Position numbers and translations under genes: made by a program | Shown here: positions 1 through 64,000 of the stretch, piece by piece | Layout: each line of letters begins with the position of its first letter | Position numbering within the stretch: the stretch's first letter is position 1 | The notes under the pieces: model-generated | What the model was told of the DNA's origin: nothing | What the model saw: the letters and a program-made list of their open reading frames with translations, nothing else | The model's database searches: none | DNA from: Bacteroidota bacterium | Lineage (GTDB): Bacteria; Bacteroidota; Bacteroidia; UKL13-3 | Direction: 5' to 3' | Assembly: GCA_027491085.1 (NCBI GenBank) | Contig: JAIXWW010000011.1 | Coordinates: forward strand, 433,151-497,150 | DNA: 64,000 nt

Positions 1-12
1 GAGTTTGCAGTT

Positions 13-345
13 TTGTATAATTGTTTTTTGGTTTTTATGGTTGATGAAGGCTTTAATGAAATTAGCGGTTGTGGTATAGATAAATCGGTTAAATTGGTCA
101 AAGAAATAGAACAAGCCACAGGCTTAAATTTATTTGACAGACTAAAAATTCAAATACTAGAAAATCAAAATATTCATATTTTCTCAAAAACAGAAGCACT
201 TAAACGAATAGAGAACAATGAACTAAGCACAGAGGCAAAGGCGTTCAATAACCAAGTAAGTGTAAAATCGCAATTTGATGCTGAATGGATAATTAACATA
301 GAAAAAGCTTGGTTTTACCCAAAAACAAAATTACAATCAGTTTAA
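13..345 (+). CDS. hypothetical protein (may be 5'-truncated by the window edge)
   Basis: ORF in the track, same strand and immediately upstream of ftsH. No motif recognised. Confidence 0.3.
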   Translation: MYNCFLVFMVDEGFNEISGCGIDKSVKLVKEIEQATGLNLFDRLKIQILENQNIHIFSKTEALKRIENNELSTEAKAFNNQVSVKSQFDAEWIINIEKAWFYPKTKLQSV

Positions 346-422
346 AATACATTTTGCTAGGTCAAAACTATTTGTAGTTTTGAAAAAATATAAAAATTAA
401 TCAAAAATAAATAATACCTTAA

Positions 423-2501
423 ATGGCCGATATCAATTCAAACGATTTAAAACCTCAAAACGAAAACAATCCTAGTCCACGCAAAAACAGCAATTTGCCT
501 AAATTCAACTTTTATTGGATTTATGCCATTATAGCTATTGTAATGATTGGCTTGTTTTTCCTACCAAAAGATTTTGCACAAAAAACAACTTGGCTTTCGG
601 TAAGAAACAACATGATTTTAACCCACGATGTTGAAAAAATTATAGTGGTTAACAAAGAAAAAGCAGAAGTTTTTATCAAGAAAAACTCTCTTTCAAATAC
701 CAAGTACAAAGATGTAAAAGGCCAAGGAAGTTTTGGAGAAACAGGACCTCAATACTATTTTGAAATAGGCGATTTACAGCAATTTGAAAAAAACATGGAT
801 GAAGTGCAAAAAGACTTTGGCCAAAATGAAAAAATTGTTGTTGAATTTGCCAATACGCGCGAAACTTCTAACTTTTTAGTAAATTGGTTACCCATTTTAT
901 TATTAATTGGTTTTACTTTCTTTATGGTACGCAGAATGAGCGGTGGATCAGGCGGAGGAGGCGGAGCCCAAATATTTAATATTGGCAAAAGCCGCGCACA
1001 ACTGTATGACAAGGAAACCAATGTAAATATTACTTTTAAAGATGTAGCTGGTTTAGACGAAGCCAAGGAAGAAGTAATGGAAATTGTTGATTTCTTGAAA
1101 AATCCAAAAAAATATACGGTACTTGGAGGAAAAATCCCTAAAGGAGCCTTATTAATTGGTTCACCAGGAACAGGAAAAACATTATTAGCTAAAGCTGTAG
1201 CTGGCGAAGCTGGAGTTCCTTTCTTCTCTCTTTCAGGTTCCGATTTTGTGGAAATGTTTGTAGGAGTGGGTGCTAGCCGTGTTCGTGATTTATTCAAACA
1301 AGCCAAAGAAAAAGCTCCTTGTATTATTTTTATTGATGAAATTGATGCTGTTGGTCGTGCACGTGGTAAAAATGCCATGCAAGGTGCTAACGATGAGCGT
1401 GAAAATACCTTAAACCAATTGCTAACCGAAATGGATGGTTTTGGTACTGATATTGGAATCATCATTCTAGCTGCAACCAACCGTCCTGATATTTTAGATT
1501 CAGCTTTATTACGTCCAGGAAGATTTGATAGACAAATTTCAATTGACAAACCAGATTTAAAAGGCCGTGCTGCTATTTTTAGAGTGCATTTAAAACCTTT
1601 GAAATTAGCTGCTGATGTTGATGAAACTAAATTAGCTACTCAAACTGCAGGTTTTGCTGGTGCCGAAATTATGAATGTTTGTAACGAAGCAGCATTAATT
1701 GCAGCTCGTAGAAACAAAGAAATGGTTGACATGGCAGATTTTCAAGCGGCTGTAGACAGGGTTATTGGCGGTTTAGAAAAGAAAAACAAAGTAATTTCTG
1801 ACCACGAAAAACAAATAGTTGCCTATCACGAAGCAGGTCATGCCATTTCAGGCTGGTTCTTAGAACATGTTGATCCATTAGTTAAAGTAAGCATTGTTCC
1901 TCGTGGAGTTGCTGCTTTAGGTTATGCTCAGTATTTACCTAAAGACCAATATTTATACACTACAGAACAAATGATAAACATGATGTGTATGACCTTGGGA
2001 GGACGAGTAGCTGAAGATATCATTTTTAACCGCATAAGTACAGGTGCGCAAAACGATTTAGAACGTATTACCAAAATGGCTTACGCAATGGTAACCATTT
2101 ATGGCATGAATGAAAAAGTTGGAAATTTAAGCTTTAACGACCCAAATAACGAATATGGTTTTACTAAACCATATAGCGATAAAACAGCTGAGTTAATCGA
2201 TCAAGAGGTAAGAGCTCTAGTGGATTTGTGCTATCAAAAGACAAAGGCCTTATTAATTGAAAAGAAAGAACTTCTTGAAATTTTAGCTCAAGAATTATTG
2301 AAAAAAGAAATAATATTCCAAGCTGATTTAGAAGTAATATTAGGTAAACGTCCGTTTGAATACCGCAACCAAGAAATTGAAGCAATGGATGCTGAAAAAC
2401 TAAAATTAGACGAAGAGGCAAAAGAGTTAGCCGATAAGAAAACAGAAACTTCGGAAATTAAAGATACTTCAAGTGAATCAATAGCTGATTCCAATATTTA
2501 A
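423..2501 (+). CDS. ftsH: ATP-dependent zinc metalloprotease FtsH
   Basis: N-terminal TM segments, Gly-rich linker, AAA Walker A GSPGTGKT, Walker B IIFIDEID, second region of homology, and HEAGHA zinc-binding HEXXH motif. 692 aa. Confidence 0.95.
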   Translation: MADINSNDLKPQNENNPSPRKNSNLPKFNFYWIYAIIAIVMIGLFFLPKDFAQKTTWLSVRNNMILTHDVEKIIVVNKEKAEVFIKKNSLSNTKYKDVKGQGSFGETGPQYYFEIGDLQQFEKNMDEVQKDFGQNEKIVVEFANTRETSNFLVNWLPILLLIGFTFFMVRRMSGGSGGGGGAQIFNIGKSRAQLYDKETNVNITFKDVAGLDEAKEEVMEIVDFLKNPKKYTVLGGKIPKGALLIGSPGTGKTLLAKAVAGEAGVPFFSLSGSDFVEMFVGVGASRVRDLFKQAKEKAPCIIFIDEIDAVGRARGKNAMQGANDERENTLNQLLTEMDGFGTDIGIIILAATNRPDILDSALLRPGRFDRQISIDKPDLKGRAAIFRVHLKPLKLAADVDETKLATQTAGFAGAEIMNVCNEAALIAARRNKEMVDMADFQAAVDRVIGGLEKKNKVISDHEKQIVAYHEAGHAISGWFLEHVDPLVKVSIVPRGVAALGYAQYLPKDQYLYTTEQMINMMCMTLGGRVAEDIIFNRISTGAQNDLERITKMAYAMVTIYGMNEKVGNLSFNDPNNEYGFTKPYSDKTAELIDQEVRALVDLCYQKTKALLIEKKELLEILAQELLKKEIIFQADLEVILGKRPFEYRNQEIEAMDAEKLKLDEEAKELADKKTETSEIKDTSSESIADSNI

Positions 2502-2525
2502 TTTTAAGAAAAATAGCTATTTAAG

Positions 2526-2562
2526 ACAGCTTTGAAATTCGATTTCAGAGCTGTTTTTTTTA
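2526..2562 (+). terminator. rho-independent terminator after ftsH
   Basis: Near-perfect hairpin cagctttgaaat/atttcagagctg followed by a T8 run. Confidence 0.6.
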
Positions 2563-2785
2563 TTTATGGTAATTAGCAAGCTGATAAAATGCTAATTAAA
2601 GACTGCTTTTCAGAATTTTACATATTTTGGTAAAATATTATTTCTACATTTCAAAATTGAACTAAAAAACTATATTGCACGTTCAAAATTCAACCAATAG
2701 TCTATAGAATATACATTTTACTTAACACAAACTTTATTTTGTAATTAATTTAAAAGCAAGTTATTTGTTATAACAAAATGTATAG

Positions 2786-4093
2786 ATGAAAAAGCAAACA
2801 ATGTTAAATTTTAAAAAACTTAGTTTATTTGTTGCCGCAAGTTCAGTAATTACAACTGTATTTGGGCAAAAAACCATTACTACCGAAGACTTACAGAATG
2901 GTCAAAATTCAATTAGTACAGCTGTTCCTTTCTTGGGTATTTCGCCAGATGCTAGGGCTGCAGCATTAGGAGATGCTGGTGTGGCAATGCCTGATGACAT
3001 TAATGCGATGCATTGGAATTTAGCTAAAACTCCTTTCAATACTAAAAATGGAGCAGTAGCAATTTCATATACTCCTTGGCTACGTAATTTAGTGCCTGAT
3101 ATTTCATTGTCTTACTTAACTGCCTATTATAAACTCGACAAGCGTTCTGCAATTGCAGGTTCGTTGCGTTACTTTTCTTTAGGTCAAATTCAATTTACAG
3201 ATAATTATGGTTCGAGTACTGGTAATTTTACACCAAATGAATTTGCTATTGATTTAGGCTATGCCACTAAGTTAAACGAAAAATTTAGTTTAGGAGTAGC
3301 TTTTAGATATATTTATTCAAATTTAGCTGGTGGATTTAACCAATCCCAAACACCAATAGATGCAGGTGTTTCGTATGCAGGTGATATTAGTGCGTACTAT
3401 AAAGATAATACTACTTTTAAGGACAAAGCTAACGGTAAAAAATACAATGTAAACTATGGTTTTGGAGCTGTTATTTCAAACATTGGTTCTAAATTAACCT
3501 ACACCTCAGCTCAATATGAAAATTTTATTCCAATTAATTTGCGTTTAGGAGGTTATGCCAATGTTGACATTGACGAATACAACAGCGTAGCATTTATGTT
3601 AGATTTAAATAAGCTATTGGTTCCAACAAATCCTGTTTACCTTAGAAATTCAAAAAATACAGCAGATTCAGTTTTAGATAAAAGTAACCCTAAACCAATT
3701 ATCACGAAAGGTATAGATCCAAATGTACCTGTGGTACAAGGAATGATTCAATCATTTTATGATGCTCCCAATGGATTCAGTGAAGAAATGTCGGAAATTA
3801 ATATTTCTACTGGTTTAGAGTATTGGTATAATAAACAATTTGCTTTAAGGGGTGGTTATTTTCATGAACCGCTTACAAAAGGAAATCGCCAATATGCAAC
3901 ATTTGGTGTTGGATTACGCTATAATGTATTTGGTTTAGATGTAGCTTATTTATGGCCTTTCCAACAACGCCATCCTTTAGAAAACACTTTACGATTTACA
4001 CTAACATTTGACTTTGATGCATTTGTAGATCAAAAGGAAGAACCTAACAAGAAAAAAACAAAAGTAGTAGAAGAAGATGCTCCATCTGAATAA
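2786..4093 (+). CDS. outer-membrane beta-barrel protein (FadL/PorV-like candidate)
   Basis: Signal peptide, alternating amphipathic beta-strand character, aromatic C-terminal region. Family assignment not verifiable by eye. Confidence 0.45.
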   Translation: MKKQTMLNFKKLSLFVAASSVITTVFGQKTITTEDLQNGQNSISTAVPFLGISPDARAAALGDAGVAMPDDINAMHWNLAKTPFNTKNGAVAISYTPWLRNLVPDISLSYLTAYYKLDKRSAIAGSLRYFSLGQIQFTDNYGSSTGNFTPNEFAIDLGYATKLNEKFSLGVAFRYIYSNLAGGFNQSQTPIDAGVSYAGDISAYYKDNTTFKDKANGKKYNVNYGFGAVISNIGSKLTYTSAQYENFIPINLRLGGYANVDIDEYNSVAFMLDLNKLLVPTNPVYLRNSKNTADSVLDKSNPKPIITKGIDPNVPVVQGMIQSFYDAPNGFSEEMSEINISTGLEYWYNKQFALRGGYFHEPLTKGNRQYATFGVGLRYNVFGLDVAYLWPFQQRHPLENTLRFTLTFDFDAFVDQKEEPNKKKTKVVEEDAPSE

Positions 4094-4103
4094 TAAAAAT
4101 TAA

Positions 4104-4577
4104 ATGAGAATAGGGTTTGGGTTTGATGTGCATCAATTGCAAGAAGGTCGTGACTTTTGGTTAGGAGGTATTAAAATTCCTGCAGAAAAAGGTATATTAG
4201 GCCACAGTGATGCAGATGTGCTTTTACATGCCATTTGTGATGCCATATTGGGCTCTTTGGCCCTTGGGGATATTGGAAAACATTTTCCTGATACTGATAG
4301 TTCGTTCAAAGGAATTGATAGTAAACTATTGCTTTTAAAAGTAATGGAATTAATTACCAATAAAGGTTATAAAATAGGAAATATTGATACAACTGTAGTG
4401 TGCCAAAAACCTAAAATTATGCCTTACGCTGATGATATGAGAAGCTGTATTGCAAAAATTTGTAATATTGGGATAGATGACATCAGCATAAAAGCAACCA
4501 CTAATGAAACCATGGGCTTTATTGGTAGAGAAGAAGGAATAGTTGCCTACTCAGTAGTACTTTTACTACCTATTTAA
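4104..4577 (+). CDS. ispF: 2-C-methyl-D-erythritol 2,4-cyclodiphosphate synthase
   Basis: N-terminus MRIGFGFDVHQL and HSDADVLLHAICDAILG are typical of IspF. 157 aa. Confidence 0.9.
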   Translation: MRIGFGFDVHQLQEGRDFWLGGIKIPAEKGILGHSDADVLLHAICDAILGSLALGDIGKHFPDTDSSFKGIDSKLLLLKVMELITNKGYKIGNIDTTVVCQKPKIMPYADDMRSCIAKICNIGIDDISIKATTNETMGFIGREEGIVAYSVVLLLPI

Positions 4578-5593
4578 TTCCATACTTTTGTACCTTCAGT
4601 ACAATTAGTACATATATCAATTTCTTTTCTGCTTTTTAAAATGGCTTTTCTAAAGTTGTTGTATTGTTGGCCAGTCCAAACACTTTTAAAACTTTGTTTA
4701 GTAATATTTCCAAAGCGATGAGTTGCGTCTTTATCAAAACAACAAGGAACAACTAAACCGTCCCAAGTAATCACACTTCCTCTCCACATTCTCCAGCATT
4801 GATTTAACAATTTATTTTTTATTTGATACCCAGATTCAGTTTTTGAATACCTGCTCAAATCTTCGTTTTCTGGAATAAATTCGTTGCTTGTTTGATAATC
4901 ATAAATTTGAGCTGTTTTTATTCCAAGTTCATCCACACCTATTTCTTTGGCTAGTTTCTTAATTTCAGGAATTTGATGCTCATTGTGCTTGAAAGCAATA
5001 AATTGCCATATAATATGCGGTGTTTGAATGCCCAGTTCCTTTTTCCATTTTAAAAGATTTTCAGTACCTTCAATCACTTTATTCAATTGTCCACCTTTTC
5101 TGTATTTACTGTAAGTTTCTTGATTGGTTCCGTCAATTGAAATTATTAATCTGTCTAAACCCGACTCAACAGTAGCTTTCGCCATTTCATCAGTAAAATA
5201 GTGTGCATTACTACTTGTGGCAGTATACAAATTTTTGGACGCTGCATACTTTACAAACTCTAGAAAACTTTTGTTTAAAAAAGGTTCACCTTGAAAATAC
5301 AAAATAAGCCATACTAGTTCGGGGTGTAATTCATCTATAATTTTTTTATACAGATCTAGATCTAACATGCCTGTATCACGAGTAAATTCTCTTAACCCAC
5401 TTGGACATTGGGGGCAACGAAGATTACAACTGGTAGTTGGTTCTATTTCCATACTTAGTGGCATACCCCACTGTATGGGTTTTTTAATGGTTTTTGAAAT
5501 ATAATAGCTGCTAAATAATTTAGCCGCATTTAATATGCGCCTGCTATTTAACTTGGAAAATAAGTTTAAACCATCCTTTAAATTTCTATTCAT
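4574..5593 (-). CDS. radical SAM protein with C-terminal SPASM-like Cys-rich domain
   Basis: CNLRCPQC (CxxxCxxC) near the N-terminus. C-terminal cluster CWRMW...CCFD...CTNC. Its 3' end overlaps ispF by 4 nt (convergent). Confidence 0.75.
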   Translation of the reverse strand: MNRNLKDGLNLFSKLNSRRILNAAKLFSSYYISKTIKKPIQWGMPLSMEIEPTTSCNLRCPQCPSGLREFTRDTGMLDLDLYKKIIDELHPELVWLILYFQGEPFLNKSFLEFVKYAASKNLYTATSSNAHYFTDEMAKATVESGLDRLIISIDGTNQETYSKYRKGGQLNKVIEGTENLLKWKKELGIQTPHIIWQFIAFKHNEHQIPEIKKLAKEIGVDELGIKTAQIYDYQTSNEFIPENEDLSRYSKTESGYQIKNKLLNQCWRMWRGSVITWDGLVVPCCFDKDATHRFGNITKQSFKSVWTGQQYNNFRKAILKSRKEIDICTNCTEGTKVWN

Positions 5594-5683
5594 GTATTAT
5601 TTCAAAAAACGACATAATTTTATTGCCAAACAAGTACTATTAATGGAATGTTGGAAAGAGGTATCAATTAAGGTTTAAGTAAT

Positions 5684-7051
5684 TTAACCGAATAAAAAAC
5701 TAAGCATTTCCTCTATCTTCCCTACTTCTATAATTTTTATTGATAAGCCTTTAGGAAGCTTATTAAATTTTGATAAATAAATAGTGGTAAAACCCAGTTT
5801 TTCAGCCTCACTCAAACGTTGTTCAATTCTATTAACAGCTCTAATTTCTCCGCTTAAGCCAACCTCTCCTACAAAACATATTTTACTATCAATGGCTATG
5901 TTTTCGTAGCTTGAAACAATAGCCGCTATAATGCTTAAATCAATTCCAGGATCTTCTACTCTTAAGCCACCAGCTATATTGATAAAAACATCTTGCATAC
6001 CCATTCGTAAACCACATTTCTTTTCTAAAATAGCCAAAAGCATGTTCAAACGTTTGGTATCGTAACCATTGCTATTACGCTGAGGTGTACCATAAACTGC
6101 TTGGCTTACCAATGCTTGCGTTTCAATGAGTAATGGACGCATGCCTTCAATGGTTGCGGCAATGGTCACCCCACTCAAGGCTTCATCACGCTGACTAATT
6201 AGTATTTCAGAAGGATTTGAAACTTCTCGCAAACCGCCATTTTGCATTTCATAAATTCCAATTTCACTCGTGCTCCCAAAGCGATTTTTAGTAGTTCTTA
6301 ATATTCGATAAACATGGTGACGGTCGCCTTCAAATTGTAAAACAGTATCTACCATATGTTCCAACAGTTTGGGACCCGCTATCGTTCCATCTTTGGTAAT
6401 ATGGCCAATTAAAAAAACTGGAGTTCCTGTTTCTTTTGCAAAACGAATCATATCACTTGCAGTTTCTTTTACTTGTGAAATACTGCCAGGAGTTGCATCT
6501 ATTAATTCACTTTGGAGTGTTTGAATAGAATCAACAATGACAATATCAGGTTGTAATTCTTGGAAAGCTTTACCTATTTTTTGGGTAGAGGTTTCGGTAA
6601 ATAAATAACAATTATCGTTTTTATAAGGTAAGCGCTCAGCACGCATTTTTATTTGAGTATCGCTTTCCTCACCACTAATATAAAGTACTTTTAAGTCTTT
6701 AAATTGCAAGGCTATTTGCAATAATAAAGTTGATTTTCCAATGCCTGGTTCACCACCAATTAAAATTACAGAGCCTGGTACCAATCCACCACCCAAAACC
6801 CTGCTAAATTCTCCATCCTTTAAAACAAGTCTTATATCATTTTTTTGTTCAACTTGATTAATTAGAACAGGCTTTAAAGCTCGTTGTGCATTACTCGTTT
6901 CTTTCCAGGTACTTTTATAATCAACTTTTTCTTTATGAATCACTTCTTCAACATAAGTGTTCCATTCACCACAACTATTGCACTTACCTACCCATTTGCT
7001 CGAAGAAGCACCGCAGTTTTTACAAAAAAAAGATGTTGAAGTTTTTGCCAT
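5684..7051 (-). CDS. radA: DNA repair protein RadA/Sms
   Basis: N-terminal C4 zinc finger CKNCG...CNSCGEW, RecA-like Walker A GEPGIGKST, Lon-like C-terminal domain. 455 aa. Confidence 0.9.
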   Translation of the reverse strand: MAKTSTSFFCKNCGASSSKWVGKCNSCGEWNTYVEEVIHKEKVDYKSTWKETSNAQRALKPVLINQVEQKNDIRLVLKDGEFSRVLGGGLVPGSVILIGGEPGIGKSTLLLQIALQFKDLKVLYISGEESDTQIKMRAERLPYKNDNCYLFTETSTQKIGKAFQELQPDIVIVDSIQTLQSELIDATPGSISQVKETASDMIRFAKETGTPVFLIGHITKDGTIAGPKLLEHMVDTVLQFEGDRHHVYRILRTTKNRFGSTSEIGIYEMQNGGLREVSNPSEILISQRDEALSGVTIAATIEGMRPLLIETQALVSQAVYGTPQRNSNGYDTKRLNMLLAILEKKCGLRMGMQDVFINIAGGLRVEDPGIDLSIIAAIVSSYENIAIDSKICFVGEVGLSGEIRAVNRIEQRLSEAEKLGFTTIYLSKFNKLPKGLSIKIIEVGKIEEMLSFLFG

Positions 7052-7222
7052 TATTAATTTACTAAAATTGTTTTTAATTAAATGGTATGCTTTTTAAAGG
7101 GAATTGTTTTTTACAATTACCACAAAATAATTCCTTTCAATTAAGATTTAGCTTGTAAAAATAAAATAAATATATTTGTTTTTTATTTTTATAAAATACA
7201 TTCTATAAATTAACACATTATT

Positions 7223-9667
7223 ATGCTGAGATATAAGACAAAATTTATTTATTTATTAATAATGCTCCTTTCAACTTTTATGCACTTAAAGGCTCAGGTA
7301 GAGAGTGAAAAAGATAGTTTAGAATCATTATTACCATATGCTAAAGATAATCAACGAGCAGATATTTATATTGGATTAGCAGAAGCAATTAAACAAAATG
7401 ACACTTTAAATGCCATTAATTATGCAAAACAAGCTTTAAAAATATCCAATTCATTAAGTTATGATAAAGGTATAGCCGGTGCTAATATCATATTAGGTTA
7501 TATTGACCGAAACAATGGGAACTATAAAAATGCAAAAATAAGGTACTTGTTTGCAGTATCCTATGCATTAAAATCAAAGGATTTAAATACGATTGCTTGG
7601 GCATATCAAAACATGGGTAATTTGTATTATATACAATCGGATTATCCCAAAGCTATGCGCTACTATTTAGGGGCTTTAAAAAAGGGTGAAGAGGCTGGCA
7701 ATTTAAAGAGAATTGCATTAGCATCTAACCAAATTGGTTCATTATACTCAAGTATAAATGACACAGATAGAGCTGCTTTTTTTTATCAAAAGGCCTTCAA
7801 TATATTAAAAGATTTAGGAGACGAAATTGCATATGCTCGCATATCCACAAATTTAGGGAATATTTATAAAAGTAAAGGTGAGTTTATTAGGGCTTTATAT
7901 CATTACAACCAAAGTTTAGAAGTTTTTAGAAGAAATAAACTTCTTACAGATATATCAGCTGTTTTGAACAATGTTGGTACAATTTATTTGGCTCAAAAAA
8001 ATATTAAAAAGGCGTTCCCTTTTATTGCAGAATCATACCTAATAGATCTACAATCAAAAGACATGCTAGCAGTTGCCATTTCTTCGATGAACTTATCGAG
8101 CTATTATTTTGAAACTAAGAAAATTGATAGTGCCATTTTTTATGGGGAAATTTCATTGAATACGGCAAAAAACAACAACTTTGGACTTGAATACACTGAG
8201 GCCTGTTTGCAATTAAGTAAAATTTACAATTCAAAAGGAAATAAAGAAAGGGCTTTTTATTATTTAAATGAAAGCAATAATTCGCAAGTGCTAAGTGCAA
8301 ACAAAGGTGCAGAAATAGAGGGCGTAAGATCGGATTTTGAAAAGGCAAAAAAAGATGAAGTATTAAATAAACTTGATGCCGAAAATAAAGAAAGTAAAAG
8401 TACAGCTATAGAAAGTAAATTAAATTCACAAAAAAAGAATGTTTTATTGCTAGTTTTGGTATGTGTTATTGTATTTTTAATATTAATAAGTATTTTATTC
8501 TTCTACTTTTTAACACAAAAGAAAAAAACTAAAAATTTAGAAATTACATCTGCATCTAAAAGCAATATCCTGAATAGAATAAATCATGAATTAAGAACCC
8601 CATTAAATTCCTTAATTAATTACAGCTATTTGGCCAATGAAAGTAAAAATCTATCTGAACTAAGGGAATACCTTTCAGGTATCAATGCATCGAGCAATGA
8701 CTTGTTATTTAGTATGAATAATATTGTAAGTTATTTACAAATTGATGCAAAGAATGATTTAGTTTTTGAAGAGCATTTTGATTTCTTAGAGGTGTTAAAA
8801 TCAATATTTAGTACATTTCAAATCCAATGCAATCAAAAAGGAATTTTATTTTCACAGTTAGTTTCACCAGAATTACCAAGGTATTTGAAAGCTGATAAAA
8901 CGAAAATTACCACAATAATTCAAAATTTATTAAACAATGCACTTAAATTCAGTGAAAATGGTGTCATTAAAATTGAAATCAAACATCTTAACCAAGATAA
9001 AATTCAAAACTATACTAAGTGCTCCATTTTAATTTCGGTTACTGATGAAGGAAAGGGCCTTAATGGTAAAACTTTAAAGGATTTAATATTAAATACTAAA
9101 AAAGAAAATAATAACGGCTTTGGGCTTGGGTTATTCATTGTAAAAAAATATGTTGAAAAACTTAACGGTTCTTTTGAATTAACTAATAATGATACAATAG
9201 GCTGCAATGCAATTGTTAAATTTGAGTCTACTATTGACAACAAAGAAGATAATGAGGACACTATCTCTAGTTTAAACAAAATTAAGCTAAGTAAAAATTT
9301 ATCCATTTTATTGGTTGAAGACGACTTAACAAATAGTTATACTTTACAAAAAATATTAGAGCGTAAAGGATATAATGTAATTTGTGTAGATAAAGGAAAG
9401 GATGCTTTTACTGAATTGCTAAAAACATCCATTGATATTGTTCTAATTGATTTAGGTTTACCTGATATGAGTGGATTAGAAGTAGCTAAATGTATTAGGC
9501 TAGGAGGAGAATTCTCTCTAGAAAAAGACATTCCAATTATTGCTTTATCAGCCAATGCGGACCCAATAGAAATGCAAGATTGCGTAAAAATTGGAATTAA
9601 TGAATACCTAACCAAACCAATAAATAAAGAGTTGTTGATTAATAAAATGTACGAATTAGTTAAATAA
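7223..9667 (+). CDS. hybrid sensor histidine kinase/response regulator with periplasmic TPR repeats
   Basis: Signal peptide, TPR-like repeats, one TM helix, H-box NHELRTPLNSL, HATPase G-box GFGLGLFIV, C-terminal receiver domain (LLVEDD...DIVLIDLGLPDMSG...KP). Confidence 0.85.
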   Translation: MLRYKTKFIYLLIMLLSTFMHLKAQVESEKDSLESLLPYAKDNQRADIYIGLAEAIKQNDTLNAINYAKQALKISNSLSYDKGIAGANIILGYIDRNNGNYKNAKIRYLFAVSYALKSKDLNTIAWAYQNMGNLYYIQSDYPKAMRYYLGALKKGEEAGNLKRIALASNQIGSLYSSINDTDRAAFFYQKAFNILKDLGDEIAYARISTNLGNIYKSKGEFIRALYHYNQSLEVFRRNKLLTDISAVLNNVGTIYLAQKNIKKAFPFIAESYLIDLQSKDMLAVAISSMNLSSYYFETKKIDSAIFYGEISLNTAKNNNFGLEYTEACLQLSKIYNSKGNKERAFYYLNESNNSQVLSANKGAEIEGVRSDFEKAKKDEVLNKLDAENKESKSTAIESKLNSQKKNVLLLVLVCVIVFLILISILFFYFLTQKKKTKNLEITSASKSNILNRINHELRTPLNSLINYSYLANESKNLSELREYLSGINASSNDLLFSMNNIVSYLQIDAKNDLVFEEHFDFLEVLKSIFSTFQIQCNQKGILFSQLVSPELPRYLKADKTKITTIIQNLLNNALKFSENGVIKIEIKHLNQDKIQNYTKCSILISVTDEGKGLNGKTLKDLILNTKKENNNGFGLGLFIVKKYVEKLNGSFELTNNDTIGCNAIVKFESTIDNKEDNEDTISSLNKIKLSKNLSILLVEDDLTNSYTLQKILERKGYNVICVDKGKDAFTELLKTSIDIVLIDLGLPDMSGLEVAKCIRLGGEFSLEKDIPIIALSANADPIEMQDCVKIGINEYLTKPINKELLINKMYELVK

Positions 9668-9831
9668 AGCTGTTATATCAATTCATGATTTTAATTTTTT
9701 TTGCACAAAAAAGCTTTAAAACCAATTTATTATAAATTTTACAAAACCAATAAAAATATTTAGTGGCTTATAAAAACGCTAGTTTTATTTAAATAAAATA
9801 GCATATTTGCCACACTTTTAAAAAAATAAAA

Positions 9832-10716
9832 ATGGCAGTTTTAGTTAATAACGATTCAAAAGTAATTGTTCAAGGATTTACAGGTAGCGAAGGAACTTTC
9901 CACGCCCAACAAATGATAGAATACGGAACCAACGTTGTTGGTGGTGTTACTCCCGGTAAAGGTGGTCAAACTCATTTAGATAGACCTGTATTTAATACAG
10001 TTAAAGATGCTGTAGAAAAAGCAAGTGCTAATACATCAATTATATTTGTGCCACCAGCTTTTGCTGCTGATGCAATTATGGAAGCAGCTGATGCTGGAAT
10101 TAAAGTAATTATTTGTATTACTGAAGGTATTCCGGTAGCTGATATGATTCCAGTAAAAGAATATATCAAATCGCGCGGTTGTACTTTAATTGGTCCAAAC
10201 TGCCCAGGAGTTATCACTCCAGGACAAGCAAAAGTTGGTATTATGCCGGGTTTTGTTTTCAAATCGGGTAGAGTTGGTATTGTTTCTAAATCTGGTACTT
10301 TAACATACGAAGCAGCTGACCAAATTGTAAAAGCTGGTTTAGGTATTTCTACTGCTATTGGTATTGGTGGTGATCCAATTATTGGAACTCCAACTAAAGA
10401 TGCAGTTGAATTATTAATGAACGATCCTGAAACTGATGCCATTATTATGATTGGTGAAATTGGTGGAAGTTACGAAGCTGATGCTGCACGTTGGATTAAA
10501 GCTAATGGTAATAAAAAACCAGTAGTGGGTTTTATAGCTGGACAAACTGCTCCTGCTGGCCGTAGAATGGGTCATGCTGGTGCAATTGTTGGTGGACATG
10601 ATGATACAGCTGCTGCTAAAATGAAAATTATGGCAGAATGTGGTGTTCATGTTGTTGATTCTCCAGCAGAAATTGGTTCAAAAATGGCTGAAGTATTAGG
10701 CTTAAAAGCTAACTAA
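9832..10716 (+). CDS. sucD: succinate--CoA ligase subunit alpha
   Basis: [24 protein letters not shown]...GVTPGKGG is typical of SucD. 294 aa. Confidence 0.95.
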
Positions 10717-10738
10717 TACATCCTAAAATATTAATAAA

Positions 10739-10774
10739 AAGAAAAGCTAATTCAATATTAGCTTTTCTTTTTTA
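10739..10774 (+). terminator. rho-independent terminator after sucD
   Basis: Perfect hairpin aaagaaaagctaat/attagcttttcttt followed by a T-run. Confidence 0.65.
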
Positions 10775-10809
10775 GGCCTCATAGTTCAATGGATAGAATA
10801 GATGTTTCC
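10775..10809 (+). repeat. 35-nt partial copy of the tRNA-Arg(CCT) 5' half (island left boundary, att-like)
   Basis: Exact 35/35 identity with 33861-33895. Identity stops inside the anticodon loop. Confidence 0.8.
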
Positions 10810-11101
10810 CATTTTTTCACTTTTTCCAGGTTATAACATCCTGATTACCTGTATTCTACATTTATTTTTCAATATTTCAGTGCAAGTTCAGCGTGCAAGA
10901 GTGAAGATTTTCAATGGATTTTTACCCCCCTACTTTGCGTCTTGAGATAGTATGTTGGAGCAATAAAAAACTCCCTGCTTTTGAAACAAGGAGTTCAACT
11001 CTCTCTAACTAATAATTTTAAAATGGTTAAATCCGAAATTCACCTAAATTAGGCTAAGAATGTTGGATTGACTTTGGCTTGTAAATTATTGTCAGAAAAA
11101 A

Positions 11102-11548
11102 TTATTTCTTTCTAAAAATCAATTTTTGATATACTGACTCCGCTTGACTAACTGCATCTTCTTTAAAATTTAATACAAAAGAAGTGTCGCATATTTCTTC
11201 TATACAGGTTTTACCATAATCATTTTTGCCAATAGTAATAAGGTATAATTTGTTATTGGAATTCTGAACACTGTATGTTCCTGTTAAAGGAACTGTATCC
11301 TTACCAATAGTTGAATAGGTTAGGTCTGGCTTTAACGTAATTACGATAGCGTCTTTTCCAATTTGTTCATAAACCAATTTGTTGTCTGAAACGTTTAAAT
11401 ATTGAGCTTTAGTTGTGCCCCAAGTACCATACAATGAAGCATAGTTAAAATTTGGGGTTGGAGTAGTTGTTGCCTCCTCTTTTTTACAAGAGAAGAAAAA
11501 AACACATAAAAGTGTGCTAATAATAATAAAACGGCTAGTTGTTTTCAT
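11102..11548 (-). CDS. hypothetical lipoprotein
   Basis: Signal peptide with lipobox-like FFSCKK. 148 aa. Confidence 0.45.
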   Translation of the reverse strand: MKTTSRFIIISTLLCVFFFSCKKEEATTTPTPNFNYASLYGTWGTTKAQYLNVSDNKLVYEQIGKDAIVITLKPDLTYSTIGKDTVPLTGTYSVQNSNNKLYLITIGKNDYGKTCIEEICDTSFVLNFKEDAVSQAESVYQKLIFRKK

Positions 11549-12140
11549 TTTTATTTATTTATTTAAACGAAAATACTTATCGGTTGATAATTATTTTGAC
11601 ATCAATTAAATAAATGAAATATAGTAATACATAATTATAATATAACTTCAGATTAACGAATTAACATTCCTAAAATTAGAAAAGAATTTAACCAGAAAGT
11701 TTGGATAAAAGGATAAACAAAATCAGAACCAATTAAATTATAATAATCCCCCAACAGCGATTATTTAGTTTAATAATAAAAGGAACACTTCAAAAAACAA
11801 AACAAAAAGCTTTTAAATGTTTCCTTAGTTACCAATTTTTTTAGGTGATAACAATCCGATTAGCAGTATTCTATATTAATTTGTTTCTAAATCACTGCAA
11901 GTTCTGCTTGCAACTTTCAGGTAATTAATCCAATAAGAGATTCAAACCTTGTAAATAATCCCTTTAAAAAAGTATATTGATTTTTAACTTTGATTCATTT
12001 GATATGAAGTTTAATAATGAATCTAAAGATTAAATCCTTAAATTCATTATTAACGAATCTTATTTATCCGATTATTTTGAAAGTTTCCATTCCTGAATGA
12101 AAACATAATTGAGTTTGCAAGTATGGATATATTTAAATCC

Positions 12141-13130
12141 TTACGAAAGTAATTTATTTTTAATAATAACTGCATCCTTACTAGAATCTAAAAACACCTC
12201 AATTGGTAGGTGATTTCCGTGAAAAAATATACTTACCAAATTACTATTTGTATTTATCTCTTTAATTTGTCGTTTTAAGTGGGTTGATGAAATTGCCTCT
12301 CCACTCCCATTTATTTGCCAAAAAATGATTTGATTTCCTCTCAAAATGAAAATCATTAATCCACTATTTCCGCCTATCTTTTCACTAATTTTTTGTCCAA
12401 TTTGGTTGAATACCCCATTTTCAAATTTTTTAATATCATAACTCCATTTTTGCATCATGCTATTTCTTTTAAAATTAAAAATAACAGTATCAGTATCAGA
12501 AATTCCTTCATTTTCCAACACCTCAATAGATTTATTGTAAATAGAATTTAAGAATTTATTATAAAATTTATCTTTATTCTCAGTTATAAATTCACTATAA
12601 TCAATATTACCAATTCTATTGGTGAAAATAAAGGGGTAAAACCTATGGGCTATTTCAAAAATCAATAATTTGTTATCTTTCAATAAAGCCTTATTTTCAA
12701 TTTCCTTCTCCAAAAAAGTTAAAAAATGAACAAATTTCCATTTTCCAACTCTTCTGTCTCCATTAGATAACAATAATTGGTATTCATCCCTTTTTTCAAA
12801 AATTCTATCACCAATAACTGATTGGCTTTTATTAGAATCATTTAAAGTTTCATAGGTGTAATTACAAATTGAACGAAAATCATTATGCATTACTTTACTT
12901 CTAATTTCTTCTATTAATTCCTCTGATATATATTCAATTTCTTCCTTACTAGCAATAAATTCGGCTACATTAGATGATTTGTTTTCTATCAATTTTGAAT
13001 ATTCGGAATAACAATTCCTATACCAAGTATCAAATTCCTTTATTTCATTTTCAAAGTTTTCTTCAATCAAAAATACGCTATCAAATCCTTTACTAATAAG
13101 GTCATAATGCTTTTCTTTTTGGTATTTCAT
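12141..13130 (-). CDS. hypothetical protein
   Basis: 329-aa ORF, no motif recognised. Confidence 0.4.
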   Translation of the reverse strand: MKYQKEKHYDLISKGFDSVFLIEENFENEIKEFDTWYRNCYSEYSKLIENKSSNVAEFIASKEEIEYISEELIEEIRSKVMHNDFRSICNYTYETLNDSNKSQSVIGDRIFEKRDEYQLLLSNGDRRVGKWKFVHFLTFLEKEIENKALLKDNKLLIFEIAHRFYPFIFTNRIGNIDYSEFITENKDKFYNKFLNSIYNKSIEVLENEGISDTDTVIFNFKRNSMMQKWSYDIKKFENGVFNQIGQKISEKIGGNSGLMIFILRGNQIIFWQINGSGEAISSTHLKRQIKEINTNSNLVSIFFHGNHLPIEVFLDSSKDAVIIKNKLLS

Positions 13131-13265
13131 TTAATGTATTATTTGTTTTTTCAGTTGGACAAAATATGTGCCAAAAAACTAAGTTAAAGCTAAAATACAT
13201 AAACTAAAAAACTTACAGATAAATAATTTTATCATTTAGATGAACACCAATTCACAAATAGAGAT

Positions 13266-13451
13266 TCAAGGTGTTTTCGGGTAATAATTTTGTCCTTGAT
13301 AATCAAGAATTGGATAATTAAATCCTAAGTTTAATAAATACCTAATGTTATCGTGATTACAGTTCAAACAATTACAATTCCAAACCATAAGGAATGAACC
13401 ACAATTAAGGCATTGATAGGTATAATTTAAGTAGTTTTCCATTTCCTTCAT
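13266..13451 (-). CDS. small Cys-rich (zinc-ribbon-like) hypothetical protein
   Basis: CLNCG...CNCLNCNH pattern. 61 aa. Could be spurious. Confidence 0.2.
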   Translation of the reverse strand: MKEMENYLNYTYQCLNCGSFLMVWNCNCLNCNHDNIRYLLNLGFNYPILDYQGQNYYPKTP

Positions 13452-13550
13452 TAGTGAAATATAATTAATTTATTTTTTGAATTACTGCCAAATATAGAAG
13501 GCTGTATTCTTAAAATAATATCAATATTTTAGCCAATTATTACATTTTTA

Positions 13551-14000
13551 ATGGAGTTAATTTTTAAAGTTGCAGAGATACAAGTAAAATATAAACCTAG
13601 AAAAAAGTTAGGACCCAAAATAGACGACTCAAACGAAGCCGCCACTATCCTGAGAACACACTATAACCAAGATACCATTCACCTTCAGGAAGAATTCATT
13701 GTTTTATATTTAAACAATGCTTCAAATGTTATAGGAGTTTATAAATCATCCGTAGGAGGAATAAGTTCAACCATAGTTGATATTAGAATCATTTTAGCCG
13801 TAGGGTTGAAACTAGCTTGCTCTTCTATTATTCTATCCCATAATCATCCTTCAGGAAATATGAAGCCTTCAAATGATGATATTAGACTTACCAAAAAAAT
13901 ATACGAAGCAGGAAAAATCCTTGATATCATTATCATAGACCATATCATCATATGCTCCAATTCAAAATATTATAGCCTTGCAGAAAATAATGATTTCTAA
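13551..14000 (+). CDS. RadC-like JAB/MPN domain protein
   Basis: JAMM-type motif ILSHNHPSGNMKPSNDD...DHIII in a 149-aa protein. Family is common on integrative elements. Confidence 0.8.
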   Translation: MELIFKVAEIQVKYKPRKKLGPKIDDSNEAATILRTHYNQDTIHLQEEFIVLYLNNASNVIGVYKSSVGGISSTIVDIRIILAVGLKLACSSIILSHNHPSGNMKPSNDDIRLTKKIYEAGKILDIIIIDHIIICSNSKYYSLAENNDF

Positions 14001-14445
14001 AGTTTATTATCATATACAATAAATCTATTTAAGACTATTTTTCTTTGACCAGAACAATCCATTTTACAATTTAGAGTAGTTATTCAACTTTTAAAAAACA
14101 ACTCACCAGAATAAAGAAAATTGGTTGAAGGTACTTATAGTCTTGAGATAATATGTTAAAATATTTTTACATATAAATCTTTACTTTTTATTCCTAATCC
14201 TTATATTACAGCATACCTAGATATATTTGGTCTAAGGTATTGCTCCTTTTAGCTTATTTAACATACTTAACTAATATATAAATAGCTTAACTAGAACATT
14301 ACCACTAGAACCTTAAAGCTCTTTACTAGCTTGCTTCTAGGTATATTAATATAGGTCTTTAAATAAATATAATCTAGTATTATTCTAGTGTGTCTAGACC
14401 ATTTAATGTAAAGATGCTTTATTTATAAATTAACTATTTATTGGT

Positions 14446-14751
14446 ATGAGAAGTTTAAAACTAGTTGGTAATTCAATCTTTAACAAGATGATTGAAAATA
14501 ATTATTACCTGATAAATAATCACCTTCTATTCAAGTATTCTGGTGTTGAAATAGACCCAAACAATCGTAAAATAGTTATGGGTGAAGGTAAGTTCGTAAA
14601 TACATTAAATGGTAATTTAACAATGCTAGAAGACCCTTTAGAAAAAATTGAAATTATACCATTCAATCAGGTAAATACAATTCAATACATATCTTCAATT
14701 GATTTTGATGAACTATTAAATGATTCATACTATAACTACAATCAAATATGA
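14446..14751 (+). CDS. hypothetical protein
   Basis: ORF whose stop overlaps the start of the next ORF (ATGA), operon-like. Confidence 0.3.
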   Translation: MRSLKLVGNSIFNKMIENNYYLINNHLLFKYSGVEIDPNNRKIVMGEGKFVNTLNGNLTMLEDPLEKIEIIPFNQVNTIQYISSIDFDELLNDSYYNYNQI

Positions 14752-14963
14752 CATTTAATGAACTAAAATCACAAATAGACCAACTTGACCAAAAACAACT
14801 TAATCAAGAGGTTTATATCCGTTTTATTGATAACAAATTAAACTTTCAATTCATTCAACTTATATCCATTAAACATAGTGGCATAGAAAAAGATGGTATT
14901 AATTGGGCTTGGATGTTTGCTGAAAAACTTCCTACCAAACAAAAATATCAATTCAACAACTAA
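14748..14963 (+). CDS. hypothetical protein
   Basis: 71-aa ORF translationally coupled to the upstream ORF. Confidence 0.3.
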   Translation: MTFNELKSQIDQLDQKQLNQEVYIRFIDNKLNFQFIQLISIKHSGIEKDGINWAWMFAEKLPTKQKYQFNN

Positions 14964-15067
14964 TAAGAGTTTATTGTTAAATCAATAAGTTATTAATACC
15001 CCTATAAACAAAAAATGGTGTCATTTATAAGTGACACCAATTCATTGATAAAACAATCTATAAAGGA

Positions 15068-15676
15068 TTACAATACCCCCCAATCAACCACTATTTGTGT
15101 GGTATCATTATGCTTTCCCCTTTTTAACATATAATCAAAACAATCTTTTTTCTTTTCCCTATCAAACTTCTTAAACAAGTCATCTATATTTCCCCTTATT
15201 TGTTTTTTATAATCAGTCATCTTTATTGATTTATCCTTCTTCATAATCACAAAATGTATATGGTTAGGTCTATCAAATAATGTCTCATTCTCATACTTTA
15301 ACATCCTATGAACTGAATAAAATATCGTAAATCCTGAATTTGATATAAAATCCTTTAATCGCTCAGGAGACCATTCAGTTACAGGACTTACACAACAAAA
15401 ATAATCCCATTCAATTGAACGAAACCATTCCCAATAACTTTCATATTTTACATTATTTAATAAATTAACATAGCCCTGTTCTTGTGGTTTATAAGTTCTC
15501 TCTATTACTTTATCCAATAACCTTATATCAACTCTATACCTATTGTTTGCTCCGGGCTTCCCTCCTCCTTTAATATACTGAGGATATTTGGGTTTTAATT
15601 TTCTTACCTTTTCTTTTAACCACCTAGTTTTTAAAGTGGTATATTTTGATAATTCTGTGATTGTAAATGTTTTCAT
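15068..15676 (-). CDS. hypothetical protein with HUH-like motif (possible Rep/relaxase-like)
   Basis: HIHFVI (His-hydrophobic-His-hydrophobic x3) followed by DYKKQ Tyr/Lys. N-terminal basic HTH-like segment. 202 aa. Confidence 0.35.
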   Translation of the reverse strand: MKTFTITELSKYTTLKTRWLKEKVRKLKPKYPQYIKGGGKPGANNRYRVDIRLLDKVIERTYKPQEQGYVNLLNNVKYESYWEWFRSIEWDYFCCVSPVTEWSPERLKDFISNSGFTIFYSVHRMLKYENETLFDRPNHIHFVIMKKDKSIKMTDYKKQIRGNIDDLFKKFDREKKKDCFDYMLKRGKHNDTTQIVVDWGVL

Positions 15677-16065
15677 CTATTAAGGTTTTTGTGCTATAAG
15701 ACCAACTATATTTTATATGAAGTTAATTGTCTTTATTATTAGAAGACTAGAATAAGCATAGGTGGTCTTATTAGCACTTGAAAAATTTAATTTTTACTTA
15801 TTCCTATTGTATAAATAGGCAGTAATTCAGAAATTGTAAAGTAATCTCAATAAATAAAAATGCCTAAACTATTCTAGCCATTAATTCAAGGAAATTATTA
15901 AGGTAGGTTACTCATGAGTAAATTGAATTAGGGAGCCCCCCATAAGATAGGATACCCCCCTCTCCCCCTATTGATTGTTTGTTAATATGAGATTATGTTT
16001 AAAATTATTTTAACTGTATGGGTTCATATTTAGGTAGATTTTATATTACTTAACTATTTATCAAT

Positions 16066-16623
16066 ATGAATGCTTTTGAGTTTATCATCAACTATAAAAA
16101 ACTATTATCTATGATTGAGCAAGTGGCTCAACCTCAATTCCTGAAATACACATATAAATTAAGGAAGGAAAAACCTTGGTCTTTAATCAAATCTAATACT
16201 ACTTTCAACTCTGAATTAGAAGCTTTGGGGTTTGTATTTTCAAACGTCTTAAATTTGTTTTATGAGGATTTGAAAAACCTTGATTTTGACGATGATGAAT
16301 TTCTATTGTATGCTGATGATTGGTTTATGCAAGCAATGAACCTTGAATTTGGAAAGTCAAAAAATACCTTAAAGGATAACCCTTTAGTTTGGATAACTGA
16401 TTTATCTAGGGACACAAAAAGAAAGGAATTCAACTTTAAAATTGAAGTGTTTTATGATAAAAAAACTAAATCAGTTAAAAAACTAATGGTATCAGGGTTT
16501 AATAAGAAAACCAAAAAGCTTATAGGGTATTCAACTGCAATATTTTTAGGTGAGAATATTGATGATTTAATAAAAGAAATCAATGATATGGCTATTCTTA
16601 TTTTTAAAGAATATAAACCTTAA
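16066..16623 (+). CDS. hypothetical protein
   Basis: 185-aa ORF, no motif recognised. Confidence 0.35.
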   Translation: MNAFEFIINYKKLLSMIEQVAQPQFLKYTYKLRKEKPWSLIKSNTTFNSELEALGFVFSNVLNLFYEDLKNLDFDDDEFLLYADDWFMQAMNLEFGKSKNTLKDNPLVWITDLSRDTKRKEFNFKIEVFYDKKTKSVKKLMVSGFNKKTKKLIGYSTAIFLGENIDDLIKEINDMAILIFKEYKP

Positions 16624-17306
16624 ATCAATCGTTTAACTATTCCTGGACTAAACTCACAACCATTTCTTGTTTTATAACCATTCTCGTTGAGTAGTCTTGA
16701 TATTTGAGAATAATGAACATAACCATTCTTCATCTTAAAATGTTCAATAAATGTTTTAGCCATTTTCCAATTTGGATTTTCTTCTCTATTTCTTTTAACA
16801 GCAACTCTTCCCTTTGCTTTGGCTTCTTCAGTTAAGTTTTGAGGGGACCCAAGTTTTCGTGTTTTCTTTAATTCCTGTAAAGCACTTTTGGTTCTTTGTG
16901 AGATGAGTTCTCTTTCATATTGTGCCATAGTTCCAAAAATACCTAGCGTTAGTGTATTGAGTTCTGGAAGAGCCAAACAATGAAGTTTAACTCCTCTTCT
17001 ATGAATAGCGAATAAAAACTCTACTTCCCTACTTAATCTATCCAATTTTGTAAATAACAAAACATACCCATTCTTTTCGCATAAGTTAAGGGCTTTATCC
17101 AAACCAGGTCTTTGATTGTTCTTTCCGCTCTCTTGTTCTAAAATAGTATTTACCAACGAACCATTATTCCTTGATATAAAATCTAAAATCTGTGTTTGTT
17201 GTTCTTCTAATCCAAGATTTTGTTTTCCTGTGCTCGTTCTAACATAAGCTATATATTTTTCCATTTTCTGATCCTTTTTGCTAATGTAAGGATCCTTTTT
17301 GAACAA
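16620..17306 (-). CDS. serine recombinase (resolvase/invertase family)
   Basis: N-terminal catalytic domain YVRTSTGKQ (catalytic Ser) and LDRLSRE motif, C-terminal HTH. Likely true start is MEKYIAYV at ~17264. Confidence 0.85.
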   Translation of the reverse strand: MFKKDPYISKKDQKMEKYIAYVRTSTGKQNLGLEEQQTQILDFISRNNGSLVNTILEQESGKNNQRPGLDKALNLCEKNGYVLLFTKLDRLSREVEFLFAIHRRGVKLHCLALPELNTLTLGIFGTMAQYERELISQRTKSALQELKKTRKLGSPQNLTEEAKAKGRVAVKRNREENPNWKMAKTFIEHFKMKNGYVHYSQISRLLNENGYKTRNGCEFSPGIVKRLI

Positions 17307-17384
17307 TCTCTAAATGAGGATTTAAAAGTTGCTAAATATTCTGATTTTGCTCAATACATAAGGCAGTTTGAAAAGTTTTGGACA

Positions 17385-17415
17385 TAAAAAAAAGCAAGGA
17401 TTACTTGCTTTTTTT
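17385..17415. terminator. bidirectional hairpin terminator
   Basis: aaaaaaaagcaaggattacttgcttttttt: stem gcaag/cttgc with A-run and T-run on either side. Confidence 0.5.
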
Positions 17416-17422
17416 ACTTAGT

Positions 17423-17983
17423 TTATTTTGGAGATATTTTTCCTTCGTCATTAAAATACAAATCTTTTTTATTTTGCTTCTCTCTCATACGTTCCCTAAA
17501 ACCAACTGGCATTTTTAGAAACTCTGTTTCAAAAATAGAATCTCTTCCTTCTTCTAAGTCATTTAAAAATAAAGCCATTGGAAACTTTTTAAGAATACCT
17601 TTCTGAATTGCTTCAAGTGCTTTTTGTTCAATTATTTTGTTATCAATCCCTGCCTTAAAATCTTCAGTAGTTGCAACATAAACCATAATTTGATTTTTTT
17701 TTCCTTTATATGGAAAGGAAGATATTGCCCTAAAATATGGCTTGGGCTTTATTCCGTTTTTATCTTTTCTAGGTTCGGGATTTACTATTGAAATATTAAT
17801 TTTAGGTTCTAAATATGCCATCCACATTTCATAATTAGATTTTAAATATTCTAACTGAAGTGTTAATTTTTTAATATTTTCTTCCCTATCACTTATTTTT
17901 CGTTTATAGTAACTCATTAGCCCTGATTTTTTCTTAGATACAGGTGTCATTATAGTTTCATCCTTTAACTTATTTTTTTCCAT
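17423..17983 (-). CDS. hypothetical protein
   Basis: 186-aa ORF, charged and coiled-coil-like. Confidence 0.4.
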   Translation of the reverse strand: MEKNKLKDETIMTPVSKKKSGLMSYYKRKISDREENIKKLTLQLEYLKSNYEMWMAYLEPKINISIVNPEPRKDKNGIKPKPYFRAISSFPYKGKKNQIMVYVATTEDFKAGIDNKIIEQKALEAIQKGILKKFPMALFLNDLEEGRDSIFETEFLKMPVGFRERMREKQNKKDLYFNDEGKISPK

Positions 17984-18003
17984 ATTTTATACTTAAAAAT
18001 CAT

Positions 18004-18160
18004 ACATACGCAAATATATGATTATTTTATATATGTCAAAATGGAGGTAACAATAATTTAACAAATGTCCTTTAAGTCAGTGTTTAATGAATTTTATTAA
18101 TCATCAAAAATATTTCAAAATAAAAAAACATACATAAATATAAATTTTATTTGCGTATGT
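18004..18160. promoter_or_regulatory. 13-bp inverted repeat pair (plus a direct near-copy at 18128) upstream of the ParB-MTase gene
   Basis: acatacgcaaata at 18004-18016 and its reverse complement tatttgcgtatgt at 18148-18160. A third near-copy acatacataaata sits at 18128-18140. Confidence 0.5.
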
Positions 18161-18203
18161 TTATTATGTATTGTACTTTTGAAAACTCAAATTAGAAATA
18201 TTT

Positions 18204-19838
18204 ATGGCAAAAAAAGTAAAATCAGTAAGCATTTCGGATGCTGAATCCAAAAAAGAAAGTGGATTATCGGTTGAAGTCACCAATGAACTTATTATCTCTA
18301 GAGAAGAGGTTAATCCAAACAACAATTTATGCAGTCCCTGTAATTATGAAGGTATTAAACGAATTGAACTTGACAGAGAAATTAAATGGGTAAAAACAAC
18401 AGACTTAAAACCATCATCCCATCACATTGAGATTTATTCCGAAGAGAAGATTTTAGACGATGCTCTTATAAACTCAATAAAAAATAAAGGGATAATTACA
18501 CCTTTATTAATTACTTCTAACCATATTATTATTTCTGGAGTTAGGAGATTTAAAGTAGCACTATTGTTAAATATGGAGGTTGTTCCTGTAATTTACAATA
18601 CCAATGATGAATTAAATGTTGCTGATGTTGTATCCAGTAATATTAGTCGCATAAAAAAATATTCGGTTTTATATAAAGAGTACAAAGTATTAAAAAAAGC
18701 ATACGGCATTAGCCAAGGAACTAGAACAGATTTGGTTCATAAGGGAAAAAAATCTCAGGAAAAAATAAACACTATTTTAGGTGTTTCAAGAGCTACCATT
18801 GCACGACTTTGTAAAATAGAAAGATTAGCCTCTCAATTATTTAATTCAGATACGGAAAAGCTAAATGAAATTTGGTCGCAAGTAGATAATCCCAAAAAAG
18901 GAATAATGGCTGTTTTAAGGTATCTTACCAACATAAAACACGAAAGAAACAATTCAAATGGTGAAGTTGAAAATCTATTTGGAAATGGATATACCATTTA
19001 CAATTCATCATCAGCACTAATGAATGAATTGGATTCTAATACAGTTGATTTACATATTACAAGCCCTCCATATTGGGGCGGAATACGAAATTATAACCTA
19101 GGCGAAAATGAATTAGGTTGGGAAAGTAATGTTGATGATTTTGTAAAAAATCTTGTTGAACATTTTGAAGCTACTAGAAGGGTTTTAAAACCAACAGGTA
19201 GCTTGGTCGTAAATTTAGGTGATAGCGTTGATAAATCAAAAAATCATAATGCTCTAGCTCCATTCAGATTTGCTTTAAAAATGGTAGAAAAAGGTTGGCA
19301 TTTAGCAGGCACTTATATTTGGATGAAGCCAAGATTTACACCTTCAACACCTAAAAACAAACCAATTTCAACTTTTGAAATAATATTTCACTTTGGAAAA
19401 AAACCTCAATATGAATTTTATAAAGATTGGATGTCAAATCCTTCAGATCCAATCTATAATCCGCTGATATTTGGAAAACCAAATAAACCAAAATATTTAA
19501 AAGATATCTTTGATTTACGTGAAATAAATGAAGGGGGAATAATTAAATGGAACAGTTCAAATACAACCGAAATTAATAAGAAATGTAAAGAAAGAGGAAT
19601 AGAACAAAACCACAATGCAACTTTCCCTTTAATGATACCCTCTATTTTTATTAATCTAACTACAAAACCCGGTGATTTAGTTATTGATGGGTTTAATGGA
19701 ACTGCAAGCACAGGAGCTGCTTGTCAAGTATTAGGAAGAAACTACGTGGGATTTGAATTGAATAAGAATTACATATCAGTTTCCAAAGTTAGACTTGAAA
19801 GCATTGAAGAAGAATTAAACAATAAAATGGCAGCTTAA
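18204..19838 (+). CDS. ParB-like nuclease domain fused to DNA methyltransferase (N4-C/N6-A, beta-class-like)
   Basis: N-terminal ParB/Srx motif ISGVRRFKVA. Methyltransferase catalytic motif SPPY (HITSPPYWGG). AdoMet motif VIDGFNGTASTGAA. 544 aa. Confidence 0.85.
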   Translation: MAKKVKSVSISDAESKKESGLSVEVTNELIISREEVNPNNNLCSPCNYEGIKRIELDREIKWVKTTDLKPSSHHIEIYSEEKILDDALINSIKNKGIITPLLITSNHIIISGVRRFKVALLLNMEVVPVIYNTNDELNVADVVSSNISRIKKYSVLYKEYKVLKKAYGISQGTRTDLVHKGKKSQEKINTILGVSRATIARLCKIERLASQLFNSDTEKLNEIWSQVDNPKKGIMAVLRYLTNIKHERNNSNGEVENLFGNGYTIYNSSSALMNELDSNTVDLHITSPPYWGGIRNYNLGENELGWESNVDDFVKNLVEHFEATRRVLKPTGSLVVNLGDSVDKSKNHNALAPFRFALKMVEKGWHLAGTYIWMKPRFTPSTPKNKPISTFEIIFHFGKKPQYEFYKDWMSNPSDPIYNPLIFGKPNKPKYLKDIFDLREINEGGIIKWNSSNTTEINKKCKERGIEQNHNATFPLMIPSIFINLTTKPGDLVIDGFNGTASTGAACQVLGRNYVGFELNKNYISVSKVRLESIEEELNNKMAA

Positions 19839-19899
19839 ATCAATTAAGATAGCCCTGAAATATGGGCTATCATTTAACATTTTAGAACCCCAAAATAGG

Positions 19900-20148
19900 A
19901 TGAAAATAGAATGGATTGAGATATCAAAAATTAAACTTTCTGATAAAAAAATGATATGTACCAATGATTTAGTATTAATGGATAATTCTATCCCCCAAAC
20001 CAAACTGTTAGTTGATGAAAACTATAACTTATTGGATAACTACAATGAATACTTAGGCTATTTAAAAAATAAAAATAAAACGGTTCCAGTAATCATATCA
20101 TCGGTAATGGATAACTTTTATATTAACGAATACTTACAAGCTGCATAG
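19900..20148 (+). CDS. hypothetical small protein
   Basis: 82-aa ORF between the MTase and the integrase. Confidence 0.25.
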   Translation: MKIEWIEISKIKLSDKKMICTNDLVLMDNSIPQTKLLVDENYNLLDNYNEYLGYLKNKNKTVPVIISSVMDNFYINEYLQAA

Positions 20149-20194
20149 ATATTTAAGCATTGAATAAATTAAAAATATAGAGGATATTAGCAAT

Positions 20195-21658
20195 ATGACA
20201 AAAGTATCAATCATCTTAATGCCACAAGGTAAAAACTCTAATACGGGTAGAATTTGTAAAATGATTTCAGAAAAAGGAAAAGTCCACAGGTTATCAATCG
20301 GATATACAATACCAATAGACGACTGGTGTGTTAAAACTAAAAGAGTTAAAAATACCAATTCAAATTCAACAATTATAAATTCAATCATAGAAAATATTAT
20401 GTCGGGAGACGTTACTAAACACAAAAAATATGAAGATTGTATTCTATGCTTTATGGAAAACGAGTTGGAATTAGGTCATTTAGATAAAACAATAAAATAT
20501 AGTACTTACAAAAAGTATAATACTATTGCAAAGTCTTTCAGAAAGGCAATGGTGAAATTGGAAATGCTCAAGATAACAATAAACGATGTTATAGGCCTAG
20601 AAAAACTAAAATCAATAATAAGTATCATCTCTATCAACGAAAGTAGAAATGGCAAAAGAAAAACCACCTTAAATAATTATTTGGTGGTCTTTTCTACATA
20701 TGTAAAAAAATGGTTTCAGAAGAATAACGGAAGTCCAACTGCTGATTTTAGCTTTATTCATAAAGAATCAAAAAAAGTGATACTCGGACACGCCAATTAT
20801 ATTACAAAAGATGAACTTACAATATTTGAAAATTATTATCCCAAAGGTATTAAAAATGGAACTATTCAAACAATTACTAAATCCATCTTTCTTAGCCAAT
20901 ATTATATCGGTGGTATAAGAATAAGCGACATTCTAACCCTTACAAATTCACAATTTAAAGCAAAAGGAATACTTATTAGAATGAGGAAAAATGGAGAAAC
21001 AAGAATCTATCCATATTCATTTGAACTCGTATTGGCATTAAGACCACTTTATCCCTACCAATATAACTCAGTAATTGAAAACTTAAATTTAGGGTCAATA
21101 AAATTACCTGCAACAATTGTAGCTGCAATGATTCGTTCTAATATAGAACTCCACAATTATAACTTAGAAGATATTGATAAAAAGATTAGTCAATTAGAAT
21201 ATTCATTATCACTTGAACACAAACAACTTGTTGATGAACTTGAAAGGTTAAAACAAATAATCAAAGGCTTAATTAAAGAAGAGTTTTTCAAACAAATACA
21301 AAACTTAACCGAAGGTTTTATCTTTCCATTGTTAGAATACGATATGTTCAAAAACCATTTAGATAGACCTGATTTATTTGACAAAGATTTAAGCTATGCA
21401 ATCCATAGAGCTACTTGTAAATATAACTCTAATCTGAAAGTCATTTGTAAAACAATAGGAATTAACCGAAAACTAACAAGTCATTCACCCAGACATTCAA
21501 TAGCTCTTCACTTAATGGAAAGGGGAGCAACCACACCCATCATTCAAGATGTTTTAGGACAAAGGAACCTTTCCTCAACGGCTGTATATCTTCAACAAAG
21601 ATTACCTTCCAATAATATTGGTGTGGGAATGGGATTGATACACGGAAGTAAACTGTAA
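20195..21658 (+). CDS. tyrosine-type site-specific integrase (Bacteroidota type with N-terminal arm-binding domain)
   Basis: C-terminal catalytic region HSPRHSIALHLMERG...LGQRNLSSTAVYLQ (R, HxxR, Tyr nucleophile). N-terminus KVSIILMPQGK is typical of Bacteroidota integrases. Confidence 0.9.
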   Translation: MTKVSIILMPQGKNSNTGRICKMISEKGKVHRLSIGYTIPIDDWCVKTKRVKNTNSNSTIINSIIENIMSGDVTKHKKYEDCILCFMENELELGHLDKTIKYSTYKKYNTIAKSFRKAMVKLEMLKITINDVIGLEKLKSIISIISINESRNGKRKTTLNNYLVVFSTYVKKWFQKNNGSPTADFSFIHKESKKVILGHANYITKDELTIFENYYPKGIKNGTIQTITKSIFLSQYYIGGIRISDILTLTNSQFKAKGILIRMRKNGETRIYPYSFELVLALRPLYPYQYNSVIENLNLGSIKLPATIVAAMIRSNIELHNYNLEDIDKKISQLEYSLSLEHKQLVDELERLKQIIKGLIKEEFFKQIQNLTEGFIFPLLEYDMFKNHLDRPDLFDKDLSYAIHRATCKYNSNLKVICKTIGINRKLTSHSPRHSIALHLMERGATTPIIQDVLGQRNLSSTAVYLQQRLPSNNIGVGMGLIHGSKL

Positions 21659-21682
21659 AACCTATTATAGATTTATAAGTAA
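21601..21682 (+). repeat. direct repeat copy 1 (integrase 3' end)
   Basis: ~82 bp, ~95% identical to 27831-27912. A further 15-bp match (cttcatatcatttga) follows after a 61-bp indel. Confidence 0.8.
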
Positions 21683-22010
21683 ATTAAATTACTGCTTATA
21701 TGATTAATATTCAGGAGAGTGCCTATACTATAGACAAAACTAACTTCATATCATTTGAATCTATGTTATTTTGTTATTTTTGTTATTGAATTTATTATGG
21801 TGCTTGGTTTTGAGGAAGCATTTACATAAAAGTATTTTTTTGAAAGGACGTGTATATGTCCACGTAAATTTGACTTTTTTTTATTGCATAATATATTTGT
21901 CAATGATTTCTCGCAAGTAGTTTTATCGATTTATTGCTAATTACCAAAATCATTAGTAGTGGTAAAACAAATGTTCATTGACATGGAGCCAAAATTTATT
22001 TTTTAGTTGA

Positions 22011-22670
22011 TTGGCGATTTTATTAAAACTAAAAAAGAAAATGAATATAACACAAAAAAGAAGCCCATTAAAATCCCTTTTAACGAATTATGATTTCCGA
22101 CATTATCTTAAAGATGGGAGAGTTAAAAAATTAGTTTGGTATTTGCTAGAGCTTGACAAAAAACAAAATATAGAAATAAATGAAGAAATAATTCTAGAAA
22201 TTTATGATAACTTGACGCATTATAAAACTCAAGAAATCTCAGTTCCAAGATTTGTTTATCATGGAAGTCATAATCTGAACAGAGAATCTATACTTTCAAA
22301 AGGCTTAATTGCATTTGAGAATCGTTGTACAGGAGTTTTTGCAAGTATTCCCAATAGTTTCAATCCAATGGAAGCTTCTCATTTTTATCCCTCAGTTTGT
22401 GGCGATACCGACTTATCTGAATCTAATTTAGATTTTTGGCAGATAGATACATTTCAACTACCCCCATTGACTTGGTTTGTCGACCCATATACACCTTCGC
22501 ATAGAAGCCTATGGATTTTCACATTCAATAATATTCCTCCTTTTGCATTAAAACTATACAAGGCAAAAAGAATTGGAAATTACTTAGACAGGTTTTCATT
22601 ATATCCGATTGAAGATGTAAACAGCGAATTGAAAAAAATAAAAAAGAAGAAAATTGAATTGTATTACTAA
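22011..22670 (+). CDS. putative PARP-like (H-Y-E class) ADP-ribosyltransferase domain protein
   Basis: YHGSHNLNRESILSKGLIAF resembles PARP catalytic [22 protein letters not shown] (H-G-S NAD-binding motif). C-terminal Y..IEDVN..LKK resembles the PARP Glu-containing region. Possible real start at Met 22041. Confidence 0.4.
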   Translation: MAILLKLKKKMNITQKRSPLKSLLTNYDFRHYLKDGRVKKLVWYLLELDKKQNIEINEEIILEIYDNLTHYKTQEISVPRFVYHGSHNLNRESILSKGLIAFENRCTGVFASIPNSFNPMEASHFYPSVCGDTDLSESNLDFWQIDTFQLPPLTWFVDPYTPSHRSLWIFTFNNIPPFALKLYKAKRIGNYLDRFSLYPIEDVNSELKKIKKKKIELYY

Positions 22671-23193
22671 AAAAACAAATAGATATAATATGGAAAATCA
22701 GAAAAACGAAAGAAAAATTTTATATATAGACATGGATGGTGTTCTAGCTGATTTTGAATCATCAATTAAAAGATACTTACCTGAATGGGATAACTTATCT
22801 GATGAAGAAAAGGGAGATAGAACCGATGATATTTGCGGTTCAGTACCAAACTTTTTCCTTGAATTGGAACCTATTCATGGAGCATTAGATGCTGTTAAAA
22901 ACTTAGCAGAATTTTTTGATGTTTACTTTCTATCGGCAGCTATGTGGAATGTGCCTGAAAGTTATACAGAGAAAAGACTTTGGATTGAAAAACATTTTGA
23001 CAGCTCTTTTAGAAAGAAACTAATCCTTACACACAGAAAAAACTTAAACATTGGAGATTACTTAATTGACGATAGGACATCACATGGTGCAGGCGATTTT
23101 ATGGGTGAACACATTCATTTTGGAACCCAAAAATTTCCCAATTGGACAGTAGTTGAAGAATACCTAAGTAAAGTGGTTATGAACAATCAATAA
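22654..23193 (+). CDS. 5'(3')-deoxyribonucleotidase-like HAD hydrolase (NT5C family)
   Basis: HAD motif I IDMDGVLADF (DxD), downstream LIDDR aspartates. Overlaps the upstream ORF. 179 aa. Confidence 0.7.
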   Translation: MNCITKKTNRYNMENQKNERKILYIDMDGVLADFESSIKRYLPEWDNLSDEEKGDRTDDICGSVPNFFLELEPIHGALDAVKNLAEFFDVYFLSAAMWNVPESYTEKRLWIEKHFDSSFRKKLILTHRKNLNIGDYLIDDRTSHGAGDFMGEHIHFGTQKFPNWTVVEEYLSKVVMNNQ

Positions 23194-23205
23194 AAAATAA
23201 ATTAT

Positions 23206-23961
23206 ATGAAAATAATATTTCAGCATCCGCCAACAGGAACTAAAGATCCTTTTAAAGATTTTGAACCGTGGAATCCTCGCCATTATCCGAAAGGCGGGGG
23301 AGTTTATATTTATGGATTAAAATTACATATAGATAATGAGCTAAAATTTGTTCCACTTTATGTTGGGAAACATAATACTAATGTTGGTAGAAGAGTATTT
23401 GAACATTATTATCAGGAAAGAATGCCTGGTAATAGCTGTAAAGAAATATTTGATTTAACCAACATTAAATCATTAGATGATATTAGGACTCTTTATGAAG
23501 CCATGAATAAATATGATAGTGTGAAAGGGAAACCTTTAGTTAGGATTAGTAACGAAAAACTGATTTGGTTTAATGATAAAGATTTCTTTAATACATACAT
23601 TTCAAAAAGCTTAGGTAAATATGTCTCTTTAAGTAATTATATATCAGGTTCTGGTCATCTTGCAAGTTTGTATCCAAAAGTTGGCGATTTTGATTCAATG
23701 ATTTCTAAAGATAAAACCATTTCAGAATATATTGATAACCTTCGCAATAAAATAATAGCTACTAAATCCTTATATAATGAAAATTTCTACTATCTCTATG
23801 TAGATAATATTTCCAGAGAAGATCTTTTAATTTATGAAAATTCAACAAAAATTGCCCTACAAGAGCTTGGAATATTTACAACGGCTTGGGCTAATAAAGA
23901 GGGAAATTCATCAATAATAAACTTTGATGAAATTTTTTCTAAGTTGATAAATCTAAAATAA
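23206..23961 (+). CDS. hypothetical protein with N-terminal GIY-YIG-like motif
   Basis: GGGVYIYGL...PLYVGKHNTNVGRRVFEHY matches the GIY-(10-11)-YIG...R...E pattern. 251 aa. Confidence 0.4.
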   Translation: MKIIFQHPPTGTKDPFKDFEPWNPRHYPKGGGVYIYGLKLHIDNELKFVPLYVGKHNTNVGRRVFEHYYQERMPGNSCKEIFDLTNIKSLDDIRTLYEAMNKYDSVKGKPLVRISNEKLIWFNDKDFFNTYISKSLGKYVSLSNYISGSGHLASLYPKVGDFDSMISKDKTISEYIDNLRNKIIATKSLYNENFYYLYVDNISREDLLIYENSTKIALQELGIFTTAWANKEGNSSIINFDEIFSKLINLK

Positions 23962-24064
23962 ACGTTTAAAGTGATGATGTTGCTTAAAAATCAGTTTGAT
24001 ATTTTAATTTAGAAATTCCAATTAGTAAAAAAAAGACATTTAAATATTTTAAAATACAACATAT

Positions 24065-24973
24065 ATGAAAACTACAAATTTTGAAGAAATCTTAAAGAAA
24101 GTTGAAACCTTATTTAATACTCACCAAATGAACCTAACTGGTACGTCCAACTATGAGGATAAAAGTGGTATTTTTTTCCATAAACTCGAACAAAAAGTTA
24201 TTCCAATTTATTCCCAAGATGAACTTATTAAATTTAAAGAGGGAGAACCATCACCTATTCTAGGTGCTTATTTAATTGAAACAGAATCTAACCCACGCTT
24301 TATGCTCTTTAATGATTCAATAAACGATTTGAGTATAAAATATGCTGATGAAAGGTCAGTCATTAACGGAGTGGATATTAGAAATTCGTCAGGGTTTATT
24401 ACAGCTGAACATCCAGATCCACCAGGCCTTTATCCTGAGGAAGCCAAAAACCGCATTGAAATTATAGTAAAACTTCAACTCCATATTTTTCATACTCTTC
24501 ATTATGCTTTTGGAGCATGGAAAACTCCCTTTTTTACAGAATTAAGCATAAGTTATATAAATAACTTAGTTAATTGTATTACAAAAAGAACTATTAATGA
24601 TGATAAAAATTTACTAGACTGCTACGCCTATATAAACAAAATTCCTGCTGAAGAACTAATTATCGAAAATTATTCTCAATTTTCAAAATATATTTTTGCC
24701 TTTGACCAATCCGATTGGAAGGAGATAGTTAATCTAGGCGTCTTAATTAATAAAATTCCTGAAAGCATTTGGAGTGGTTTTGTTCAAGCAAAACCAAAGG
24801 TAGCATTAAAAGACTATTTGTTAGATCATAAATCAGAAATTCAAGATTCATTTATTAATTGGGCAAAGAATAATACAGATGAACAACCTTTCTCTAAAAT
24901 TAAAGAATATTTAACTATTGAAAATACTGAAAAGTATCGTGGTAGTATAAAAGCAGGAGGATTCGGTATATGA
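24065..24973 (+). CDS. hypothetical protein
   Basis: 302-aa ORF, no motif recognised. Stop overlaps the next start. Confidence 0.4.
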   Translation: MKTTNFEEILKKVETLFNTHQMNLTGTSNYEDKSGIFFHKLEQKVIPIYSQDELIKFKEGEPSPILGAYLIETESNPRFMLFNDSINDLSIKYADERSVINGVDIRNSSGFITAEHPDPPGLYPEEAKNRIEIIVKLQLHIFHTLHYAFGAWKTPFFTELSISYINNLVNCITKRTINDDKNLLDCYAYINKIPAEELIIENYSQFSKYIFAFDQSDWKEIVNLGVLINKIPESIWSGFVQAKPKVALKDYLLDHKSEIQDSFINWAKNNTDEQPFSKIKEYLTIENTEKYRGSIKAGGFGI

Positions 24974-25632
24974 ACTCCCTCACCCTCATAGAACAATCTG
25001 GGTTCAAAATCAATCCACCTAAAATTGTATTTGTGCCATTTACAGAAGAAAAACTTCAAGGGATTAGCACTAGAGAGTTTGGTAGTCCTTACGAAAATAT
25101 GGATGACAAAATTGGTGGCAATTTGTATTTATGGCTGCAACAAACCAATTCTGTTTTATGGCAAATAAGTGATGAACAGGTATTGATTTTTGCAAATACA
25201 GTTGAAAAGTTAGGTGAGCGTTTTGCCACACTAATGAAGTTACCAAAAGAAGAGGGTAAAGCGGTATGTATAGAAATGGTTAAATCCTTAGCCATTTCTA
25301 CTTATATTATTGAAAATAGTATCTTTAAAATACAAGGCAATTGGCTGTTAAAATACCGCAATAAAGAACTAGGGGGTACTCTTCAATACTTCTTGCTTTG
25401 GCTCACCAAACATGAGCTTCAAGGGAATATTCAAGCCAACAAAGCCTTGGATATTTACATCGAAAAATTTGCCAAGAATGTTAATTTGGATTTGTTTAGT
25501 AATTACCCTTCAAGTGAAATTATGGAGGCATTTATTTATTGCTTTTTTAGAGGAAATAACGAAACAAAAATGCTATTTGCTAAACTAGAAAATCCTAACT
25601 ATTCTCTAAATGAACTCATTACTATTCCATAA
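24970..25632 (+). CDS. hypothetical protein
   Basis: 220-aa ORF, translationally coupled to the previous ORF. Confidence 0.4.
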   Translation: MNSLTLIEQSGFKINPPKIVFVPFTEEKLQGISTREFGSPYENMDDKIGGNLYLWLQQTNSVLWQISDEQVLIFANTVEKLGERFATLMKLPKEEGKAVCIEMVKSLAISTYIIENSIFKIQGNWLLKYRNKELGGTLQYFLLWLTKHELQGNIQANKALDIYIEKFAKNVNLDLFSNYPSSEIMEAFIYCFFRGNNETKMLFAKLENPNYSLNELITIP

Positions 25633-26077
25633 TAAAAGCACAATGAATTCAGATAAATGGAAGATTTATGTTAATGGCTATAAAAATGAAATAGACCTAT
25701 ACCATCGTATTGATAGTGATTGGCTAGAAGGGGGTATAAAATTATATTTGGGAAATGAGGAATATAGCATTCCCTTAAGTCTATTATTAGTGGAAGAGTT
25801 ACATGATTTTCTCAATTGGTTAATAAAAAAACAAAGTGGTATTGAAACCATTCCAATTTTTCAATTTATGGATACAGAACTTTGTTTTGAAACAGTTACT
25901 TCAGATAATGAATTTTATTTAAAATTGAATTTAAACAGAATCAATAAAAAGCAAATCTCTATAATATCGCAAATTTCAGGACCTCAGTCGGAAATGCGTT
26001 CAATAATTGAAGAATTAAACTCGCTAATAACTAAATATCCTTGCCGTTGTAACAATCAACATATTATACTTAAATAA
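25610..26077 (+). CDS. hypothetical protein
   Basis: 155-aa ORF overlapping the previous ORF. Ends convergent with the NT5C-like paralog. Confidence 0.35.
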   Translation: MNSLLFHNKSTMNSDKWKIYVNGYKNEIDLYHRIDSDWLEGGIKLYLGNEEYSIPLSLLLVEELHDFLNWLIKKQSGIETIPIFQFMDTELCFETVTSDNEFYLKLNLNRINKKQISIISQISGPQSEMRSIIEELNSLITKYPCRCNNQHIILK

Positions 26078-26618
26078 TAAGTTTCCCTTTATTTTTTGGT
26101 TCAAATGTTTCAGGCCAAAACACTTCATAATTATCAATTAGGTATACCAATACTTTGTCCCAGTCTTTAAACTCCTCACTGCCTAAAGGAATGAGTTCAT
26201 TTATAAATTTATCCGAACCATTATTTCCTTTGCGGTCTATCAAATAATGGCCCACTTGCAAATCTTTTCTGTGGCTTAAAATTAGTTTTTTTCTAAAGTT
26301 TTCTCCAAAGTGATTTTCAACCCAAATTCTCTTATCAGTATACATATTGGGTATATCCCAACAAGGCGCAGAAATAAAATAAATATCGTAAAAATTACTC
26401 AAGCTATTAATGGATTGAATAGCAAGATTGATAGGTGATAGATTTTGATAATAATGAGGGTATTCTAAATATACGTTTTTAAGGGCAACTTCTTTTTCTG
26501 TTTCAAATAAATGCTCCCAATTATTTACTCTTTTCATTACATTATCAGAAAGATCAACCACTATATCGTCAAGTTCTATTAAGAGTAGTTTTTTACGTAA
26601 AGTTACTTTCTTTATCAT
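26070..26618 (-). CDS. NT5C-like HAD paralog, probably catalytically degenerate
   Basis: Clear paralog of 22654-23193 (YFISAPCWDIPNMYTDKRIWVENHF...KKLILSHRKDL versus YFLSAAMWNVPESYTEKRLWIEKHF...KKLILTHRKNL). Motif I is IELDD instead of IDMDG. Confidence 0.6.
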   Translation of the reverse strand: MIKKVTLRKKLLLIELDDIVVDLSDNVMKRVNNWEHLFETEKEVALKNVYLEYPHYYQNLSPINLAIQSINSLSNFYDIYFISAPCWDIPNMYTDKRIWVENHFGENFRKKLILSHRKDLQVGHYLIDRKGNNGSDKFINELIPLGSEEFKDWDKVLVYLIDNYEVFWPETFEPKNKGKLII

Positions 26619-26629
26619 ATGGCTAAGTT

Positions 26630-27187
26630 TTAAAATTTAATAAAGTTTTGCAACCAGATAGTGGCACATTCAAAACGATTTTTAGAATTACCTAAAACTA
26701 CTTTTCTAACTGAAGTGTGAGTTAAGTTGGGGTTCAAGATGTTTGATCTGTGTCCTCTACTTTGTGAAGAGTAATCTATTAAAGCTATTAAGATTGAGGC
26801 TCTAATGCTAGTACCATATGTGATATTTTCACCTATACTTTTGCAAGGGATTTTCAACCATGAATAAGTTCTATCGTGATCCATATCTCTTTTTGTGCTA
26901 TCCGCTAAGTGTTTGTTAGCTTCTTTACGAACTTCCTCAGAGATTTTGTAAGCAGGAAGGGGTTTCATTGAATCCAACAATGGGATAAGTTCCTTGATAG
27001 CTATTTCTCTTTCTGGTGCAAATCTTGTTGAATTTGCGTAAGCTTTAACATATTGAATGTAAGCTTTAGGATTGGTTCTTATCAGGTTGATTTCGTTTAT
27101 GTATGCCAGTTCTTCTGCTGAATGTTGTCCAAAACAACAAATAGGTGCAAAAAAAATAAATATAACTATGTTTCTTATTTTGTCCAT
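26630..27187 (-). CDS. secreted CAP-domain (YkwD-like) protein
   Basis: Signal peptide. SRGHRSNILNPNLTH matches the bacterial CAP/YkwD signature GHR.NILNP. Confidence 0.6.
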   Translation of the reverse strand: MDKIRNIVIFIFFAPICCFGQHSAEELAYINEINLIRTNPKAYIQYVKAYANSTRFAPEREIAIKELIPLLDSMKPLPAYKISEEVRKEANKHLADSTKRDMDHDRTYSWLKIPCKSIGENITYGTSIRASILIALIDYSSQSRGHRSNILNPNLTHTSVRKVVLGNSKNRFECATIWLQNFIKF

Positions 27188-27744
27188 GATCTGTTAAGGT
27201 ATATATGAAAATCAGTATAAATATCCTTTAATAACTTAATATCTCTTCGCAAGGTTCTTTCAGTAACTTGGTTTTCTTCACAATATTTATCTATATCTAA
27301 TTGTCTATTTTTTAACGTAGAAACATATAAATTAATTATTCTTCTATACTTTTGAAGCATTAGGCTTTGCCTATTTGATTGTTGCCGAATAAAATCTTTC
27401 TTATTCATAATTATCTTATCTAAACCCTCCAATTTTTCATTTATTATAATAGTATATTTTTTAATTGAACTATCTAATTTTAAATGAGGTGCTCCAATAA
27501 GGACTATAGATAATTCGTTAATTTGTTCATAGGGTACTATTTGATTAAAGTCTTCCAAAATTTTTTCATTTAGTAAATTAGAATCTACAATTATCAAAAA
27601 TGAAGGAACGGCAATAAAATCTTCAATTTTGGTAACCTCATAGTATTCAATGTCACTTTCTGATTTAATGGTTTTTAACTGTTCAATTAATAACTCATTT
27701 TTACTATAAATAAGGATTGTATTCTCTTTGTTAAATTGATTCAT
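27175..27744 (-). CDS. putative transcriptional regulator (receiver-like N-terminus, C-terminal HTH)
   Basis: C-terminal VTERTLRRDIKLLK resembles a DeoR/HTH_11-type helix-turn-helix. Overlaps the CAP gene by 13 nt. Confidence 0.4.
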   Translation of the reverse strand: MNQFNKENTILIYSKNELLIEQLKTIKSESDIEYYEVTKIEDFIAVPSFLIIVDSNLLNEKILEDFNQIVPYEQINELSIVLIGAPHLKLDSSIKKYTIIINEKLEGLDKIIMNKKDFIRQQSNRQSLMLQKYRRIINLYVSTLKNRQLDIDKYCEENQVTERTLRRDIKLLKDIYTDFHIYLNRSWTK

Positions 27745-27830
27745 ATTTCGAAAATAATGCTATTTTCAATTATTAAAAGTTTATTAGGTCCTATATTTGT
27801 CCATTATACCATTTCATAAACTATTTTTCT

Positions 27831-27927
27831 ATTACCTTCCAACAATATTGGTGTAGGAATGGGGTTGATACACGGAAGTAAACTGTATAACCTATTATAG
27901 ATTTATAAGTAACTTCATATCATTTGA
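27831..27927 (+). repeat. direct repeat copy 2: remnant of an integrase 3' end (no integrase ORF attached)
   Basis: Encodes ...PSNNIGVGMGLIHGSKL, matching the last ~19 codons of the integrase at 20195-21658, then a shared downstream segment. Confidence 0.8.
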
Positions 27928-28094
27928 GTATAAGTTAAACACATCTTTTCTAAAGTTAATTAAACCCTCCGAGGATTGATAATGGAATTCAATGGATTTT
28001 GGATACTTCTTTACTATTTTAGAATCCCTAATCCAATTTCAGAATAAATGTATAGTGAGAAAAGTAAATTCCTAAATTGATTTTAACTGTGTTC

Positions 28095-28562
28095 TTACTT
28101 TTTAATTTCTTTAAAAAGAACATATACAAATTGGTTGTTTTCTGCATCAAATGAAATTAAAAATTCCATTCCATTTATAAAACCAGAAGAAGATTCGTGT
28201 ATTATTTCATTACTTTTAGTAATAATGTCATTTTTCTCTTTTGATTTAGTTTCAGAAGTAACTATCAACAAATCTGTAGTAATATTTGAACCATTAATAA
28301 AATTACTTGCCTGACTTCTTGCTTTAACATTAGCAACCCTGCTCATAATAGATTCACTTGAATATTTTCCTTTATCAAGTATTACAACGGAAATCAAATA
28401 ATTTTTTGTCGCATCATTTAATAATTTTACTCCCTCAAACTTACTTTCTTCGTACATTCTTTTGACATAATTTGCAATGGATTGATTTGACCTAATTGTC
28501 TGTGAAGAAATTTGAGAATTAAACTTAAAAATAAATAAAATTGAAAATACTAAATATCTCAT
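28095..28562 (-). CDS. secreted hypothetical protein
   Basis: Signal peptide. 155 aa. Confidence 0.4.
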   Translation of the reverse strand: MRYLVFSILFIFKFNSQISSQTIRSNQSIANYVKRMYEESKFEGVKLLNDATKNYLISVVILDKGKYSSESIMSRVANVKARSQASNFINGSNITTDLLIVTSETKSKEKNDIITKSNEIIHESSSGFINGMEFLISFDAENNQFVYVLFKEIKK

Positions 28563-28578
28563 AATGTTAAAAAAATAA

Positions 28579-29319
28579 TTAGTATTTTATACAACGAACC
28601 GAAAAACCACATCCTAAATCTTTACCTCTATAATCATCTAATAACCCTTTTTCTTGATCATTAAATAATCTAAAATAACCAGCATACCTATTTCCAATTT
28701 TACTGCTGCTCCACCATATTCCAGTTTTACCATATGTCAAAAAAATTGTATTCTGTATTTTGGAAGTTCCATCCATATTACCATAATGATCAATATGTAA
28801 TCCTGGGAGTGCATTAAAACCAGTACTGTTATAATACTTTTTTGCATAATTAACCTTACTATTTGATTCTATGGCATATTCAGGTAATTCCATTTTTTTA
28901 CCATCCATTAATTTTACTATTTCCCAACCTTCTTTACTTTTTAGTTTAGAACCGTCACCCCCAACTTCATCTATTAATTCCTTCCACTCCTCAATTGAGG
29001 GAACATGCCAACCTTCAGGGGCTAAACCTCTTTTGTCATTCACTGCATACCAGTTATATAGTTTGCCGTATTTTTCATTATTTGTTGGGTCAAAATGTAA
29101 ATAACACCAAGCAGGGGTTTCATCATCATTAGCTTTTTTCCAATCTTCACGTGATTTTGCCTCTGGAATAATATCTCCATTTTTAAAATGGTTTACATCC
29201 AAATTTTTAACCATCCAGACTTGAATACCTATTTTAACGCTGTTATTAATTTCACTTTGCGCAATACTTTTAAATGTTATAGTTAAAAGTATTATACTAA
29301 TTATAATATTTTTTTTCAT
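28579..29319 (-). CDS. Fibrobacter succinogenes major paralogous (Fib_succ_major) domain protein
   Basis: Signal peptide. IGIQVWMVKNLDVNHFKNGD and C-terminal GFSVRCIKY match the Fib_succ_major signature (G.QVWM.eNL ... SVRC). Confidence 0.7.
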   Translation of the reverse strand: MKKNIIISIILLTITFKSIAQSEINNSVKIGIQVWMVKNLDVNHFKNGDIIPEAKSREDWKKANDDETPAWCYLHFDPTNNEKYGKLYNWYAVNDKRGLAPEGWHVPSIEEWKELIDEVGGDGSKLKSKEGWEIVKLMDGKKMELPEYAIESNSKVNYAKKYYNSTGFNALPGLHIDHYGNMDGTSKIQNTIFLTYGKTGIWWSSSKIGNRYAGYFRLFNDQEKGLLDDYRGKDLGCGFSVRCIKY

Positions 29320-29363
29320 TATTTAAGATGTTAACATTAAAGAATATATCAAAAATCCTCAGC

Positions 29364-30515
29364 CTAATCTATTCCAATTGGATAGATTTTAATACTTTCA
29401 ATTCTTTTTATTTTATCCAAGTCTTCGACTCTATAAAAGTTTATAGTCTTCTTTTGTGGTATTGAAAGGTCAATTAGAAAATCAAATGGTTTTGTGAATA
29501 TTATTTTACCCGATTTTAAATTAATAGTTGCTCTATCACTATTGTAGGGTTTAATTATTTTCTGAAAATTATTAATGCCATTATTAAAGCCATCACTAAT
29601 TGAATAAAATGATTTAAAATTATTACTATAAAAATTATTTTCATACCCAACATCTTTTTTGTTTTGAGCGTTTGAATCGTATTTTTTGTATCTAAGAAAA
29701 TTAACAATTGAAAATTTTTCAAAACCATAATCCACTACAGCACTTTTCCTTAATTCATCAAACTCATTCAATTGTTCGTTCAAAATTTTGTTGCAATCCT
29801 TATATAAAATACACTCTATTGAACTTGACTTGTTTAAAGCGATTATATATTCATCGGTTTGAATACCCATACTCTTGTATTCAATTGATTGACTTTTACT
29901 AAGAGACAATGATTTTAAGGAACTAACAATGTAATTTGTAAAGGATTTATAATTTTCTACATTGGGTTGAATTTGAATTTCACAATAAAATCCGCTTACA
30001 AGTATTTTACTCATTTTAAAATCATATTCATAATAATTATTCTTTGTCTTTGATAAGTCTACAACTTTGAAAAGATTTTTTAAAGCCGTTAATGTTGCAC
30101 TTCTATTCAGCTCAATATTTGTAATATTGGAGGCAAAGAGCGAACCGTTTACTTTAACTTCAGAATGACCCTTTTGTTGACAGTATTCAACAATTTTATT
30201 TAATGACACTATTGCTGTTATAGAAACACTATAATTAAATTGGTCAATTAAGTATTCTCCATTAATTTGATAACTTTTAATATTTCCGTTTGATATTGAC
30301 TCAATATTTTCACTAATTAATTCATCATTTATTATTGTTGAACTAGATGTTAAATATGCACCTGAAACTTGTTCAATTGCAGATCTTAATGCTACTCTAA
30401 TAGCATCTTCCTTATTTTTACCTATGGCTGAGGTTTTAATTTCCACTTCATTCCCAGCATTAACACTAAAAGTGAAAAATAATTGAATTAATAAAATAGT
30501 AATTGTTTTTTTCAT
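29364..30515 (-). CDS. secreted hypothetical protein
   Basis: Signal peptide. 383 aa. Tightly spaced with neighbours. Confidence 0.45.
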   Translation of the reverse strand: MKKTITILLIQLFFTFSVNAGNEVEIKTSAIGKNKEDAIRVALRSAIEQVSGAYLTSSSTIINDELISENIESISNGNIKSYQINGEYLIDQFNYSVSITAIVSLNKIVEYCQQKGHSEVKVNGSLFASNITNIELNRSATLTALKNLFKVVDLSKTKNNYYEYDFKMSKILVSGFYCEIQIQPNVENYKSFTNYIVSSLKSLSLSKSQSIEYKSMGIQTDEYIIALNKSSSIECILYKDCNKILNEQLNEFDELRKSAVVDYGFEKFSIVNFLRYKKYDSNAQNKKDVGYENNFYSNNFKSFYSISDGFNNGINNFQKIIKPYNSDRATINLKSGKIIFTKPFDFLIDLSIPQKKTINFYRVEDLDKIKRIESIKIYPIGID

Positions 30516-30533
30516 TGTTTTAAAAATTATAGT

Positions 30534-31514
30534 TTACCAAATAATATTGTATGTGTATCTTGTGGGTTGATTTTTGTAGTATTCAATTGAAATTTCCTTA
30601 TAAGCTTGAATTCTTTTTTGCTCTAAATCATATTCTCTTTCTTTTGAAATTTTCTCAACTTGAATTTTTTCATTATATCTTCTAATTTCCTCTGCTTCAG
30701 CATTTTTTTTATCTAGTGCTACTTTGTTTTGAAAAATTAAAATCAAAGAATCTACTTCATTCATACATTTAGATTCAATATTTATAGAACTTACTATTTG
30801 AAAAATCTCACTTAGAGAATTTTGATTAATTACCCAAATTGATTTTATTTGTTTTAGCTTACTTTCACAATCAAAATCAATCATATTTTGATAAATTTTT
30901 GAACTCAAACTAATACATTTGTTGTGACATTCTAAACATGCATTAGGAACAGAGTTTAACAAATAAATTGCCTCTCTAAAATTATGTTGTAACTCTAAAT
31001 TTGATGCTTCTAGTAAAATTGATTCACAATTATTAGCGTAGTAGTTAATTATTTTTTCCCTTCCCTCTTTAAAAAATAATGTTAAATCCGATGAATTCGT
31101 TTTTAAGTTTTTAAGGGCATTTAGTTGCGCTTTAATTTCTGACTCACCTACACCTTTCAAAGTGAAAGAAATATTTGAATACAATCTATTATCAATGGCA
31201 TCACCTATATAAAATGAAACTATAATTTTAATTGCAATTAATTTTATAGCTCCTGTAATAACTTCTTTATTCAATAAAGTTATTTTATTTGTGAATACAA
31301 ATCTTGGATTAATACTATTACCTGACATACCATTATTTGTTAAAATTGTATTCATTTGATTTGAAAGCATGCCCTTTGCATCCGAGCTTAAATCATTTGA
31401 ATTAATAATGGGATTTAAAATTATTCTGTAAATTTCCGGGTTATTTGATTCATTTTTCTGAGCTTTTAACTCACAGAATTGGATCGATAATAAAAAAACT
31501 ATTAAATATTTCAT
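30534..31514 (-). CDS. secreted hypothetical protein
   Basis: Signal peptide. 326 aa. Coiled-coil-like C-terminus. Confidence 0.45.
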   Translation of the reverse strand: MKYLIVFLLSIQFCELKAQKNESNNPEIYRIILNPIINSNDLSSDAKGMLSNQMNTILTNNGMSGNSINPRFVFTNKITLLNKEVITGAIKLIAIKIIVSFYIGDAIDNRLYSNISFTLKGVGESEIKAQLNALKNLKTNSSDLTLFFKEGREKIINYYANNCESILLEASNLELQHNFREAIYLLNSVPNACLECHNKCISLSSKIYQNMIDFDCESKLKQIKSIWVINQNSLSEIFQIVSSINIESKCMNEVDSLILIFQNKVALDKKNAEAEEIRRYNEKIQVEKISKEREYDLEQKRIQAYKEISIEYYKNQPTRYTYNIIW

Positions 31515-31515
31515 T

Positions 31516-32463
31516 TTATTTTTCTCCTATTACTAAAATTGACTCGCCAAGCCCCCGGATCATCAACTTGCTTGTTATTAAATATGGTTCCTTTTTTAAT
31601 TCTAGCTGTAAACCTCGTAGAAATTTTCTAGCATCTAAAGGTAATCCATCTTTAATAGTAGGTATTCTTACTTGCTCAAAAAGCATGAAATTCTCATTTG
31701 CATCAGTCAAGTTATAAGTACTATTAATTGAATTTTTTGAAACCCATTCTTCAATTATTTGATTAACTTCTTTTCCCCCAATTTCATCTTCTAAATTTTT
31801 ATCCCAATTGTCCCATTTTTTTATCCTAATCACAACCTCTCTTCCATTGATTTGTATATCACTGAAATAGTCTTTCAATTGTTTTAAAAATGGATTTAAG
31901 TTCTTTTTTATGGCATTTTCTAAAATTGTTGCCATAACTTTATTTTCATTCATTTTACATGTGCCACTAGAAACCGCTACTCTTTTACTCGTATATGCGT
32001 CTAAAGCTTCTAATGTAAATGAAATTGAGTTATCTGAATTTAAATTCCACCATATTTGAATAATTAAATCTGCCTTTGCTTGTTTAATGATTTTATCAAG
32101 AGGTGATTCTGAAATATCTGAATTTGATTTTGTACTAGATGTAACCAAATCTTCTCCAGAAATTTTGGATAGATTTTTTATCTCTTGCTCTGCATCTTTT
32201 AATCTAAATCCATTATCAATCATTAATTGACCAATCTTAGAGATTACTAAGCCAATTTCGGTGTCTTCTTGAAATGCTCTTTTATAATCTGGTGTTTTAA
32301 TTGATAAGCCTTGATTTTCAGTTTTTGACATAAAATATCTTTGTTCACACCAATTATCAGAGGGAATCACCATTAAAGTTGGCATTTTGTTTTGACTTAG
32401 AGCTGCAGCTATCCCTAGATGACAAAAAATTAAGAATAGAAATCTTATAAAAAGTAGTTTCAT
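31516..32463 (-). CDS. secreted hypothetical protein
   Basis: Signal peptide. 315 aa. Start is 2 nt from the stop of the downstream gene. Confidence 0.45.
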   Translation of the reverse strand: MKLLFIRFLFLIFCHLGIAAALSQNKMPTLMVIPSDNWCEQRYFMSKTENQGLSIKTPDYKRAFQEDTEIGLVISKIGQLMIDNGFRLKDAEQEIKNLSKISGEDLVTSSTKSNSDISESPLDKIIKQAKADLIIQIWWNLNSDNSISFTLEALDAYTSKRVAVSSGTCKMNENKVMATILENAIKKNLNPFLKQLKDYFSDIQINGREVVIRIKKWDNWDKNLEDEIGGKEVNQIIEEWVSKNSINSTYNLTDANENFMLFEQVRIPTIKDGLPLDARKFLRGLQLELKKEPYLITSKLMIRGLGESILVIGEK

Positions 32464-32683
32464 TAATTTATTTTATTAAATACAATTAGCTTATTGATGG
32501 TTTACATTATTTGTAAAAAGTTGAATACTCATTATTTCTTAATTAAATCTGATTTCAACTTATTTGTTAACAAAAGCTTTACTCCTTTTGGCTCAGGTAC
32601 AATAGCTGGCTTTGGATGTTTAAGTTTTACTTTTTTACTTTTCAAGTTTATAGATGGTTAATTATCATTGTGTTTAAAATTAG

Positions 32684-33142
32684 CTAAATCTCTAAAAAAT
32701 CAGGATCCATTGAAATCAATGTAATTGTTTCAAAATTATTTTGATTGAATTTGCTCCAACTCAAAATCAAACTTTCAATCAACCTTGCTCTTTCAAACTG
32801 TCTCATTTCAAACTCTGGTTTGATATTGTTTTCAGGTTGTAAAATATTATTATCTCCGTTGGTTGCTAAGTGTTTTTTACCTTTTTGGTTTGCTTCTTTT
32901 AACCAATCGTGAATGGTGCTTCGTAATTTCTCATCCGAACATTGACTTGAATCTATAAACCTAATAAGCCTATTTGAATGATTTGGATAATTAATTGGTT
33001 GAGCAGATAAAAAAGGGTTATCATAAATACCAATTTGTTTGGTTGTTCTACTCATTTCCATTCCGTAGTGCCCGAATACCAATGAATAGTCAGTATTCGT
33101 CAATTGAAAAATGTCTCCTTGTATTTTGATTAATTTGAGCAA
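32684..33142 (-). CDS. hypothetical protein (weak macro-domain-like N-terminus)
   Basis: IKIQGDIFQ resembles the macro-domain start I.VV.GDIT, but the following Gly-rich NAD-ribose motif is not conserved. Confidence 0.35.
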   Translation of the reverse strand: MLKLIKIQGDIFQLTNTDYSLVFGHYGMEMSRTTKQIGIYDNPFLSAQPINYPNHSNRLIRFIDSSQCSDEKLRSTIHDWLKEANQKGKKHLATNGDNNILQPENNIKPEFEMRQFERARLIESLILSWSKFNQNNFETITLISMDPDFLEI

Positions 33143-33237
33143 AGTTTATTTCTTTAACAACTGATTAAGTTACAAATAAAATAATTTAATTATCAATTTA
33201 ATAATTTTTTTATCATTAAGTAAGTAAATATATCATA

Positions 33238-33639
33238 GTGACAAAATATTATAATGTAACCTTGTGTATGCATATCGGCTTACGAATTAAGATTGCTAGA
33301 ATTAGTAAAGAACTTAAGCAAGAGGAGCTTGCAGAAATGATAAATAAAACACGCCCTCTCATTTCAAGTATAGAACAAACAGGTAAAGCCAGCCATTATA
33401 CATTAAAGAAAATATGTGAAGTTTTGGATTTAGATATCAATGAATTAGAGTCTTCAGTTGTATCCGAATCATCAGAATTAAACGTCAATCAACGTGAGCA
33501 ATTATTAAGTTTAAAAAATAGAATAAAAGAAATAGAAGAGGACAATGATAACTTAAGGTCACTTGTTTCTGCACAATCAGAATTAATAAAAAAACAAAAG
33601 GAATTCATTAATAAACAAAGTAAAAATCTTAAATTTTAA
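33238..33639 (+). CDS. XRE-family HTH transcriptional regulator with coiled-coil tail
   Basis: IGLRIKIARISKELKQEELAEMINKTRPLISSIEQ is a Cro/C1-type HTH. Sits adjacent to the island right end. Confidence 0.7.
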   Translation: MTKYYNVTLCMHIGLRIKIARISKELKQEELAEMINKTRPLISSIEQTGKASHYTLKKICEVLDLDINELESSVVSESSELNVNQREQLLSLKNRIKEIEEDNDNLRSLVSAQSELIKKQKEFINKQSKNLKF

Positions 33640-33860
33640 TTATTCAGTTTATTATCAAAACTTTTTATTCGTTTAACTTCCTATCTATTGACACCAAGTC
33701 AAAAACCCCTTATTAATTATTAATGCACCTTACTTAATTTTTTTGCATTCTAGGGTGCAAATTGATTACTTTTGAAGACTAAAATTGCAATAATGCAAGA
33801 AAATTAACTAGATTTGTAAGTAAGTAAATCCATAAATCACTCTTTTTCAAGTTTTTATAT

Positions 33861-33932
33861 GGCCTCATAGTTCAATGGATAGAATAGATGTTTCCTAAAC
33901 ATTTGATATGAGTTCGATTCTCGTTGAGGCTA
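33861..33932 (+). tRNA. tRNA-Arg (anticodon CCT)
   Basis: Manual cloverleaf: acceptor GGCCTCA/TGAGGCT (G1-U wobble), D-stem GTTC/GAAT, anticodon stem GATGT/ACATT with loop TTCCTAA (U33, anticodon CCT, A37), T-loop TTCGATT. Confidence 0.8.
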
Positions 33933-33951
33933 CTATTATTAATTAGAGTAC

Positions 33952-34200
33952 ATGTATTTTGTTTACATACTTTATTCTAAAGCTTTTGACAAATACTATA
34001 TAGGCCATACTAGTTCTATTGAGCGAAGAATTAAAGAACATAATCAAGGGTTTAATAAGTCAACTAAACCTTATATCCCTTGGGAATTATTGGATTCGGT
34101 TAAAAAAAATGAAAAGGCTGAAGCCTATCAACTTGAACTAAAACTCAAGAATCTTTCAAAAGTCAGAAAATTAGATTTCGTAAAAAAATATTGTAAATAA
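33952..34200 (+). CDS. GIY-YIG nuclease family protein (small)
   Basis: FVYILYS...YYIGHTSSIERRIKEHNQG is the canonical GIY-YIG motif set. 82 aa. Confidence 0.8.
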   Translation: MYFVYILYSKAFDKYYIGHTSSIERRIKEHNQGFNKSTKPYIPWELLDSVKKNEKAEAYQLELKLKNLSKVRKLDFVKKYCK

Positions 34201-34275
34201 CTTTCATTAGTTGATGTTTTCACTGACGTGGCAAAGCCAGTCAGGATGCTGACATGCTTCGCTTCGTCAGCACCT

Positions 34276-34313
34276 AAACTTTTGATATGGGTTCGAATCC
34301 CTCCAGCTCTACT
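34276..34313 (+). repeat. tRNA-like 3' half remnant
   Basis: aaacttttgatatgggttcgaatccctccagctctact resembles the tRNA-Arg 3' half (aaacatttgatatgagttcgattctcgttgaggctact), about 70% identity, with a T-loop GGTTCGAATCC. No matching 5' acceptor strand found. Confidence 0.4.
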
Positions 34314-34399
34314 TATATGTAAAAAGCCTACTCAATTTTTGGGTAGGCTTTTGTATTATTAATAAAAAATAATTACTTGCACAAAACAAAAATATAATA

Positions 34400-36004
34400 A
34401 TGATAATAATGCCATTTAAAAAGAGTTATTTACTTAGTGCGTTTAGCATAATTACTACTTGCGTAAGTGCTCAAAAAAAAGCACCCGAAAATTGGTTTAA
34501 TTTGGACCCAAAAGATAATAAAGTATATGGTGTAAGTACCGAAAAAACGTACAATGAATTATTAAAAGGTAAAAAACCTAATCCAGTAATAGTAGCTGTA
34601 ATTGATGGGGGAACCGAGGTATCTCATATTGACTTAAAAAATGTAATTTGGTATAACTCAAAAGAAATTGCAGGTAACAAACAAGATGATGACAATAACG
34701 GATATATTGATGATATAAATGGGTGGAATTTTATAGGAGGGAAAGATACCAATGTGGTTCAAGACAACTTGGAGATTACTAGAATATACAATTCCTATAA
34801 CAAAAAATTTGCTGGTTTGACTGAAGCCGAAGTTTTAAATTCAGATAAAGATGAATATAAATTATATAAAAAAGCTGAACTTATTTATAAAAAAAAATAT
34901 GAAAATGCTGAAAGATTATACATGGTTTACAGCAAAATTGAAGAAAGTATATTAAAATTAAAAACCTATTTAGGTACTGATAAGCCAACTATAGCACAAA
35001 TAAAAACTTACCCTGCAAAAGAAACATTTGATAAAATAGCATTAGATAATGTATTGATAACGGTTAAACAAAATAAAAGTATCAATGATTTACTTGTTGA
35101 AATTGGTGAAGGAAAAAATTATTTTAAAACACAATTAGATTATCACTTAAGCAAGGATTTTGATAGCAGAAAAATTATTGGTGATAATTATGCAGATTTA
35201 ACTGAAAGTATTTACGGCAATAATTATGTAAGTGGTCCCAAAGGTGATCATGGTACCCACGTAGCTGGAATAATAGCTGCAACCCGAAACAACAATAAAG
35301 GTATAAATGGAGTTGCCGATAATGCGCAAATAATGATTTTAAGGGTTGTTCCTGATGGTGATGAAAGGGACAAGGATGTAGCAAATGCAATAAAATATGC
35401 TGTTGATAATGGTGCTAAAATTATTAATATGAGTTTTGGCAAGGCATTATCTCCAAACAAAACATATGTGGATGAAGCTATTAAATATGCAATGGATAAA
35501 GATGTATTGGTAATACATGCAGCAGGAAATGATAACCAAAATATTGATACTATAGAAAATTATCCTACTGCTAGGTATTATAATTCTGAATTAAGCGCAA
35601 GGGCTTGGATTGAAGTAGGAGCTTCAAGTTGGAAACAAAAAAAATACCTTACGGCAACATTTAGCAATTACGGAAAAAAAACAGTGGATGTTTTTGCACC
35701 AGGAGTTGATATTTATTCATGTATTCCTGAAAGTAAATATGCTACTTTTAACGGTACAAGTATGGCCGCTCCTGTGGTAGCAGGTATGGCCGCTGTTTTA
35801 CGCTCTTATTTTCCTGATATTACTGCCGAGCAAACTAAAAGTTTGATTAACGAATCAGCAATTAAGTATAATAAAAAAGTATTTATTCCAAGTACAAAAG
35901 TAAAGGTAAAACTGTCGGATATCTGTATTACAGGAGGCATTGCAAACTTATACAATGCGGTACAACTAGGTATAAAAAAAGGCTACAAACTATCAGAAAA
36001 ATAA
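34400..36004 (+). CDS. secreted subtilisin-like serine peptidase (S8 family)
   Basis: Catalytic triad motifs VAVIDGGTE (Asp), HGTHVAGIIAA (His), GTSMAAPVVAG (Ser). Signal peptide. Confidence 0.9.
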   Translation: MIIMPFKKSYLLSAFSIITTCVSAQKKAPENWFNLDPKDNKVYGVSTEKTYNELLKGKKPNPVIVAVIDGGTEVSHIDLKNVIWYNSKEIAGNKQDDDNNGYIDDINGWNFIGGKDTNVVQDNLEITRIYNSYNKKFAGLTEAEVLNSDKDEYKLYKKAELIYKKKYENAERLYMVYSKIEESILKLKTYLGTDKPTIAQIKTYPAKETFDKIALDNVLITVKQNKSINDLLVEIGEGKNYFKTQLDYHLSKDFDSRKIIGDNYADLTESIYGNNYVSGPKGDHGTHVAGIIAATRNNNKGINGVADNAQIMILRVVPDGDERDKDVANAIKYAVDNGAKIINMSFGKALSPNKTYVDEAIKYAMDKDVLVIHAAGNDNQNIDTIENYPTARYYNSELSARAWIEVGASSWKQKKYLTATFSNYGKKTVDVFAPGVDIYSCIPESKYATFNGTSMAAPVVAGMAAVLRSYFPDITAEQTKSLINESAIKYNKKVFIPSTKVKVKLSDICITGGIANLYNAVQLGIKKGYKLSEK

Positions 36005-36011
36005 AAGCACT

Positions 36012-37184
36012 TTAATTTTTGTTCTTACTTATCAATATGGTTTCATATAAATATATGTTTATATGGAACCATATAAAAATACAAGGCACTGCTTTTAGTA
36101 CATAAGGCACTATAATGTGTACTCGAACGTATGGTGGAAATAAATCGGTTGGCGAAAGGCTAGTAAGTAAAATACAACTGATTAGTAAACCTTTTTTAAG
36201 TTTACTTGAGGGCATTAATAAATAATACAAAGCCACACCTACCAAGGCTATATTAAACGTACTCGATTCGGCTTTATGGTTAAAAATAATTACCCAAATA
36301 CAGCTATTGGCAAAAAGTAAAGTACGCTGTGTAGCTGTATTGTTTTTTATAAACAATAAAATGCTTGTGCCCAATATCAATAAGCCTGCACCAACTACAG
36401 CAGTTTTATTTGGTTCAATAAAAAACCAAGTTTTTATCCAACCCATTACCGAAAGACCATAACTTACCGAGTGATCTTGCTGAAGCATTAACCACCAACT
36501 TTTGTATAAAAAAATCAACTGATTTGGGCTAACTACTACTAACGGAATTAACAGCAATACCACAAACCAAATAATTGACCATAAAATAAATTTAGGCTTT
36601 TGGTTATACAATAAAAACAATGGAAAAAGTATCAAACCAAATAATTTTATAAATACTGAAAGCATGAGCATTAATGCTGCCCAATGCGGTTTTTCTGACT
36701 CGAAAAAATGATAAGCAAACAGGAACAAAGTAACCATTAATATATTGGTTTGTGCGCTTTGTAAACTGGTTAATGTTTCAAAAAAAATCAATAATAAAGC
36801 TATTTGTTTTTGGGTGATGTTTAAGATATTTAGTTTAAAAATAGCCCATAACAACAAAATGGTACTTATTAAATTCCAAACTACCAAACCAAGCCAATCA
36901 GGTAAAATAGCAAATGGAGCCATGGCCAAAGCAAAAGCAGGACTGTATTTAAATAAATCGTATTGATCGGTTAAATGATGGATGTAAAGGTCTTTGTAAT
37001 CAATTAAATGGATGAACGAATATTTGAAAATTACATAGTTGTTATAATGCGTGTAAGTGCCACCAAATGTATTATTGGGCAATAAATATAAATGCAAACT
37101 AGCCACTATAGTAGCTAATATATAAAGCCCAATGAGGGTTTTATCTTGCATAAAAAATGCTTTGATTTTTTGCAGTTTTTCCAT
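36012..37184 (-). CDS. polytopic membrane protein (DUF2029/GT87-like putative glycosyltransferase)
   Basis: About 10 predicted TM helices, 390 aa. Family call is tentative. Confidence 0.45.
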   Translation of the reverse strand: MEKLQKIKAFFMQDKTLIGLYILATIVASLHLYLLPNNTFGGTYTHYNNYVIFKYSFIHLIDYKDLYIHHLTDQYDLFKYSPAFALAMAPFAILPDWLGLVVWNLISTILLLWAIFKLNILNITQKQIALLLIFFETLTSLQSAQTNILMVTLFLFAYHFFESEKPHWAALMLMLSVFIKLFGLILFPLFLLYNQKPKFILWSIIWFVVLLLIPLVVVSPNQLIFLYKSWWLMLQQDHSVSYGLSVMGWIKTWFFIEPNKTAVVGAGLLILGTSILLFIKNNTATQRTLLFANSCIWVIIFNHKAESSTFNIALVGVALYYLLMPSSKLKKGLLISCILLTSLSPTDLFPPYVRVHIIVPYVLKAVPCIFIWFHINIYLYETILISKNKN

Positions 37185-37187
37185 CTT

Positions 37188-38741
37188 TTAATTATTTCCA
37201 GCCCAAGTTTCTCTATCAAGGCTTCGGTATTGAATGGCTTCGGCTAAATGTTCTGTTTTTATTTCTTCGCTTCCCGCTAAATCGCTAATAGTTCTGGCTA
37301 CTTTTAAAATTCTATCATAAGCCCTGGCCGAAAGTTGTAATTTGTTCATGGCAGTTTTAAGTAAGGTTTGGCCAATATTACTTATTTGGCATAACTCGCG
37401 CACTTGTGTACTGCTCATTTGTGCATTGCAATAAATATTGGGATTATTGGCAAAACGCGCACTTTGCACCAACCTTGCTTTAATTACTCTTTCTCTAATG
37501 TTTTCGCTTTTTTCGGCTTTGCGTGTATCGGCCAGTTGGTCAAAATTAACAGGCGTAACTTCTATGTGAATGTCTATTCTGTCTAATAACGGTCCAGAAA
37601 CTTTACTCAAGTATTTTTGAACTACGGTAGTGCCGCAAACACAATCTTTCTCAGGATGGTTAAAATAACCACATGGGCAAGGATTCATACTGGCTACCAA
37701 CATAAAACTAGCAGGATATTCAATGCTAAATTTGGCCCTTGAAATGGTTACTCGCCTTTCTTCTAATGGCTGACGCATTACTTCTAAAACGGTTCGTTTA
37801 AATTCAGGTAATTCGTCTAAAAACAATACGCCATTGTGTGCCAAACTTATTTCGCCTGGCTGAGGCACATTGCCACCCCCAACTAAAGCAATATCAGAAA
37901 TGGTGTGATGAGGCGCTCTGAAAGGGCGCATGTATAATAGCGATGAACCGCCTTTTAATCTGCCTGCCACCGAATGTATTTTGGTAGTTTCTAAGGCTTC
38001 GTGTAAGTTTAATGGAGGCAAAATGCTTGGTAAACGTTTGGCCAACATGGTTTTTCCAGCTCCCGGAGGTCCAATCAAAATAACGTTATGACCACCAGCT
38101 GCTGCAATTTCTAATGCACGTTTTATATTTTCTTGGCCTTTTACATCGGCAAAATCGTCTTCGTTTAAAGCTAAATTTTCTTCAAATTCTTTGCGTGTAT
38201 CAATTTCATAACGAGATAAATGTGATTCGTCCCCATTAAAAAACTCAATGATTTCGCGGATATGAGTAGCACCATATACTTTTAAGTTATTTACAATGGC
38301 AGCTTCTTTGGCATTTTCTTGTGGTAAAATAAATCCTTCAAAACCCTCTTGGCGCGCTTTTATGGCTATAGGCAATGCGCCTTTTATAGGTTTTAAATAA
38401 CCATCAAGGCTTAGCTCGCCCATAATGATGTATTTCTCAATATTATCAGCCACCAATTGGTAGGAAGCTGCTAAATAACCAATGGCAATAGTGGCATCGT
38501 ACGATGAACCTTCTTTTCTAATATCGGCCGGAGCCATATTAATTACTACTTTTTGCCTTGGAATTTTATAGTGGTTATTTTTTAATGCAGTTTCTATTCT
38601 ATGTTGACTTTCTTTTACTGCATTATCGGGTAAGCCCACTAAAAAATAACCTACCCCATTGCCTTCGCTTACATTTACTTCTACTGTAATGGTAACTGCA
38701 TCTACACCATAAACGGCACTTCCAAAAGTTCTAACAAGCAT
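37188..38741 (-). CDS. YifB/ComM family Mg-chelatase-like AAA ATPase
   Basis: Lon-like N-terminal domain ([15 protein letters not shown]), Walker [14 protein letters not shown], chelatase-like core. 517 aa. Confidence 0.9.
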
Positions 38742-38882
38742 GTTTTATTTATGTAAATAATATTATTAGCAATTATAAGCCGAAACCCAATTTTAAACAA
38801 GAAACCAATTAAAATAGTAAAATATCTTCTCTTATCTATTACTTAAATACATCACCAAATCTTAATATTTATTCTTAACAAA

Positions 38883-38913
38883 AAAGCCTCGAACATTACT
38901 TCGAGGCTTTTTA
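38883..38913. terminator. hairpin terminator downstream of glyQS
   Basis: Perfect stem aaaagcctcgaa/ttcgaggctttt with flanking A- and T-runs. Confidence 0.6.
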
Positions 38914-40389
38914 TTATTTGCTTAATATATCTTTCCAGCTTATGGCTTTATCCAAAATAGATTTGATATCAGCTATTGGAATTCGCTCTTGAAGCATTGA
39001 ATCGCGGTAACGAATGGTAACCGTTTGGTTTTCTAAACTTTCATGGTCAACTGTTATACAGAAAGGAGTTCCCAAGGCATCTTGTCTGCGGTAACGCTTA
39101 CCAATAGCATCTTTTTCTTCGTAAAAACAATTGTAATCAAACTTCAAATCATCAATTATTTTACGAGCTACTTCTGGCAATCCATCTTTTTTAGTTAAAG
39201 GGAAAATAGCCACTTTATAAGGTGCTAAAATTGGAGGTAAAGCCAATACTACGCGGGTATCTTTTTTATCACCCTCTCCTACTTCTTCCTCCTTGTAACT
39301 AGCGCAAAGGGTATATAAAAACAACCTGTCTAAACCAATACTGGTTTCAATTACATAAGGAATATAATTTCCGTATGGTTTACCATTTTCATCTAAATCA
39401 GCATCAAAATACTGCATTTTTTTGCCTGATAAATCTTGATGGCTTTTTAAATCAAAATCGGTACGAGAGTGAATACCTTCTACTTCTTTAAATCCAAAAG
39501 GAAAATCAAATTCAATATCAACTGCTGCATCGGCATAATGGGCTAGTTTAACATGGTCGTGGTAACGGTAACTATCTTTATCAAAACCAAGTGCTAAATG
39601 CCATTTTAAGCGTGCTTCTTTCCAATATTCAAACCATTTTTTTTGTGTACCCGGACGAACAAAAAACTGCATTTCCATTTGTTCAAATTCACGCATACGC
39701 ATAATAAATTGGCGTGCAATGATTTCATTTCTGAATGCTTTACCAGTTTGCGCAATTCCAAACGGAATTTTCATTCTTCCGCTTTTTTGAACATTTAAAA
39801 AATTAACAAAAATACCTTGAGCTGTTTCCGGACGTAAGTAAATTTTATCTGCATCTTCGGCCATTGCACCCATTTCGGTGCTAAACATTAAGTTAAATTG
39901 GCGAACATCAGTCCAATTGCGAGTTCCACTAATTGGGCAAGCTATTTCGTGTTGCTCAATTAAGGTTTTTAATTGTGCCAAATCATTTGCTAGTAAAGCA
40001 GCATCTAAAGCATTTTGTAATTCATCAGCTTTATTGGTTTTGCCATCTTTTTGGTATTTAGCAATTTTATCTTCTAATAAATTATCAGCTCTATAGCGTT
40101 TTTTGCTATCTTTATTATCAATCATAGGGTCGCTAAAACCATCAATATGGCCACTGGCTTTCCAAGTTTTTGGATGCATAAAAATAGCAGCATCAAGCCC
40201 CACAATATTATCGTGCATTTGCACCATAAATTTCCACCAATATTGGCGTAAATTATTTTTTAACTCTACTCCATTTTGGCCGTAATCATACACTGCGCCC
40301 AAACCATTATCATAAATTTCGCTGCTGGTAAATACAAAACCATATTCCTTGCAATGCGATACTACTTTTTTGAATACTTCTTCGCTCAT
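38914..40389 (-). CDS. glyQS: glycine--tRNA ligase (homodimeric class II)
   Basis: N-terminal VVSHCKEYGFVFTSSEIYDNGLGAVYDYGQNG, class II motifs, C-terminal anticodon-binding domain. 491 aa. Confidence 0.95.
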   Translation of the reverse strand: MSEEVFKKVVSHCKEYGFVFTSSEIYDNGLGAVYDYGQNGVELKNNLRQYWWKFMVQMHDNIVGLDAAIFMHPKTWKASGHIDGFSDPMIDNKDSKKRYRADNLLEDKIAKYQKDGKTNKADELQNALDAALLANDLAQLKTLIEQHEIACPISGTRNWTDVRQFNLMFSTEMGAMAEDADKIYLRPETAQGIFVNFLNVQKSGRMKIPFGIAQTGKAFRNEIIARQFIMRMREFEQMEMQFFVRPGTQKKWFEYWKEARLKWHLALGFDKDSYRYHDHVKLAHYADAAVDIEFDFPFGFKEVEGIHSRTDFDLKSHQDLSGKKMQYFDADLDENGKPYGNYIPYVIETSIGLDRLFLYTLCASYKEEEVGEGDKKDTRVVLALPPILAPYKVAIFPLTKKDGLPEVARKIIDDLKFDYNCFYEEKDAIGKRYRRQDALGTPFCITVDHESLENQTVTIRYRDSMLQERIPIADIKSILDKAISWKDILSK

Positions 40390-40437
40390 AAATTGGGCTG
40401 CAAAATAAGCAAATCTTTTTAAAATGATGTCTGAATT

Positions 40438-41316
40438 TTAGCTAGCAAAAATCTTCAAACTTTGTTTAAATATTTTAAAATGAATGTCTTTTTCTAGGAC
40501 CATTGCTTCTCCATCTATATTTGCCACTTCCTTAATGGATCGGGTTATGCTTATCTGGTTGGTTTTAAATGTTTGTACAAATGGCAAGTCGCTTACATCG
40601 CCTTTAAATAATTTGTAAGCAATCAATGGTACTTGCCATATTTTAAAAGAATTGAATATCACAACATCAAAAAGACCATCATTATATATGGCTTTTGGAG
40701 CGGCATAGGCGTTATTGCCAAACTGAGTTCCATTACATATACATACCATAAAAGCCTTTACATTAGTTTGTTGGTCGTTATAATGTAAAGTGTAGTTTTT
40801 GTTTTTATAATTCGCAAATTCTTTTAGTGTAATTTTAGTATAAGTTTTAAACCCTCTTGATTTGGCTTTCGAAAATAAATCAGCAATATGCGCATCAAAA
40901 CCTACACCCGCAATATTGATAAAAAACTGATTATTGGCTTTACAAGTATCAATGACTTTGATTTTTTGTTGATTGATGAGTTGTAAGGCTTTTTCGGGAT
41001 TAGTTGGAATAGCTAGTTCTCGCGCCAATCCATTGCCACTACCCATAGGAATTACACCAAAAATTTTATTGGTATTTACTAAATATTGCGCCACATTGTT
41101 TATAGTACCATCGCCACCAACAGCTATTACAATATCAGCTTCCATAGCACTTGCGGCAGCCAAATGATGATTGCTTTCTTGTCCTTGGGTATAAAAAATT
41201 TGAATGTCAAATTGGTTTTTATCTAAGATTTTAAAAATTAAATCCGGTATATGTGTTTTACTTAATCCGCCCGAAATGGGGTTGATAATGAAATGAATTT
41301 TTTGTTTAACTATCAC
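40438..41316 (-). CDS. diacylglycerol kinase family lipid kinase (YegS-like)
   Basis: DAGK catalytic domain with GGDGT motif (IVIAVGGDGTINNV). 292 aa. Confidence 0.85.
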   Translation of the reverse strand: MIVKQKIHFIINPISGGLSKTHIPDLIFKILDKNQFDIQIFYTQGQESNHHLAAASAMEADIVIAVGGDGTINNVAQYLVNTNKIFGVIPMGSGNGLARELAIPTNPEKALQLINQQKIKVIDTCKANNQFFINIAGVGFDAHIADLFSKAKSRGFKTYTKITLKEFANYKNKNYTLHYNDQQTNVKAFMVCICNGTQFGNNAYAAPKAIYNDGLFDVVIFNSFKIWQVPLIAYKLFKGDVSDLPFVQTFKTNQISITRSIKEVANIDGEAMVLEKDIHFKIFKQSLKIFAS

Positions 41317-41594
41317 TGTAAAATAAAATTACTTTTATCAAATAATAACTACCCTTAAAAAATCAAACCATGAGGCCAAAAATTGTGAAAAGGACTTCTA
41401 TTTAATATAAAATTTAGGAGAGCAAATTAAGTATATAAAAATATATTTATGGAAAAAAAATAGAGCAATAAAGTACACCATATCAAGGCCATTAATGAGG
41501 CATGAAATAAACAAAACATCCATACAACCATTTTAACAATGTTGGTGACTAATTGGTATTGCGCAATTTGTTTCACTTTTAAAAAAATCAAATT

Positions 41595-42164
41595 ATGAAA
41601 TTACCATTTACATTAAGCATCATATTACTTTTAGTTGGACAAATAATATTGGCTCAAAATACCCAAACAGTTCTGAATAAAATATCAGGAACTGTTACCG
41701 ATGAAATAAACTTACCACTAGCCAACGCCACAGTAACCATTTATAATAATACTAAACTCTACCAAACCCAAACTGATTCTAACGGAAACTATTGTGTAGC
41801 CTGTGTTCCAAATGGTGGGTTTGTAATGCTTGTTAACTCTATAAATCATGAAGAAGAAAACCAATTCATAAGCTTGAATGAAAATGTTTCTTCCATTTCA
41901 ATTCAAGATTTTTCACTTTTCTCTTCAAGGCAAACATGCACCATGTCTATTTGCAGAGGATGGAGGGTTCAAGAGCCAATCAATCCGCTTTTAAGAGCAC
42001 CAAAACCAAACATCAATACCATCGCGGCTTATATGCGTGGAGTTGACTCGCGTAATGGCGAAACACCAAGCATTATGGGTGCTCGTCCTGAAAATACTGC
42101 CTATTATTTGGATGGTGTTCGTTTAGCAGGAATGGACCAAAGTATAGCCATAATTGGCAAATAA
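41595..42164 (+). CDS. CarboxypepD_reg-like domain protein; possible N-terminal fragment of a SusC/TonB-dependent receptor
   Basis: Signal peptide, ISGTVTDEINLPLANATVTIYN (carboxypeptidase regulatory-like), then RGVDSR...SIMGARPENTAYYLDGVRL resembling the start of a TonB plug. ORF ends at 189 aa. Confidence 0.45.
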   Translation: MKLPFTLSIILLLVGQIILAQNTQTVLNKISGTVTDEINLPLANATVTIYNNTKLYQTQTDSNGNYCVACVPNGGFVMLVNSINHEEENQFISLNENVSSISIQDFSLFSSRQTCTMSICRGWRVQEPINPLLRAPKPNINTIAAYMRGVDSRNGETPSIMGARPENTAYYLDGVRLAGMDQSIAIIGK

Positions 42165-42218
42165 ATGAGGTTGGTTAAATACATATAAACTCTTGCCATA
42201 CTTGTAATTGGCCTAAAC

Positions 42219-42617
42219 TTGTTTGCCCAATCAGATACTGTTCAATATGGCAAATTGGAAGTGAAAGTAATTGATGCAAAAACGAAGAAGCCAATTGAAT
42301 ATGCTATGGTAACCATAGAAAATGACAGTTTTAAAAAATCGCATTGTTCAGATAGTAATGGTTTGTTTATATTAGACAAAGTTACTTTTGGCATATATAA
42401 TATTTATTCATCATTCACTGGTTATTCCAAAATGAAATTACAAAATGTTTGTATTAACAAGGATTCTATTACTTATTTAAAATTTGAAATGATTTATTCA
42501 GGAAAAAATTCTTGTATGCATTGTGATTTAAAGTTACCACTAAAGGTTTTCATTAAACCTGACGAACCAACCCAACAAAATTTGAATAATAAGCAAATTA
42601 TGCGCATGCCGTTTTGA
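42219..42617 (+). CDS. small CarboxypepD_reg-like domain protein
   Basis: KLEVKVIDAKTKKPIEYAMVTIENDSF resembles the same regulatory-like fold. 132 aa. Confidence 0.35.
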   Translation: MFAQSDTVQYGKLEVKVIDAKTKKPIEYAMVTIENDSFKKSHCSDSNGLFILDKVTFGIYNIYSSFTGYSKMKLQNVCINKDSITYLKFEMIYSGKNSCMHCDLKLPLKVFIKPDEPTQQNLNNKQIMRMPF

Positions 42618-42811
42618 TTTAAAGATAGTGTCTGAACCATGATTTATTTGAATTTTTTGATTATTTTGATTTAAATGAAAGTTTAATAATATTTGGTATG
42701 GCAACTAGAAAACATCTAAAATGTTAAATTATTCAAGAAACAATATATTTGAGGCAAAAATTAAATAATCGAAAAATATCTAAAGTATTTTGCGATTTTA
42801 GAATGTTTTAG

Positions 42812-43210
42812 ATGATTAAAAAAGAATACAAATACTCTGAATTAACTGGTAAAATTATTGGTTGCGCAATGACTGTGCATAAAAGCCTAGGTAATGGCTT
42901 TCAGGAATTAATATACCAAAGGGCATTAGAAATAGAAATGAAAATGGCTGGAATATCTTTTGCAAGAGAATTTGAAATGCCTATTTTTTATAGGGAAGAG
43001 CAAATAGGTACAAGGCGTGTAGATTTTTTAGTTGATGGTGTTATTTCTGTTGAATTAAAGGCTATTTTAGAATTGGAAGATGTTCATTTTGCTCAAGCAA
43101 TTAACTACTTAGAAGCGTATAATTTAGAAATTGGTTTACTAATCAATTTTGGCGAAACGAGTTTGAATTTTAAACGACTAAACAATAAAAAATATAAGGC
43201 TAAACTGTAA
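42812..43210 (+). CDS. GxxExxY family protein (PD-(D/E)xK-like)
   Basis: TGKIIGCAMTVHKSLGNGFQELIYQRALEIE carries the G..E..Y signature. 132 aa. Confidence 0.85.
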   Translation: MIKKEYKYSELTGKIIGCAMTVHKSLGNGFQELIYQRALEIEMKMAGISFAREFEMPIFYREEQIGTRRVDFLVDGVISVELKAILELEDVHFAQAINYLEAYNLEIGLLINFGETSLNFKRLNNKKYKAKL

Positions 43211-43440
43211 TTTTTAATTAAGGAGTTTCTAATGATTAGTTATGATTATGATTAAACAATTGTAAAACAAATCAAACCAATCTTCTTAATCAAAAAAATC
43301 ACAGTTCAGACTACCCAAAATAATAAAATTAGGTTAATGGCTTAAATGGCATACCTTTGTGTACTTTTAATGAGTAAATAAATTATTCTTCTCCAATTAT
43401 TTAGGTGCATTAAAAGTATTACAAACAATACAATTAATTA

Positions 43441-44718
43441 ATGAAATTTACTGATTTGCAGTTAATAGAGCCTATTTTAAAGGCATTAACTGACGAGGGT
43501 TACGAAACCCCAACTCCAATCCAACAACAAGCAATTCCGATAGTATTAAACAAAATAGATTTATTGGGCTGCGCCCAAACAGGAACAGGCAAAACAGCTG
43601 CTTTTGCCATTCCAATGTTACAAAATTTATATAAAACTAAAAGTAACGAAAAAGGATTTAAAAAAATAAAAGCTTTGGTGTTAACACCTACAAGAGAGCT
43701 TGCCATTCAAATTGACGAAAGTTTTAAAGCTTACGGCAGATACACAGGCATTACCAGCACTGTTATATTTGGTGGTGTAGGTCAAAAACCGCAAACCGAT
43801 GCTTTGCGCAGAGGTATTGATATTTTAATAGCTACTCCAGGCCGTTTGCTAGATTTAATGAACCAAGGTTATGTTGATTTACGAAGCTTAGAGGTTTTTG
43901 TACTTGATGAAGCCGACCGTATGTTAGACATGGGATTTGTGAACGATGTAAAAAAAGTAATTGCCAAATTACCTTTTAAACGTCAAACACTTTTCTTTTC
44001 GGCTACCATGCCGCCTGAAATTACTAAATTGGCTAATACCATTTTACACAAACCCGAAAAGGTAGAGGTTACTCCGGTATCGTCAACAGCCGAAACCATT
44101 AAGCAAGCCGTTTATTTTGTAGATAAAAATAACAAACGCAATTTATTGGTTGATATTTTAAATGATAAAACCATCAAATCGGCTTTGGTATTTACCAGAA
44201 CCAAACATGTGGCCGATAAAATTTCGAAAGAATTAGCAAAAGCAGGTATTAAATCGGCAGCTATACATGGTAATAAATCGCAAAATGCGAGACAAAAAGC
44301 ATTAAGCGATTTTAAAGACAATACCATTAGGGCTTTGGTAGCTACTGATATTGCAGCGCGCGGAATTGACATTGACGATTTAACGCATGTTATCAATTAC
44401 GATTTACCTAATGTTCCTGAATCGTATGTACACAGAATTGGTAGAACAGGTAGAGCAGGTGCCAAAGGTATTGCTTTATCGTTTTGCGATTTTGAAGAAA
44501 AAGCGTATTTAAAGGATATTCAGAAGGTAATTAATATTTCAATTCCAGTAATTGATGACCACGATTACCCAATGCAAGATTTTGAAATAAAGCCTAAGGA
44601 ACAACCTAGAGGCCGTTCGCCACGCAGCGACCAACAACCAAGAGGTAATAGACCTAAAAGCAATACTAACCAAGCTAAGCCAAGTAATGGTAGCGCAAAG
44701 CGATATGCGCAACGATAA
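43441..44718 (+). CDS. DEAD-box ATP-dependent RNA helicase
   Basis: Q-motif, Walker A AQTGTGKT, DEAD box VLDEAD, SAT, HRIGRTGR, basic RG-rich C-tail. Confidence 0.95.
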   Translation: MKFTDLQLIEPILKALTDEGYETPTPIQQQAIPIVLNKIDLLGCAQTGTGKTAAFAIPMLQNLYKTKSNEKGFKKIKALVLTPTRELAIQIDESFKAYGRYTGITSTVIFGGVGQKPQTDALRRGIDILIATPGRLLDLMNQGYVDLRSLEVFVLDEADRMLDMGFVNDVKKVIAKLPFKRQTLFFSATMPPEITKLANTILHKPEKVEVTPVSSTAETIKQAVYFVDKNNKRNLLVDILNDKTIKSALVFTRTKHVADKISKELAKAGIKSAAIHGNKSQNARQKALSDFKDNTIRALVATDIAARGIDIDDLTHVINYDLPNVPESYVHRIGRTGRAGAKGIALSFCDFEEKAYLKDIQKVINISIPVIDDHDYPMQDFEIKPKEQPRGRSPRSDQQPRGNRPKSNTNQAKPSNGSAKRYAQR

Positions 44719-44723
44719 TAAAA

Positions 44724-44759
44724 AAAGCCCATTTGAAAATTTTCAAATGGGCTTTTTTG
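44724..44759. terminator. bidirectional terminator between convergent genes
   Basis: Perfect hairpin gcccatttgaaaa/ttttcaaatgggc flanked by an A-run and a T-run. Confidence 0.65.
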
Positions 44760-44761
44760 TG

Positions 44762-45859
44762 CTATGAATACTTATCGTTGAATTTTATTTTAATATCGGT
44801 AGCAATTTGTTTCACTTCTTGCTCTTGGTTTTTATCACAAATTAAAAGCACATCAGGAGTATCTACTATGATTAAGTCTTTCACCGATTTTATGGCTATT
44901 ATTTTGTTCCCTAGTGTTTCAGCTTTGTTTACCAAACATCCATCTACATTGTAAAGAAATACATTTTTTCCTTTAATGGCATTGTCGTTTTCGTCTTTTG
45001 TCGATATTTCGTACAATGAGGTCCAAGTGCCTAAATCACTCCAACCAAACTCGCTTGGAATTACAAAAACATTTTCAGCTTTTTCCATAATTCCATAATC
45101 AATACTTATACTTCTACATTGCTCATAAAATGCTCTAATAGTTTCGGCTTCATTTTCTGTAAATAAACTTTGTGAGGCACTTTCAAAAATATCATATTGC
45201 TCAGGCAAATGTTGTTTAAAAGCTTTTTTAATGGATGAAATAGACCATATAAAAATACCTGCGTTCCATAAAAAATCGCCACTTTCCATAAAGGTTTTGG
45301 CTATTTCCAAGGTAGGCTTCTCAGTAAATGTTTTTACTTTATGGATATCAGCTGTTACCGTTTCCTCAATATATTGAATATAACCATATCCAGTATCAGG
45401 TCTACTTGGTCTGATTCCTAAAGTAACCAACGAGGGACTTTTATGGGCATAGGCCATTGCTTCGTTCACATAATTTAAAAATTTTTCTTCATCTAAAATT
45501 AAGTGATCACTAGGTGCTACTATACAAGCAGCGTGGGTATTTAATTTATGAATTTTGGCACTTGCATATGCTATACAAGCGGCAGTATTTTTTGCAGTTG
45601 GCTCGCCTAAAATTCTGTCTTCAGGCATATCAGGTAATTGCTCTTTAACTAATGGGATATAAGCTGCATTGGTAACTATAAATATATTTTCAGGCAAAAA
45701 AGCTTTTAAAAACCTATCATAAGTTTGTTGCATTAACGTTTTGCCTGTACCTAAAATATCTAGAAATTGCTTTGGATAGGTACTTCTGCTAGCTGGCCAA
45801 AAACGACTTCCAACTCCACCTGCCATAATTATGGCATAATTATTCTTATTTTTTTCCAT
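44762..45859 (-). CDS. mannose-1-phosphate guanylyltransferase
   Basis: Nucleotidyltransferase motif IIMAGGVGSRFWPASR. 365 aa. Confidence 0.85.
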   Translation of the reverse strand: MEKNKNNYAIIMAGGVGSRFWPASRSTYPKQFLDILGTGKTLMQQTYDRFLKAFLPENIFIVTNAAYIPLVKEQLPDMPEDRILGEPTAKNTAACIAYASAKIHKLNTHAACIVAPSDHLILDEEKFLNYVNEAMAYAHKSPSLVTLGIRPSRPDTGYGYIQYIEETVTADIHKVKTFTEKPTLEIAKTFMESGDFLWNAGIFIWSISSIKKAFKQHLPEQYDIFESASQSLFTENEAETIRAFYEQCRSISIDYGIMEKAENVFVIPSEFGWSDLGTWTSLYEISTKDENDNAIKGKNVFLYNVDGCLVNKAETLGNKIIAIKSVKDLIIVDTPDVLLICDKNQEQEVKQIATDIKIKFNDKYS

Positions 45860-46094
45860 TAATTAATCTAAAGTTGAAATAGAATGAATTCTATTTTGGC
45901 TGGCAATTTACTTTATTTTTAAAGTTTTATAAAAATTTATTTTACCATCATATAAAATTAATATCTTTAGTCTAATCCACACATTTTCAGAAAAACAGCT
46001 ATTTAAACGTAAGTAAATCCAATAGATTTAATGTATGAATGATACTTTGATTAACAGTTAAATAATTTAAATTGCTAACCTTTTAAAAATAGGT

Positions 46095-48215
46095 ATGAAA
46101 AAATACGTTTTACTAACTTTAACTTTTATTTCAATTGGCTTGTTCCAAAGCCATAAAACGGATGAAGGCATGTTTCCTTTGTCGGAACTTAAAAATATTA
46201 ACCTTAAAAAGGTGGGTTTAAAAATTAAACCTATCGAATTGTATAACCCAAATGGAGTTAGCATAGTTGACGCCATTGTGCGCGTGGGCGGCTGTACCGG
46301 CAGTTTTGTAAGCAACGATGGTTTAATTGTTACCAATCACCACTGTGCTTTTAGTTTTGTAGCTGCCATTAGCGATACCGTTAACGATTATATAAAAAAT
46401 GGCTATTTGGCCCGCACTCACAACCAAGAAGCGCAAGCCAAAGGTTTGGTTTGTAAAATAGCTGCTAGCTACGAAGATGTGTCAACCAAAGTATTGCAAG
46501 GCACACAAGGCACTGCTGATGCTGCTGAAAGGTTAAAAATAATTGCCAATAATTTAAAAACCATTACCGATGCAGAAAATAAAGCCAATCCAACTTTAAG
46601 CTGCGAAATTTCGGAAATGTTTACTGGTCGCACTTATGTATTATTCCGCTATAAATTATTAAAAGATGTACGCTTGGTTTATGTGCCTGCCCGCAGCATA
46701 GGCGAGTTTGGAGGCGAAAGAGACAATTGGGTTTGGCCTCGTCATAGTGGCGATTTTGCTTTTTTAAGAGCTTATGTAGCTCCTGATGGAAGTGCAGCTG
46801 AATATTCGCCAAACAATGTGCCTTACAAACCAGCTAAACATTTGGTTATAAATCCTAAAGGTGTTAACGAAAACGATTTTGTGTTTGTATTGGGTTACCC
46901 AGGCCGCACATACCGCCATCAGCCTGCTGCATTTTATAAATACCACGAACAATATATGTTGCAATACATTATTAATATATACGATTGGCAGATTGAGGAA
47001 ATGGAGAAATTGAGCAAAGGCAATCAAACTTTGGCTATAAAATATGCTTCACGCATAAAACAATTGGCTAATACTACCAAAAATTTCAAAGGCAAATTAC
47101 AAGGATTTAGAAGGACTGGTTTAACAGCTAAAAAATACAAAGATGAAGCTGCTTTGCAAGATTTTTTAGCTAAAGATGAAGTTTTAAAAGCCACTTATAG
47201 CAATGTTATTCCGCGTATCAATGTTTTGTATGACAAAATTTTAAAATACGCACCTCGTAATTTATGGTACGATCAAATTTACAGCGTAACTCCAATGTTA
47301 TCAATGGCTGCGGCAATTGATAATTTTAAAAATACTTACCAATTACTAAAAAATGATGCAGAAAGAACCGATTTTAAACTAAAACAAGGTTTAAAATTGA
47401 AGCAAGCATTATCGGTAGCGTTTAGTAAATACGATGAGCCTTTTGAAATGGCTGCCTTTAAAAAAATGCAAGCCGATGCCAAACAATTTAATAAAGATAA
47501 CAGAGTTGAAACTTTTGAAAAAAGTATCAATGCTGATGAATTGTACAGTAAAACCATTTTTAAAGATACCAAAATGATTGAAAAACTGGCTAATGAAGAC
47601 ATTGAAAAGCTTTTTGCATTGCAAGATCCATTGTTAGATTTAGCTGCTAGCTTAAATAAAGAAATCAATTTTTACGATGAGCAAGATAAAAAACGTGAAG
47701 CTGAATTGAATTTATTAATGGCTAAATATGTAGATGCAAAATCGGTATTCCAAAATAAAAACTTTGTGCCTGATGCCAATGCAACTTTGCGTTTTACTTA
47801 TGGTTATGTAAAAGGTTATTCGCCAAACGATGCTGAATACCATGGTCCATTTACAAGCTTACGTGGTGTGGTTGAAAAAGAAGATGGAGTTGATTATGAA
47901 TTGTTACCTTTAATTAAAGAATTGTACGCAGCTAAAGAGTATGGCGATTTGTTAAAACCAAGCTTAGGCGATTTGCCTGTTAACTTTTTATATAATTTAG
48001 ATACTACAGGCGGAAATAGTGGAAGCCCAGTAATGAATGCCAAAGGCGAGTTAGTGGGAATTAATTTTGATAGAGCTTATACGGCAACCATTAATGATTA
48101 CGCTTGGAACGAAAGCTACAGCCGAAGCGTAGCAGTGGATATTCGTTATGTGCTTTGGGTATTACAAAAAGTGGCTAAAGCCAATGAGTTAAACGATGAG
48201 TTAGTTAAGAAATAA
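46095..48215 (+). CDS. S46 family dipeptidyl-peptidase (DPP7/DPP11-like)
   Basis: Signal peptide, TNHHC (His), C-terminal GGNSGSPV (Ser). 706 aa is typical of S46. Confidence 0.85.
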   Translation: MKKYVLLTLTFISIGLFQSHKTDEGMFPLSELKNINLKKVGLKIKPIELYNPNGVSIVDAIVRVGGCTGSFVSNDGLIVTNHHCAFSFVAAISDTVNDYIKNGYLARTHNQEAQAKGLVCKIAASYEDVSTKVLQGTQGTADAAERLKIIANNLKTITDAENKANPTLSCEISEMFTGRTYVLFRYKLLKDVRLVYVPARSIGEFGGERDNWVWPRHSGDFAFLRAYVAPDGSAAEYSPNNVPYKPAKHLVINPKGVNENDFVFVLGYPGRTYRHQPAAFYKYHEQYMLQYIINIYDWQIEEMEKLSKGNQTLAIKYASRIKQLANTTKNFKGKLQGFRRTGLTAKKYKDEAALQDFLAKDEVLKATYSNVIPRINVLYDKILKYAPRNLWYDQIYSVTPMLSMAAAIDNFKNTYQLLKNDAERTDFKLKQGLKLKQALSVAFSKYDEPFEMAAFKKMQADAKQFNKDNRVETFEKSINADELYSKTIFKDTKMIEKLANEDIEKLFALQDPLLDLAASLNKEINFYDEQDKKREAELNLLMAKYVDAKSVFQNKNFVPDANATLRFTYGYVKGYSPNDAEYHGPFTSLRGVVEKEDGVDYELLPLIKELYAAKEYGDLLKPSLGDLPVNFLYNLDTTGGNSGSPVMNAKGELVGINFDRAYTATINDYAWNESYSRSVAVDIRYVLWVLQKVAKANELNDELVKK

Positions 48216-48535
48216 CCTTTAGTATGTTATTACGGTAGTTTAAAGTTTGAAATACTGTAATAACTATAATTATTTGCAAAAGTTAACGTTTTCAAACCTT
48301 GTTGTTTTGTCATAAATTATTCTTACAATTTTATTTCAAGATTATACATATATTGGGTTGATTTTAGGTTTTGAGACCCGATAGATAAATAGGATGTAAC
48401 AGAACTCTTATTACATTTCTAATTTTACCTATTTTATTAATATTAGGGGAAAAAACTTTACAAAAAAATCATACAAAAAAACCTTTGTGTTTGTGTAAAA
48501 TTGCATTCACATTTTTAAAATAAGCATTTATAGCA

Positions 48536-49939
48536 TTGACAGCACAACTTCGTAACAGGTACACCGATTTAATTCATCAAACTTTCTTTTTTCCGCGCCA
48601 TGGATTTGAAGTAATGGATAATCATTTGCATTTTAATGGCATTGATTTGATGGAATTGGTTAAAGAATATGGAACTCCCTTAAAATTTAGTTATTTACCA
48701 AAAATTAGTAGCCAAATTCAAAAAGCTAATCAACTTTTTGAAAAAGCCATTACCAAACATAACTATTCGGGAAAGTACTTTTACTGTTATTGCACCAAAA
48801 GCTCTCATTTTAGTTTTGTGCTAAACGAAGCGCTTAAAAACAATGTAGATATTGAAACTTCGAGCGCTTTCGATTTAGAAATATTGTCTAAACTAAACCA
48901 AGAAGGTAAGTTTAATACCGATAAATACATTATTTGTAATGGTTTTAAAAATGAGGTATACGCTACCAATATAGCTAAAACAGTAAATAATGGTTTTCAG
49001 AACTTAATTTGTGTGCTTGATAATCCAGAAGAATTTGATTTAATAGCCAGCAAAACTACCAATATTACTAAGCTAGGTATGCGTATAGCTACTGAAGAAG
49101 AACCCAATTTTTCGGTTTATACTTCTCGCTTAGGAATGAGTTATAAAAAAGTGGTTGATTTATACAATTCGAAAATAAAAGACAATGAATTGTTTAAGTT
49201 AAAAATGGTTCACTTTTTTGTAAACTCAGGCATAAAAGATACTACCTATTTTTGGAGTGAGTTAACCCGATTGGTGCATGTTTATTGCGACTTAAAAGAA
49301 GTTTGTCCTGAGTTAGATACCATTGATATAGGCGGTGGAATGCCAATTTACACCTCGCTTGGTGTAGAATACGATTATGAATACATGATTGACCAAATTG
49401 TATTTTACATCAAAACCATTTGCGAAAGCCGTGAACTAGATGCACCAAATATTTTTACCGAATTTGGCTCGTTTACCGTTGGTGAAAGTGGAGGTATTTT
49501 GTATTCGGTAATTGGCGAAAAAGAGCAAAACGACAAAGAAAAATGGTTAATGATTGATAGTTCATTTATTACCACATTGCCCGATACTTGGGGAATAGGA
49601 CAAAAGTTTATTTTGTTAGCAGTAAACAATTGGGATAAAGAATTTCAACGCATTAACTTAGGTGGTTTAACTTGCGATAGCCAAGATTTTTACAATAGCG
49701 ATACCAATACCAACCAAGTATTTATGCCAAAAACAGGCGAAGGCGAACCTTTGGTAATGGGCTTTTTTCATACTGGTGCTTACCAAGAAAGTTTGGGCGG
49801 ATATGGTGGAATTCAACATTGTTTAATACCTGCACCCAAACATATTATTATTGATAAAAACGAGGACGGAACTTTAAAATACGAGGTTTTTGCGGAGCAA
49901 CAAACTCCTGAAAGTATGCTTAAAGTATTGGGTTATTAA
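48536..49939 (+). CDS. fold-type III PLP-dependent decarboxylase (arginine/ornithine decarboxylase-like)
   Basis: DIGGGMPI Gly-rich motif, C-terminal beta-sandwich-like region. 467 aa. Substrate not assignable by eye. Confidence 0.55.
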   Translation: MTAQLRNRYTDLIHQTFFFPRHGFEVMDNHLHFNGIDLMELVKEYGTPLKFSYLPKISSQIQKANQLFEKAITKHNYSGKYFYCYCTKSSHFSFVLNEALKNNVDIETSSAFDLEILSKLNQEGKFNTDKYIICNGFKNEVYATNIAKTVNNGFQNLICVLDNPEEFDLIASKTTNITKLGMRIATEEEPNFSVYTSRLGMSYKKVVDLYNSKIKDNELFKLKMVHFFVNSGIKDTTYFWSELTRLVHVYCDLKEVCPELDTIDIGGGMPIYTSLGVEYDYEYMIDQIVFYIKTICESRELDAPNIFTEFGSFTVGESGGILYSVIGEKEQNDKEKWLMIDSSFITTLPDTWGIGQKFILLAVNNWDKEFQRINLGGLTCDSQDFYNSDTNTNQVFMPKTGEGEPLVMGFFHTGAYQESLGGYGGIQHCLIPAPKHIIIDKNEDGTLKYEVFAEQQTPESMLKVLGY

Positions 49940-49950
49940 TTGCTTGCAAC

Positions 49951-50598
49951 ATGATTAAAGCAATTATATTCGACATGGACGGCCTTTTGGTTGATTCAGA
50001 ACCTTATTGGAAAATTGCCGAAAAAATATGTTTTGGCAAATTAGGCTTAACGCTTACTGATGAACTGCTAAGACAAGTAATGGGCTTTAGGCTAAATGAG
50101 GTAGTGGAACATTGGTACAATTACCAACCTTGGGGCGAAAAAAACTTTGAAGCTGTAGAAGCAGATGTATTAGAAACGGTTAAGCAATTGATAGCAGATA
50201 ATGCAAACGCATTGCCTGGCGTGGTTGATACTTTGGAGCTTTGTAAAGCCAATGGTTATAAAATAGCTTTGGCCTCTTCAAGTGCTATGAGTTTAATAAA
50301 TGTGGTGGTTGATAAATTAAACATTCGCCAGTATTTTGATTTATTGGTGAGTGCCGAAAATGAGCCTTATGGCAAACCACATCCGAGTGTATTTTTAACT
50401 ACTGCCAATCAATTAAATGTACTGCCAACTGAATGTTTGGTTTTTGAAGATTCAGTTAACGGAATGGTGGCAGCAAAAGCAGCTAGAATGAAATGCATAG
50501 TGGTTCCTGAAGCAGAAAAACAAAACGAACCTTACTGGCATTTAGCCAATTACCAATTAAAAACTTTAGAGGATTTTAAATTAGAGATGTTGCACTAA
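49951..50598 (+). CDS. HAD-IA family phosphatase
   Basis: Motif [15 protein letters not shown]. Motif [13 protein letters not shown]. 215 aa. Confidence 0.85.
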
Positions 50599-51002
50599 AA
50601 ACTTCTATTAGTTTTAACCCATTCTTTGATGTAATCGGCTATATCTTGTGTATTGGTGCCAGGTGTAAAAAGTTTGCCAACCCCAATTTTTGTTAATTCT
50701 TCAATATCTTCATTAGGGATTATTCCTCCTCCAGTTAACAACACATCGTTCATGCCTTCTTGTTTCATTAATTGCAACAATTTAGGGAAAACAGTATTAT
50801 GAGCACCTGAAAGAATACTCACACCAATGGCATCAACATCTTCTTGCAAAGCAGCTTGTACCACCATTTCGGGTGTTTGGCGTAAGCCTGTATAAATTAC
50901 TTCCATTCCAGCATCGCGTAAGGCTGTTGCTATTACTTTTGCGCCTCTATCGTGGCCATCTAAACCTACTTTTGCTACTAAAACTCTAACCGGACGTTGC
51001 AT
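50595..51002 (-). CDS. stand-alone cobalamin (B12)-binding domain protein (methylmalonyl-CoA mutase C-terminal-like)
   Basis: DxHxxG motif in [15 protein letters not shown]. Rossmann-like fold. 135 aa. Confidence 0.8.
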
Positions 51003-51634
51003 TATTTTTTTAATTTTTTAGGGGTAATTTTATTAAACTTTATGAGCATTTGTGGTTTTTCGCTTTCCATAAATGCTAAAAATTGATTGTCATCCATTTC
51101 GTAGTAATTAATGGTGTCGCTGTTATGGGTGTAAAATGCTTCTCTTTCTTTAATTGGCAATGAATTAATGGTGGTTCTTCCTGTTTTATATACCGACACA
51201 AAATTTAAATATTTTGCTAAATTATCAGTTTTTACATTTTCAACACCCATGTATGGCATGTAATGCAAGCCATTTTTTTGCAATTTAAAATAACCTATTG
51301 TCCAATAGCCTTGGTTATCGGCTTTTAACGAACTTAATACATAATAACTACCCAACTTTGAAAGTACTAGACTATCGCTTAAAGTATTTTCAAAATTACC
51401 ATCTTTATCTATTTCGTGAATGCTGTTTTTATCAATGGTTAACAACAAAATGCTATCTTTTTTTGAGCCAGTAAGTAAACCTGCAAAAAAACTAATATTC
51501 AGCTTATAATCGCCCTGCATTTCGGCAGGGAAACTGCTTAAACGTTGGCCTGGCCACCTGTCGAAATAATTATTGCTTCCGCAAGAGGAAATAATAAGTA
51601 TTAAAGCTACAAAAGGAATAATTAGTTTTTTCAT
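51002..51634 (-). CDS. hypothetical lipoprotein
   Basis: Signal peptide with SSCGS lipobox. Stop overlaps the start of the B12-domain gene. Confidence 0.4.
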
Positions 51635-51641
51635 AATGGTA

Positions 51642-53195
51642 TTATTTAATACGACTCAAAGCATTTTCTAGCCTTGTAATAGTAGATTCTTTTCCAAACA
51701 AAGCAGCCATTTCAAAAATAGGTGGGCCACCTGCTACCCCACTTAAGCAAACCCTAAACATTTGTAAAAAATCTTTATTTGCCACTTCATTTCTTTCAAG
51801 AGCTTGGTTGTAAGCAGCTTCAATATTGGCATGGTCAAAATTTGAAACATTGCGAAGCAATTCAATTAAATCATTTATTACCAAAGGCGATTTTTCGTTC
51901 CAACGTTTTTTAATTACTGTTTCGTCATAAACAGTTGGCTCCACAAAAAAGTAATTGCTATAGTCCCAAAGTTCTTTTATAAAACTAATTTTTTCTTTAA
52001 CCAAAGCGCAAACTTGTTCTAAGTATTGTTTTTCAGCTTTGATATTATAGTTAGCCAATTGCTTTTCAAGTTCTAAAGCCAAAACTGAATTATCAACTTT
52101 ACGGATATACTGTTGGTTATACCACTTAGCTTTATTTTGATCAAATTTGGCACCATGCTTACTTACTCTCTCTAAAGTAAATGCTTCAGCTAATTCTTCT
52201 TTGGTAAACAATTCTTGGTGCGTACCAGGATTCCAACCTAAAAAGGCCAATAAGTTTACTACTGCCTCTGGCAAATAACCACTTTGTTTGTATCCGCTTG
52301 AAATTTCACCACTATTTGGATCTTTCCATTCTAAAGGAAATACAGGGAAACCTAATTTATCACCATCGCGTTTGCTTAATTTTCCGTTACCATCGGGTTT
52401 TAACAATAATGGTAAATGAGCAAATTTTGGCATTACATTTTCCCAACCTAAATAACGGTACAATAACACGTGTAATGGCGCTGATGGCAACCACTCTTCA
52501 CCACGAATTACATGTGTAATTTGCATGCTGTAATCATCTACAATATTAGCCATGTGGTAAGTTGGCATACCATCCGACTTAAATAAAACTTTATCATCCA
52601 TAGTTGAGGTATTTACCGTAACCCAACCTCTAATTTCATCGTGAAACTTAACTTCCTCTTTGCGAGGTAATTTTATTCTAACCACATAAGCATCGCCATT
52701 TTCTAAACGTCTTTTAGTTTCGTCTTCTGGCAATGTTAAACTGTTAATCATGGTAGTGCGAGTAATGGCATCGTACTTCGAATCAACGTTAGAGGCTTTT
52801 AACCTATCGCGCATGGCATCTAGCTCTTCTGCTGTATCAAAAGCATAATAAGCATAACCATCATTAATAAGTTGGTCAACATATTTTTTATACATTGGCT
52901 TTCTATCGCTTTGGCGGTATGGTGCAAATGGACCATCACCAAAACCAATGCCTTCGTTAGGCTCAATGCCAACCCATTTTAAACTTTCAATAATATATTC
53001 TTCGGCACCTGGCACAAAACGACCTTGGTCGGTATCTTCAATACGAAGGATAAAATCGCCACCATGTTTTTTGGCAAATAAGTAATTGTATAAAGCAGTG
53101 CGAACACCACCAATGTGTAAAGCGCCTGTAGGACTAGGAGCAAATCTAACTCTAACTTTTCTTTCTGTCATAATTATGCGCAGCGAAGATAACAA
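51642..53195 (-). CDS. gltX: glutamate--tRNA ligase
   Basis: RFAPSPTGALHIGGVRTALYNY (HIGH) and KLSKR (KMSKS). Probable real start at MTERKV (~53171). Confidence 0.95.
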   Translation of the reverse strand: MLSSLRIIMTERKVRVRFAPSPTGALHIGGVRTALYNYLFAKKHGGDFILRIEDTDQGRFVPGAEEYIIESLKWVGIEPNEGIGFGDGPFAPYRQSDRKPMYKKYVDQLINDGYAYYAFDTAEELDAMRDRLKASNVDSKYDAITRTTMINSLTLPEDETKRRLENGDAYVVRIKLPRKEEVKFHDEIRGWVTVNTSTMDDKVLFKSDGMPTYHMANIVDDYSMQITHVIRGEEWLPSAPLHVLLYRYLGWENVMPKFAHLPLLLKPDGNGKLSKRDGDKLGFPVFPLEWKDPNSGEISSGYKQSGYLPEAVVNLLAFLGWNPGTHQELFTKEELAEAFTLERVSKHGAKFDQNKAKWYNQQYIRKVDNSVLALELEKQLANYNIKAEKQYLEQVCALVKEKISFIKELWDYSNYFFVEPTVYDETVIKKRWNEKSPLVINDLIELLRNVSNFDHANIEAAYNQALERNEVANKDFLQMFRVCLSGVAGGPPIFEMAALFGKESTITRLENALSRIK

Positions 53196-53269
53196 TGATT
53201 TGAAGATAGAGAAAGGATTTTTGTTGGTTATTTTATATTGGTGGTAAGAAACACAAAAACCCCATAAAA

Positions 53270-53293
53270 AAAGCCGCTTTTAGCGGCTTTTTT
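53270..53293 (-). terminator. hairpin terminator after tig
   Basis: aaaaagccgcttttagcggcttttttg: perfect stem, T-run. Confidence 0.6.
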
Positions 53294-53314
53294 GTTTATC
53301 AATACTATTAAAGT

Positions 53315-54697
53315 TTAGTGGTTGTGGTGAGCAGCGTTGTGCTCTTCTACAATTTTCATAAACTCGTCTTTGCTAACTAATTTTTCTTCTACAGAAATCA
53401 TATCTTTAACTGCAGCATTTACTTTAATTTTAACTGCTGAGTTAATCATACGGCTACGGTAGTCTTCTTTTTTCAAACTTGGCTCAATTAATTGGTTAAT
53501 TAAATCTTCGTTTAAACCTGTCATGGCATAACCACCAAACATTTGCTTGGTATATTCAACAGCAGCAGCTCTAATATCAGCTTCTTCTATTTTAATATCA
53601 GCAGCTTTCATTATTTTTTCTTCCACTAAGTGGTTTTTTAAATAATTAGCTTCAGGCTTGTATGCTTCATCAATGTTTTCAGCATTGAATTTATCAGCAT
53701 ATCTATCCATTAACCAACGTTTTAAAAACTCGTCAGGTAAAATTACATTATGCTTAGCGACCAAAGTATCCATCATGTTATGTTCTAACAAATGGTCAGC
53801 TTGTGCAGTGTAAAATCCTTTAATATCTTCTGCTACTTTTTCTTTTAATGCTTCAAGGCTAGTAATATTTCCTGGGCCATAAGCTGCATCAAATAAATCT
53901 TGGTTAATATCGCCTTCTACATTGCGTTTAATATCCACTACTTCAAAGCTAAAGTTTTGGTTTAAATCAGCAATTCCAACTTTAGCTACACCTAAGGCAT
54001 GGCTCATTTCTTGCTCATCGTTATCAAATAAAGTGAAAATATTTACAGTTGAAGTAGCACCTTTGCTAATGCCTGTTAATAATGCTTTTGCTTCAGCATT
54101 TTTTACAGCCGATAATAACATTGGTACATTATCAGCCTTAACTCCACCTTCTAAAGCAGTTTTATCGTCAGCTAATTCTACTAAGTTTAAGTAAACCATG
54201 TCGTTTTCTTGCTCAGCAATACTTACTTCTTCTAATTTACCAAAACGTTTGCGCATACGCTCAATTTCTTCGTTTACTTCTGCTTCGTCAACACTAACAG
54301 CATATTTAGTAAACACATCGCCTTTGCCAATATTCAAATCAAATTCTGGAGCCATTCCAATATCGAATTTGAAAGTATAGTTTAAGCCTTTTTCTAATTT
54401 GTCAATTAAAGTTTCTTGGTTTAAAACTGGCTCACCTAATAAGCTAATTTTTTCACCATTAATATAATCGTATAAACCTTTAGAAGCAGCAGTATTAATT
54501 TCATCTAATAAAATGCTGTTTCCTACTTGTTTTTCAATCATACCCATTGGCGCAGTGCCTGGTCTAAAACCTGGGATGTTTGCTTTTTTTCTGTAGTCTT
54601 TTAACTTTTTGTCGTAGCTTGGCATGTAGTCAGTACTTTCAATTTGTACTGATATGGTACCATTTAAAGCGTCCTTTTTATCAAATGTAACGTTCAT
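53315..54697 (-). CDS. tig: trigger factor
   Basis: 460 aa, acidic, N-terminal ribosome-binding-like region, a middle FKBP-like domain appears plausible. Typical position near tRNA and gltX. Confidence 0.75.
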   Translation of the reverse strand: MNVTFDKKDALNGTISVQIESTDYMPSYDKKLKDYRKKANIPGFRPGTAPMGMIEKQVGNSILLDEINTAASKGLYDYINGEKISLLGEPVLNQETLIDKLEKGLNYTFKFDIGMAPEFDLNIGKGDVFTKYAVSVDEAEVNEEIERMRKRFGKLEEVSIAEQENDMVYLNLVELADDKTALEGGVKADNVPMLLSAVKNAEAKALLTGISKGATSTVNIFTLFDNDEQEMSHALGVAKVGIADLNQNFSFEVVDIKRNVEGDINQDLFDAAYGPGNITSLEALKEKVAEDIKGFYTAQADHLLEHNMMDTLVAKHNVILPDEFLKRWLMDRYADKFNAENIDEAYKPEANYLKNHLVEEKIMKAADIKIEEADIRAAAVEYTKQMFGGYAMTGLNEDLINQLIEPSLKKEDYRSRMINSAVKIKVNAAVKDMISVEEKLVSKDEFMKIVEEHNAAHHNH

Positions 54698-54725
54698 TTT
54701 TATCTATTTTTCTAAATTATAATCT

Positions 54726-54786
54726 TATTCTAAAAAAAATAAGACTGAAATATTATTTCCAGTCTTATTTCAGTTTTTGCTTTTTT
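54726..54786 (-). terminator. rho-independent terminator after tRNA-Leu (minus strand)
   Basis: Inverted repeat ctgaaata...tatttcag / agactg...cagtct followed by a T-run on the minus strand. Confidence 0.5.
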
Positions 54787-54787
54787 G

Positions 54788-54869
54788 TGCGGATGAAGGG
54801 ACTCGAACCCCCACGTCTCTCAACACCAGATCCTAAGTCTGGCGCGGCTACCAATTACGCCACATCCGC
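54788..54869 (-). tRNA. tRNA-Leu (anticodon TAG), type II with long variable arm
   Basis: Reverse complement gives acceptor GCGGATG/CATCCGC, anticodon stem CCAGA/TCTGG with loop CTTAGGA (anticodon TAG), long variable arm, T-arm GGGGG-TTCGAGT-CCCTC. Confidence 0.85.
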
Positions 54870-55077
54870 TAAAAGGACTGCAAATGTAGAAAATGTGACT
54901 TAAAATGCAATACTTATTTTTTTTGTTTTTATGATATTAGTTCAATTTTAACTGTTTAGTTCTTAAAATTATAGCATTTACTTCAATAAAAAAGATTTTA
55001 CTAACTTTAATATTACCGGGCAAAATTGGCATTTAACAAGCAATTGACCTACTTTTACGCCATTCAATAAAAAATCA

Positions 55078-56490
55078 GTGCACAGCAAACATCCGTTTAT
55101 ACACCAATTAGGAATTGCCTTAAAAAATAATTTACAAGGTTATTTATTTTTTGATGCCTTTAGCGTTAATAAAAACGAATTGGTGTTGGTATTTAACAAT
55201 ATAGATAAATGGCTAAGTATGAAACTCATCATTGAAGCACGTACTTTTTTTATCCAATTTTACGATTACCCAATTGAGCGCAAGGGTTCTACTTACATTT
55301 TATTCAACGAACTAAAAAACAGCCCATTTATTGATTTAAAACTACACGAAAACGAACGCTCATTTAGACTGGTTTTTAAAAATAACTTAAGTTTGGTGTT
55401 TAAACTTTACGGTTCGTTGGCCAATGTGCTTTTGTTTGATCATGAAAACCTTATTTCGCTTTTTAGGTCGCAAATAGAAAGTGATAAGCACCTGTTATTA
55501 AGTAATTTTACTAAATTAGAAAGTGCTGACATTCAAAATTCAATGCCGACTCGTTTTTATGTTTATGAGAACGAAAAACAATTTCCTGTTTTAAACATTG
55601 AACCCAATAATTCAGGTGAAAACAAAGAATACGATTCTGCTTTTGAAGCCTTTAATGAATTCACCAGACAATATTTAGGAAAATATTTTTTTACACAAAA
55701 AAAAGAAAAACTCATTCAGCAAAGCCAAGGTGAACTAAAACGTTGGAGACCCATAGCTGAAAATGCTTCCAACGCACTCGAATTTTTAAAAAACAATGCC
55801 CGAAACGAAGAAATTGGTCATATCATAATGGCTAATTTACATTTAATGAAAAAAGGGGAAGAAACTTTAGAAACCACCGATTTTTATACCAATCTGCCCA
55901 TAAGTATTAAACTAAAAGCCAATTTAAATCCCCAGGAAAACGCACAGTATTATTATAAAAAAGCACGTAATCAAAAAAACGAAGAGCAATTATTGGCCAC
56001 TAAAATAGAGCAAGCCAAACAAAAAATTGCCTTAAATGAAGAAAAGCTAGCTATTGTTTTAGCAGCTCAAACCATGCGCGATTTAAAGCAATTTGATTTG
56101 CCAATTGGTAAGCAAAAAAAGCAAGAAGAACAACGCGAAACATACCGCACTTTTATGCAGAATGGTTGGAAAATTTTGGTTGGAAAAAGTGCAAGCAATA
56201 ACGATGAGTTGACTTTAAAAGTTGCTCAAAAAAACGATTTATGGCTTCATGCCAAAGGAGTGAGTGGCAGCCATGTGGTTATAAAAAATCAAAATAACAA
56301 GCCATTTCCAAACGAGGTAATTCATTATGCAGCGCAATTGGCTGCTTATTATAGCAAGTCAAAAGGAAGTGCAATGGTTCCCGTAATATATACACCTAAA
56401 AAGTTTGTTCGAAAACCTAAAGGTGCCGACCCTGGGCAAGTTTTTATAGAAAAGGAAGAGTTGATTTTAGTAGAGCCTAAAATTAGTTGA
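55078..56490 (+). CDS. NFACT-family protein (RqcH/FbpA-like, DUF814-containing)
   Basis: C-terminal HAKGVSGSHVVIK...MVPVIYTPKKFVRKPKG matches the NFACT-R/DUF814 region. GTG start. Confidence 0.65.
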   Translation: MHSKHPFIHQLGIALKNNLQGYLFFDAFSVNKNELVLVFNNIDKWLSMKLIIEARTFFIQFYDYPIERKGSTYILFNELKNSPFIDLKLHENERSFRLVFKNNLSLVFKLYGSLANVLLFDHENLISLFRSQIESDKHLLLSNFTKLESADIQNSMPTRFYVYENEKQFPVLNIEPNNSGENKEYDSAFEAFNEFTRQYLGKYFFTQKKEKLIQQSQGELKRWRPIAENASNALEFLKNNARNEEIGHIIMANLHLMKKGEETLETTDFYTNLPISIKLKANLNPQENAQYYYKKARNQKNEEQLLATKIEQAKQKIALNEEKLAIVLAAQTMRDLKQFDLPIGKQKKQEEQRETYRTFMQNGWKILVGKSASNNDELTLKVAQKNDLWLHAKGVSGSHVVIKNQNNKPFPNEVIHYAAQLAAYYSKSKGSAMVPVIYTPKKFVRKPKGADPGQVFIEKEELILVEPKIS

Positions 56491-56787
56491 TTATCTTTCT
56501 TTTTCCTTAGATGAAAAAGAAACAATCCCGCAAAGCGGGACAAGGCAAAAAAATGCTTCCACGCACATCCCGAAAGCTTTCGGGACTAAGCTGGCCCGCT
56601 TTTTTGCCGGCCCAACGCACATCGTTAATGGAATATTGATACCCATACTTTCAACCAAATCTATGTATTAAAAAATAAACTTATAGAAACAGATAATTTA
56701 AAAATAATTTTTTCTATGATACCGGTTTCTAAAATTTTGATTAGCAAAATTTTGGTTTTACCTAAAATTAAGAGAACCAATTTAACA

Positions 56788-57495
56788 CTACAAATAATAC
56801 TCGCTTGTTAAGTTTTTATAGGCTTCGGTTTGGGTATTGTCTTCGTTGTAAATTATAAACTCTGATTCAGTTTCTGCTATATTTTGGTTTGAAAAACTCA
56901 TGATAACCCTATTGCTAGGTTTACTAGTTTTAGGCTTTATAAAAATAGATTCACTACAAAATAATCCTTTTTGCAAAGCCAATTTTTTAAAAATAACACC
57001 TTCGTTAACTGGTAAAATAAGTTTAAAAACTCCTTTTGCACTCAATATTTTTTGAACACAATCAATCAATTCTACAAAAGTTAAATCATTGTCATGTCTT
57101 GCTTTGGCGCGTTGCAAATCGGCTATGGAATAATTGCTTTTGCTAATAAAATAAGGCGGATTGCTTATGATTAAATCGTATTGTTTATTGGCAACAAATT
57201 GTTGCAAAGCAACCAAATGAGGTATTATTTGATTACTAAATTTTGATTTGCTAAAATTATTGCTTGCTTGTAAAAAAGCCAATTCATCTATTTCAATGGC
57301 ATCAAACTCAAGTGTTGGATTTTTTTGTGCTAACATCAAAGCCAAAATACCCGTTCCAGTTCCAATATCTAACGCATATTTTATATTATTTACCTTTGTT
57401 AATGCAGCTAACAAAACGCTATCTGTGCCTACTTTCATGGCGCAATTATCTTGTTCAATTAAAAACTGTTTGAACTGAAAATAGTTATTTGCCAT
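56788..57495 (-). CDS. tRNA (adenine37-N6)-methyltransferase-like class I MTase
   Basis: ALDIGTGTGILALMLAQK (motif I) and IISNPPYF (motif IV, N6-adenine type). 235 aa. Confidence 0.7.
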   Translation of the reverse strand: MANNYFQFKQFLIEQDNCAMKVGTDSVLLAALTKVNNIKYALDIGTGTGILALMLAQKNPTLEFDAIEIDELAFLQASNNFSKSKFSNQIIPHLVALQQFVANKQYDLIISNPPYFISKSNYSIADLQRAKARHDNDLTFVELIDCVQKILSAKGVFKLILPVNEGVIFKKLALQKGLFCSESIFIKPKTSKPSNRVIMSFSNQNIAETESEFIIYNEDNTQTEAYKNLTSEYYL

Positions 57496-57497
57496 TA

Positions 57498-60400
57498 TTA
57501 AAAAGTTTTTCCAATTACCAAAGTTTTTTTGATGGCATTGCTGCTGCCATCTGTATTAAAGTAGGTAAAATAAACTACATAAATTCCTACAGGCAATGCA
57601 CTATTTTTTTCACTTAAACCATTCCAAGTTAAGCTACCTTCAGTACCTAAAGGCAGGTTATTTAAAAGCGTTTTTACCAAAACACCTGAGCTGTTAAATA
57701 TTTGCAAAGTGCCAGTGTAATTGTTTTTATCGAACTTATATGTAAAAGTTACCAAATCGTTGGTGCCATCGTTATTAGGCGTAAAAACTTCTGGTTCTAT
57801 GCTGAGTGTTTGGTTCTTTATTTCGAAGTTTAAGTACTGCGAATTTTTATACGTTGGCGTAGCAAAACCACTTGTACTAGCTGCCGAAGTCCAGTTATTT
57901 TTATCGTTGGTTGATTTGTTAAAATCAATTCGCTCCAAGCTCGCACCTTCTTTGTTATCAATTAATGTAAAGTGCATTTTTTCGTTATAAGCCAATTCAT
58001 CATAAACAAGTTCTGGTTTGGCAAATAAAACACAAGTCCCTTCATCATCGCTAAAGCTAGGTAAGGAATTTACTGCGATGATGTTTTTAGGATAAAACAC
58101 TGCGTATTGACTTTTCAAAATTTCCGCATTCGTTGTTATGGCATAATAACTTTTAGGTAAAAGCATGTAACCATCGGGAGCTAAAGCATAAAAATTATCT
58201 ATTTTCCCTGCCTCATTTCTATTGCCAATCCAAAGGTTTTTTATATCAATAAATTGATTGGTTTTATTGTAAATTTCTACAAAGTCAACTCCATTTGGAC
58301 GAGGGTTAAATAAAATTTCATTGATAGCTATATCATTACTATCAGCAGGTTTACACAAACCAAATTCCAACTCATTTTTAACTTCAATTGTGTTGCTTGC
58401 GCAATCTTGAGTTGAATCAATTTTGATATTATAAACAGTGTTGACTTTTATGCTATCAGTAAAAGATATTTGAAGTTCAGTTAAAAAATCATCATTAAAA
58501 CTGAAAGTATAATTACCATTTATTTGCGGTGAAAAATTCAAACTGTTTTGTTTACAAATGCTGTTACTATCAAGTGTTTTGTTAAAATATAAAACCAAAT
58601 TATTTGCATCAATTGGATAAACGCGTGTAAGCAGTGGTTTTTCTGTATCTAAATTATTGCCGGCAACTGAGTTTTTAAAACCAATGGTTCCTCCAATTGC
58701 ATTATTACTGGCAGTCCAATTGCTTGCTAATCCACATGGATTTTTGGTGTCAATCATTTCTAAACTCCAACCGCCACTGGCTTTAACTGGATTATTATAC
58801 CAACTATTTTTATAACCAACTTGATGAATTATCAAATTGTTTTCGTTTAATAAAATCACTTCATCATCTGCACTTAAACTTGGAAACAATGTAACTGCTA
58901 AAACATTTTTATACGTTGAAAATGCGGGCAATTTGCTGTCATCGCAAATTGCTATAAAACTATCAGGATAAAGACGAATATTACCAATTGTGGCAACACT
59001 TGAACCACTTTTTATTTTAAAGTTATTCAATAAAATGATATTCTTGGAACGGTTATAAAGTTCAATGTATTCAGCATTTGGCAAACCAACTCCTGCAATT
59101 GGATTGGCTGAAATTTCAGTAATAATAATATCGTTTTGCTTTGCTGGTTCAATTGGAATATAAGTGAATGAAATGGCAGTATTTGTATTTATTTTATTCA
59201 ACGAACAATCAAAAGCACTATCCACTTGAATGGTATAATTTTGATTATAAACTAAAGGTTGCAAAAAAGTAAAATAAACCGAATCAAACTTGGATCCTGT
59301 GATTATTTTACTAGAAACAGGAACACCATTAACAGTTAAAACCAAACCTTGCATGGCAGCAGAATCCATTTTTTCATTGAAAACAATTACTGCATTTAAG
59401 CTATCAGTATAAAACCAACTTTTCACTTGAGGTGCAGTTAAATCGGGCTGATTGCTAGTGAAAAAGTTTGCTTTTCCTGGCGTTCCTCCAATTGGACTTT
59501 CGGATGCCAACCAATTATCAACTCCTTTGCATAAAGTATAAGGATTGATTAACTCTAAGCTCCAACCTCCCCCACTTTTAATCGAAGAATTATACCAACT
59601 TAAATCGTAATCTATTTTGTCAATTACCCTATTTTTTTCATCTAAAATTTGCACCCAATCACCATCATTATTTAAACCAGGCAAAAAAGGAACAGCCAAG
59701 GTTTTACCATAACTTTTAAATAAAGGTTCGTTGGTAGGATTAACAATAATTAAATACTCAAGCGGCTGAATGGTATAATTAGGTAATATAGCACTTGAGC
59801 TATTATCCGTTATTTTCCAACCACCTATATTGATTGGATAATTGGTTCTATTAAATAACTCAATAAACTCAGCATCGGGCAATCCATTACTTGGCGATGG
59901 ATCGGGCATAATTTCATTGATTACTACATCTGCCACAGTTGGTTTATAAAACAAAAATTTCAATGTAGAATCATTCATTTTATTGCCAACGGCATCCTCT
60001 ATATTTTTAATTAATAGTTCATAATTAGTAGTAGAAATAAAACTGCCTTCAAAAAACAATAAAACGCTTTTTAAATCTTGATTCACTTGAGCACTGATTA
60101 ATTGAGGGAAAATATTATCAAGCTCATAGTTTTGTAATTTAGAGGCAACATTACTATTTACTGTTTCCGAAAAATTTAATTTAATAATGCTATCGTTAAT
60201 TATTTCAAAGGTTTGAATTTGAGGTGGGGTAATATCAATAATTGGTGCACCAATATAAACATCGTCAAGATAAAAGTTGGTAATATTTCCAGAAGTAAAG
60301 CGTGCGAAAAACCCACTGTATGCTGTTGTTTTAAAAGTAGTATCAACCACACTTCCCTCCAATTGAAAATTACCAACGGCTGAAGTATCGCTGTATAAAA

Positions 60401-60896
60401 ACCAATTACCCGCTAAATCACGATTTACTTTTATGTTTAAAATATTATTGCTTTTGGCTATGGTTGCTGGTCTTCCAGCAATAATTCTAGTGCGTTTTGA
60501 ACCTTCTTGTTTGTATAAACTTATAGTGTCGGTATTGCCAGTACTACCACCAAATTGAATATAATAACCGTTTAAGTTGCCTTTCAAATTAGTTTGATCA
60601 GATGCAAGGAAAAACCTGCAAAAATTTTGAATACTTGGGCTTAAATTAAACCTAATCCAAAAGCGCCATTCAGTATTGCTTAACTCTGTATTTTGCGCTA
60701 CCAAACTAATATCTTTTGCAGTTCCTATTGTTCCTTTGCTTTGCAGTTGCAAGGCAGCGTTAATTTGCCAAAGACTATCATCGCCAAACCAAGTTGGGCT
60801 TTCAGTAAAATTTCCATCCGCAAAATCATCAACCAACTGCGCTTGAATGGAAAAAAAGAAAAAAATAAATACAGTAAGAAAAAATGTTCTTAACAT
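57498..60896 (-). CDS. large secreted lamin-tail-domain (LTD) repeat protein with T9SS C-terminal sorting domain
   Basis: Signal peptide. Three LTD-like segments (VINEIMPDPSP, IITEISANPIAG, INEILFNPRPNG). C-terminal beta-strand tail GIYVVYFTYFNTDGSSNAIKKTLVIGKTF is typical of a T9SS CTD. Confidence 0.7.
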   Translation of the reverse strand: MLRTFFLTVFIFFFFSIQAQLVDDFADGNFTESPTWFGDDSLWQINAALQLQSKGTIGTAKDISLVAQNTELSNTEWRFWIRFNLSPSIQNFCRFFLASDQTNLKGNLNGYYIQFGGSTGNTDTISLYKQEGSKRTRIIAGRPATIAKSNNILNIKVNRDLAGNWFLYSDTSAVGNFQLEGSVVDTTFKTTAYSGFFARFTSGNITNFYLDDVYIGAPIIDITPPQIQTFEIINDSIIKLNFSETVNSNVASKLQNYELDNIFPQLISAQVNQDLKSVLLFFEGSFISTTNYELLIKNIEDAVGNKMNDSTLKFLFYKPTVADVVINEIMPDPSPSNGLPDAEFIELFNRTNYPINIGGWKITDNSSSAILPNYTIQPLEYLIIVNPTNEPLFKSYGKTLAVPFLPGLNNDGDWVQILDEKNRVIDKIDYDLSWYNSSIKSGGGWSLELINPYTLCKGVDNWLASESPIGGTPGKANFFTSNQPDLTAPQVKSWFYTDSLNAVIVFNEKMDSAAMQGLVLTVNGVPVSSKIITGSKFDSVYFTFLQPLVYNQNYTIQVDSAFDCSLNKINTNTAISFTYIPIEPAKQNDIIITEISANPIAGVGLPNAEYIELYNRSKNIILLNNFKIKSGSSVATIGNIRLYPDSFIAICDDSKLPAFSTYKNVLAVTLFPSLSADDEVILLNENNLIIHQVGYKNSWYNNPVKASGGWSLEMIDTKNPCGLASNWTASNNAIGGTIGFKNSVAGNNLDTEKPLLTRVYPIDANNLVLYFNKTLDSNSICKQNSLNFSPQINGNYTFSFNDDFLTELQISFTDSIKVNTVYNIKIDSTQDCASNTIEVKNELEFGLCKPADSNDIAINEILFNPRPNGVDFVEIYNKTNQFIDIKNLWIGNRNEAGKIDNFYALAPDGYMLLPKSYYAITTNAEILKSQYAVFYPKNIIAVNSLPSFSDDEGTCVLFAKPELVYDELAYNEKMHFTLIDNKEGASLERIDFNKSTNDKNNWTSAASTSGFATPTYKNSQYLNFEIKNQTLSIEPEVFTPNNDGTNDLVTFTYKFDKNNYTGTLQIFNSSGVLVKTLLNNLPLGTEGSLTWNGLSEKNSALPVGIYVVYFTYFNTDGSSNAIKKTLVIGKTF

Positions 60897-60902
60897 AAAA
60901 AG

Positions 60903-63680
60903 TTACTCTTTAAGCCAAATACAAATGCCATTAGCTTTAATTGGATTACCTATTAAAGTTTTTTGGGTAATGCCATTTAAGTTTATTTCGTTGCTATTAC
61001 CAATTAGTTTCCAACGACCTTTTAAGTTCATTTTGTTGGTATCAAAACTATTTGGTTTGTTATCGTTATTAATCAATACCAATATTTTATTATCAATCAT
61101 ATAACCTAACATGGCTTTATTTTCAGGAACAATAAATTGAACAAAATTCTTTTCTAAAATAGGTTTTTTATTGTCGGGTAAAATGCTGGTTAAACTCGGT
61201 TCTGCATTAATTAACGGCTGTAAAATTTGAGTTCTTAAGCTCATTAAACCTTGCCAATAAGCATGCATGTTTTTAAAATTACTATTGGTATAAGGTTCCA
61301 TTGGCACTTTATCGGTTTGAGGCGATTTTGTTTTACCTATATTCTCCCAAATAAAATGATTGGCTTTGCGCACATTATAAGTATCACGTTTACCATGAAA
61401 ATATAACTTACCACTTGGAATTTCCTTCACAATTTCCATTAAAGGCGCTAAACCTTTACTTCGCATAAACTCGCTTCCACCATGCAATACTATTGGCCCG
61501 GGAGTTGTAAACAATAAAGTTGCTGCAATTTTATAATTAGCTTCATCTACACCAAATCTTCCGTCAAAATCGGTCGTTGCAAACTGGTCGGCTAAGGCAT
61601 AATTATCGTGAATATCCAGGTAATTTATTCCGCTATTTATATTTTTTTGCGGAGCAAATGAACAACTCAAAGCTTTGATTACATTATCACGTTCCTCTAA
61701 ATTTCCTCCTGCCCAGCCGCGGTGTTTGAGTTTATCGGTCAATTCAAAAACTGGACCTTTGTAAGCATTTCTGGTATCATCGTTAAAATAACAAATAGGT
61801 GCTGAATCTTTATACCAATGCCAATTCGGATTTTTATTATACTCGGGATCATTGCTATCAATCCATGGTTCACCATAAATTATAATATCACTAGGCAAAG
61901 CAGCTTTAAGAGCTAACAAAGTTTCTCTATCGGTTTGTCCTGCCAAGTCAATTCTAAATCCATCTACCCCAAACTCTTCAATAAAATGTTTGCATTGGTC
62001 AATAATCCAACGTTGCACCATGTAACGATTTTCGCTTTTAGTTTCGTTTCCATATTCGCCAATATGCTCTAAGTTTTTGGTTCGGTAATAATATTGTTTA
62101 TCAAAAGCATTAAAGTGAAACAAATAATTGCGGCCATCCATATTTTCGGCTGTGTGGTTAAATACAAAATCAACAATTACAGCAATGTTTTTATCATGAA
62201 ATTTTTGAACCACATCTCTAAACTGTTTGCGTTCATCACCAGGTTCGGTACCTTTTTGACGATAACGGCTTTCAATGGCAAAGCTATGTGAGGTGCGATA
62301 ACCCCAATCATAATTTTCGGTTGCAATGCCTTGTTCTATCATGTATTTATCTCTGCTAAATGCTTTTTTCCATTCGTCTTTTGGCCAATGAAGCATTTCT
62401 TGAACAGGCATTAAATGCACAGTATTAATCCCTAAATTTACCAAATGGTCAAACCCAATTGGATAACCTTTTGAATTAGTTAAACCACTAACACCCATGC
62501 CGGCAATGGTGCCTTTCGTGTTTTCATCTACGGGCAATAAGTCTGTAAAATCTTGCACATGCACTTCGTAAGCTATTACTTCTTCCATTTTAGGTCTACC
62601 ATTTTTTAATGGAGAAGCAGGATGAGTTTTTGCTGCTACCATACAAGCACCAAAACTATCATCGCTTACACGAGCATAAGGGTCACTAATATGAACAGGA
62701 TGGGTTTCAAAGAATGAATTTCCTGGATCCGTAAAACCATGTACGGTATAATCATACCAAGTGCCTTCCAAATTTTCGTTTAATGTAGTTTCCCAAACAC
62801 CTTGCTCATCTACTTTCATTTCTATAGTAGAATAAGGAGTTTTTTCGTAAAGGCTTTCGCTACCAAATTTAGGTTTGTATAAATACAATTTTACCATGGT
62901 AGCCCTTGGTGCAAAAACCCTAAAAGTGGTTTGTTTTCCATCTTCCGAAATATTTGCTCCTAGCTCTTTATTGCTTTTTAAAGTTTTAAACCAACCATCG
63001 TAAGTTACCAATGTTTTAAGTTTAAGTTTAGGTATTTCTAAGTAGTAAACCCTGCGTTTATCAACGCCTGAAATTGTATTTAAATTAAATGAAACAATTC
63101 CTTTATCGTTAAATTTAATTCTGTGACTGATGGTATCAAAAGTGCCATCTTCCAAGTTATACGAAATATCTTTGATGGCTATTTTTTCGCCTAAAGCATT
63201 GGTTAATAACAAATCGGCTTCGGTATAACTAGCGCCTTGCGGCAATCCTGCTAAACGCACATATATTTGGTTATTATCTACCAAAGTAGCTTTAACACCC
63301 AAAGGCTCAACACCTTTCATAAAAATTAAATTGCCACCTTCGGTATTGGTAGCATTTGGTGCAGGGTCAAGCCATTGACCTGCATCTATTCTAAACTTAA
63401 AAGGCATGCTAGGTTTAATTATTTCAAAATTAGGATTATATACTTTTAAAGTCCAAATATTGCCAACCTGTCTTCTCATTATCCATTTGGTATCAGCCAT
63501 ATCTTGACTCCAGTTTCTAAATGCTCCTGTTACTACAACCTTATTTTTTACCACCACATTGTAATCTTTTTCATTAAAAATAAAGGTAGTAGTGTCGTTA
63601 TTATGCGCATATCCGTTAGGCTGAGCAAAGGTTAACAAACAGTAAAAAGTAAAAATAATTGCAAAAAGTATTTTTTTCAT
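60903..63680 (-). CDS. secreted GH13-family alpha-glucan hydrolase (pullulanase/amylase-like)
   Basis: Signal peptide. GH13 conserved regions VDGFRIDLAGQ (II), IYGEPW (III), LDIHDN (IV). 925 aa. Confidence 0.75.
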   Translation of the reverse strand: MKKILFAIIFTFYCLLTFAQPNGYAHNNDTTTFIFNEKDYNVVVKNKVVVTGAFRNWSQDMADTKWIMRRQVGNIWTLKVYNPNFEIIKPSMPFKFRIDAGQWLDPAPNATNTEGGNLIFMKGVEPLGVKATLVDNNQIYVRLAGLPQGASYTEADLLLTNALGEKIAIKDISYNLEDGTFDTISHRIKFNDKGIVSFNLNTISGVDKRRVYYLEIPKLKLKTLVTYDGWFKTLKSNKELGANISEDGKQTTFRVFAPRATMVKLYLYKPKFGSESLYEKTPYSTIEMKVDEQGVWETTLNENLEGTWYDYTVHGFTDPGNSFFETHPVHISDPYARVSDDSFGACMVAAKTHPASPLKNGRPKMEEVIAYEVHVQDFTDLLPVDENTKGTIAGMGVSGLTNSKGYPIGFDHLVNLGINTVHLMPVQEMLHWPKDEWKKAFSRDKYMIEQGIATENYDWGYRTSHSFAIESRYRQKGTEPGDERKQFRDVVQKFHDKNIAVIVDFVFNHTAENMDGRNYLFHFNAFDKQYYYRTKNLEHIGEYGNETKSENRYMVQRWIIDQCKHFIEEFGVDGFRIDLAGQTDRETLLALKAALPSDIIIYGEPWIDSNDPEYNKNPNWHWYKDSAPICYFNDDTRNAYKGPVFELTDKLKHRGWAGGNLEERDNVIKALSCSFAPQKNINSGINYLDIHDNYALADQFATTDFDGRFGVDEANYKIAATLLFTTPGPIVLHGGSEFMRSKGLAPLMEIVKEIPSGKLYFHGKRDTYNVRKANHFIWENIGKTKSPQTDKVPMEPYTNSNFKNMHAYWQGLMSLRTQILQPLINAEPSLTSILPDNKKPILEKNFVQFIVPENKAMLGYMIDNKILVLINNDNKPNSFDTNKMNLKGRWKLIGNSNEINLNGITQKTLIGNPIKANGICIWLKE

Positions 63681-63734
63681 AGTGGCGAAAATCGGTATTT
63701 GTATCGAATATCAATATATTTGCCCAACAAAAAA

Positions 63735-64000
63735 ATGATTTTAGGTCCAATAAGAAAGCTGCGCGTATGGTTCGCAAAATATCCAACTGCTAAAAAATTT
63801 ATTAAATTTGGCATCGTTGGCACATCAAGTACAATGGTAAGTTTACTGGTATTTTGGTTACTTTCATTGCAGTTCCCTGCACTTAATTTATTAACCAAAG
63901 CAGCAGGTTGGTTGATGGGCTTTTTTGTGGGTTTTACTTTAAATAAATTTTGGACATACGTAGACCAAACTGATGATGGTGAAAAATATTTAATAAAATA
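63735..64000 (+). CDS. GtrA-family membrane protein (3'-truncated at the window end)
   Basis: MILGPIRKLRVWFAKYPTAKKFIKFGIVGTSSTMVSLLVFWLL has the GtrA-like N-terminus (KF..VG...T). The ORF runs off the window, so it is absent from the supplied track. Confidence 0.5.
   Translation, partial: MILGPIRKLRVWFAKYPTAKKFIKFGIVGTSSTMVSLLVFWLLSLQFPALNLLTKAAGWLMGFFVGFTLNKFWTYVDQTDDGEKYLIK

Follow-up and report, generated by a model that had tools for sequence, protein, structure and literature searches.

Does a run of tightly spaced genes in a Bacteroidota genome form a multi-gene system of its own, and what might such a system do? We examined this question in a 64,000-nt stretch of DNA (hereafter the window) from an uncultured freshwater Bacteroidia lineage. 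A preliminary description had flagged seven ORFs (22011-26618) as a PARP-like ADP-ribosyltransferase, an NT5C nucleotidase, a GIY-YIG-like protein, three unknowns and a degenerate NT5C paralog. The coordinates and strands of these ORFs stand as described, and gene calls in independent metagenome assemblies agree with them. Compared with orthologues in loci L001 and L004, the genes show coding-type evolution (pN/pS 0.00-0.07 for ORF1, 0.24 for ORF2 and approximately 0.2 for ORF6). The suggestion that the combination corresponds to no named system also holds: it has no PADLOC model, sequenced-phage or viral-contig match, and a literature search found no paper on this gene combination.

A mobile cassette behind a tyrosine recombinase

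The genes had been placed inside a nested mobile module, correctly so: an inner insertion (21686-27830) lies within an outer low-GC genomic island of about 23 kb at tRNA-Arg(CCT) (10768-33933), and both are flanked by repeats. Direct repeats of 42 nt mark the ends of the outer island (10768-10809 on the left, 33854-33895 on the right), and the right copy overlaps tRNA-Arg(CCT) (33861-33933). Its GC content is 25-31% vs. 31-38% outside, housekeeping genes flank it, and genes for conjugation or of phage type were not recognised in it. Around the cassette, the island encodes RadC and a ParB-MTase fusion. The island also holds a 487-aa tyrosine recombinase (20195-21658, plus strand; Pfam Phage_integrase 8e-16 and Arm-DNA-bind_5), which scores far below the cut-offs of the XerC/D and integron-integrase NCBIfam models (32 bits vs. 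265 and 21 vs. 435 for the latter). A seed-limited scan of genome contigs returned no relatives of this recombinase.

The inserted unit of approximately 6.1 kb carries nine genes in two convergent operons. On its left is one copy of an 85-nt direct repeat (21601-21685), made up of the recombinase 3' end plus 27 nt and 94% identical to the right copy (27831-27915); the last 58 nt of the recombinase gene are part of the duplicated insertion site. The right copy with its target-site continuation (27831-27937) corresponds to a recombinase 3' end that runs on without interruption into its downstream site. These 107 nt are 90.7% identical to a module-less site in L027-L030 that reads straight through and is marked by what is left of the same recombinase gene, a C-terminal piece of 206 aa; on the left side, resemblance to the empty site stops at 21685. 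The segment 21737-27830 recurs with sharp ends at 94-99% nucleotide identity in at least three other genomic contexts (L001-L006, the closest loci, which like all others are metagenome-derived and are not independent of the window). Two of them (L004 and L005) keep the first 42 nt of the right repeat at the right end of the cassette. At a NUDIX/PorP_SprF site, an occupied version was found as well as a module-less one. Given the 85-nt flanking repeats, the read-through empty site, the recurrence in other contexts and the occupied and empty NUDIX/PorP_SprF site, we concluded that ORF1-ORF9 are the cargo of a non-autonomous mobile cassette, inserted about 27 nt past the recombinase stop codon with duplication of 85 nt. 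The flagged genes do travel as one unit; the cluster does not close at 26618, since ORF8 and ORF9 on the minus strand also lie within the insertion. In most contexts the cassette has no adjacent recombinase. In the window we infer that the neighbouring recombinase moves it.

The ART-fold protein and the NT5C pair

ORF1 (22041-22670, plus strand) most likely starts at an ATG and encodes 209 aa; the longest ORF begins at TTG 22011. It has an ART fold and represents a new ADP-ribosyltransferase-fold family that lacks a Pfam model. The PARP label was right about the fold, but the nearest relatives are Tpt1/KptA and DarT. As a PARP catalytic domain (PF00644), ORF1 reaches 12 bits vs. a cut-off of 26.7 and matches PDB PARP1 at E 0.2-0.5, and 3 out of 43 relatives match this model (best E 0.004). 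Orthology to Tpt1/KptA was likewise rejected: PTS_2-RNA (PF01885) gives 12.6 bits vs. a cut-off of 26, one of the 43 family members matches it (E 0.054), and the N-terminal RNA-binding lobe is not conserved, many members beginning just before the H motif. In Tpt1 this lobe carries most of the Arg-His-Arg-Arg tetrad. The H and S of the reported HGS motif belong to a family consensus H-x-S, but the G is not conserved (one close relative has HAS). Measured against the ART triads H-Y-[EDQ] or R-S-E, with residue equivalence judged by alignment only, the family alignment contains an invariant H74, a near-invariant F100 at the Tyr position and two near-invariant acidic candidates, D131 and D136, with the putative acidic residue inside a D-x-W-x-IDT motif. 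Because Phe takes the place of the Tyr of H-Y-E ARTs in this family, use of NAD+ is putative. In BFVD, the structure model of ORF1 has many matches among phage proteins, one of them a putative phage RNA 2'-phosphotransferase.

ORF2 (22690-23193, plus strand) is a 5'(3')-deoxyribonucleotidase of the NT5C type, as previously assigned (Pfam NT5C, PF06941, 8e-15; 55.5 bits vs. a cut-off of 24.8), with the HAD motifs DMDGVLADFE and LIDD. The first motif is shared with human cdN (6g2n; E 4e-17), and ORF2 also matches phrog_2643 (5'-3' deoxyribonucleotidase) and phrog_420. From its likely ATG (22690) it encodes 167 aa, and every listed member of its 90% cluster has this length; reading from TTG 22654 gives the longest ORF. 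The overlap of ORF1 and ORF2 thus applies to the longest, TTG-started ORFs, but the likely ATG starts leave a 19-nt gap. With its motifs intact, ORF2 looks like an active dNMP 5'(3')-nucleotidase. Housekeeping functions in dNMP turnover are established for NT5C enzymes. ORF7 (26070-26618, minus strand, convergent with ORF6) is indeed a degenerate paralog, 37.5% identical to ORF2 and a family member by score (NT5C 1.4e-7; 32 bits vs. a cut-off of 24.8). In ORF7 and all its close relatives the catalytic Asp residues are replaced, the nucleophile by Glu (IELDD) and one of the motif IV Asp pair by Arg (LIDR); on this residue pattern ORF7 is catalytically dead.

The polymorphic ORF3/ORF4 pair

ORF3 (23206-23961, plus strand) anchors the cluster family and is conserved in every related cluster type, with homologues of 30-57% identity. 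The GIY-YIG-like motif noted before is present in the family alignment (GVYIYG...KFxPLxVG...R...HY), but the assignment draws on this motif and a sub-threshold PF01541 match in one of 11 relatives (E 6.5e-4). Pfam and PDB profile searches gave no match for ORF3 itself, and hhalign against approximate I-TevI and UvrC sequences put the motifs in register at a probability of 1-3%. ORF3 is possibly a GIY-YIG-type nuclease. Some of its relatives adjoin PcfJ-like proteins, which we take to be a conjugative-element family.

ORF4 (24065-24973, plus strand; 302 aa) is the variable partner of ORF3; its relatives are found only at 82% identity or more, and it has no Pfam, PDB or PADLOC match. The body of ORF3 and all of ORF4 (23321-24961) form a polymorphic segment that is exchanged as a unit between backbones of 91-99% identity. 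This segment shows no nucleotide similarity to L004-L006, where the flanks are 98.6% and 91-99% identical and the replacement genes encode 283 aa and 137/139 aa. Even within the same allele type it is the fastest-diverging part, and at least three unrelated partner types occupy the ORF4 position beside ORF3 relatives in other loci.

ORF5, ORF6 and the minus-strand operon

The last three plus-strand ORFs had been called unknown and translationally coupled. The ATGA overlap of ORF4 and ORF5 (24970-24973) is real, but ORF6 belongs to a known family. ORF5 (24970-25632, plus strand; 220 aa) has no family match in Pfam and further homology searches, and its homologues in L014 and L017 (45-49% identity) lie directly upstream of WapI-like genes. 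ORF6 (25610-26077, plus strand; 155 aa, or 144 aa from a start at 25643) is a member of the WapI-like immunity family PF24716 (3.5e-12; 47.2 bits vs. a cut-off of 27; profile positions 6-138 of 138). The same model matches the ORF6 orthologues and the homologues in L007, L014 and L017. No Rhs/WapA or other delivery-domain protein is found beside ORF6, in the cassette or in related loci.

The earlier inventory lacked this immunity family and also the secreted protein and regulator of the minus strand. ORF8 (26630-27187, minus strand) is CAP/YkwD-like (Pfam CAP 1.8e-4, above the cut-off) with a signal-like hydrophobic stretch at its N terminus; homologues (36-38% identity) adjoin relatives of ORF1 or ORF3 in L007, L009, L014 and L017. 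ORF9 (27175-27744, minus strand), the first gene of its operon, is a putative regulator with a C-terminal HTH_11/DeoR-type helix-turn-helix. Its own matches to these models are weak; it has homologues in L007, L014 and L017, of which the L007 protein matches HTH_11 at 8.8e-7.

Related loci and known systems

The ART, NT5C and GIY-YIG genes do not form a conserved trio. What persists in divergent loci is ORF3 with an adjacent variable partner, usually accompanied by CAP, ORF5, WapI-like and HTH genes, and the order CAP-ORF3-partner-ORF5-WapI with a convergent HTH gene is retained at 22-57% identity, with genes that overlap or abut. The ART and NT5C genes constitute one exchangeable head; elsewhere a cpYpsA/SLOG protein takes its place or NADAR joins it. 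NADAR is restricted to the L009-L011 locus type, where its gene lies on the opposite strand, and NT5C to the window type. The cassette is found repeatedly in mobile or defence-like islands. Two divergent cluster types have an IetA-like AAA ATPase next to them (PADLOC 3e-31 and 2e-25), genes of the WYL, PDDEXK, Fic and PIN kinds occur near related clusters, and a distant ORF1 relative resides in a toxin-antitoxin-rich island. Relatives of ORF1 and ORF3 are small stand-alone proteins, and in longer ORF1 relatives the ART core is at or near the N terminus, not in the C-terminal toxin position. These features, and the lack of a secretion or trafficking domain in Pfam searches, argue that the proteins are not delivered toxins.

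A scan of ORF1-ORF7 and ORF9 against PADLOC-DB v2.0.0 gave no credible system match, the sole hit being ORF2 to a TIR effector model (E 0.0074, 13.1 bits). DarTG combines the DarT ART with a DarG macro or NADAR hydrolase and acts as a toxin-antitoxin or anti-phage system. The cassette has no macro or NADAR gene and no PADLOC DarTG match, and ORF1 differs from DarT in its Phe for Tyr, its acidic candidate in D-x-W-x-IDT and its nine-gene setting; from Tpt1/KptA it differs in its score below the Pfam cut-off and in a family without the conserved N-terminal RNA-binding lobe. ORF2 could drain the dNTP supply in the manner of nucleotide-depleting defence (dCTP deaminase, dGTPase) and of NT5C-type phage nucleotidases. 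Unlike the deaminase and dGTPase, its chemistry would be monophosphate dephosphorylation, and a conserved dead paralog lies on the opposite strand; PADLOC lists no defence role for NT5C. As in integron cassettes and integrase-adjacent hotspots, a promoter-proximal recombination site lies beside a tyrosine recombinase, and recombinase-less cargo lies between site repeats. Unlike in integrons, the recombinase is co-directional with its cargo and is not IntI, attC-like hairpin sites are absent, and the 3' coding end of the recombinase itself is part of the duplicated site.

Possible function of the cassette

We tentatively read the cassette as a conflict system that works inside the cell on the toxin/antidote principle (abortive infection or addiction), at somewhat under even chances. 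The plus-strand operon may be arranged as enzyme/partner pairs (ORF1-ORF2, ORF3-ORF4 and ORF5-ORF6). The harmful effectors would be ORF3 and perhaps also ORF1 and ORF5, with nucleic acids or nucleotides as their targets. Restraining these effectors, or processing their products, would fall to ORF4 and ORF6 and perhaps to the NT5C proteins; ORF6, following ORF5, would be the WapI-like toxin-neutralising protein. The minus-strand operon would supply the HTH regulator, the secreted CAP-like protein and the presumed dead NT5C paralog. Toxicity, the pairing of neutralisers with targets and the trigger are what we infer in this scheme. The reading is suggested by the exchange of the ORF3-body/ORF4 block, its fast evolution and its unrelated partner types; by the synteny of overlapping or abutting genes, which indicates functional coupling; and by the IetA-like, WYL, PDDEXK, Fic and PIN neighbours and the toxin-antitoxin-rich island. 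Against it, a secreted CAP-like protein in the conserved core is unusual for intracellular defence or toxin-antitoxin systems, and the scanned proteins match no PADLOC model. ORF1 relatives have no consistent antidote-type neighbour, which weakens the idea of ORF1 as a toxin.

Could the cassette instead be a recombinase-associated island of orphan immunity genes, each neutralising the toxins of competitors, as in rAID-1 or polyimmunity loci? The defining features of rAID-1 are a 5' XerD-like recombinase at least 44% identical to BF9343_RS08045, two or more co-directional downstream genes with a GC content of 41% or less, repetitive intergenic sequences and mostly immunity-family genes (Ross et al., 10.1101/471110). 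The position directly 3' of a tyrosine recombinase stop codon and the six co-directional genes (29-31% GC, non-discriminating in a genome that is low-GC throughout) match the layout of a recombinase followed by low-GC genes by which rAID-1 was defined; XerC/D adjacency has also been noted for polyimmunity loci, and the cassette shares with these loci an immunity-family gene (ORF6), mobility and a gene content that varies between near-identical strains. Here ORF6 would block a WapA-type tRNase, the CAP protein with its signal-like N terminus would give periplasmic immunity, and NT5C, NADAR and SLOG proteins would reverse or destroy toxin products, roles that we find unlikely. The island reading as a whole is also unlikely: an immunity-family signature is present in one of nine genes, the rest being mostly enzymes and unknowns; ORF1 and ORF2 appear to be active enzymes, kept under strong purifying selection; no repeated intergenic motif occurs within the array, where only the flanking site is duplicated; most copies lack an adjacent recombinase; and gene order is kept in distant relatives, unlike the free assortment expected of independent immunity genes. 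rAID-1 is known from gut Bacteroidales and the cassette from freshwater Bacteroidia.

Two further explanations are less probable still. As counter-defence or repair cargo, the genes would protect the element or its host against immunity based on nucleases or ADP-ribose, an improbable reading in our estimate. KptA, NADAR, SLOG and HAD phosphatases have viral roles in RNA repair and processing of ADPr derivatives (PMC9503650), and these families coincide with those of the cassette and its sister loci; the BFVD matches of ORF1, the PcfJ-like neighbours of ORF3 relatives and the RadC and ParB-MTase genes point the same way. It is equally improbable that a KptA-like ART and a HAD phosphatase heal or process RNA and ADP-ribose products, with NADAR and SLOG doing so in sister loci, and there is a similarly small chance that ORF6 inhibits a tRNase-type effector of the host. 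Searches of IMG/VR contigs and of 50,697 phage records returned no relative. Nor does the island carry conjugation or phage genes; ORF1 lacks the conserved Tpt1 lobe, ORF2 is a dNMP-type NT5C rather than an end-healing phosphatase, there is no ligase, and the ORF3/ORF4 polymorphism is left unexplained. To the same low degree we credit a set of ordinary accessory genes (nucleotide salvage, a secreted CAP protein, a regulator and hypotheticals) hitch-hiking in a recombination hotspot without joint function. The housekeeping roles of NT5C, the three of nine proteins without detectable homology and the empty defence-database searches fit this reading, but unrelated families keep synteny across divergent loci, ORF3 and ORF4 are exchanged together, there is an enrichment of toxin-type folds and of an immunity-family protein, and mobile or defence-like islands are the repeated setting.

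Judging from the genes it carries, the cassette probably serves defence or toxin neutralisation; a role against phages in particular is putative. Within the toxin/antidote reading, ORF3 and ORF4 would be a pair diversifying under antagonistic selection.

Gene calls and cassette boundaries

The seven ORFs that the preliminary description had proposed between 22011 and 26618 are all present as described, and near-identical proteins are also called as genes in many independent metagenome assemblies. Against the orthologues in contigs L001 and L004, which carry close copies of the cluster, pN/pS is 0.00-0.07 for ORF1, 0.24 for ORF2 and about 0.2 for ORF6; the divergence of these genes is of the coding type. 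The probable start codons are ATG 22041 for ORF1 (209 aa) and ATG 22690 for ORF2 (167 aa, the length of every listed member of the ORF2 cluster). With these starts the earlier proposed ORF1/ORF2 overlap disappears, while the ATGA overlap of ORF4 and ORF5 is real; ORF6 may start at 25643. The cluster is not closed by the degenerate nucleotidase paralog ORF7, as had been thought: two further genes, ORF8 and ORF9, are part of the unit, a nine-gene cassette (21686-27830) with ORF1 to ORF6 on the + strand and ORF7 to ORF9 on the - strand.

Insertion at the 3' end of a tyrosine recombinase gene

Directly left of the cassette lies a tyrosine recombinase gene (20195-21658, + strand), whose last 58 nt together with 27 nt downstream recur at 27831-27915 with 94% identity. 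The stretch 21737-27830 is common to six metagenome contigs (L001-L006) at 94-99% nucleotide identity and ends sharply; there the left neighbour is a divergent AAA ATPase gene, the right neighbours differ, and L004 and L005 keep 42 nt of recombinase 3'-end sequence at the right junction. In four other contigs (L027-L030), which lack the cassette, what is left of the same recombinase is its C-terminal 206 aa (96% nt identity), flanked by a NUDIX gene and PorP_SprF. Their sequence is continuous through the site and matches window 27831-27937, and its similarity to the left copy of the window ends at 21685. A JGI contig with the full recombinase, the cassette and then PorP_SprF is the occupied form of this NUDIX/PorP_SprF locus. 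On the strength of the duplicated recombinase 3' end, the sharp-ended copies elsewhere, the empty site and its occupied form, we concluded that the cassette was inserted about 27 nt beyond the stop codon of the recombinase gene and that 85 nt of the site were duplicated.

The right repeat copy is nearer the empty site than the left copy at four of the five variable positions, as expected if the cassette brought a replacement recombinase 3' end, which we infer. The cassette has no recombinase gene of its own and may plausibly be moved by the neighbouring one. A simple attP x attB exchange with the crossover inside the 85-nt repeat accounts for the 42-nt right-end remnant in L004 and L005 but not for their left junction, where sequence in common with the window begins only at 21737; the junctions of the AAA-adjacent contexts do not fit a simple single-crossover model. 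A seed-limited scan of genome contigs with the recombinase returned no relatives. The recombinase remnant (L027:3266-3886 and L029:10001-10621, also in L028 and L030) has the same length in all four contigs and may be a stable relic that still offers an insertion site for the cassette. Two of the close copies show a tandem duplication at the right end of the cassette (L004:6857-8765 and L001:13947-15843), in which a second, 61%-identical CAP-like gene and a 61-aa fragment of the HTH protein are followed by the normal CAP and HTH genes.

The Rfam search found no RNA element in the cassette, and a scan for sigma-70 promoters and terminators gave counts equal to the shuffled expectation, the sigma-70 model being uninformative for Bacteroidota. 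A 28-nt direct repeat, 75% identical, is located at 21880-21907 and 27780-27807, and each copy contains TATATTTG (21892-21899 and 27792-27799), which fits the Bacteroidota -7 promoter consensus TAnnTTTG. The first copy precedes ORF1; the second, at the right end of the cassette, is directed outward to the displaced recombinase 3' fragment.

Recombinase and cassette are contained in a low-GC (25-31%) island of about 23 kb (10768-33933) at tRNA-Arg(CCT), flanked by housekeeping genes and bounded by 42-nt direct repeats, one of which overlaps the tRNA gene. The repeat is a copy of the tRNA's 5' half, with the island upstream of the tRNA that remains intact. Other island genes encode RadC (13551-14000), a serine resolvase (16620-17306, - strand) and a ParB_N-N6/N4 methyltransferase fusion (18204-19838). 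Neither conjugation genes nor phage structural genes could be recognised in the island. As phage structural and replication genes are missing and there are no phage matches, we rejected the idea of a prophage nucleotide-metabolism module. Immediately to the right of the cassette, and unrelated to it, the island holds a run of predicted secreted or lipoprotein genes (28095-32463, - strand), including Fib_succ_major (28579-29319, - strand), DUF6175 (31516-32463, - strand; E 7e-94) and several unknowns.

ORF1 belongs to an ADP-ribosyltransferase-fold family close to Tpt1 and DarT

Single-sequence searches of Pfam and PDB with ORF1 gave E values of about 0.1-1.5 to Tpt1/PARP, faint matches on which we did not rely, and a spurious match to the K-channel T1 domain. 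A word-indexed search found only three close relatives. Exhaustive HMMER searching found 42 remote relatives with a common core at residues ~60-176, in which H74, G88, W133, I135, W145, D148 and T161 are invariant and R81, F100, D131, D136, T137, I165 and P166 nearly so. Structure prediction from 4 close sequences was unusable (pLDDT 37), and the 43-sequence alignment was used instead. ORF1 is an ADP-ribosyltransferase (ART)-fold protein of a family that has no Pfam model. The PARP-like assignment thus stands as to fold but not as to branch, since the Tpt1/DarT branch, which is directed at nucleic acids, is closer to ORF1 than PARP is. It is not a Tpt1 orthologue, since it falls below the Pfam cut-off and its family does not conserve the N-terminal lobe of Tpt1.

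Some members of the family, such as the 468-aa relative P0125, have two tandem ART-like cores, and in others (527-645 aa) the ART-like core is N-terminal and unknown domains, repeated over 300-500 residues, come after it, which hints at wider architectural diversity in the family. One distant relative sits in a toxin-antitoxin-rich island. We also considered ORF1 and ORF3 as orphan C-terminal modules of secreted polymorphic toxins; this is unlikely, as in all of their relatives the domain either makes up a short stand-alone protein or sits at, or close to, the N terminus.

A predicted active and a degenerate nucleotidase, and a polymorphic ORF3/ORF4 segment

The NT5C assignment of ORF2 holds: its DxDxV and DD motifs are intact, it matches human cdN with an E value of 4e-17, and the two proteins have DMDGVLADFE in common. 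ORF7 is likewise a degenerate NT5C paralog, 37.5% identical to ORF2, with the nucleophile Asp changed to Glu and LIDD to LIDR. All close relatives carry the same changes, so that ORF7 is conserved as a pseudo-enzyme rather than in decay.

In the ORF3 family alignment GVYIYG...KFxPLxVG...R...HY and, later, E...TK and TTA are invariant and read like GIY-YIG. A Pfam search with ORF3 itself gave no match and a PDB profile search nothing; one of 11 ORF3 relatives touched PF01541 (E 6.5e-4). When ORF3 was aligned by hhalign with approximate sequences of I-TevI and UvrC, the motifs were in register but the alignment was not significant. The last three + strand ORFs had all been listed as unknowns. 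That description still applies to ORF4 and ORF5, for which no homology to known families was detectable in Pfam or PDB sequences; the relatives found for ORF4 were near-identical only. It no longer applies to ORF6, which matches the WapI-like immunity family PF24716 over its full length (47.2 bits; cut-off 27). Comparison of ORF4, ORF5 and ORF6 with PDB sequences gave no meaningful match. ORF8 is CAP/YkwD-like with a signal-like N terminus, and ORF9 (189 aa) has a C-terminal HTH_11/DeoR-type motif whose match is weak in ORF9 and clear in its L007 homologue.

Window 23321-24961, comprising ORF3 from about codon 39 onward and all of ORF4, has no nucleotide similarity to L004-L006, whose backbones are otherwise 91-99% identical. 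These contigs have in its place a 283-aa ORF3 homologue (33% identical, with the first ~37 residues the same) and an unrelated gene of 137/139 aa. Within one allele type, ORF3 and ORF4 are again the most diverged genes (91-94% nt identity vs 97-99% for the others). Effector/immunity and toxin/antitoxin pairs show this kind of joint exchange of an enzyme-like gene and the gene downstream of it, and by analogy ORF3 and ORF4 may be likened to such a pair.

Divergent loci retain ORF3 and a variable partner

We traced the contigs of distant relatives, with ORF1 39-45% and ORF3 30-57% identical. The recurrent set comprises a CAP-like protein (29-38% to ORF8), ORF3, an adjacent variable partner, ORF5 (45-49%), a WapI-like protein (23-37%) and a convergent HTH protein (22-29%). 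The ORF3 partner is of at least three unrelated types: the ORF4 type of 302 aa, a 137-157-aa type and a 244-351-aa type. The first position is also variable. It is occupied by ART and NT5C in the window type, ART alone in L007, ART with a convergent NADAR gene in L009-L011, a truncated ART in L017, and a cpYpsA/SLOG protein in L014. KptA-type ARTs, NADAR, YpsA-type SLOG and HAD 5'-nucleotidase are all included in the NAD+/ADP-ribose conflict network (PMC9503650). The truncated ART (156 aa, L017:7759-8229) is the first gene of its locus, lacks the N-terminal half with the H motif and begins close to the D-x-W-x-IDT strand; either this head gene is decaying or its start has been called wrongly.

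The most distant loci keep ORF3 and a partner alone, sometimes beside PcfJ-like proteins, so that the ART, NT5C and GIY-YIG-like genes are not the conserved unit they had been taken for. The PcfJ-like genes (PF14284, E 2e-17 and 2e-15; L021:3459-5213 and L026:2880-4562) suggest conjugative-element-type DNA as the carrier of some versions of the ORF3 module. IetA-like AAA ATPases adjoin two divergent cluster types (L004:296-1957, - strand; L014:940-2394, + strand) and match PADLOC IetA with E values of 3e-31 and 2e-25, the IetS protease partner being absent; the ATPase could either belong to an extended system or be a defence gene located beside the cluster. Neighbours of related loci also include WYL, PDDEXK, Fic and PIN genes. 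The cluster family is rare: an ORF3-family scan of 185,579 species representatives found one contig, from a Lake Mendota Bacteroidia MAG (L004), and ORF1 and ORF3 scans of viral contigs and a sequenced-phage collection found no relatives.

Discussion

As first noted, the combination matches no named system: the eight proteins scanned (ORF1 to ORF7 and ORF9) have no credible PADLOC match, and neither PADLOC 2023 nor the open-access literature yielded a named system or paper with it. The ART family, the active/dead NT5C pair and the insertion into the recombinase's own 3' end are new descriptively, while island-borne mobile cassettes for conflict or immunity are already known as a general kind. 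The locus is real, coherent and unusual; its function can only be inferred.

The best-supported reading, which we advance tentatively and at rather less than even confidence, is an intracellular conflict cassette made of enzyme/partner pairs and a regulator. It draws on the mobility, the toxin-type folds, the immunity-type protein and the pairwise diversification, as well as on the conserved, tightly packed synteny and the island contexts (IetA-like ATPases, WYL/PDDEXK/Fic/PIN genes and a toxin-antitoxin-rich island). It is weakened by the lack of a match to any known system, a secreted CAP protein within the core, the want of a consistent antidote gene for ORF1, and three of nine proteins with no detectable homology. 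Recombinase adjacency and WapI would also suit an orphan-immunity island like rAID-1, which we consider unlikely: it fits poorly with predicted active enzymes, with a gene order that is conserved and with a recombinase that is often absent. Cargo for counter-defence or repair would agree with the families highlighted in PMC9503650 and with the phage structural matches of ORF1, but a viral or conjugative context is absent and ORF1 is missing the Tpt1 N-lobe; we regard this as improbable, and give the same low credence to an accessory gene set with no part in conflict.

Beyond an intracellular conflict cassette in general, it is possible, though doubtful, that the loci represent an undescribed family of mobile multi-gene immune systems in Bacteroidota under the control of a signal. 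The heads would be interchangeable, consisting of a new minimal KptA/DarT-like ART with the active/dead NT5C pair, a cpYpsA SLOG protein, or NADAR. These NAD+/ADP-ribose- or nucleotide-processing heads would generate or process a nucleotide-derived signal or modification, and the signal would control the rapidly diversifying ORF3 effector and its cognate partner. The WapI-fold protein would act as an intracellular inhibitor, and the cassette would move by integrating into a tyrosine recombinase gene at its 3' end.

All findings concern uncultured freshwater Bacteroidia; to our knowledge, the defence repertoire of this group is poorly represented in current defence databases. Should the cassette prove to be a functional conflict system, four additions would follow: a new ART family, whose nearest kin are enzymes ADP-ribosylating the phosphates and bases of nucleic acids; a first role of the defence type for an NT5C nucleotidase, with a dead paralog controlling it; an intracellular use of the WapI-type immunity fold; and a polymorphic effector/partner pair in which determinants of specificity could be sought. 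The mode of insertion, in which a cassette lacking a recombinase duplicates the 3' end of a tyrosine recombinase gene and the empty site can be identified, may explain how cargo builds up beside Bacteroidota recombinases, including rAID-like arrays.

Follow-up and report, generated by a model that had tools for sequence, protein, structure and literature searches.

Enzymes of the NT5C family use the HAD mechanism, in which an Asp nucleophile forms a phosphoaspartate and the Asp two positions further on serves as general acid/base. The phosphate is held in place by a Ser and a Lys, while Mg2+ is positioned by the two Asp residues of motif IV. Mammalian NT5C enzymes are homodimers. HAD pseudophosphatases such as the FCP1-like Tim50 keep the fold, have lost the catalytic Asp and work by binding; Tim50-type proteins belong to HAD subfamilies other than NT5C, are eukaryotic and have no active paralog in a mobile cassette.

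Human mdN/NT5M and cdN/NT5C and the deoxyribonucleotidase-like S. epidermidis protein 3bwv (PF06941) share family and fold with the two genes described here, which we call A and B. NT5C variants with a catalytic Asp changed to Asn have been crystallised with bound dNMP, namely mdN D41N, altered at the nucleophile, and cdN D12N, altered at the other Asp of motif I (entries 1z4i and 2jao). Pah1, another HAD phosphatase, becomes inactive when its nucleophile carries the charge-conserving mutation D398E (PMC12357310). Phage deoxyribonucleotidases (PHROG 2643), including those of the T4-like Vibrio phages nt-1 and VH7D, are single-copy and annotated as auxiliary metabolic genes, with no paired dead copy seen; they are 42-46% identical to the C-terminal two-thirds of B, and both A and B match phrog_2643 and phrog_420.

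The rAID-1 clusters of Bacteroidales are defined by a tyrosine recombinase of XerD-like type, in 5' position, with at least 44% identity to BF9343_RS08045, together with at least two codirectional low-GC downstream genes that include immunity-gene homologs. The present locus appears to resemble them in its integrase and low-GC array of small genes, an immunity-family gene, repeats and evidence of mobility, the likeness on the recombinase side being the presence of a tyrosine integrase. It differs in having two convergent operons instead of one codirectional array, and an immunity-family match in one gene only.

Two NT5C-family genes in a repeat-bounded cassette

The window is a stretch of 64,000 nucleotides from an uncultured freshwater Bacteroidia bacterium, in which two NT5C-type genes lie 3 kb apart within a ~6 kb cassette, placed at 21737-27872, that has 85-nt direct repeats at both ends and an adjoining integrase (Table 1). 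The first repeat copy spans the final 58 nt of the integrase gene and 27 nt beyond, and homology to the related locus L002 stops at position 27872, inside the second copy. Against Arm-DNA-bind_5 the integrase gave a weak, sub-threshold match (19.2 bits; cut-off 22.6 bits).

Table 1. Features of the cassette, in window coordinates
Feature	Position	Strand	Remarks
Tyrosine integrase, 487 aa	20195..21658	+	directly upstream of cassette; Pfam Phage_integrase E 8e-16
Direct repeat copy 1, 85 nt	21601..21685		94% identity to 27831-27915
p219, 209 aa from ATG	22041..22670	+	conserved partner upstream of A; listed ORF from TTG at 22011
A, NT5C-family 5'(3')-deoxyribonucleotidase-like HAD phosphatase, 167 aa	22690..23193	+	all four HAD motifs intact
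p251	23206..23961	+	variable-slot gene; family also in NT5C-less cassettes
p302	24065..24973	+	missing from related loci L001-L005
p220	24970..25632	+	accompanies WapI-like gene in many loci, conserved
WapI-like immunity-family protein, 155 aa	25610..26077	+	Pfam PF24716 E 3.5e-12
B, divergent NT5C-fold paralog, 182 aa, probable pseudophosphatase	26070..26618	-	Glu15 and Arg129 substitutions
CAP/YkwD-like protein, 185 aa	26630..27187	-	Pfam CAP E 1.8e-4; NCBIfam YkwD weak
p189, probable regulator, C-terminal HTH	27175..27744	-	first in p189-CAP-B operon; weak HTH_11/DeoR/Mga matches
Direct repeat copy 2, 85 nt	27831..27915		cassette right boundary

Six codirectional genes of ~30% GC, one of them WapI-like, stand 3' of the integrase, in a host genome that itself has 32-35% GC; the opposite strand carries B, the CAP gene and p189. 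The A and B genes are convergent and lie in different operons, and the 3' end of B overlaps the adjoining WapI-like gene by 8 nt. Directly upstream of B in one operon, with a gap of 11 nt, is the CAP gene, whose product has a hydrophobic N-terminus that looks signal-peptide-like by eye. The p189 homolog in L021 matches HTH_Mga (E 3e-4). A scan for sigma-70 promoters and terminators found no excess over shuffled sequences.

The upstream partner p219 is 88-100% identical across L001-L005, and its homologs were found in three clusters only. Its motif RFVYHGS..NRESILSKGL is weakly Tpt1/PARP-like. All matches to the ADP-ribosyltransferase (ART) superfamily fall at this one motif and are sub-threshold (Pfam E 0.14; in the PDB profile search, Tpt1 E 0.06-0.09 and PARP1 E 0.25-0.9), the second and third positions of the ART triad (H-Y-E or H-H-h) are not conserved, and the AlphaFold (AF2) model has a pLDDT of 39. 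p219 also matched the T1 domain of the Shaw K+ channel (E 0.005-0.013), a similarity given no credence without a fold. For p251, a GIY-YIG nuclease assignment suggested by eye (GVYIYG...YVG...R) found no support in Pfam or in the PDB profile search.

The wider cassette family exists without A or B: related cassettes elsewhere carry neither NT5C gene. Neighbours at related loci include HipA, ADP-ribosylglycohydrolase and cpYpsA genes. Neither a phage nor a plasmid origin was supported: we found no B-type proteins in IMG/VR viral contigs and no p219 in plasmids, and GenBank phages held only canonical deoxyribonucleotidases. Nor did the cassette correspond to a known defence system, PADLOC returning a single insignificant TIR-effector match, for A. 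Neither A nor B had a match in NCBIfam.

A has all four HAD motifs intact and B has lost two catalytic residues

Both open reading frames described in the initial annotation are present. A is listed with a TTG start at 22654. Its likely start is the ATG at 22690, 19 nt past the stop of the upstream gene; from this start its orthologs are annotated, at a length of 167 aa. The two proteins, which had been aligned by eye over about 100 residues, are indeed homologous, and the similarity is longer than was claimed: BLASTP aligns 152 residues without a gap (38% identity, 67% positives, E 1e-44). Both pass the Pfam NT5C profile (PF06941; gathering score 24.8 bits), A with 55.5 bits and B with 32.0 bits.

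Read straight from the translation of the window, A has an intact motif I (IDMDGV, 22726-22743) and the motif IV sequence LIDDR (23062-23076), as had been noted, and its motifs II and III read YFLSAA and HRKN. It shares all four HAD motifs with mdN, cdN and 3bwv (VDMDG and LIDDK in cdN). Since every residue of the standard mechanism is present, the most likely role of A is that of an active 5'(3')-(deoxy)nucleotide phosphatase.

Direct translation of B likewise bears out IELDD for IDMDG (LIELDDI, 26582-26562) and LIDRK for LIDDR (26243-26229). Glu15 (codon 26576-26574) occupies the position of the nucleophile Asp, turning the DxD of motif I into ELD, and Arg129 (codon 26234-26232) replaces the second Asp of the motif IV DD, an Mg-ligand position. 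Retained are Asp17 (the second motif I Asp), Ser83 of motif II, Lys118 of motif III and Asp128, the first motif IV Asp; motifs II and III read YFISAP and HRKD. Drift has also reached other family-conserved residues, with LIPLG in place of HIHFG and, in P0002, loss of the PxW tryptophan.

The initial annotation had allowed that its register might be wrong and the catalytic Asp residues conserved in both proteins. The register is right, as the gapless BLASTP alignment, the profile alignment and the position of Glu15 in the model all agree. In the profile alignment to human cytosolic deoxyribonucleotidase, VDMDG and LIDDK fall in the same columns as the motifs of A and B. In the AF2 model of B (pLDDT 86.5), Glu15 is found at strand 1's C-terminal end, and the best PDB matches of this model (Foldseek) are the NT5C deoxyribonucleotidases 3bwv, 2i7d, 2jao and 1mh9, with probability 1.00. 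The modelled fold is that of the family, a HAD Rossmann-like core with a small helical cap, and superposes on these structures. Compared with solved NT5C enzymes, to which it is 14-23% identical, B has Glu at the nucleophile site, Arg at the Mg site and an extra C-terminal tail. This tail, YEVFWPETFEPK (YEVFWPETFxPK), is B-specific and conserved, with 11 of the 12 residues Y164-K175 invariant and a whole-protein identity of 63%. Public databases label B-type proteins '5'(3')-deoxyribonucleotidase' or '5'-nucleotidase'.

The Glu and Arg combination is confined to a small clade

From a search space of 1.84 billion representative proteins, the best 150 matches were examined, and among these the Glu and Arg combination occurs only in B's small clade. 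Of the ~165 members of the family that were inspected, 131 show the canonical D/D/D/D, no canonical member has Glu at the nucleophile position, and E...R is again restricted to the B clade. B sits on a long branch in the neighbour-joining (NJ) tree, at a mean distance of 1.33 to canonical members versus 0.90 for A. Its position there is weak, and A was its sister in 0 of 200 bootstraps; a recent in-situ duplication of A is, on both counts, not supported as the origin of B. The top single-domain phmmer matches of B are A-type proteins.

A metagenome scan for B-type loci added one further, short contig, and a genome scan queried with A found the pair in one species only, a Lake Mendota MAG. The initial annotation had described B as kept beside an active enzyme, and sampling extends the observation: an intact A is present at all four sampled B loci that are long enough, in three lineages. 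Homologs of A elsewhere (39-50% identity) are solitary and occur in many phyla.

B is maintained by purifying selection

A Ka/Ks comparison had been suggested for B, and the corresponding pN/pS analysis across homologous loci found it retained under purifying selection. Between the window and L001, pN is 0.206 and pS 0.766 (pN/pS 0.27, synonymous sites saturated; Fisher p 3e-26), and the L001/L020 pair gives a pN/pS of 0.23. In the B orthologs, which are 63-64% identical, both substitutions persist across codons that differ synonymously (GAA/GAG and CGC/CGA), and four independent samples each carry an intact ORF. B is clearly kept by selection and is not decaying. When the window is compared with L001, A has a synonymous divergence of 0.27 and B one of 0.77, a roughly three-fold gap that argues for separate histories.

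Discussion

We propose that A is an active NT5C enzyme and B a non-catalytic, binding-type pseudophosphatase, carried together on a mobile cassette of ~6 kb, and we give this reading an even chance. With Glu at the nucleophile and Arg at the Mg ligand, B is most likely unable to perform Mg-dependent phosphoryl transfer and most likely a non-catalytic pseudophosphatase, as its motifs and the precedent of Pah1 D398E suggest. Because it has lost two catalytic residues and is yet kept by selection, B probably acts by binding, not by catalysis. Expressed from the p189-CAP-B operon, with the HTH protein p189 as putative regulator, it would bind a nucleotide-like ligand, a protein partner or both, possibly by way of its conserved C-terminal tail. 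The four of six catalytic-site residues that B keeps, seen across only three diverged sequences, could reflect inheritance instead of selection for ligand binding. The earlier suggestion of a catalytically dead paralog with a regulatory, decoy or antitoxin-like role agrees with the loss of two mechanism residues and with the retention of the gene, although nothing points specifically to an antitoxin.

B may instead be a dedicated partner of A, forming an asymmetric dead/live heterodimer in which it tunes or inhibits the nucleotidase, a possibility we consider unlikely though deserving of weight. It fits the presence of A at every B locus of sufficient length when A-like enzymes elsewhere are solitary, the homodimeric state of mammalian NT5C enzymes, the two chains held by each of 2i7d and 3bwv, and the rank of A-type proteins as B's best single-domain phmmer matches. 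An unrelated metagenomic protein, P0017, is a tandem NT5C-NT5C fusion in which a degenerate domain, with IGLDG and LVDS where the nucleophile and the latter of the two motif IV Asp residues would stand, is joined to a canonical one, so that the same two positions are lost as in B. P0017 is, however, a single metagenomic observation, and it differs from B in being one polypeptide, in having Gly and Ser in place of Glu and Arg, in an extra N-terminal domain and in its genomic context. The separate convergent operons of A and B and the three-fold difference in their synonymous divergence also speak against a dedicated partnership.

On another, rather improbable reading, B (and possibly A too) serves as an orphan immunity protein or decoy in a polyimmunity-type island. 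Without involving A, it would neutralise an incoming toxin by binding either the toxin itself or the nucleotide that the toxin produces. The WapI-like immunity-family gene adjoins B, related loci lie among HipA, ADP-ribosylglycohydrolase and cpYpsA genes, and the integrase, low GC and small-gene array resemble Bacteroidales recombinase-associated AID clusters (bioRxiv 10.1101/471110). Against this, no toxin gene was identified, PADLOC gave no meaningful match, and B stands outside the codirectional array, sharing its operon with a regulator and with a CAP protein whose N-terminus is signal-peptide-like; in the portions of a polymorphic-toxin survey consulted (PMC3482391), the terms nucleotidase, phosphatase and deoxyribonucleotidase are absent from the text.

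We think it improbable, too, that B is an enzyme with altered chemistry, such as a metal-independent phosphatase or another hydrolase. A Glu carboxylate together with Arg could in principle support such chemistry. Asp17, Ser83, Lys118 and Asp128 are kept, Glu and Arg are specifically conserved, and purifying selection on B is strong. However, an Asp-to-Glu change of the nucleophile inactivates the HAD enzyme in which it was tested (PMC12357310), the Mg ligand is gone, Glu is found at this position in none of the canonical members among the ~165, and the HIHFG and PxW positions have drifted.

More speculative, and quite unlikely, is a live/dead NT5C pair recruited by a hitherto undescribed mobile conflict cassette comprising the ART-like p219, the CAP protein with its signal-peptide-like N-terminus, p251, p220 with the WapI-like protein, and the HTH regulator. 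A would then deplete deoxynucleotides or detoxify them, for instance when the cell is intoxicated or under attack by phage, and B would serve as its nucleotide-sensing brake or as a decoy. Such a system, if real, would represent a novel form of nucleotide-pool defence, one regulated by a pseudoenzyme. That B is a functionless, decaying relic of a duplicated gene, as its long branch and lost catalytic residues might suggest, is effectively refuted by its pN/pS with saturated pS, the survival of Glu15 and Arg129 through synonymous changes, the near-invariant tail and the intact ORFs.

The B-type pair is a modestly interesting new form within the known NT5C family, and in practical terms it matters only modestly until a ligand or a phenotype comes to light. 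If B is inactive, the public nucleotidase labels on B-type proteins are wrong. The analysis also brings to attention a recurrent mobile cassette of Bacteroidota that is nearly all unannotated. A selected NT5C pseudoenzyme that has an active paralog, with P0017 as an independent counterpart, would provide a clean bacterial case of a HAD phosphatase turned into a binding or regulatory protein.

B is an NT5C homolog altered at two catalytic positions

The window carries two NT5C-family genes, the plus-strand HAD phosphatase A and its divergent minus-strand homolog B, both of which are real open reading frames as initially described. The ATG start of A lies 19 nt past the stop of the upstream gene and is the same in all orthologous loci. 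BLASTP aligns the two proteins over 152 residues with 0 gaps (38% identity, 67% positives, E 1e-44), and both exceed the gathering score of the Pfam NT5C family (PF06941; 24.8 bits), A at 55.5 bits and B at 32.0 bits.

Direct translation bears out the motifs reported in the initial annotation, IELDD and LIDRK in B against an intact IDMDG and LIDDR in A. VDMDG and LIDDK of human cytosolic deoxyribonucleotidase share columns with these motif blocks in the family profile alignment, and Glu15 of B sits in the AlphaFold model at the end of strand 1, the usual seat of HAD nucleophiles. The by-eye register, which had been named as a possible source of error, is therefore right, and the BLASTP alignment is gapless. 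In B, Glu15 takes the place of the nucleophile Asp and Arg129 that of the second motif IV Asp, which in mdN is the Mg2+ ligand (Asp176); D17 (Asp+2), S83 (motif II Ser), K118 (motif III Lys) and D128 (first motif IV Asp) are kept.

Features of the window and of related loci
Feature	Coordinates	Strand	Remarks
Tyrosine-integrase gene	20195-21658		
85-nt direct repeat, copy 1	21601-21685		takes in last 58 nt of integrase gene
85-nt direct repeat, copy 2	27831-27915		94% identical to copy 1
43-nt direct repeat of 5' part of tRNA-Arg	10768-10809 and 33853-33895		delimits low-GC island
tRNA-Arg-CCT	33861-33933		
p219	22041-22670		gene upstream of A
A	22690-23193	+	167 aa from ATG at 22690; listed ORF starts at TTG 22654
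A motif I, IDMDGV	22726-22743	+	direct translation
A motif IV, LIDDR	23062-23076	+	direct translation
p251	23206-23961		
B	26070-26618	-	182 aa
B motif I, LIELDDI	26582-26562	-	direct translation
B motif IV, LIDRK	26243-26229	-	direct translation
NT5C-free cassettes	L021 4686-10141; L022 4561-9113; L024 3325-9118		

An exhaustive phmmer search of 1.84 billion representative proteins returned 1050 relatives of B. When the best 150 of these were aligned together with earlier matches, 131 members showed the canonical Asp/Asp/Asp/Asp, the remainder being mostly N-terminally truncated fragments. Within this alignment Glu occupies the nucleophile position only in B, its relatives P0001 and P0002, and the 68-aa fragment P0043, and it is paired with Arg only in full-length B, P0001 and P0002, the Mg-ligand position lying outside the fragment. 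The short contig L020 encodes a fourth full-length example; no B-type protein was found in IMG/VR viral contigs. The 508-aa metagenomic protein P0017 (L026 680-2206) has two tandem NT5C domains, a canonical second domain and a first without the nucleophile Asp and second motif IV Asp (IGLDG, LVDS). Changed at exactly the two positions altered in B, the first domain would make P0017 an independent pairing of a dead and a live domain within the family.

B has a confidently predicted fold and is maintained by selection

The AlphaFold model of B is a confident NT5C fold (mean pLDDT 86.5, pTM 0.81) whose best matches among solved structures are all NT5C-type deoxyribonucleotidases (3bwv, 2i7d, 2jao, 1mh9 and others, probability 1.00). 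Orthologs are known from a Bacteroidia MAG of Lake Mendota that is closely related (P0001, 97% identity; loci L002-L005), from a metagenome contig at greater distance (P0002, 63-64%; locus L001) and from L020, and all carry IELDD and LIDR. The Ka/Ks comparison, run as pN/pS, gave 0.27 uncorrected between the window and L001 (pN 0.206; pS 0.766, so that synonymous sites are saturated; Fisher p 3e-26) and 0.23 between L001 and L020. Because their codons differ (GAA in the window, GAG in L001 and L020; CGC against CGA), Glu15 and Arg129 have been maintained across synonymous change. A clade-specific C-terminal tail (Y164-EVFWPETF-x-PK175) is invariant at 11/12 positions, compared with 63% identity over the whole proteins, and is predicted by the model to be unstructured, which suggests that it may be a docking motif.

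A and B have different histories

A and B can be called paralogs in so far as a single genome holds both homologs. Neighbour-joining placed A as the sister of B in 0/200 bootstraps, and a local duplication is not supported. The top single-domain phmmer matches of B are A-type proteins (148 and 136 bits versus 133 for the next), and its branch is long and unplaced; canonical members lie at a mean distance of 1.33 from B, versus 0.90 from A. Synonymous divergence between the window (21835-27807) and L001 is lowest in p219 and A (pS about 0.25), followed by CAP (0.34) and then p189 and p220 (0.56-0.61), and is highest in B (0.77), a mosaic within one cassette that implies recombination between its halves. 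The histories of A and B thus differ. In 14 other taxa, the A-like enzyme (39-50% identity) stands alone within 10 kb.

B is a candidate pseudophosphatase

The canonical HAD mechanism requires an Asp nucleophile and Mg2+. Family assignment and wholly intact catalytic motifs imply that A is probably a Mg-dependent 5'(3')-(deoxy)nucleotide phosphatase. Pah1, another HAD phosphatase, loses its activity when its nucleophile Asp is changed to Glu, although the charge is kept (PMC12357310), and B also lacks the metal ligand; the Asn variants mdN D41N (nucleophile) and cdN D12N (second motif I Asp) bind dNMPs well enough for co-crystals (1z4i, 2jao). On these grounds B would most likely be a non-catalytic, yet binding-competent pseudophosphatase, a reading to which we give about an even chance.

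Strict co-occurrence with A and the P0017 fusion would fit B as a regulatory heterodimer partner of A, but the two genes lie in separate operons and have separate histories, and we consider this unlikely. Somewhat less probable is a role for B in immunity or as a decoy within a polyimmunity-like island, and slightly less again that it is an enzyme of altered chemistry. That it is a relic is highly improbable; B is no decaying pseudogene.

The initial annotation had suggested a regulatory, decoy or antitoxin-like role for a dead copy retained beside an active enzyme. Its observation is confirmed and its interpretation partly supported: B is kept under selection, and its pairing as a dead protein with an active A is read from the motifs.

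A and B lie in an apparently mobile cassette

The segment containing A and B behaves as a mobile cassette, found in three different genomic neighbourhoods. The 85-nt repeats flank all genes from p219 through p189 and look like an att-type duplication. The closest genome to the window is an uncultured freshwater Bacteroidia MAG, homologous from 21737 to 27872 except for a variable middle; the related MAG shares just the first 42 nt of the repeat, at the cassette end. One operon runs p219, A, variable genes, p220 and a WapI-like gene, and a second, convergent with it, runs p189 (HTH), a CAP/YkwD-like gene and B. The variable middle consists of p251 and p302 in the window and of a five-gene DUF6175 operon in L001; in the MAG, different genes fill it. 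At L002 8081-9989 in the MAG, p189 and CAP185 are followed by a 61-aa C-terminal p189 fragment, a further CAP paralog of 191 aa (61% identity) and B, while p189-CAP185 alone precede B in the window (26630-27744); this partial tandem duplication, present in the MAG but not the window, indicates recent recombination beside B.

Distant loci (L021-L025) encode homologs of p219, CAP, p251, p220, WapI and p189. They contain no NT5C gene, so A and B were added in particular lineages to a wider, recurrent family of cassettes that is essentially unannotated. The NT5C-free cassettes sit amid conflict-type genes (cpYpsA, HipA, ADP-ribosylglycohydrolase, UvrD).

Homologs of p219 share a nearly invariant C-terminal ~145 residues and differ at their N-termini. 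It matches Tpt1/KptA and PARP1 weakly but consistently at 'YHG[ST]...SIL..GL', the first NAD-binding motif only, which makes a link to Tpt1/PARP enzymes a possible lead rather than a finding; one odd match was with the T1 domain of the Shaw K+ channel, and no usable AlphaFold model of p219 was obtained. Across the p251 family the N-terminus is strongly conserved (MKIxFxHPPTGT...GVYIYG...PLxVG...R); its by-eye likeness to GIY-YIG found no support in Pfam or PDB profile searches.

The surrounding low-GC island (26-30%; 10.8 to 33.9 kb, ~23 kb) holds, besides the integrase and the cassette, RadC, a serine resolvase, a ParB-N6/N4 methylase and a DUF6175/Fib_succ_major operon. Self-BLAST of the window also revealed a perfect 38-nt palindrome (44721-44758) and a 43-nt one, 88% complementary (12011-12053). 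In layout alone, with its integrase, low-GC array and WapI-like gene, the cassette resembles rAID-1 clusters (bioRxiv 10.1101/471110).

PF06941 gains in A one more ordinary member. B has the sequence and fold of this family but lacks two defining catalytic features, and the proper term for it is NT5C-fold pseudoenzyme, not deoxyribonucleotidase, its name in public sources. HAD pseudophosphatases are known from other subfamilies; a limited literature search found no description of an NT5C-type pseudophosphatase paired with an active copy. The A/B finding points to an uncharacterised mobile cassette, and B is a well-defined candidate for testing the repurposing of the nucleotidase fold.
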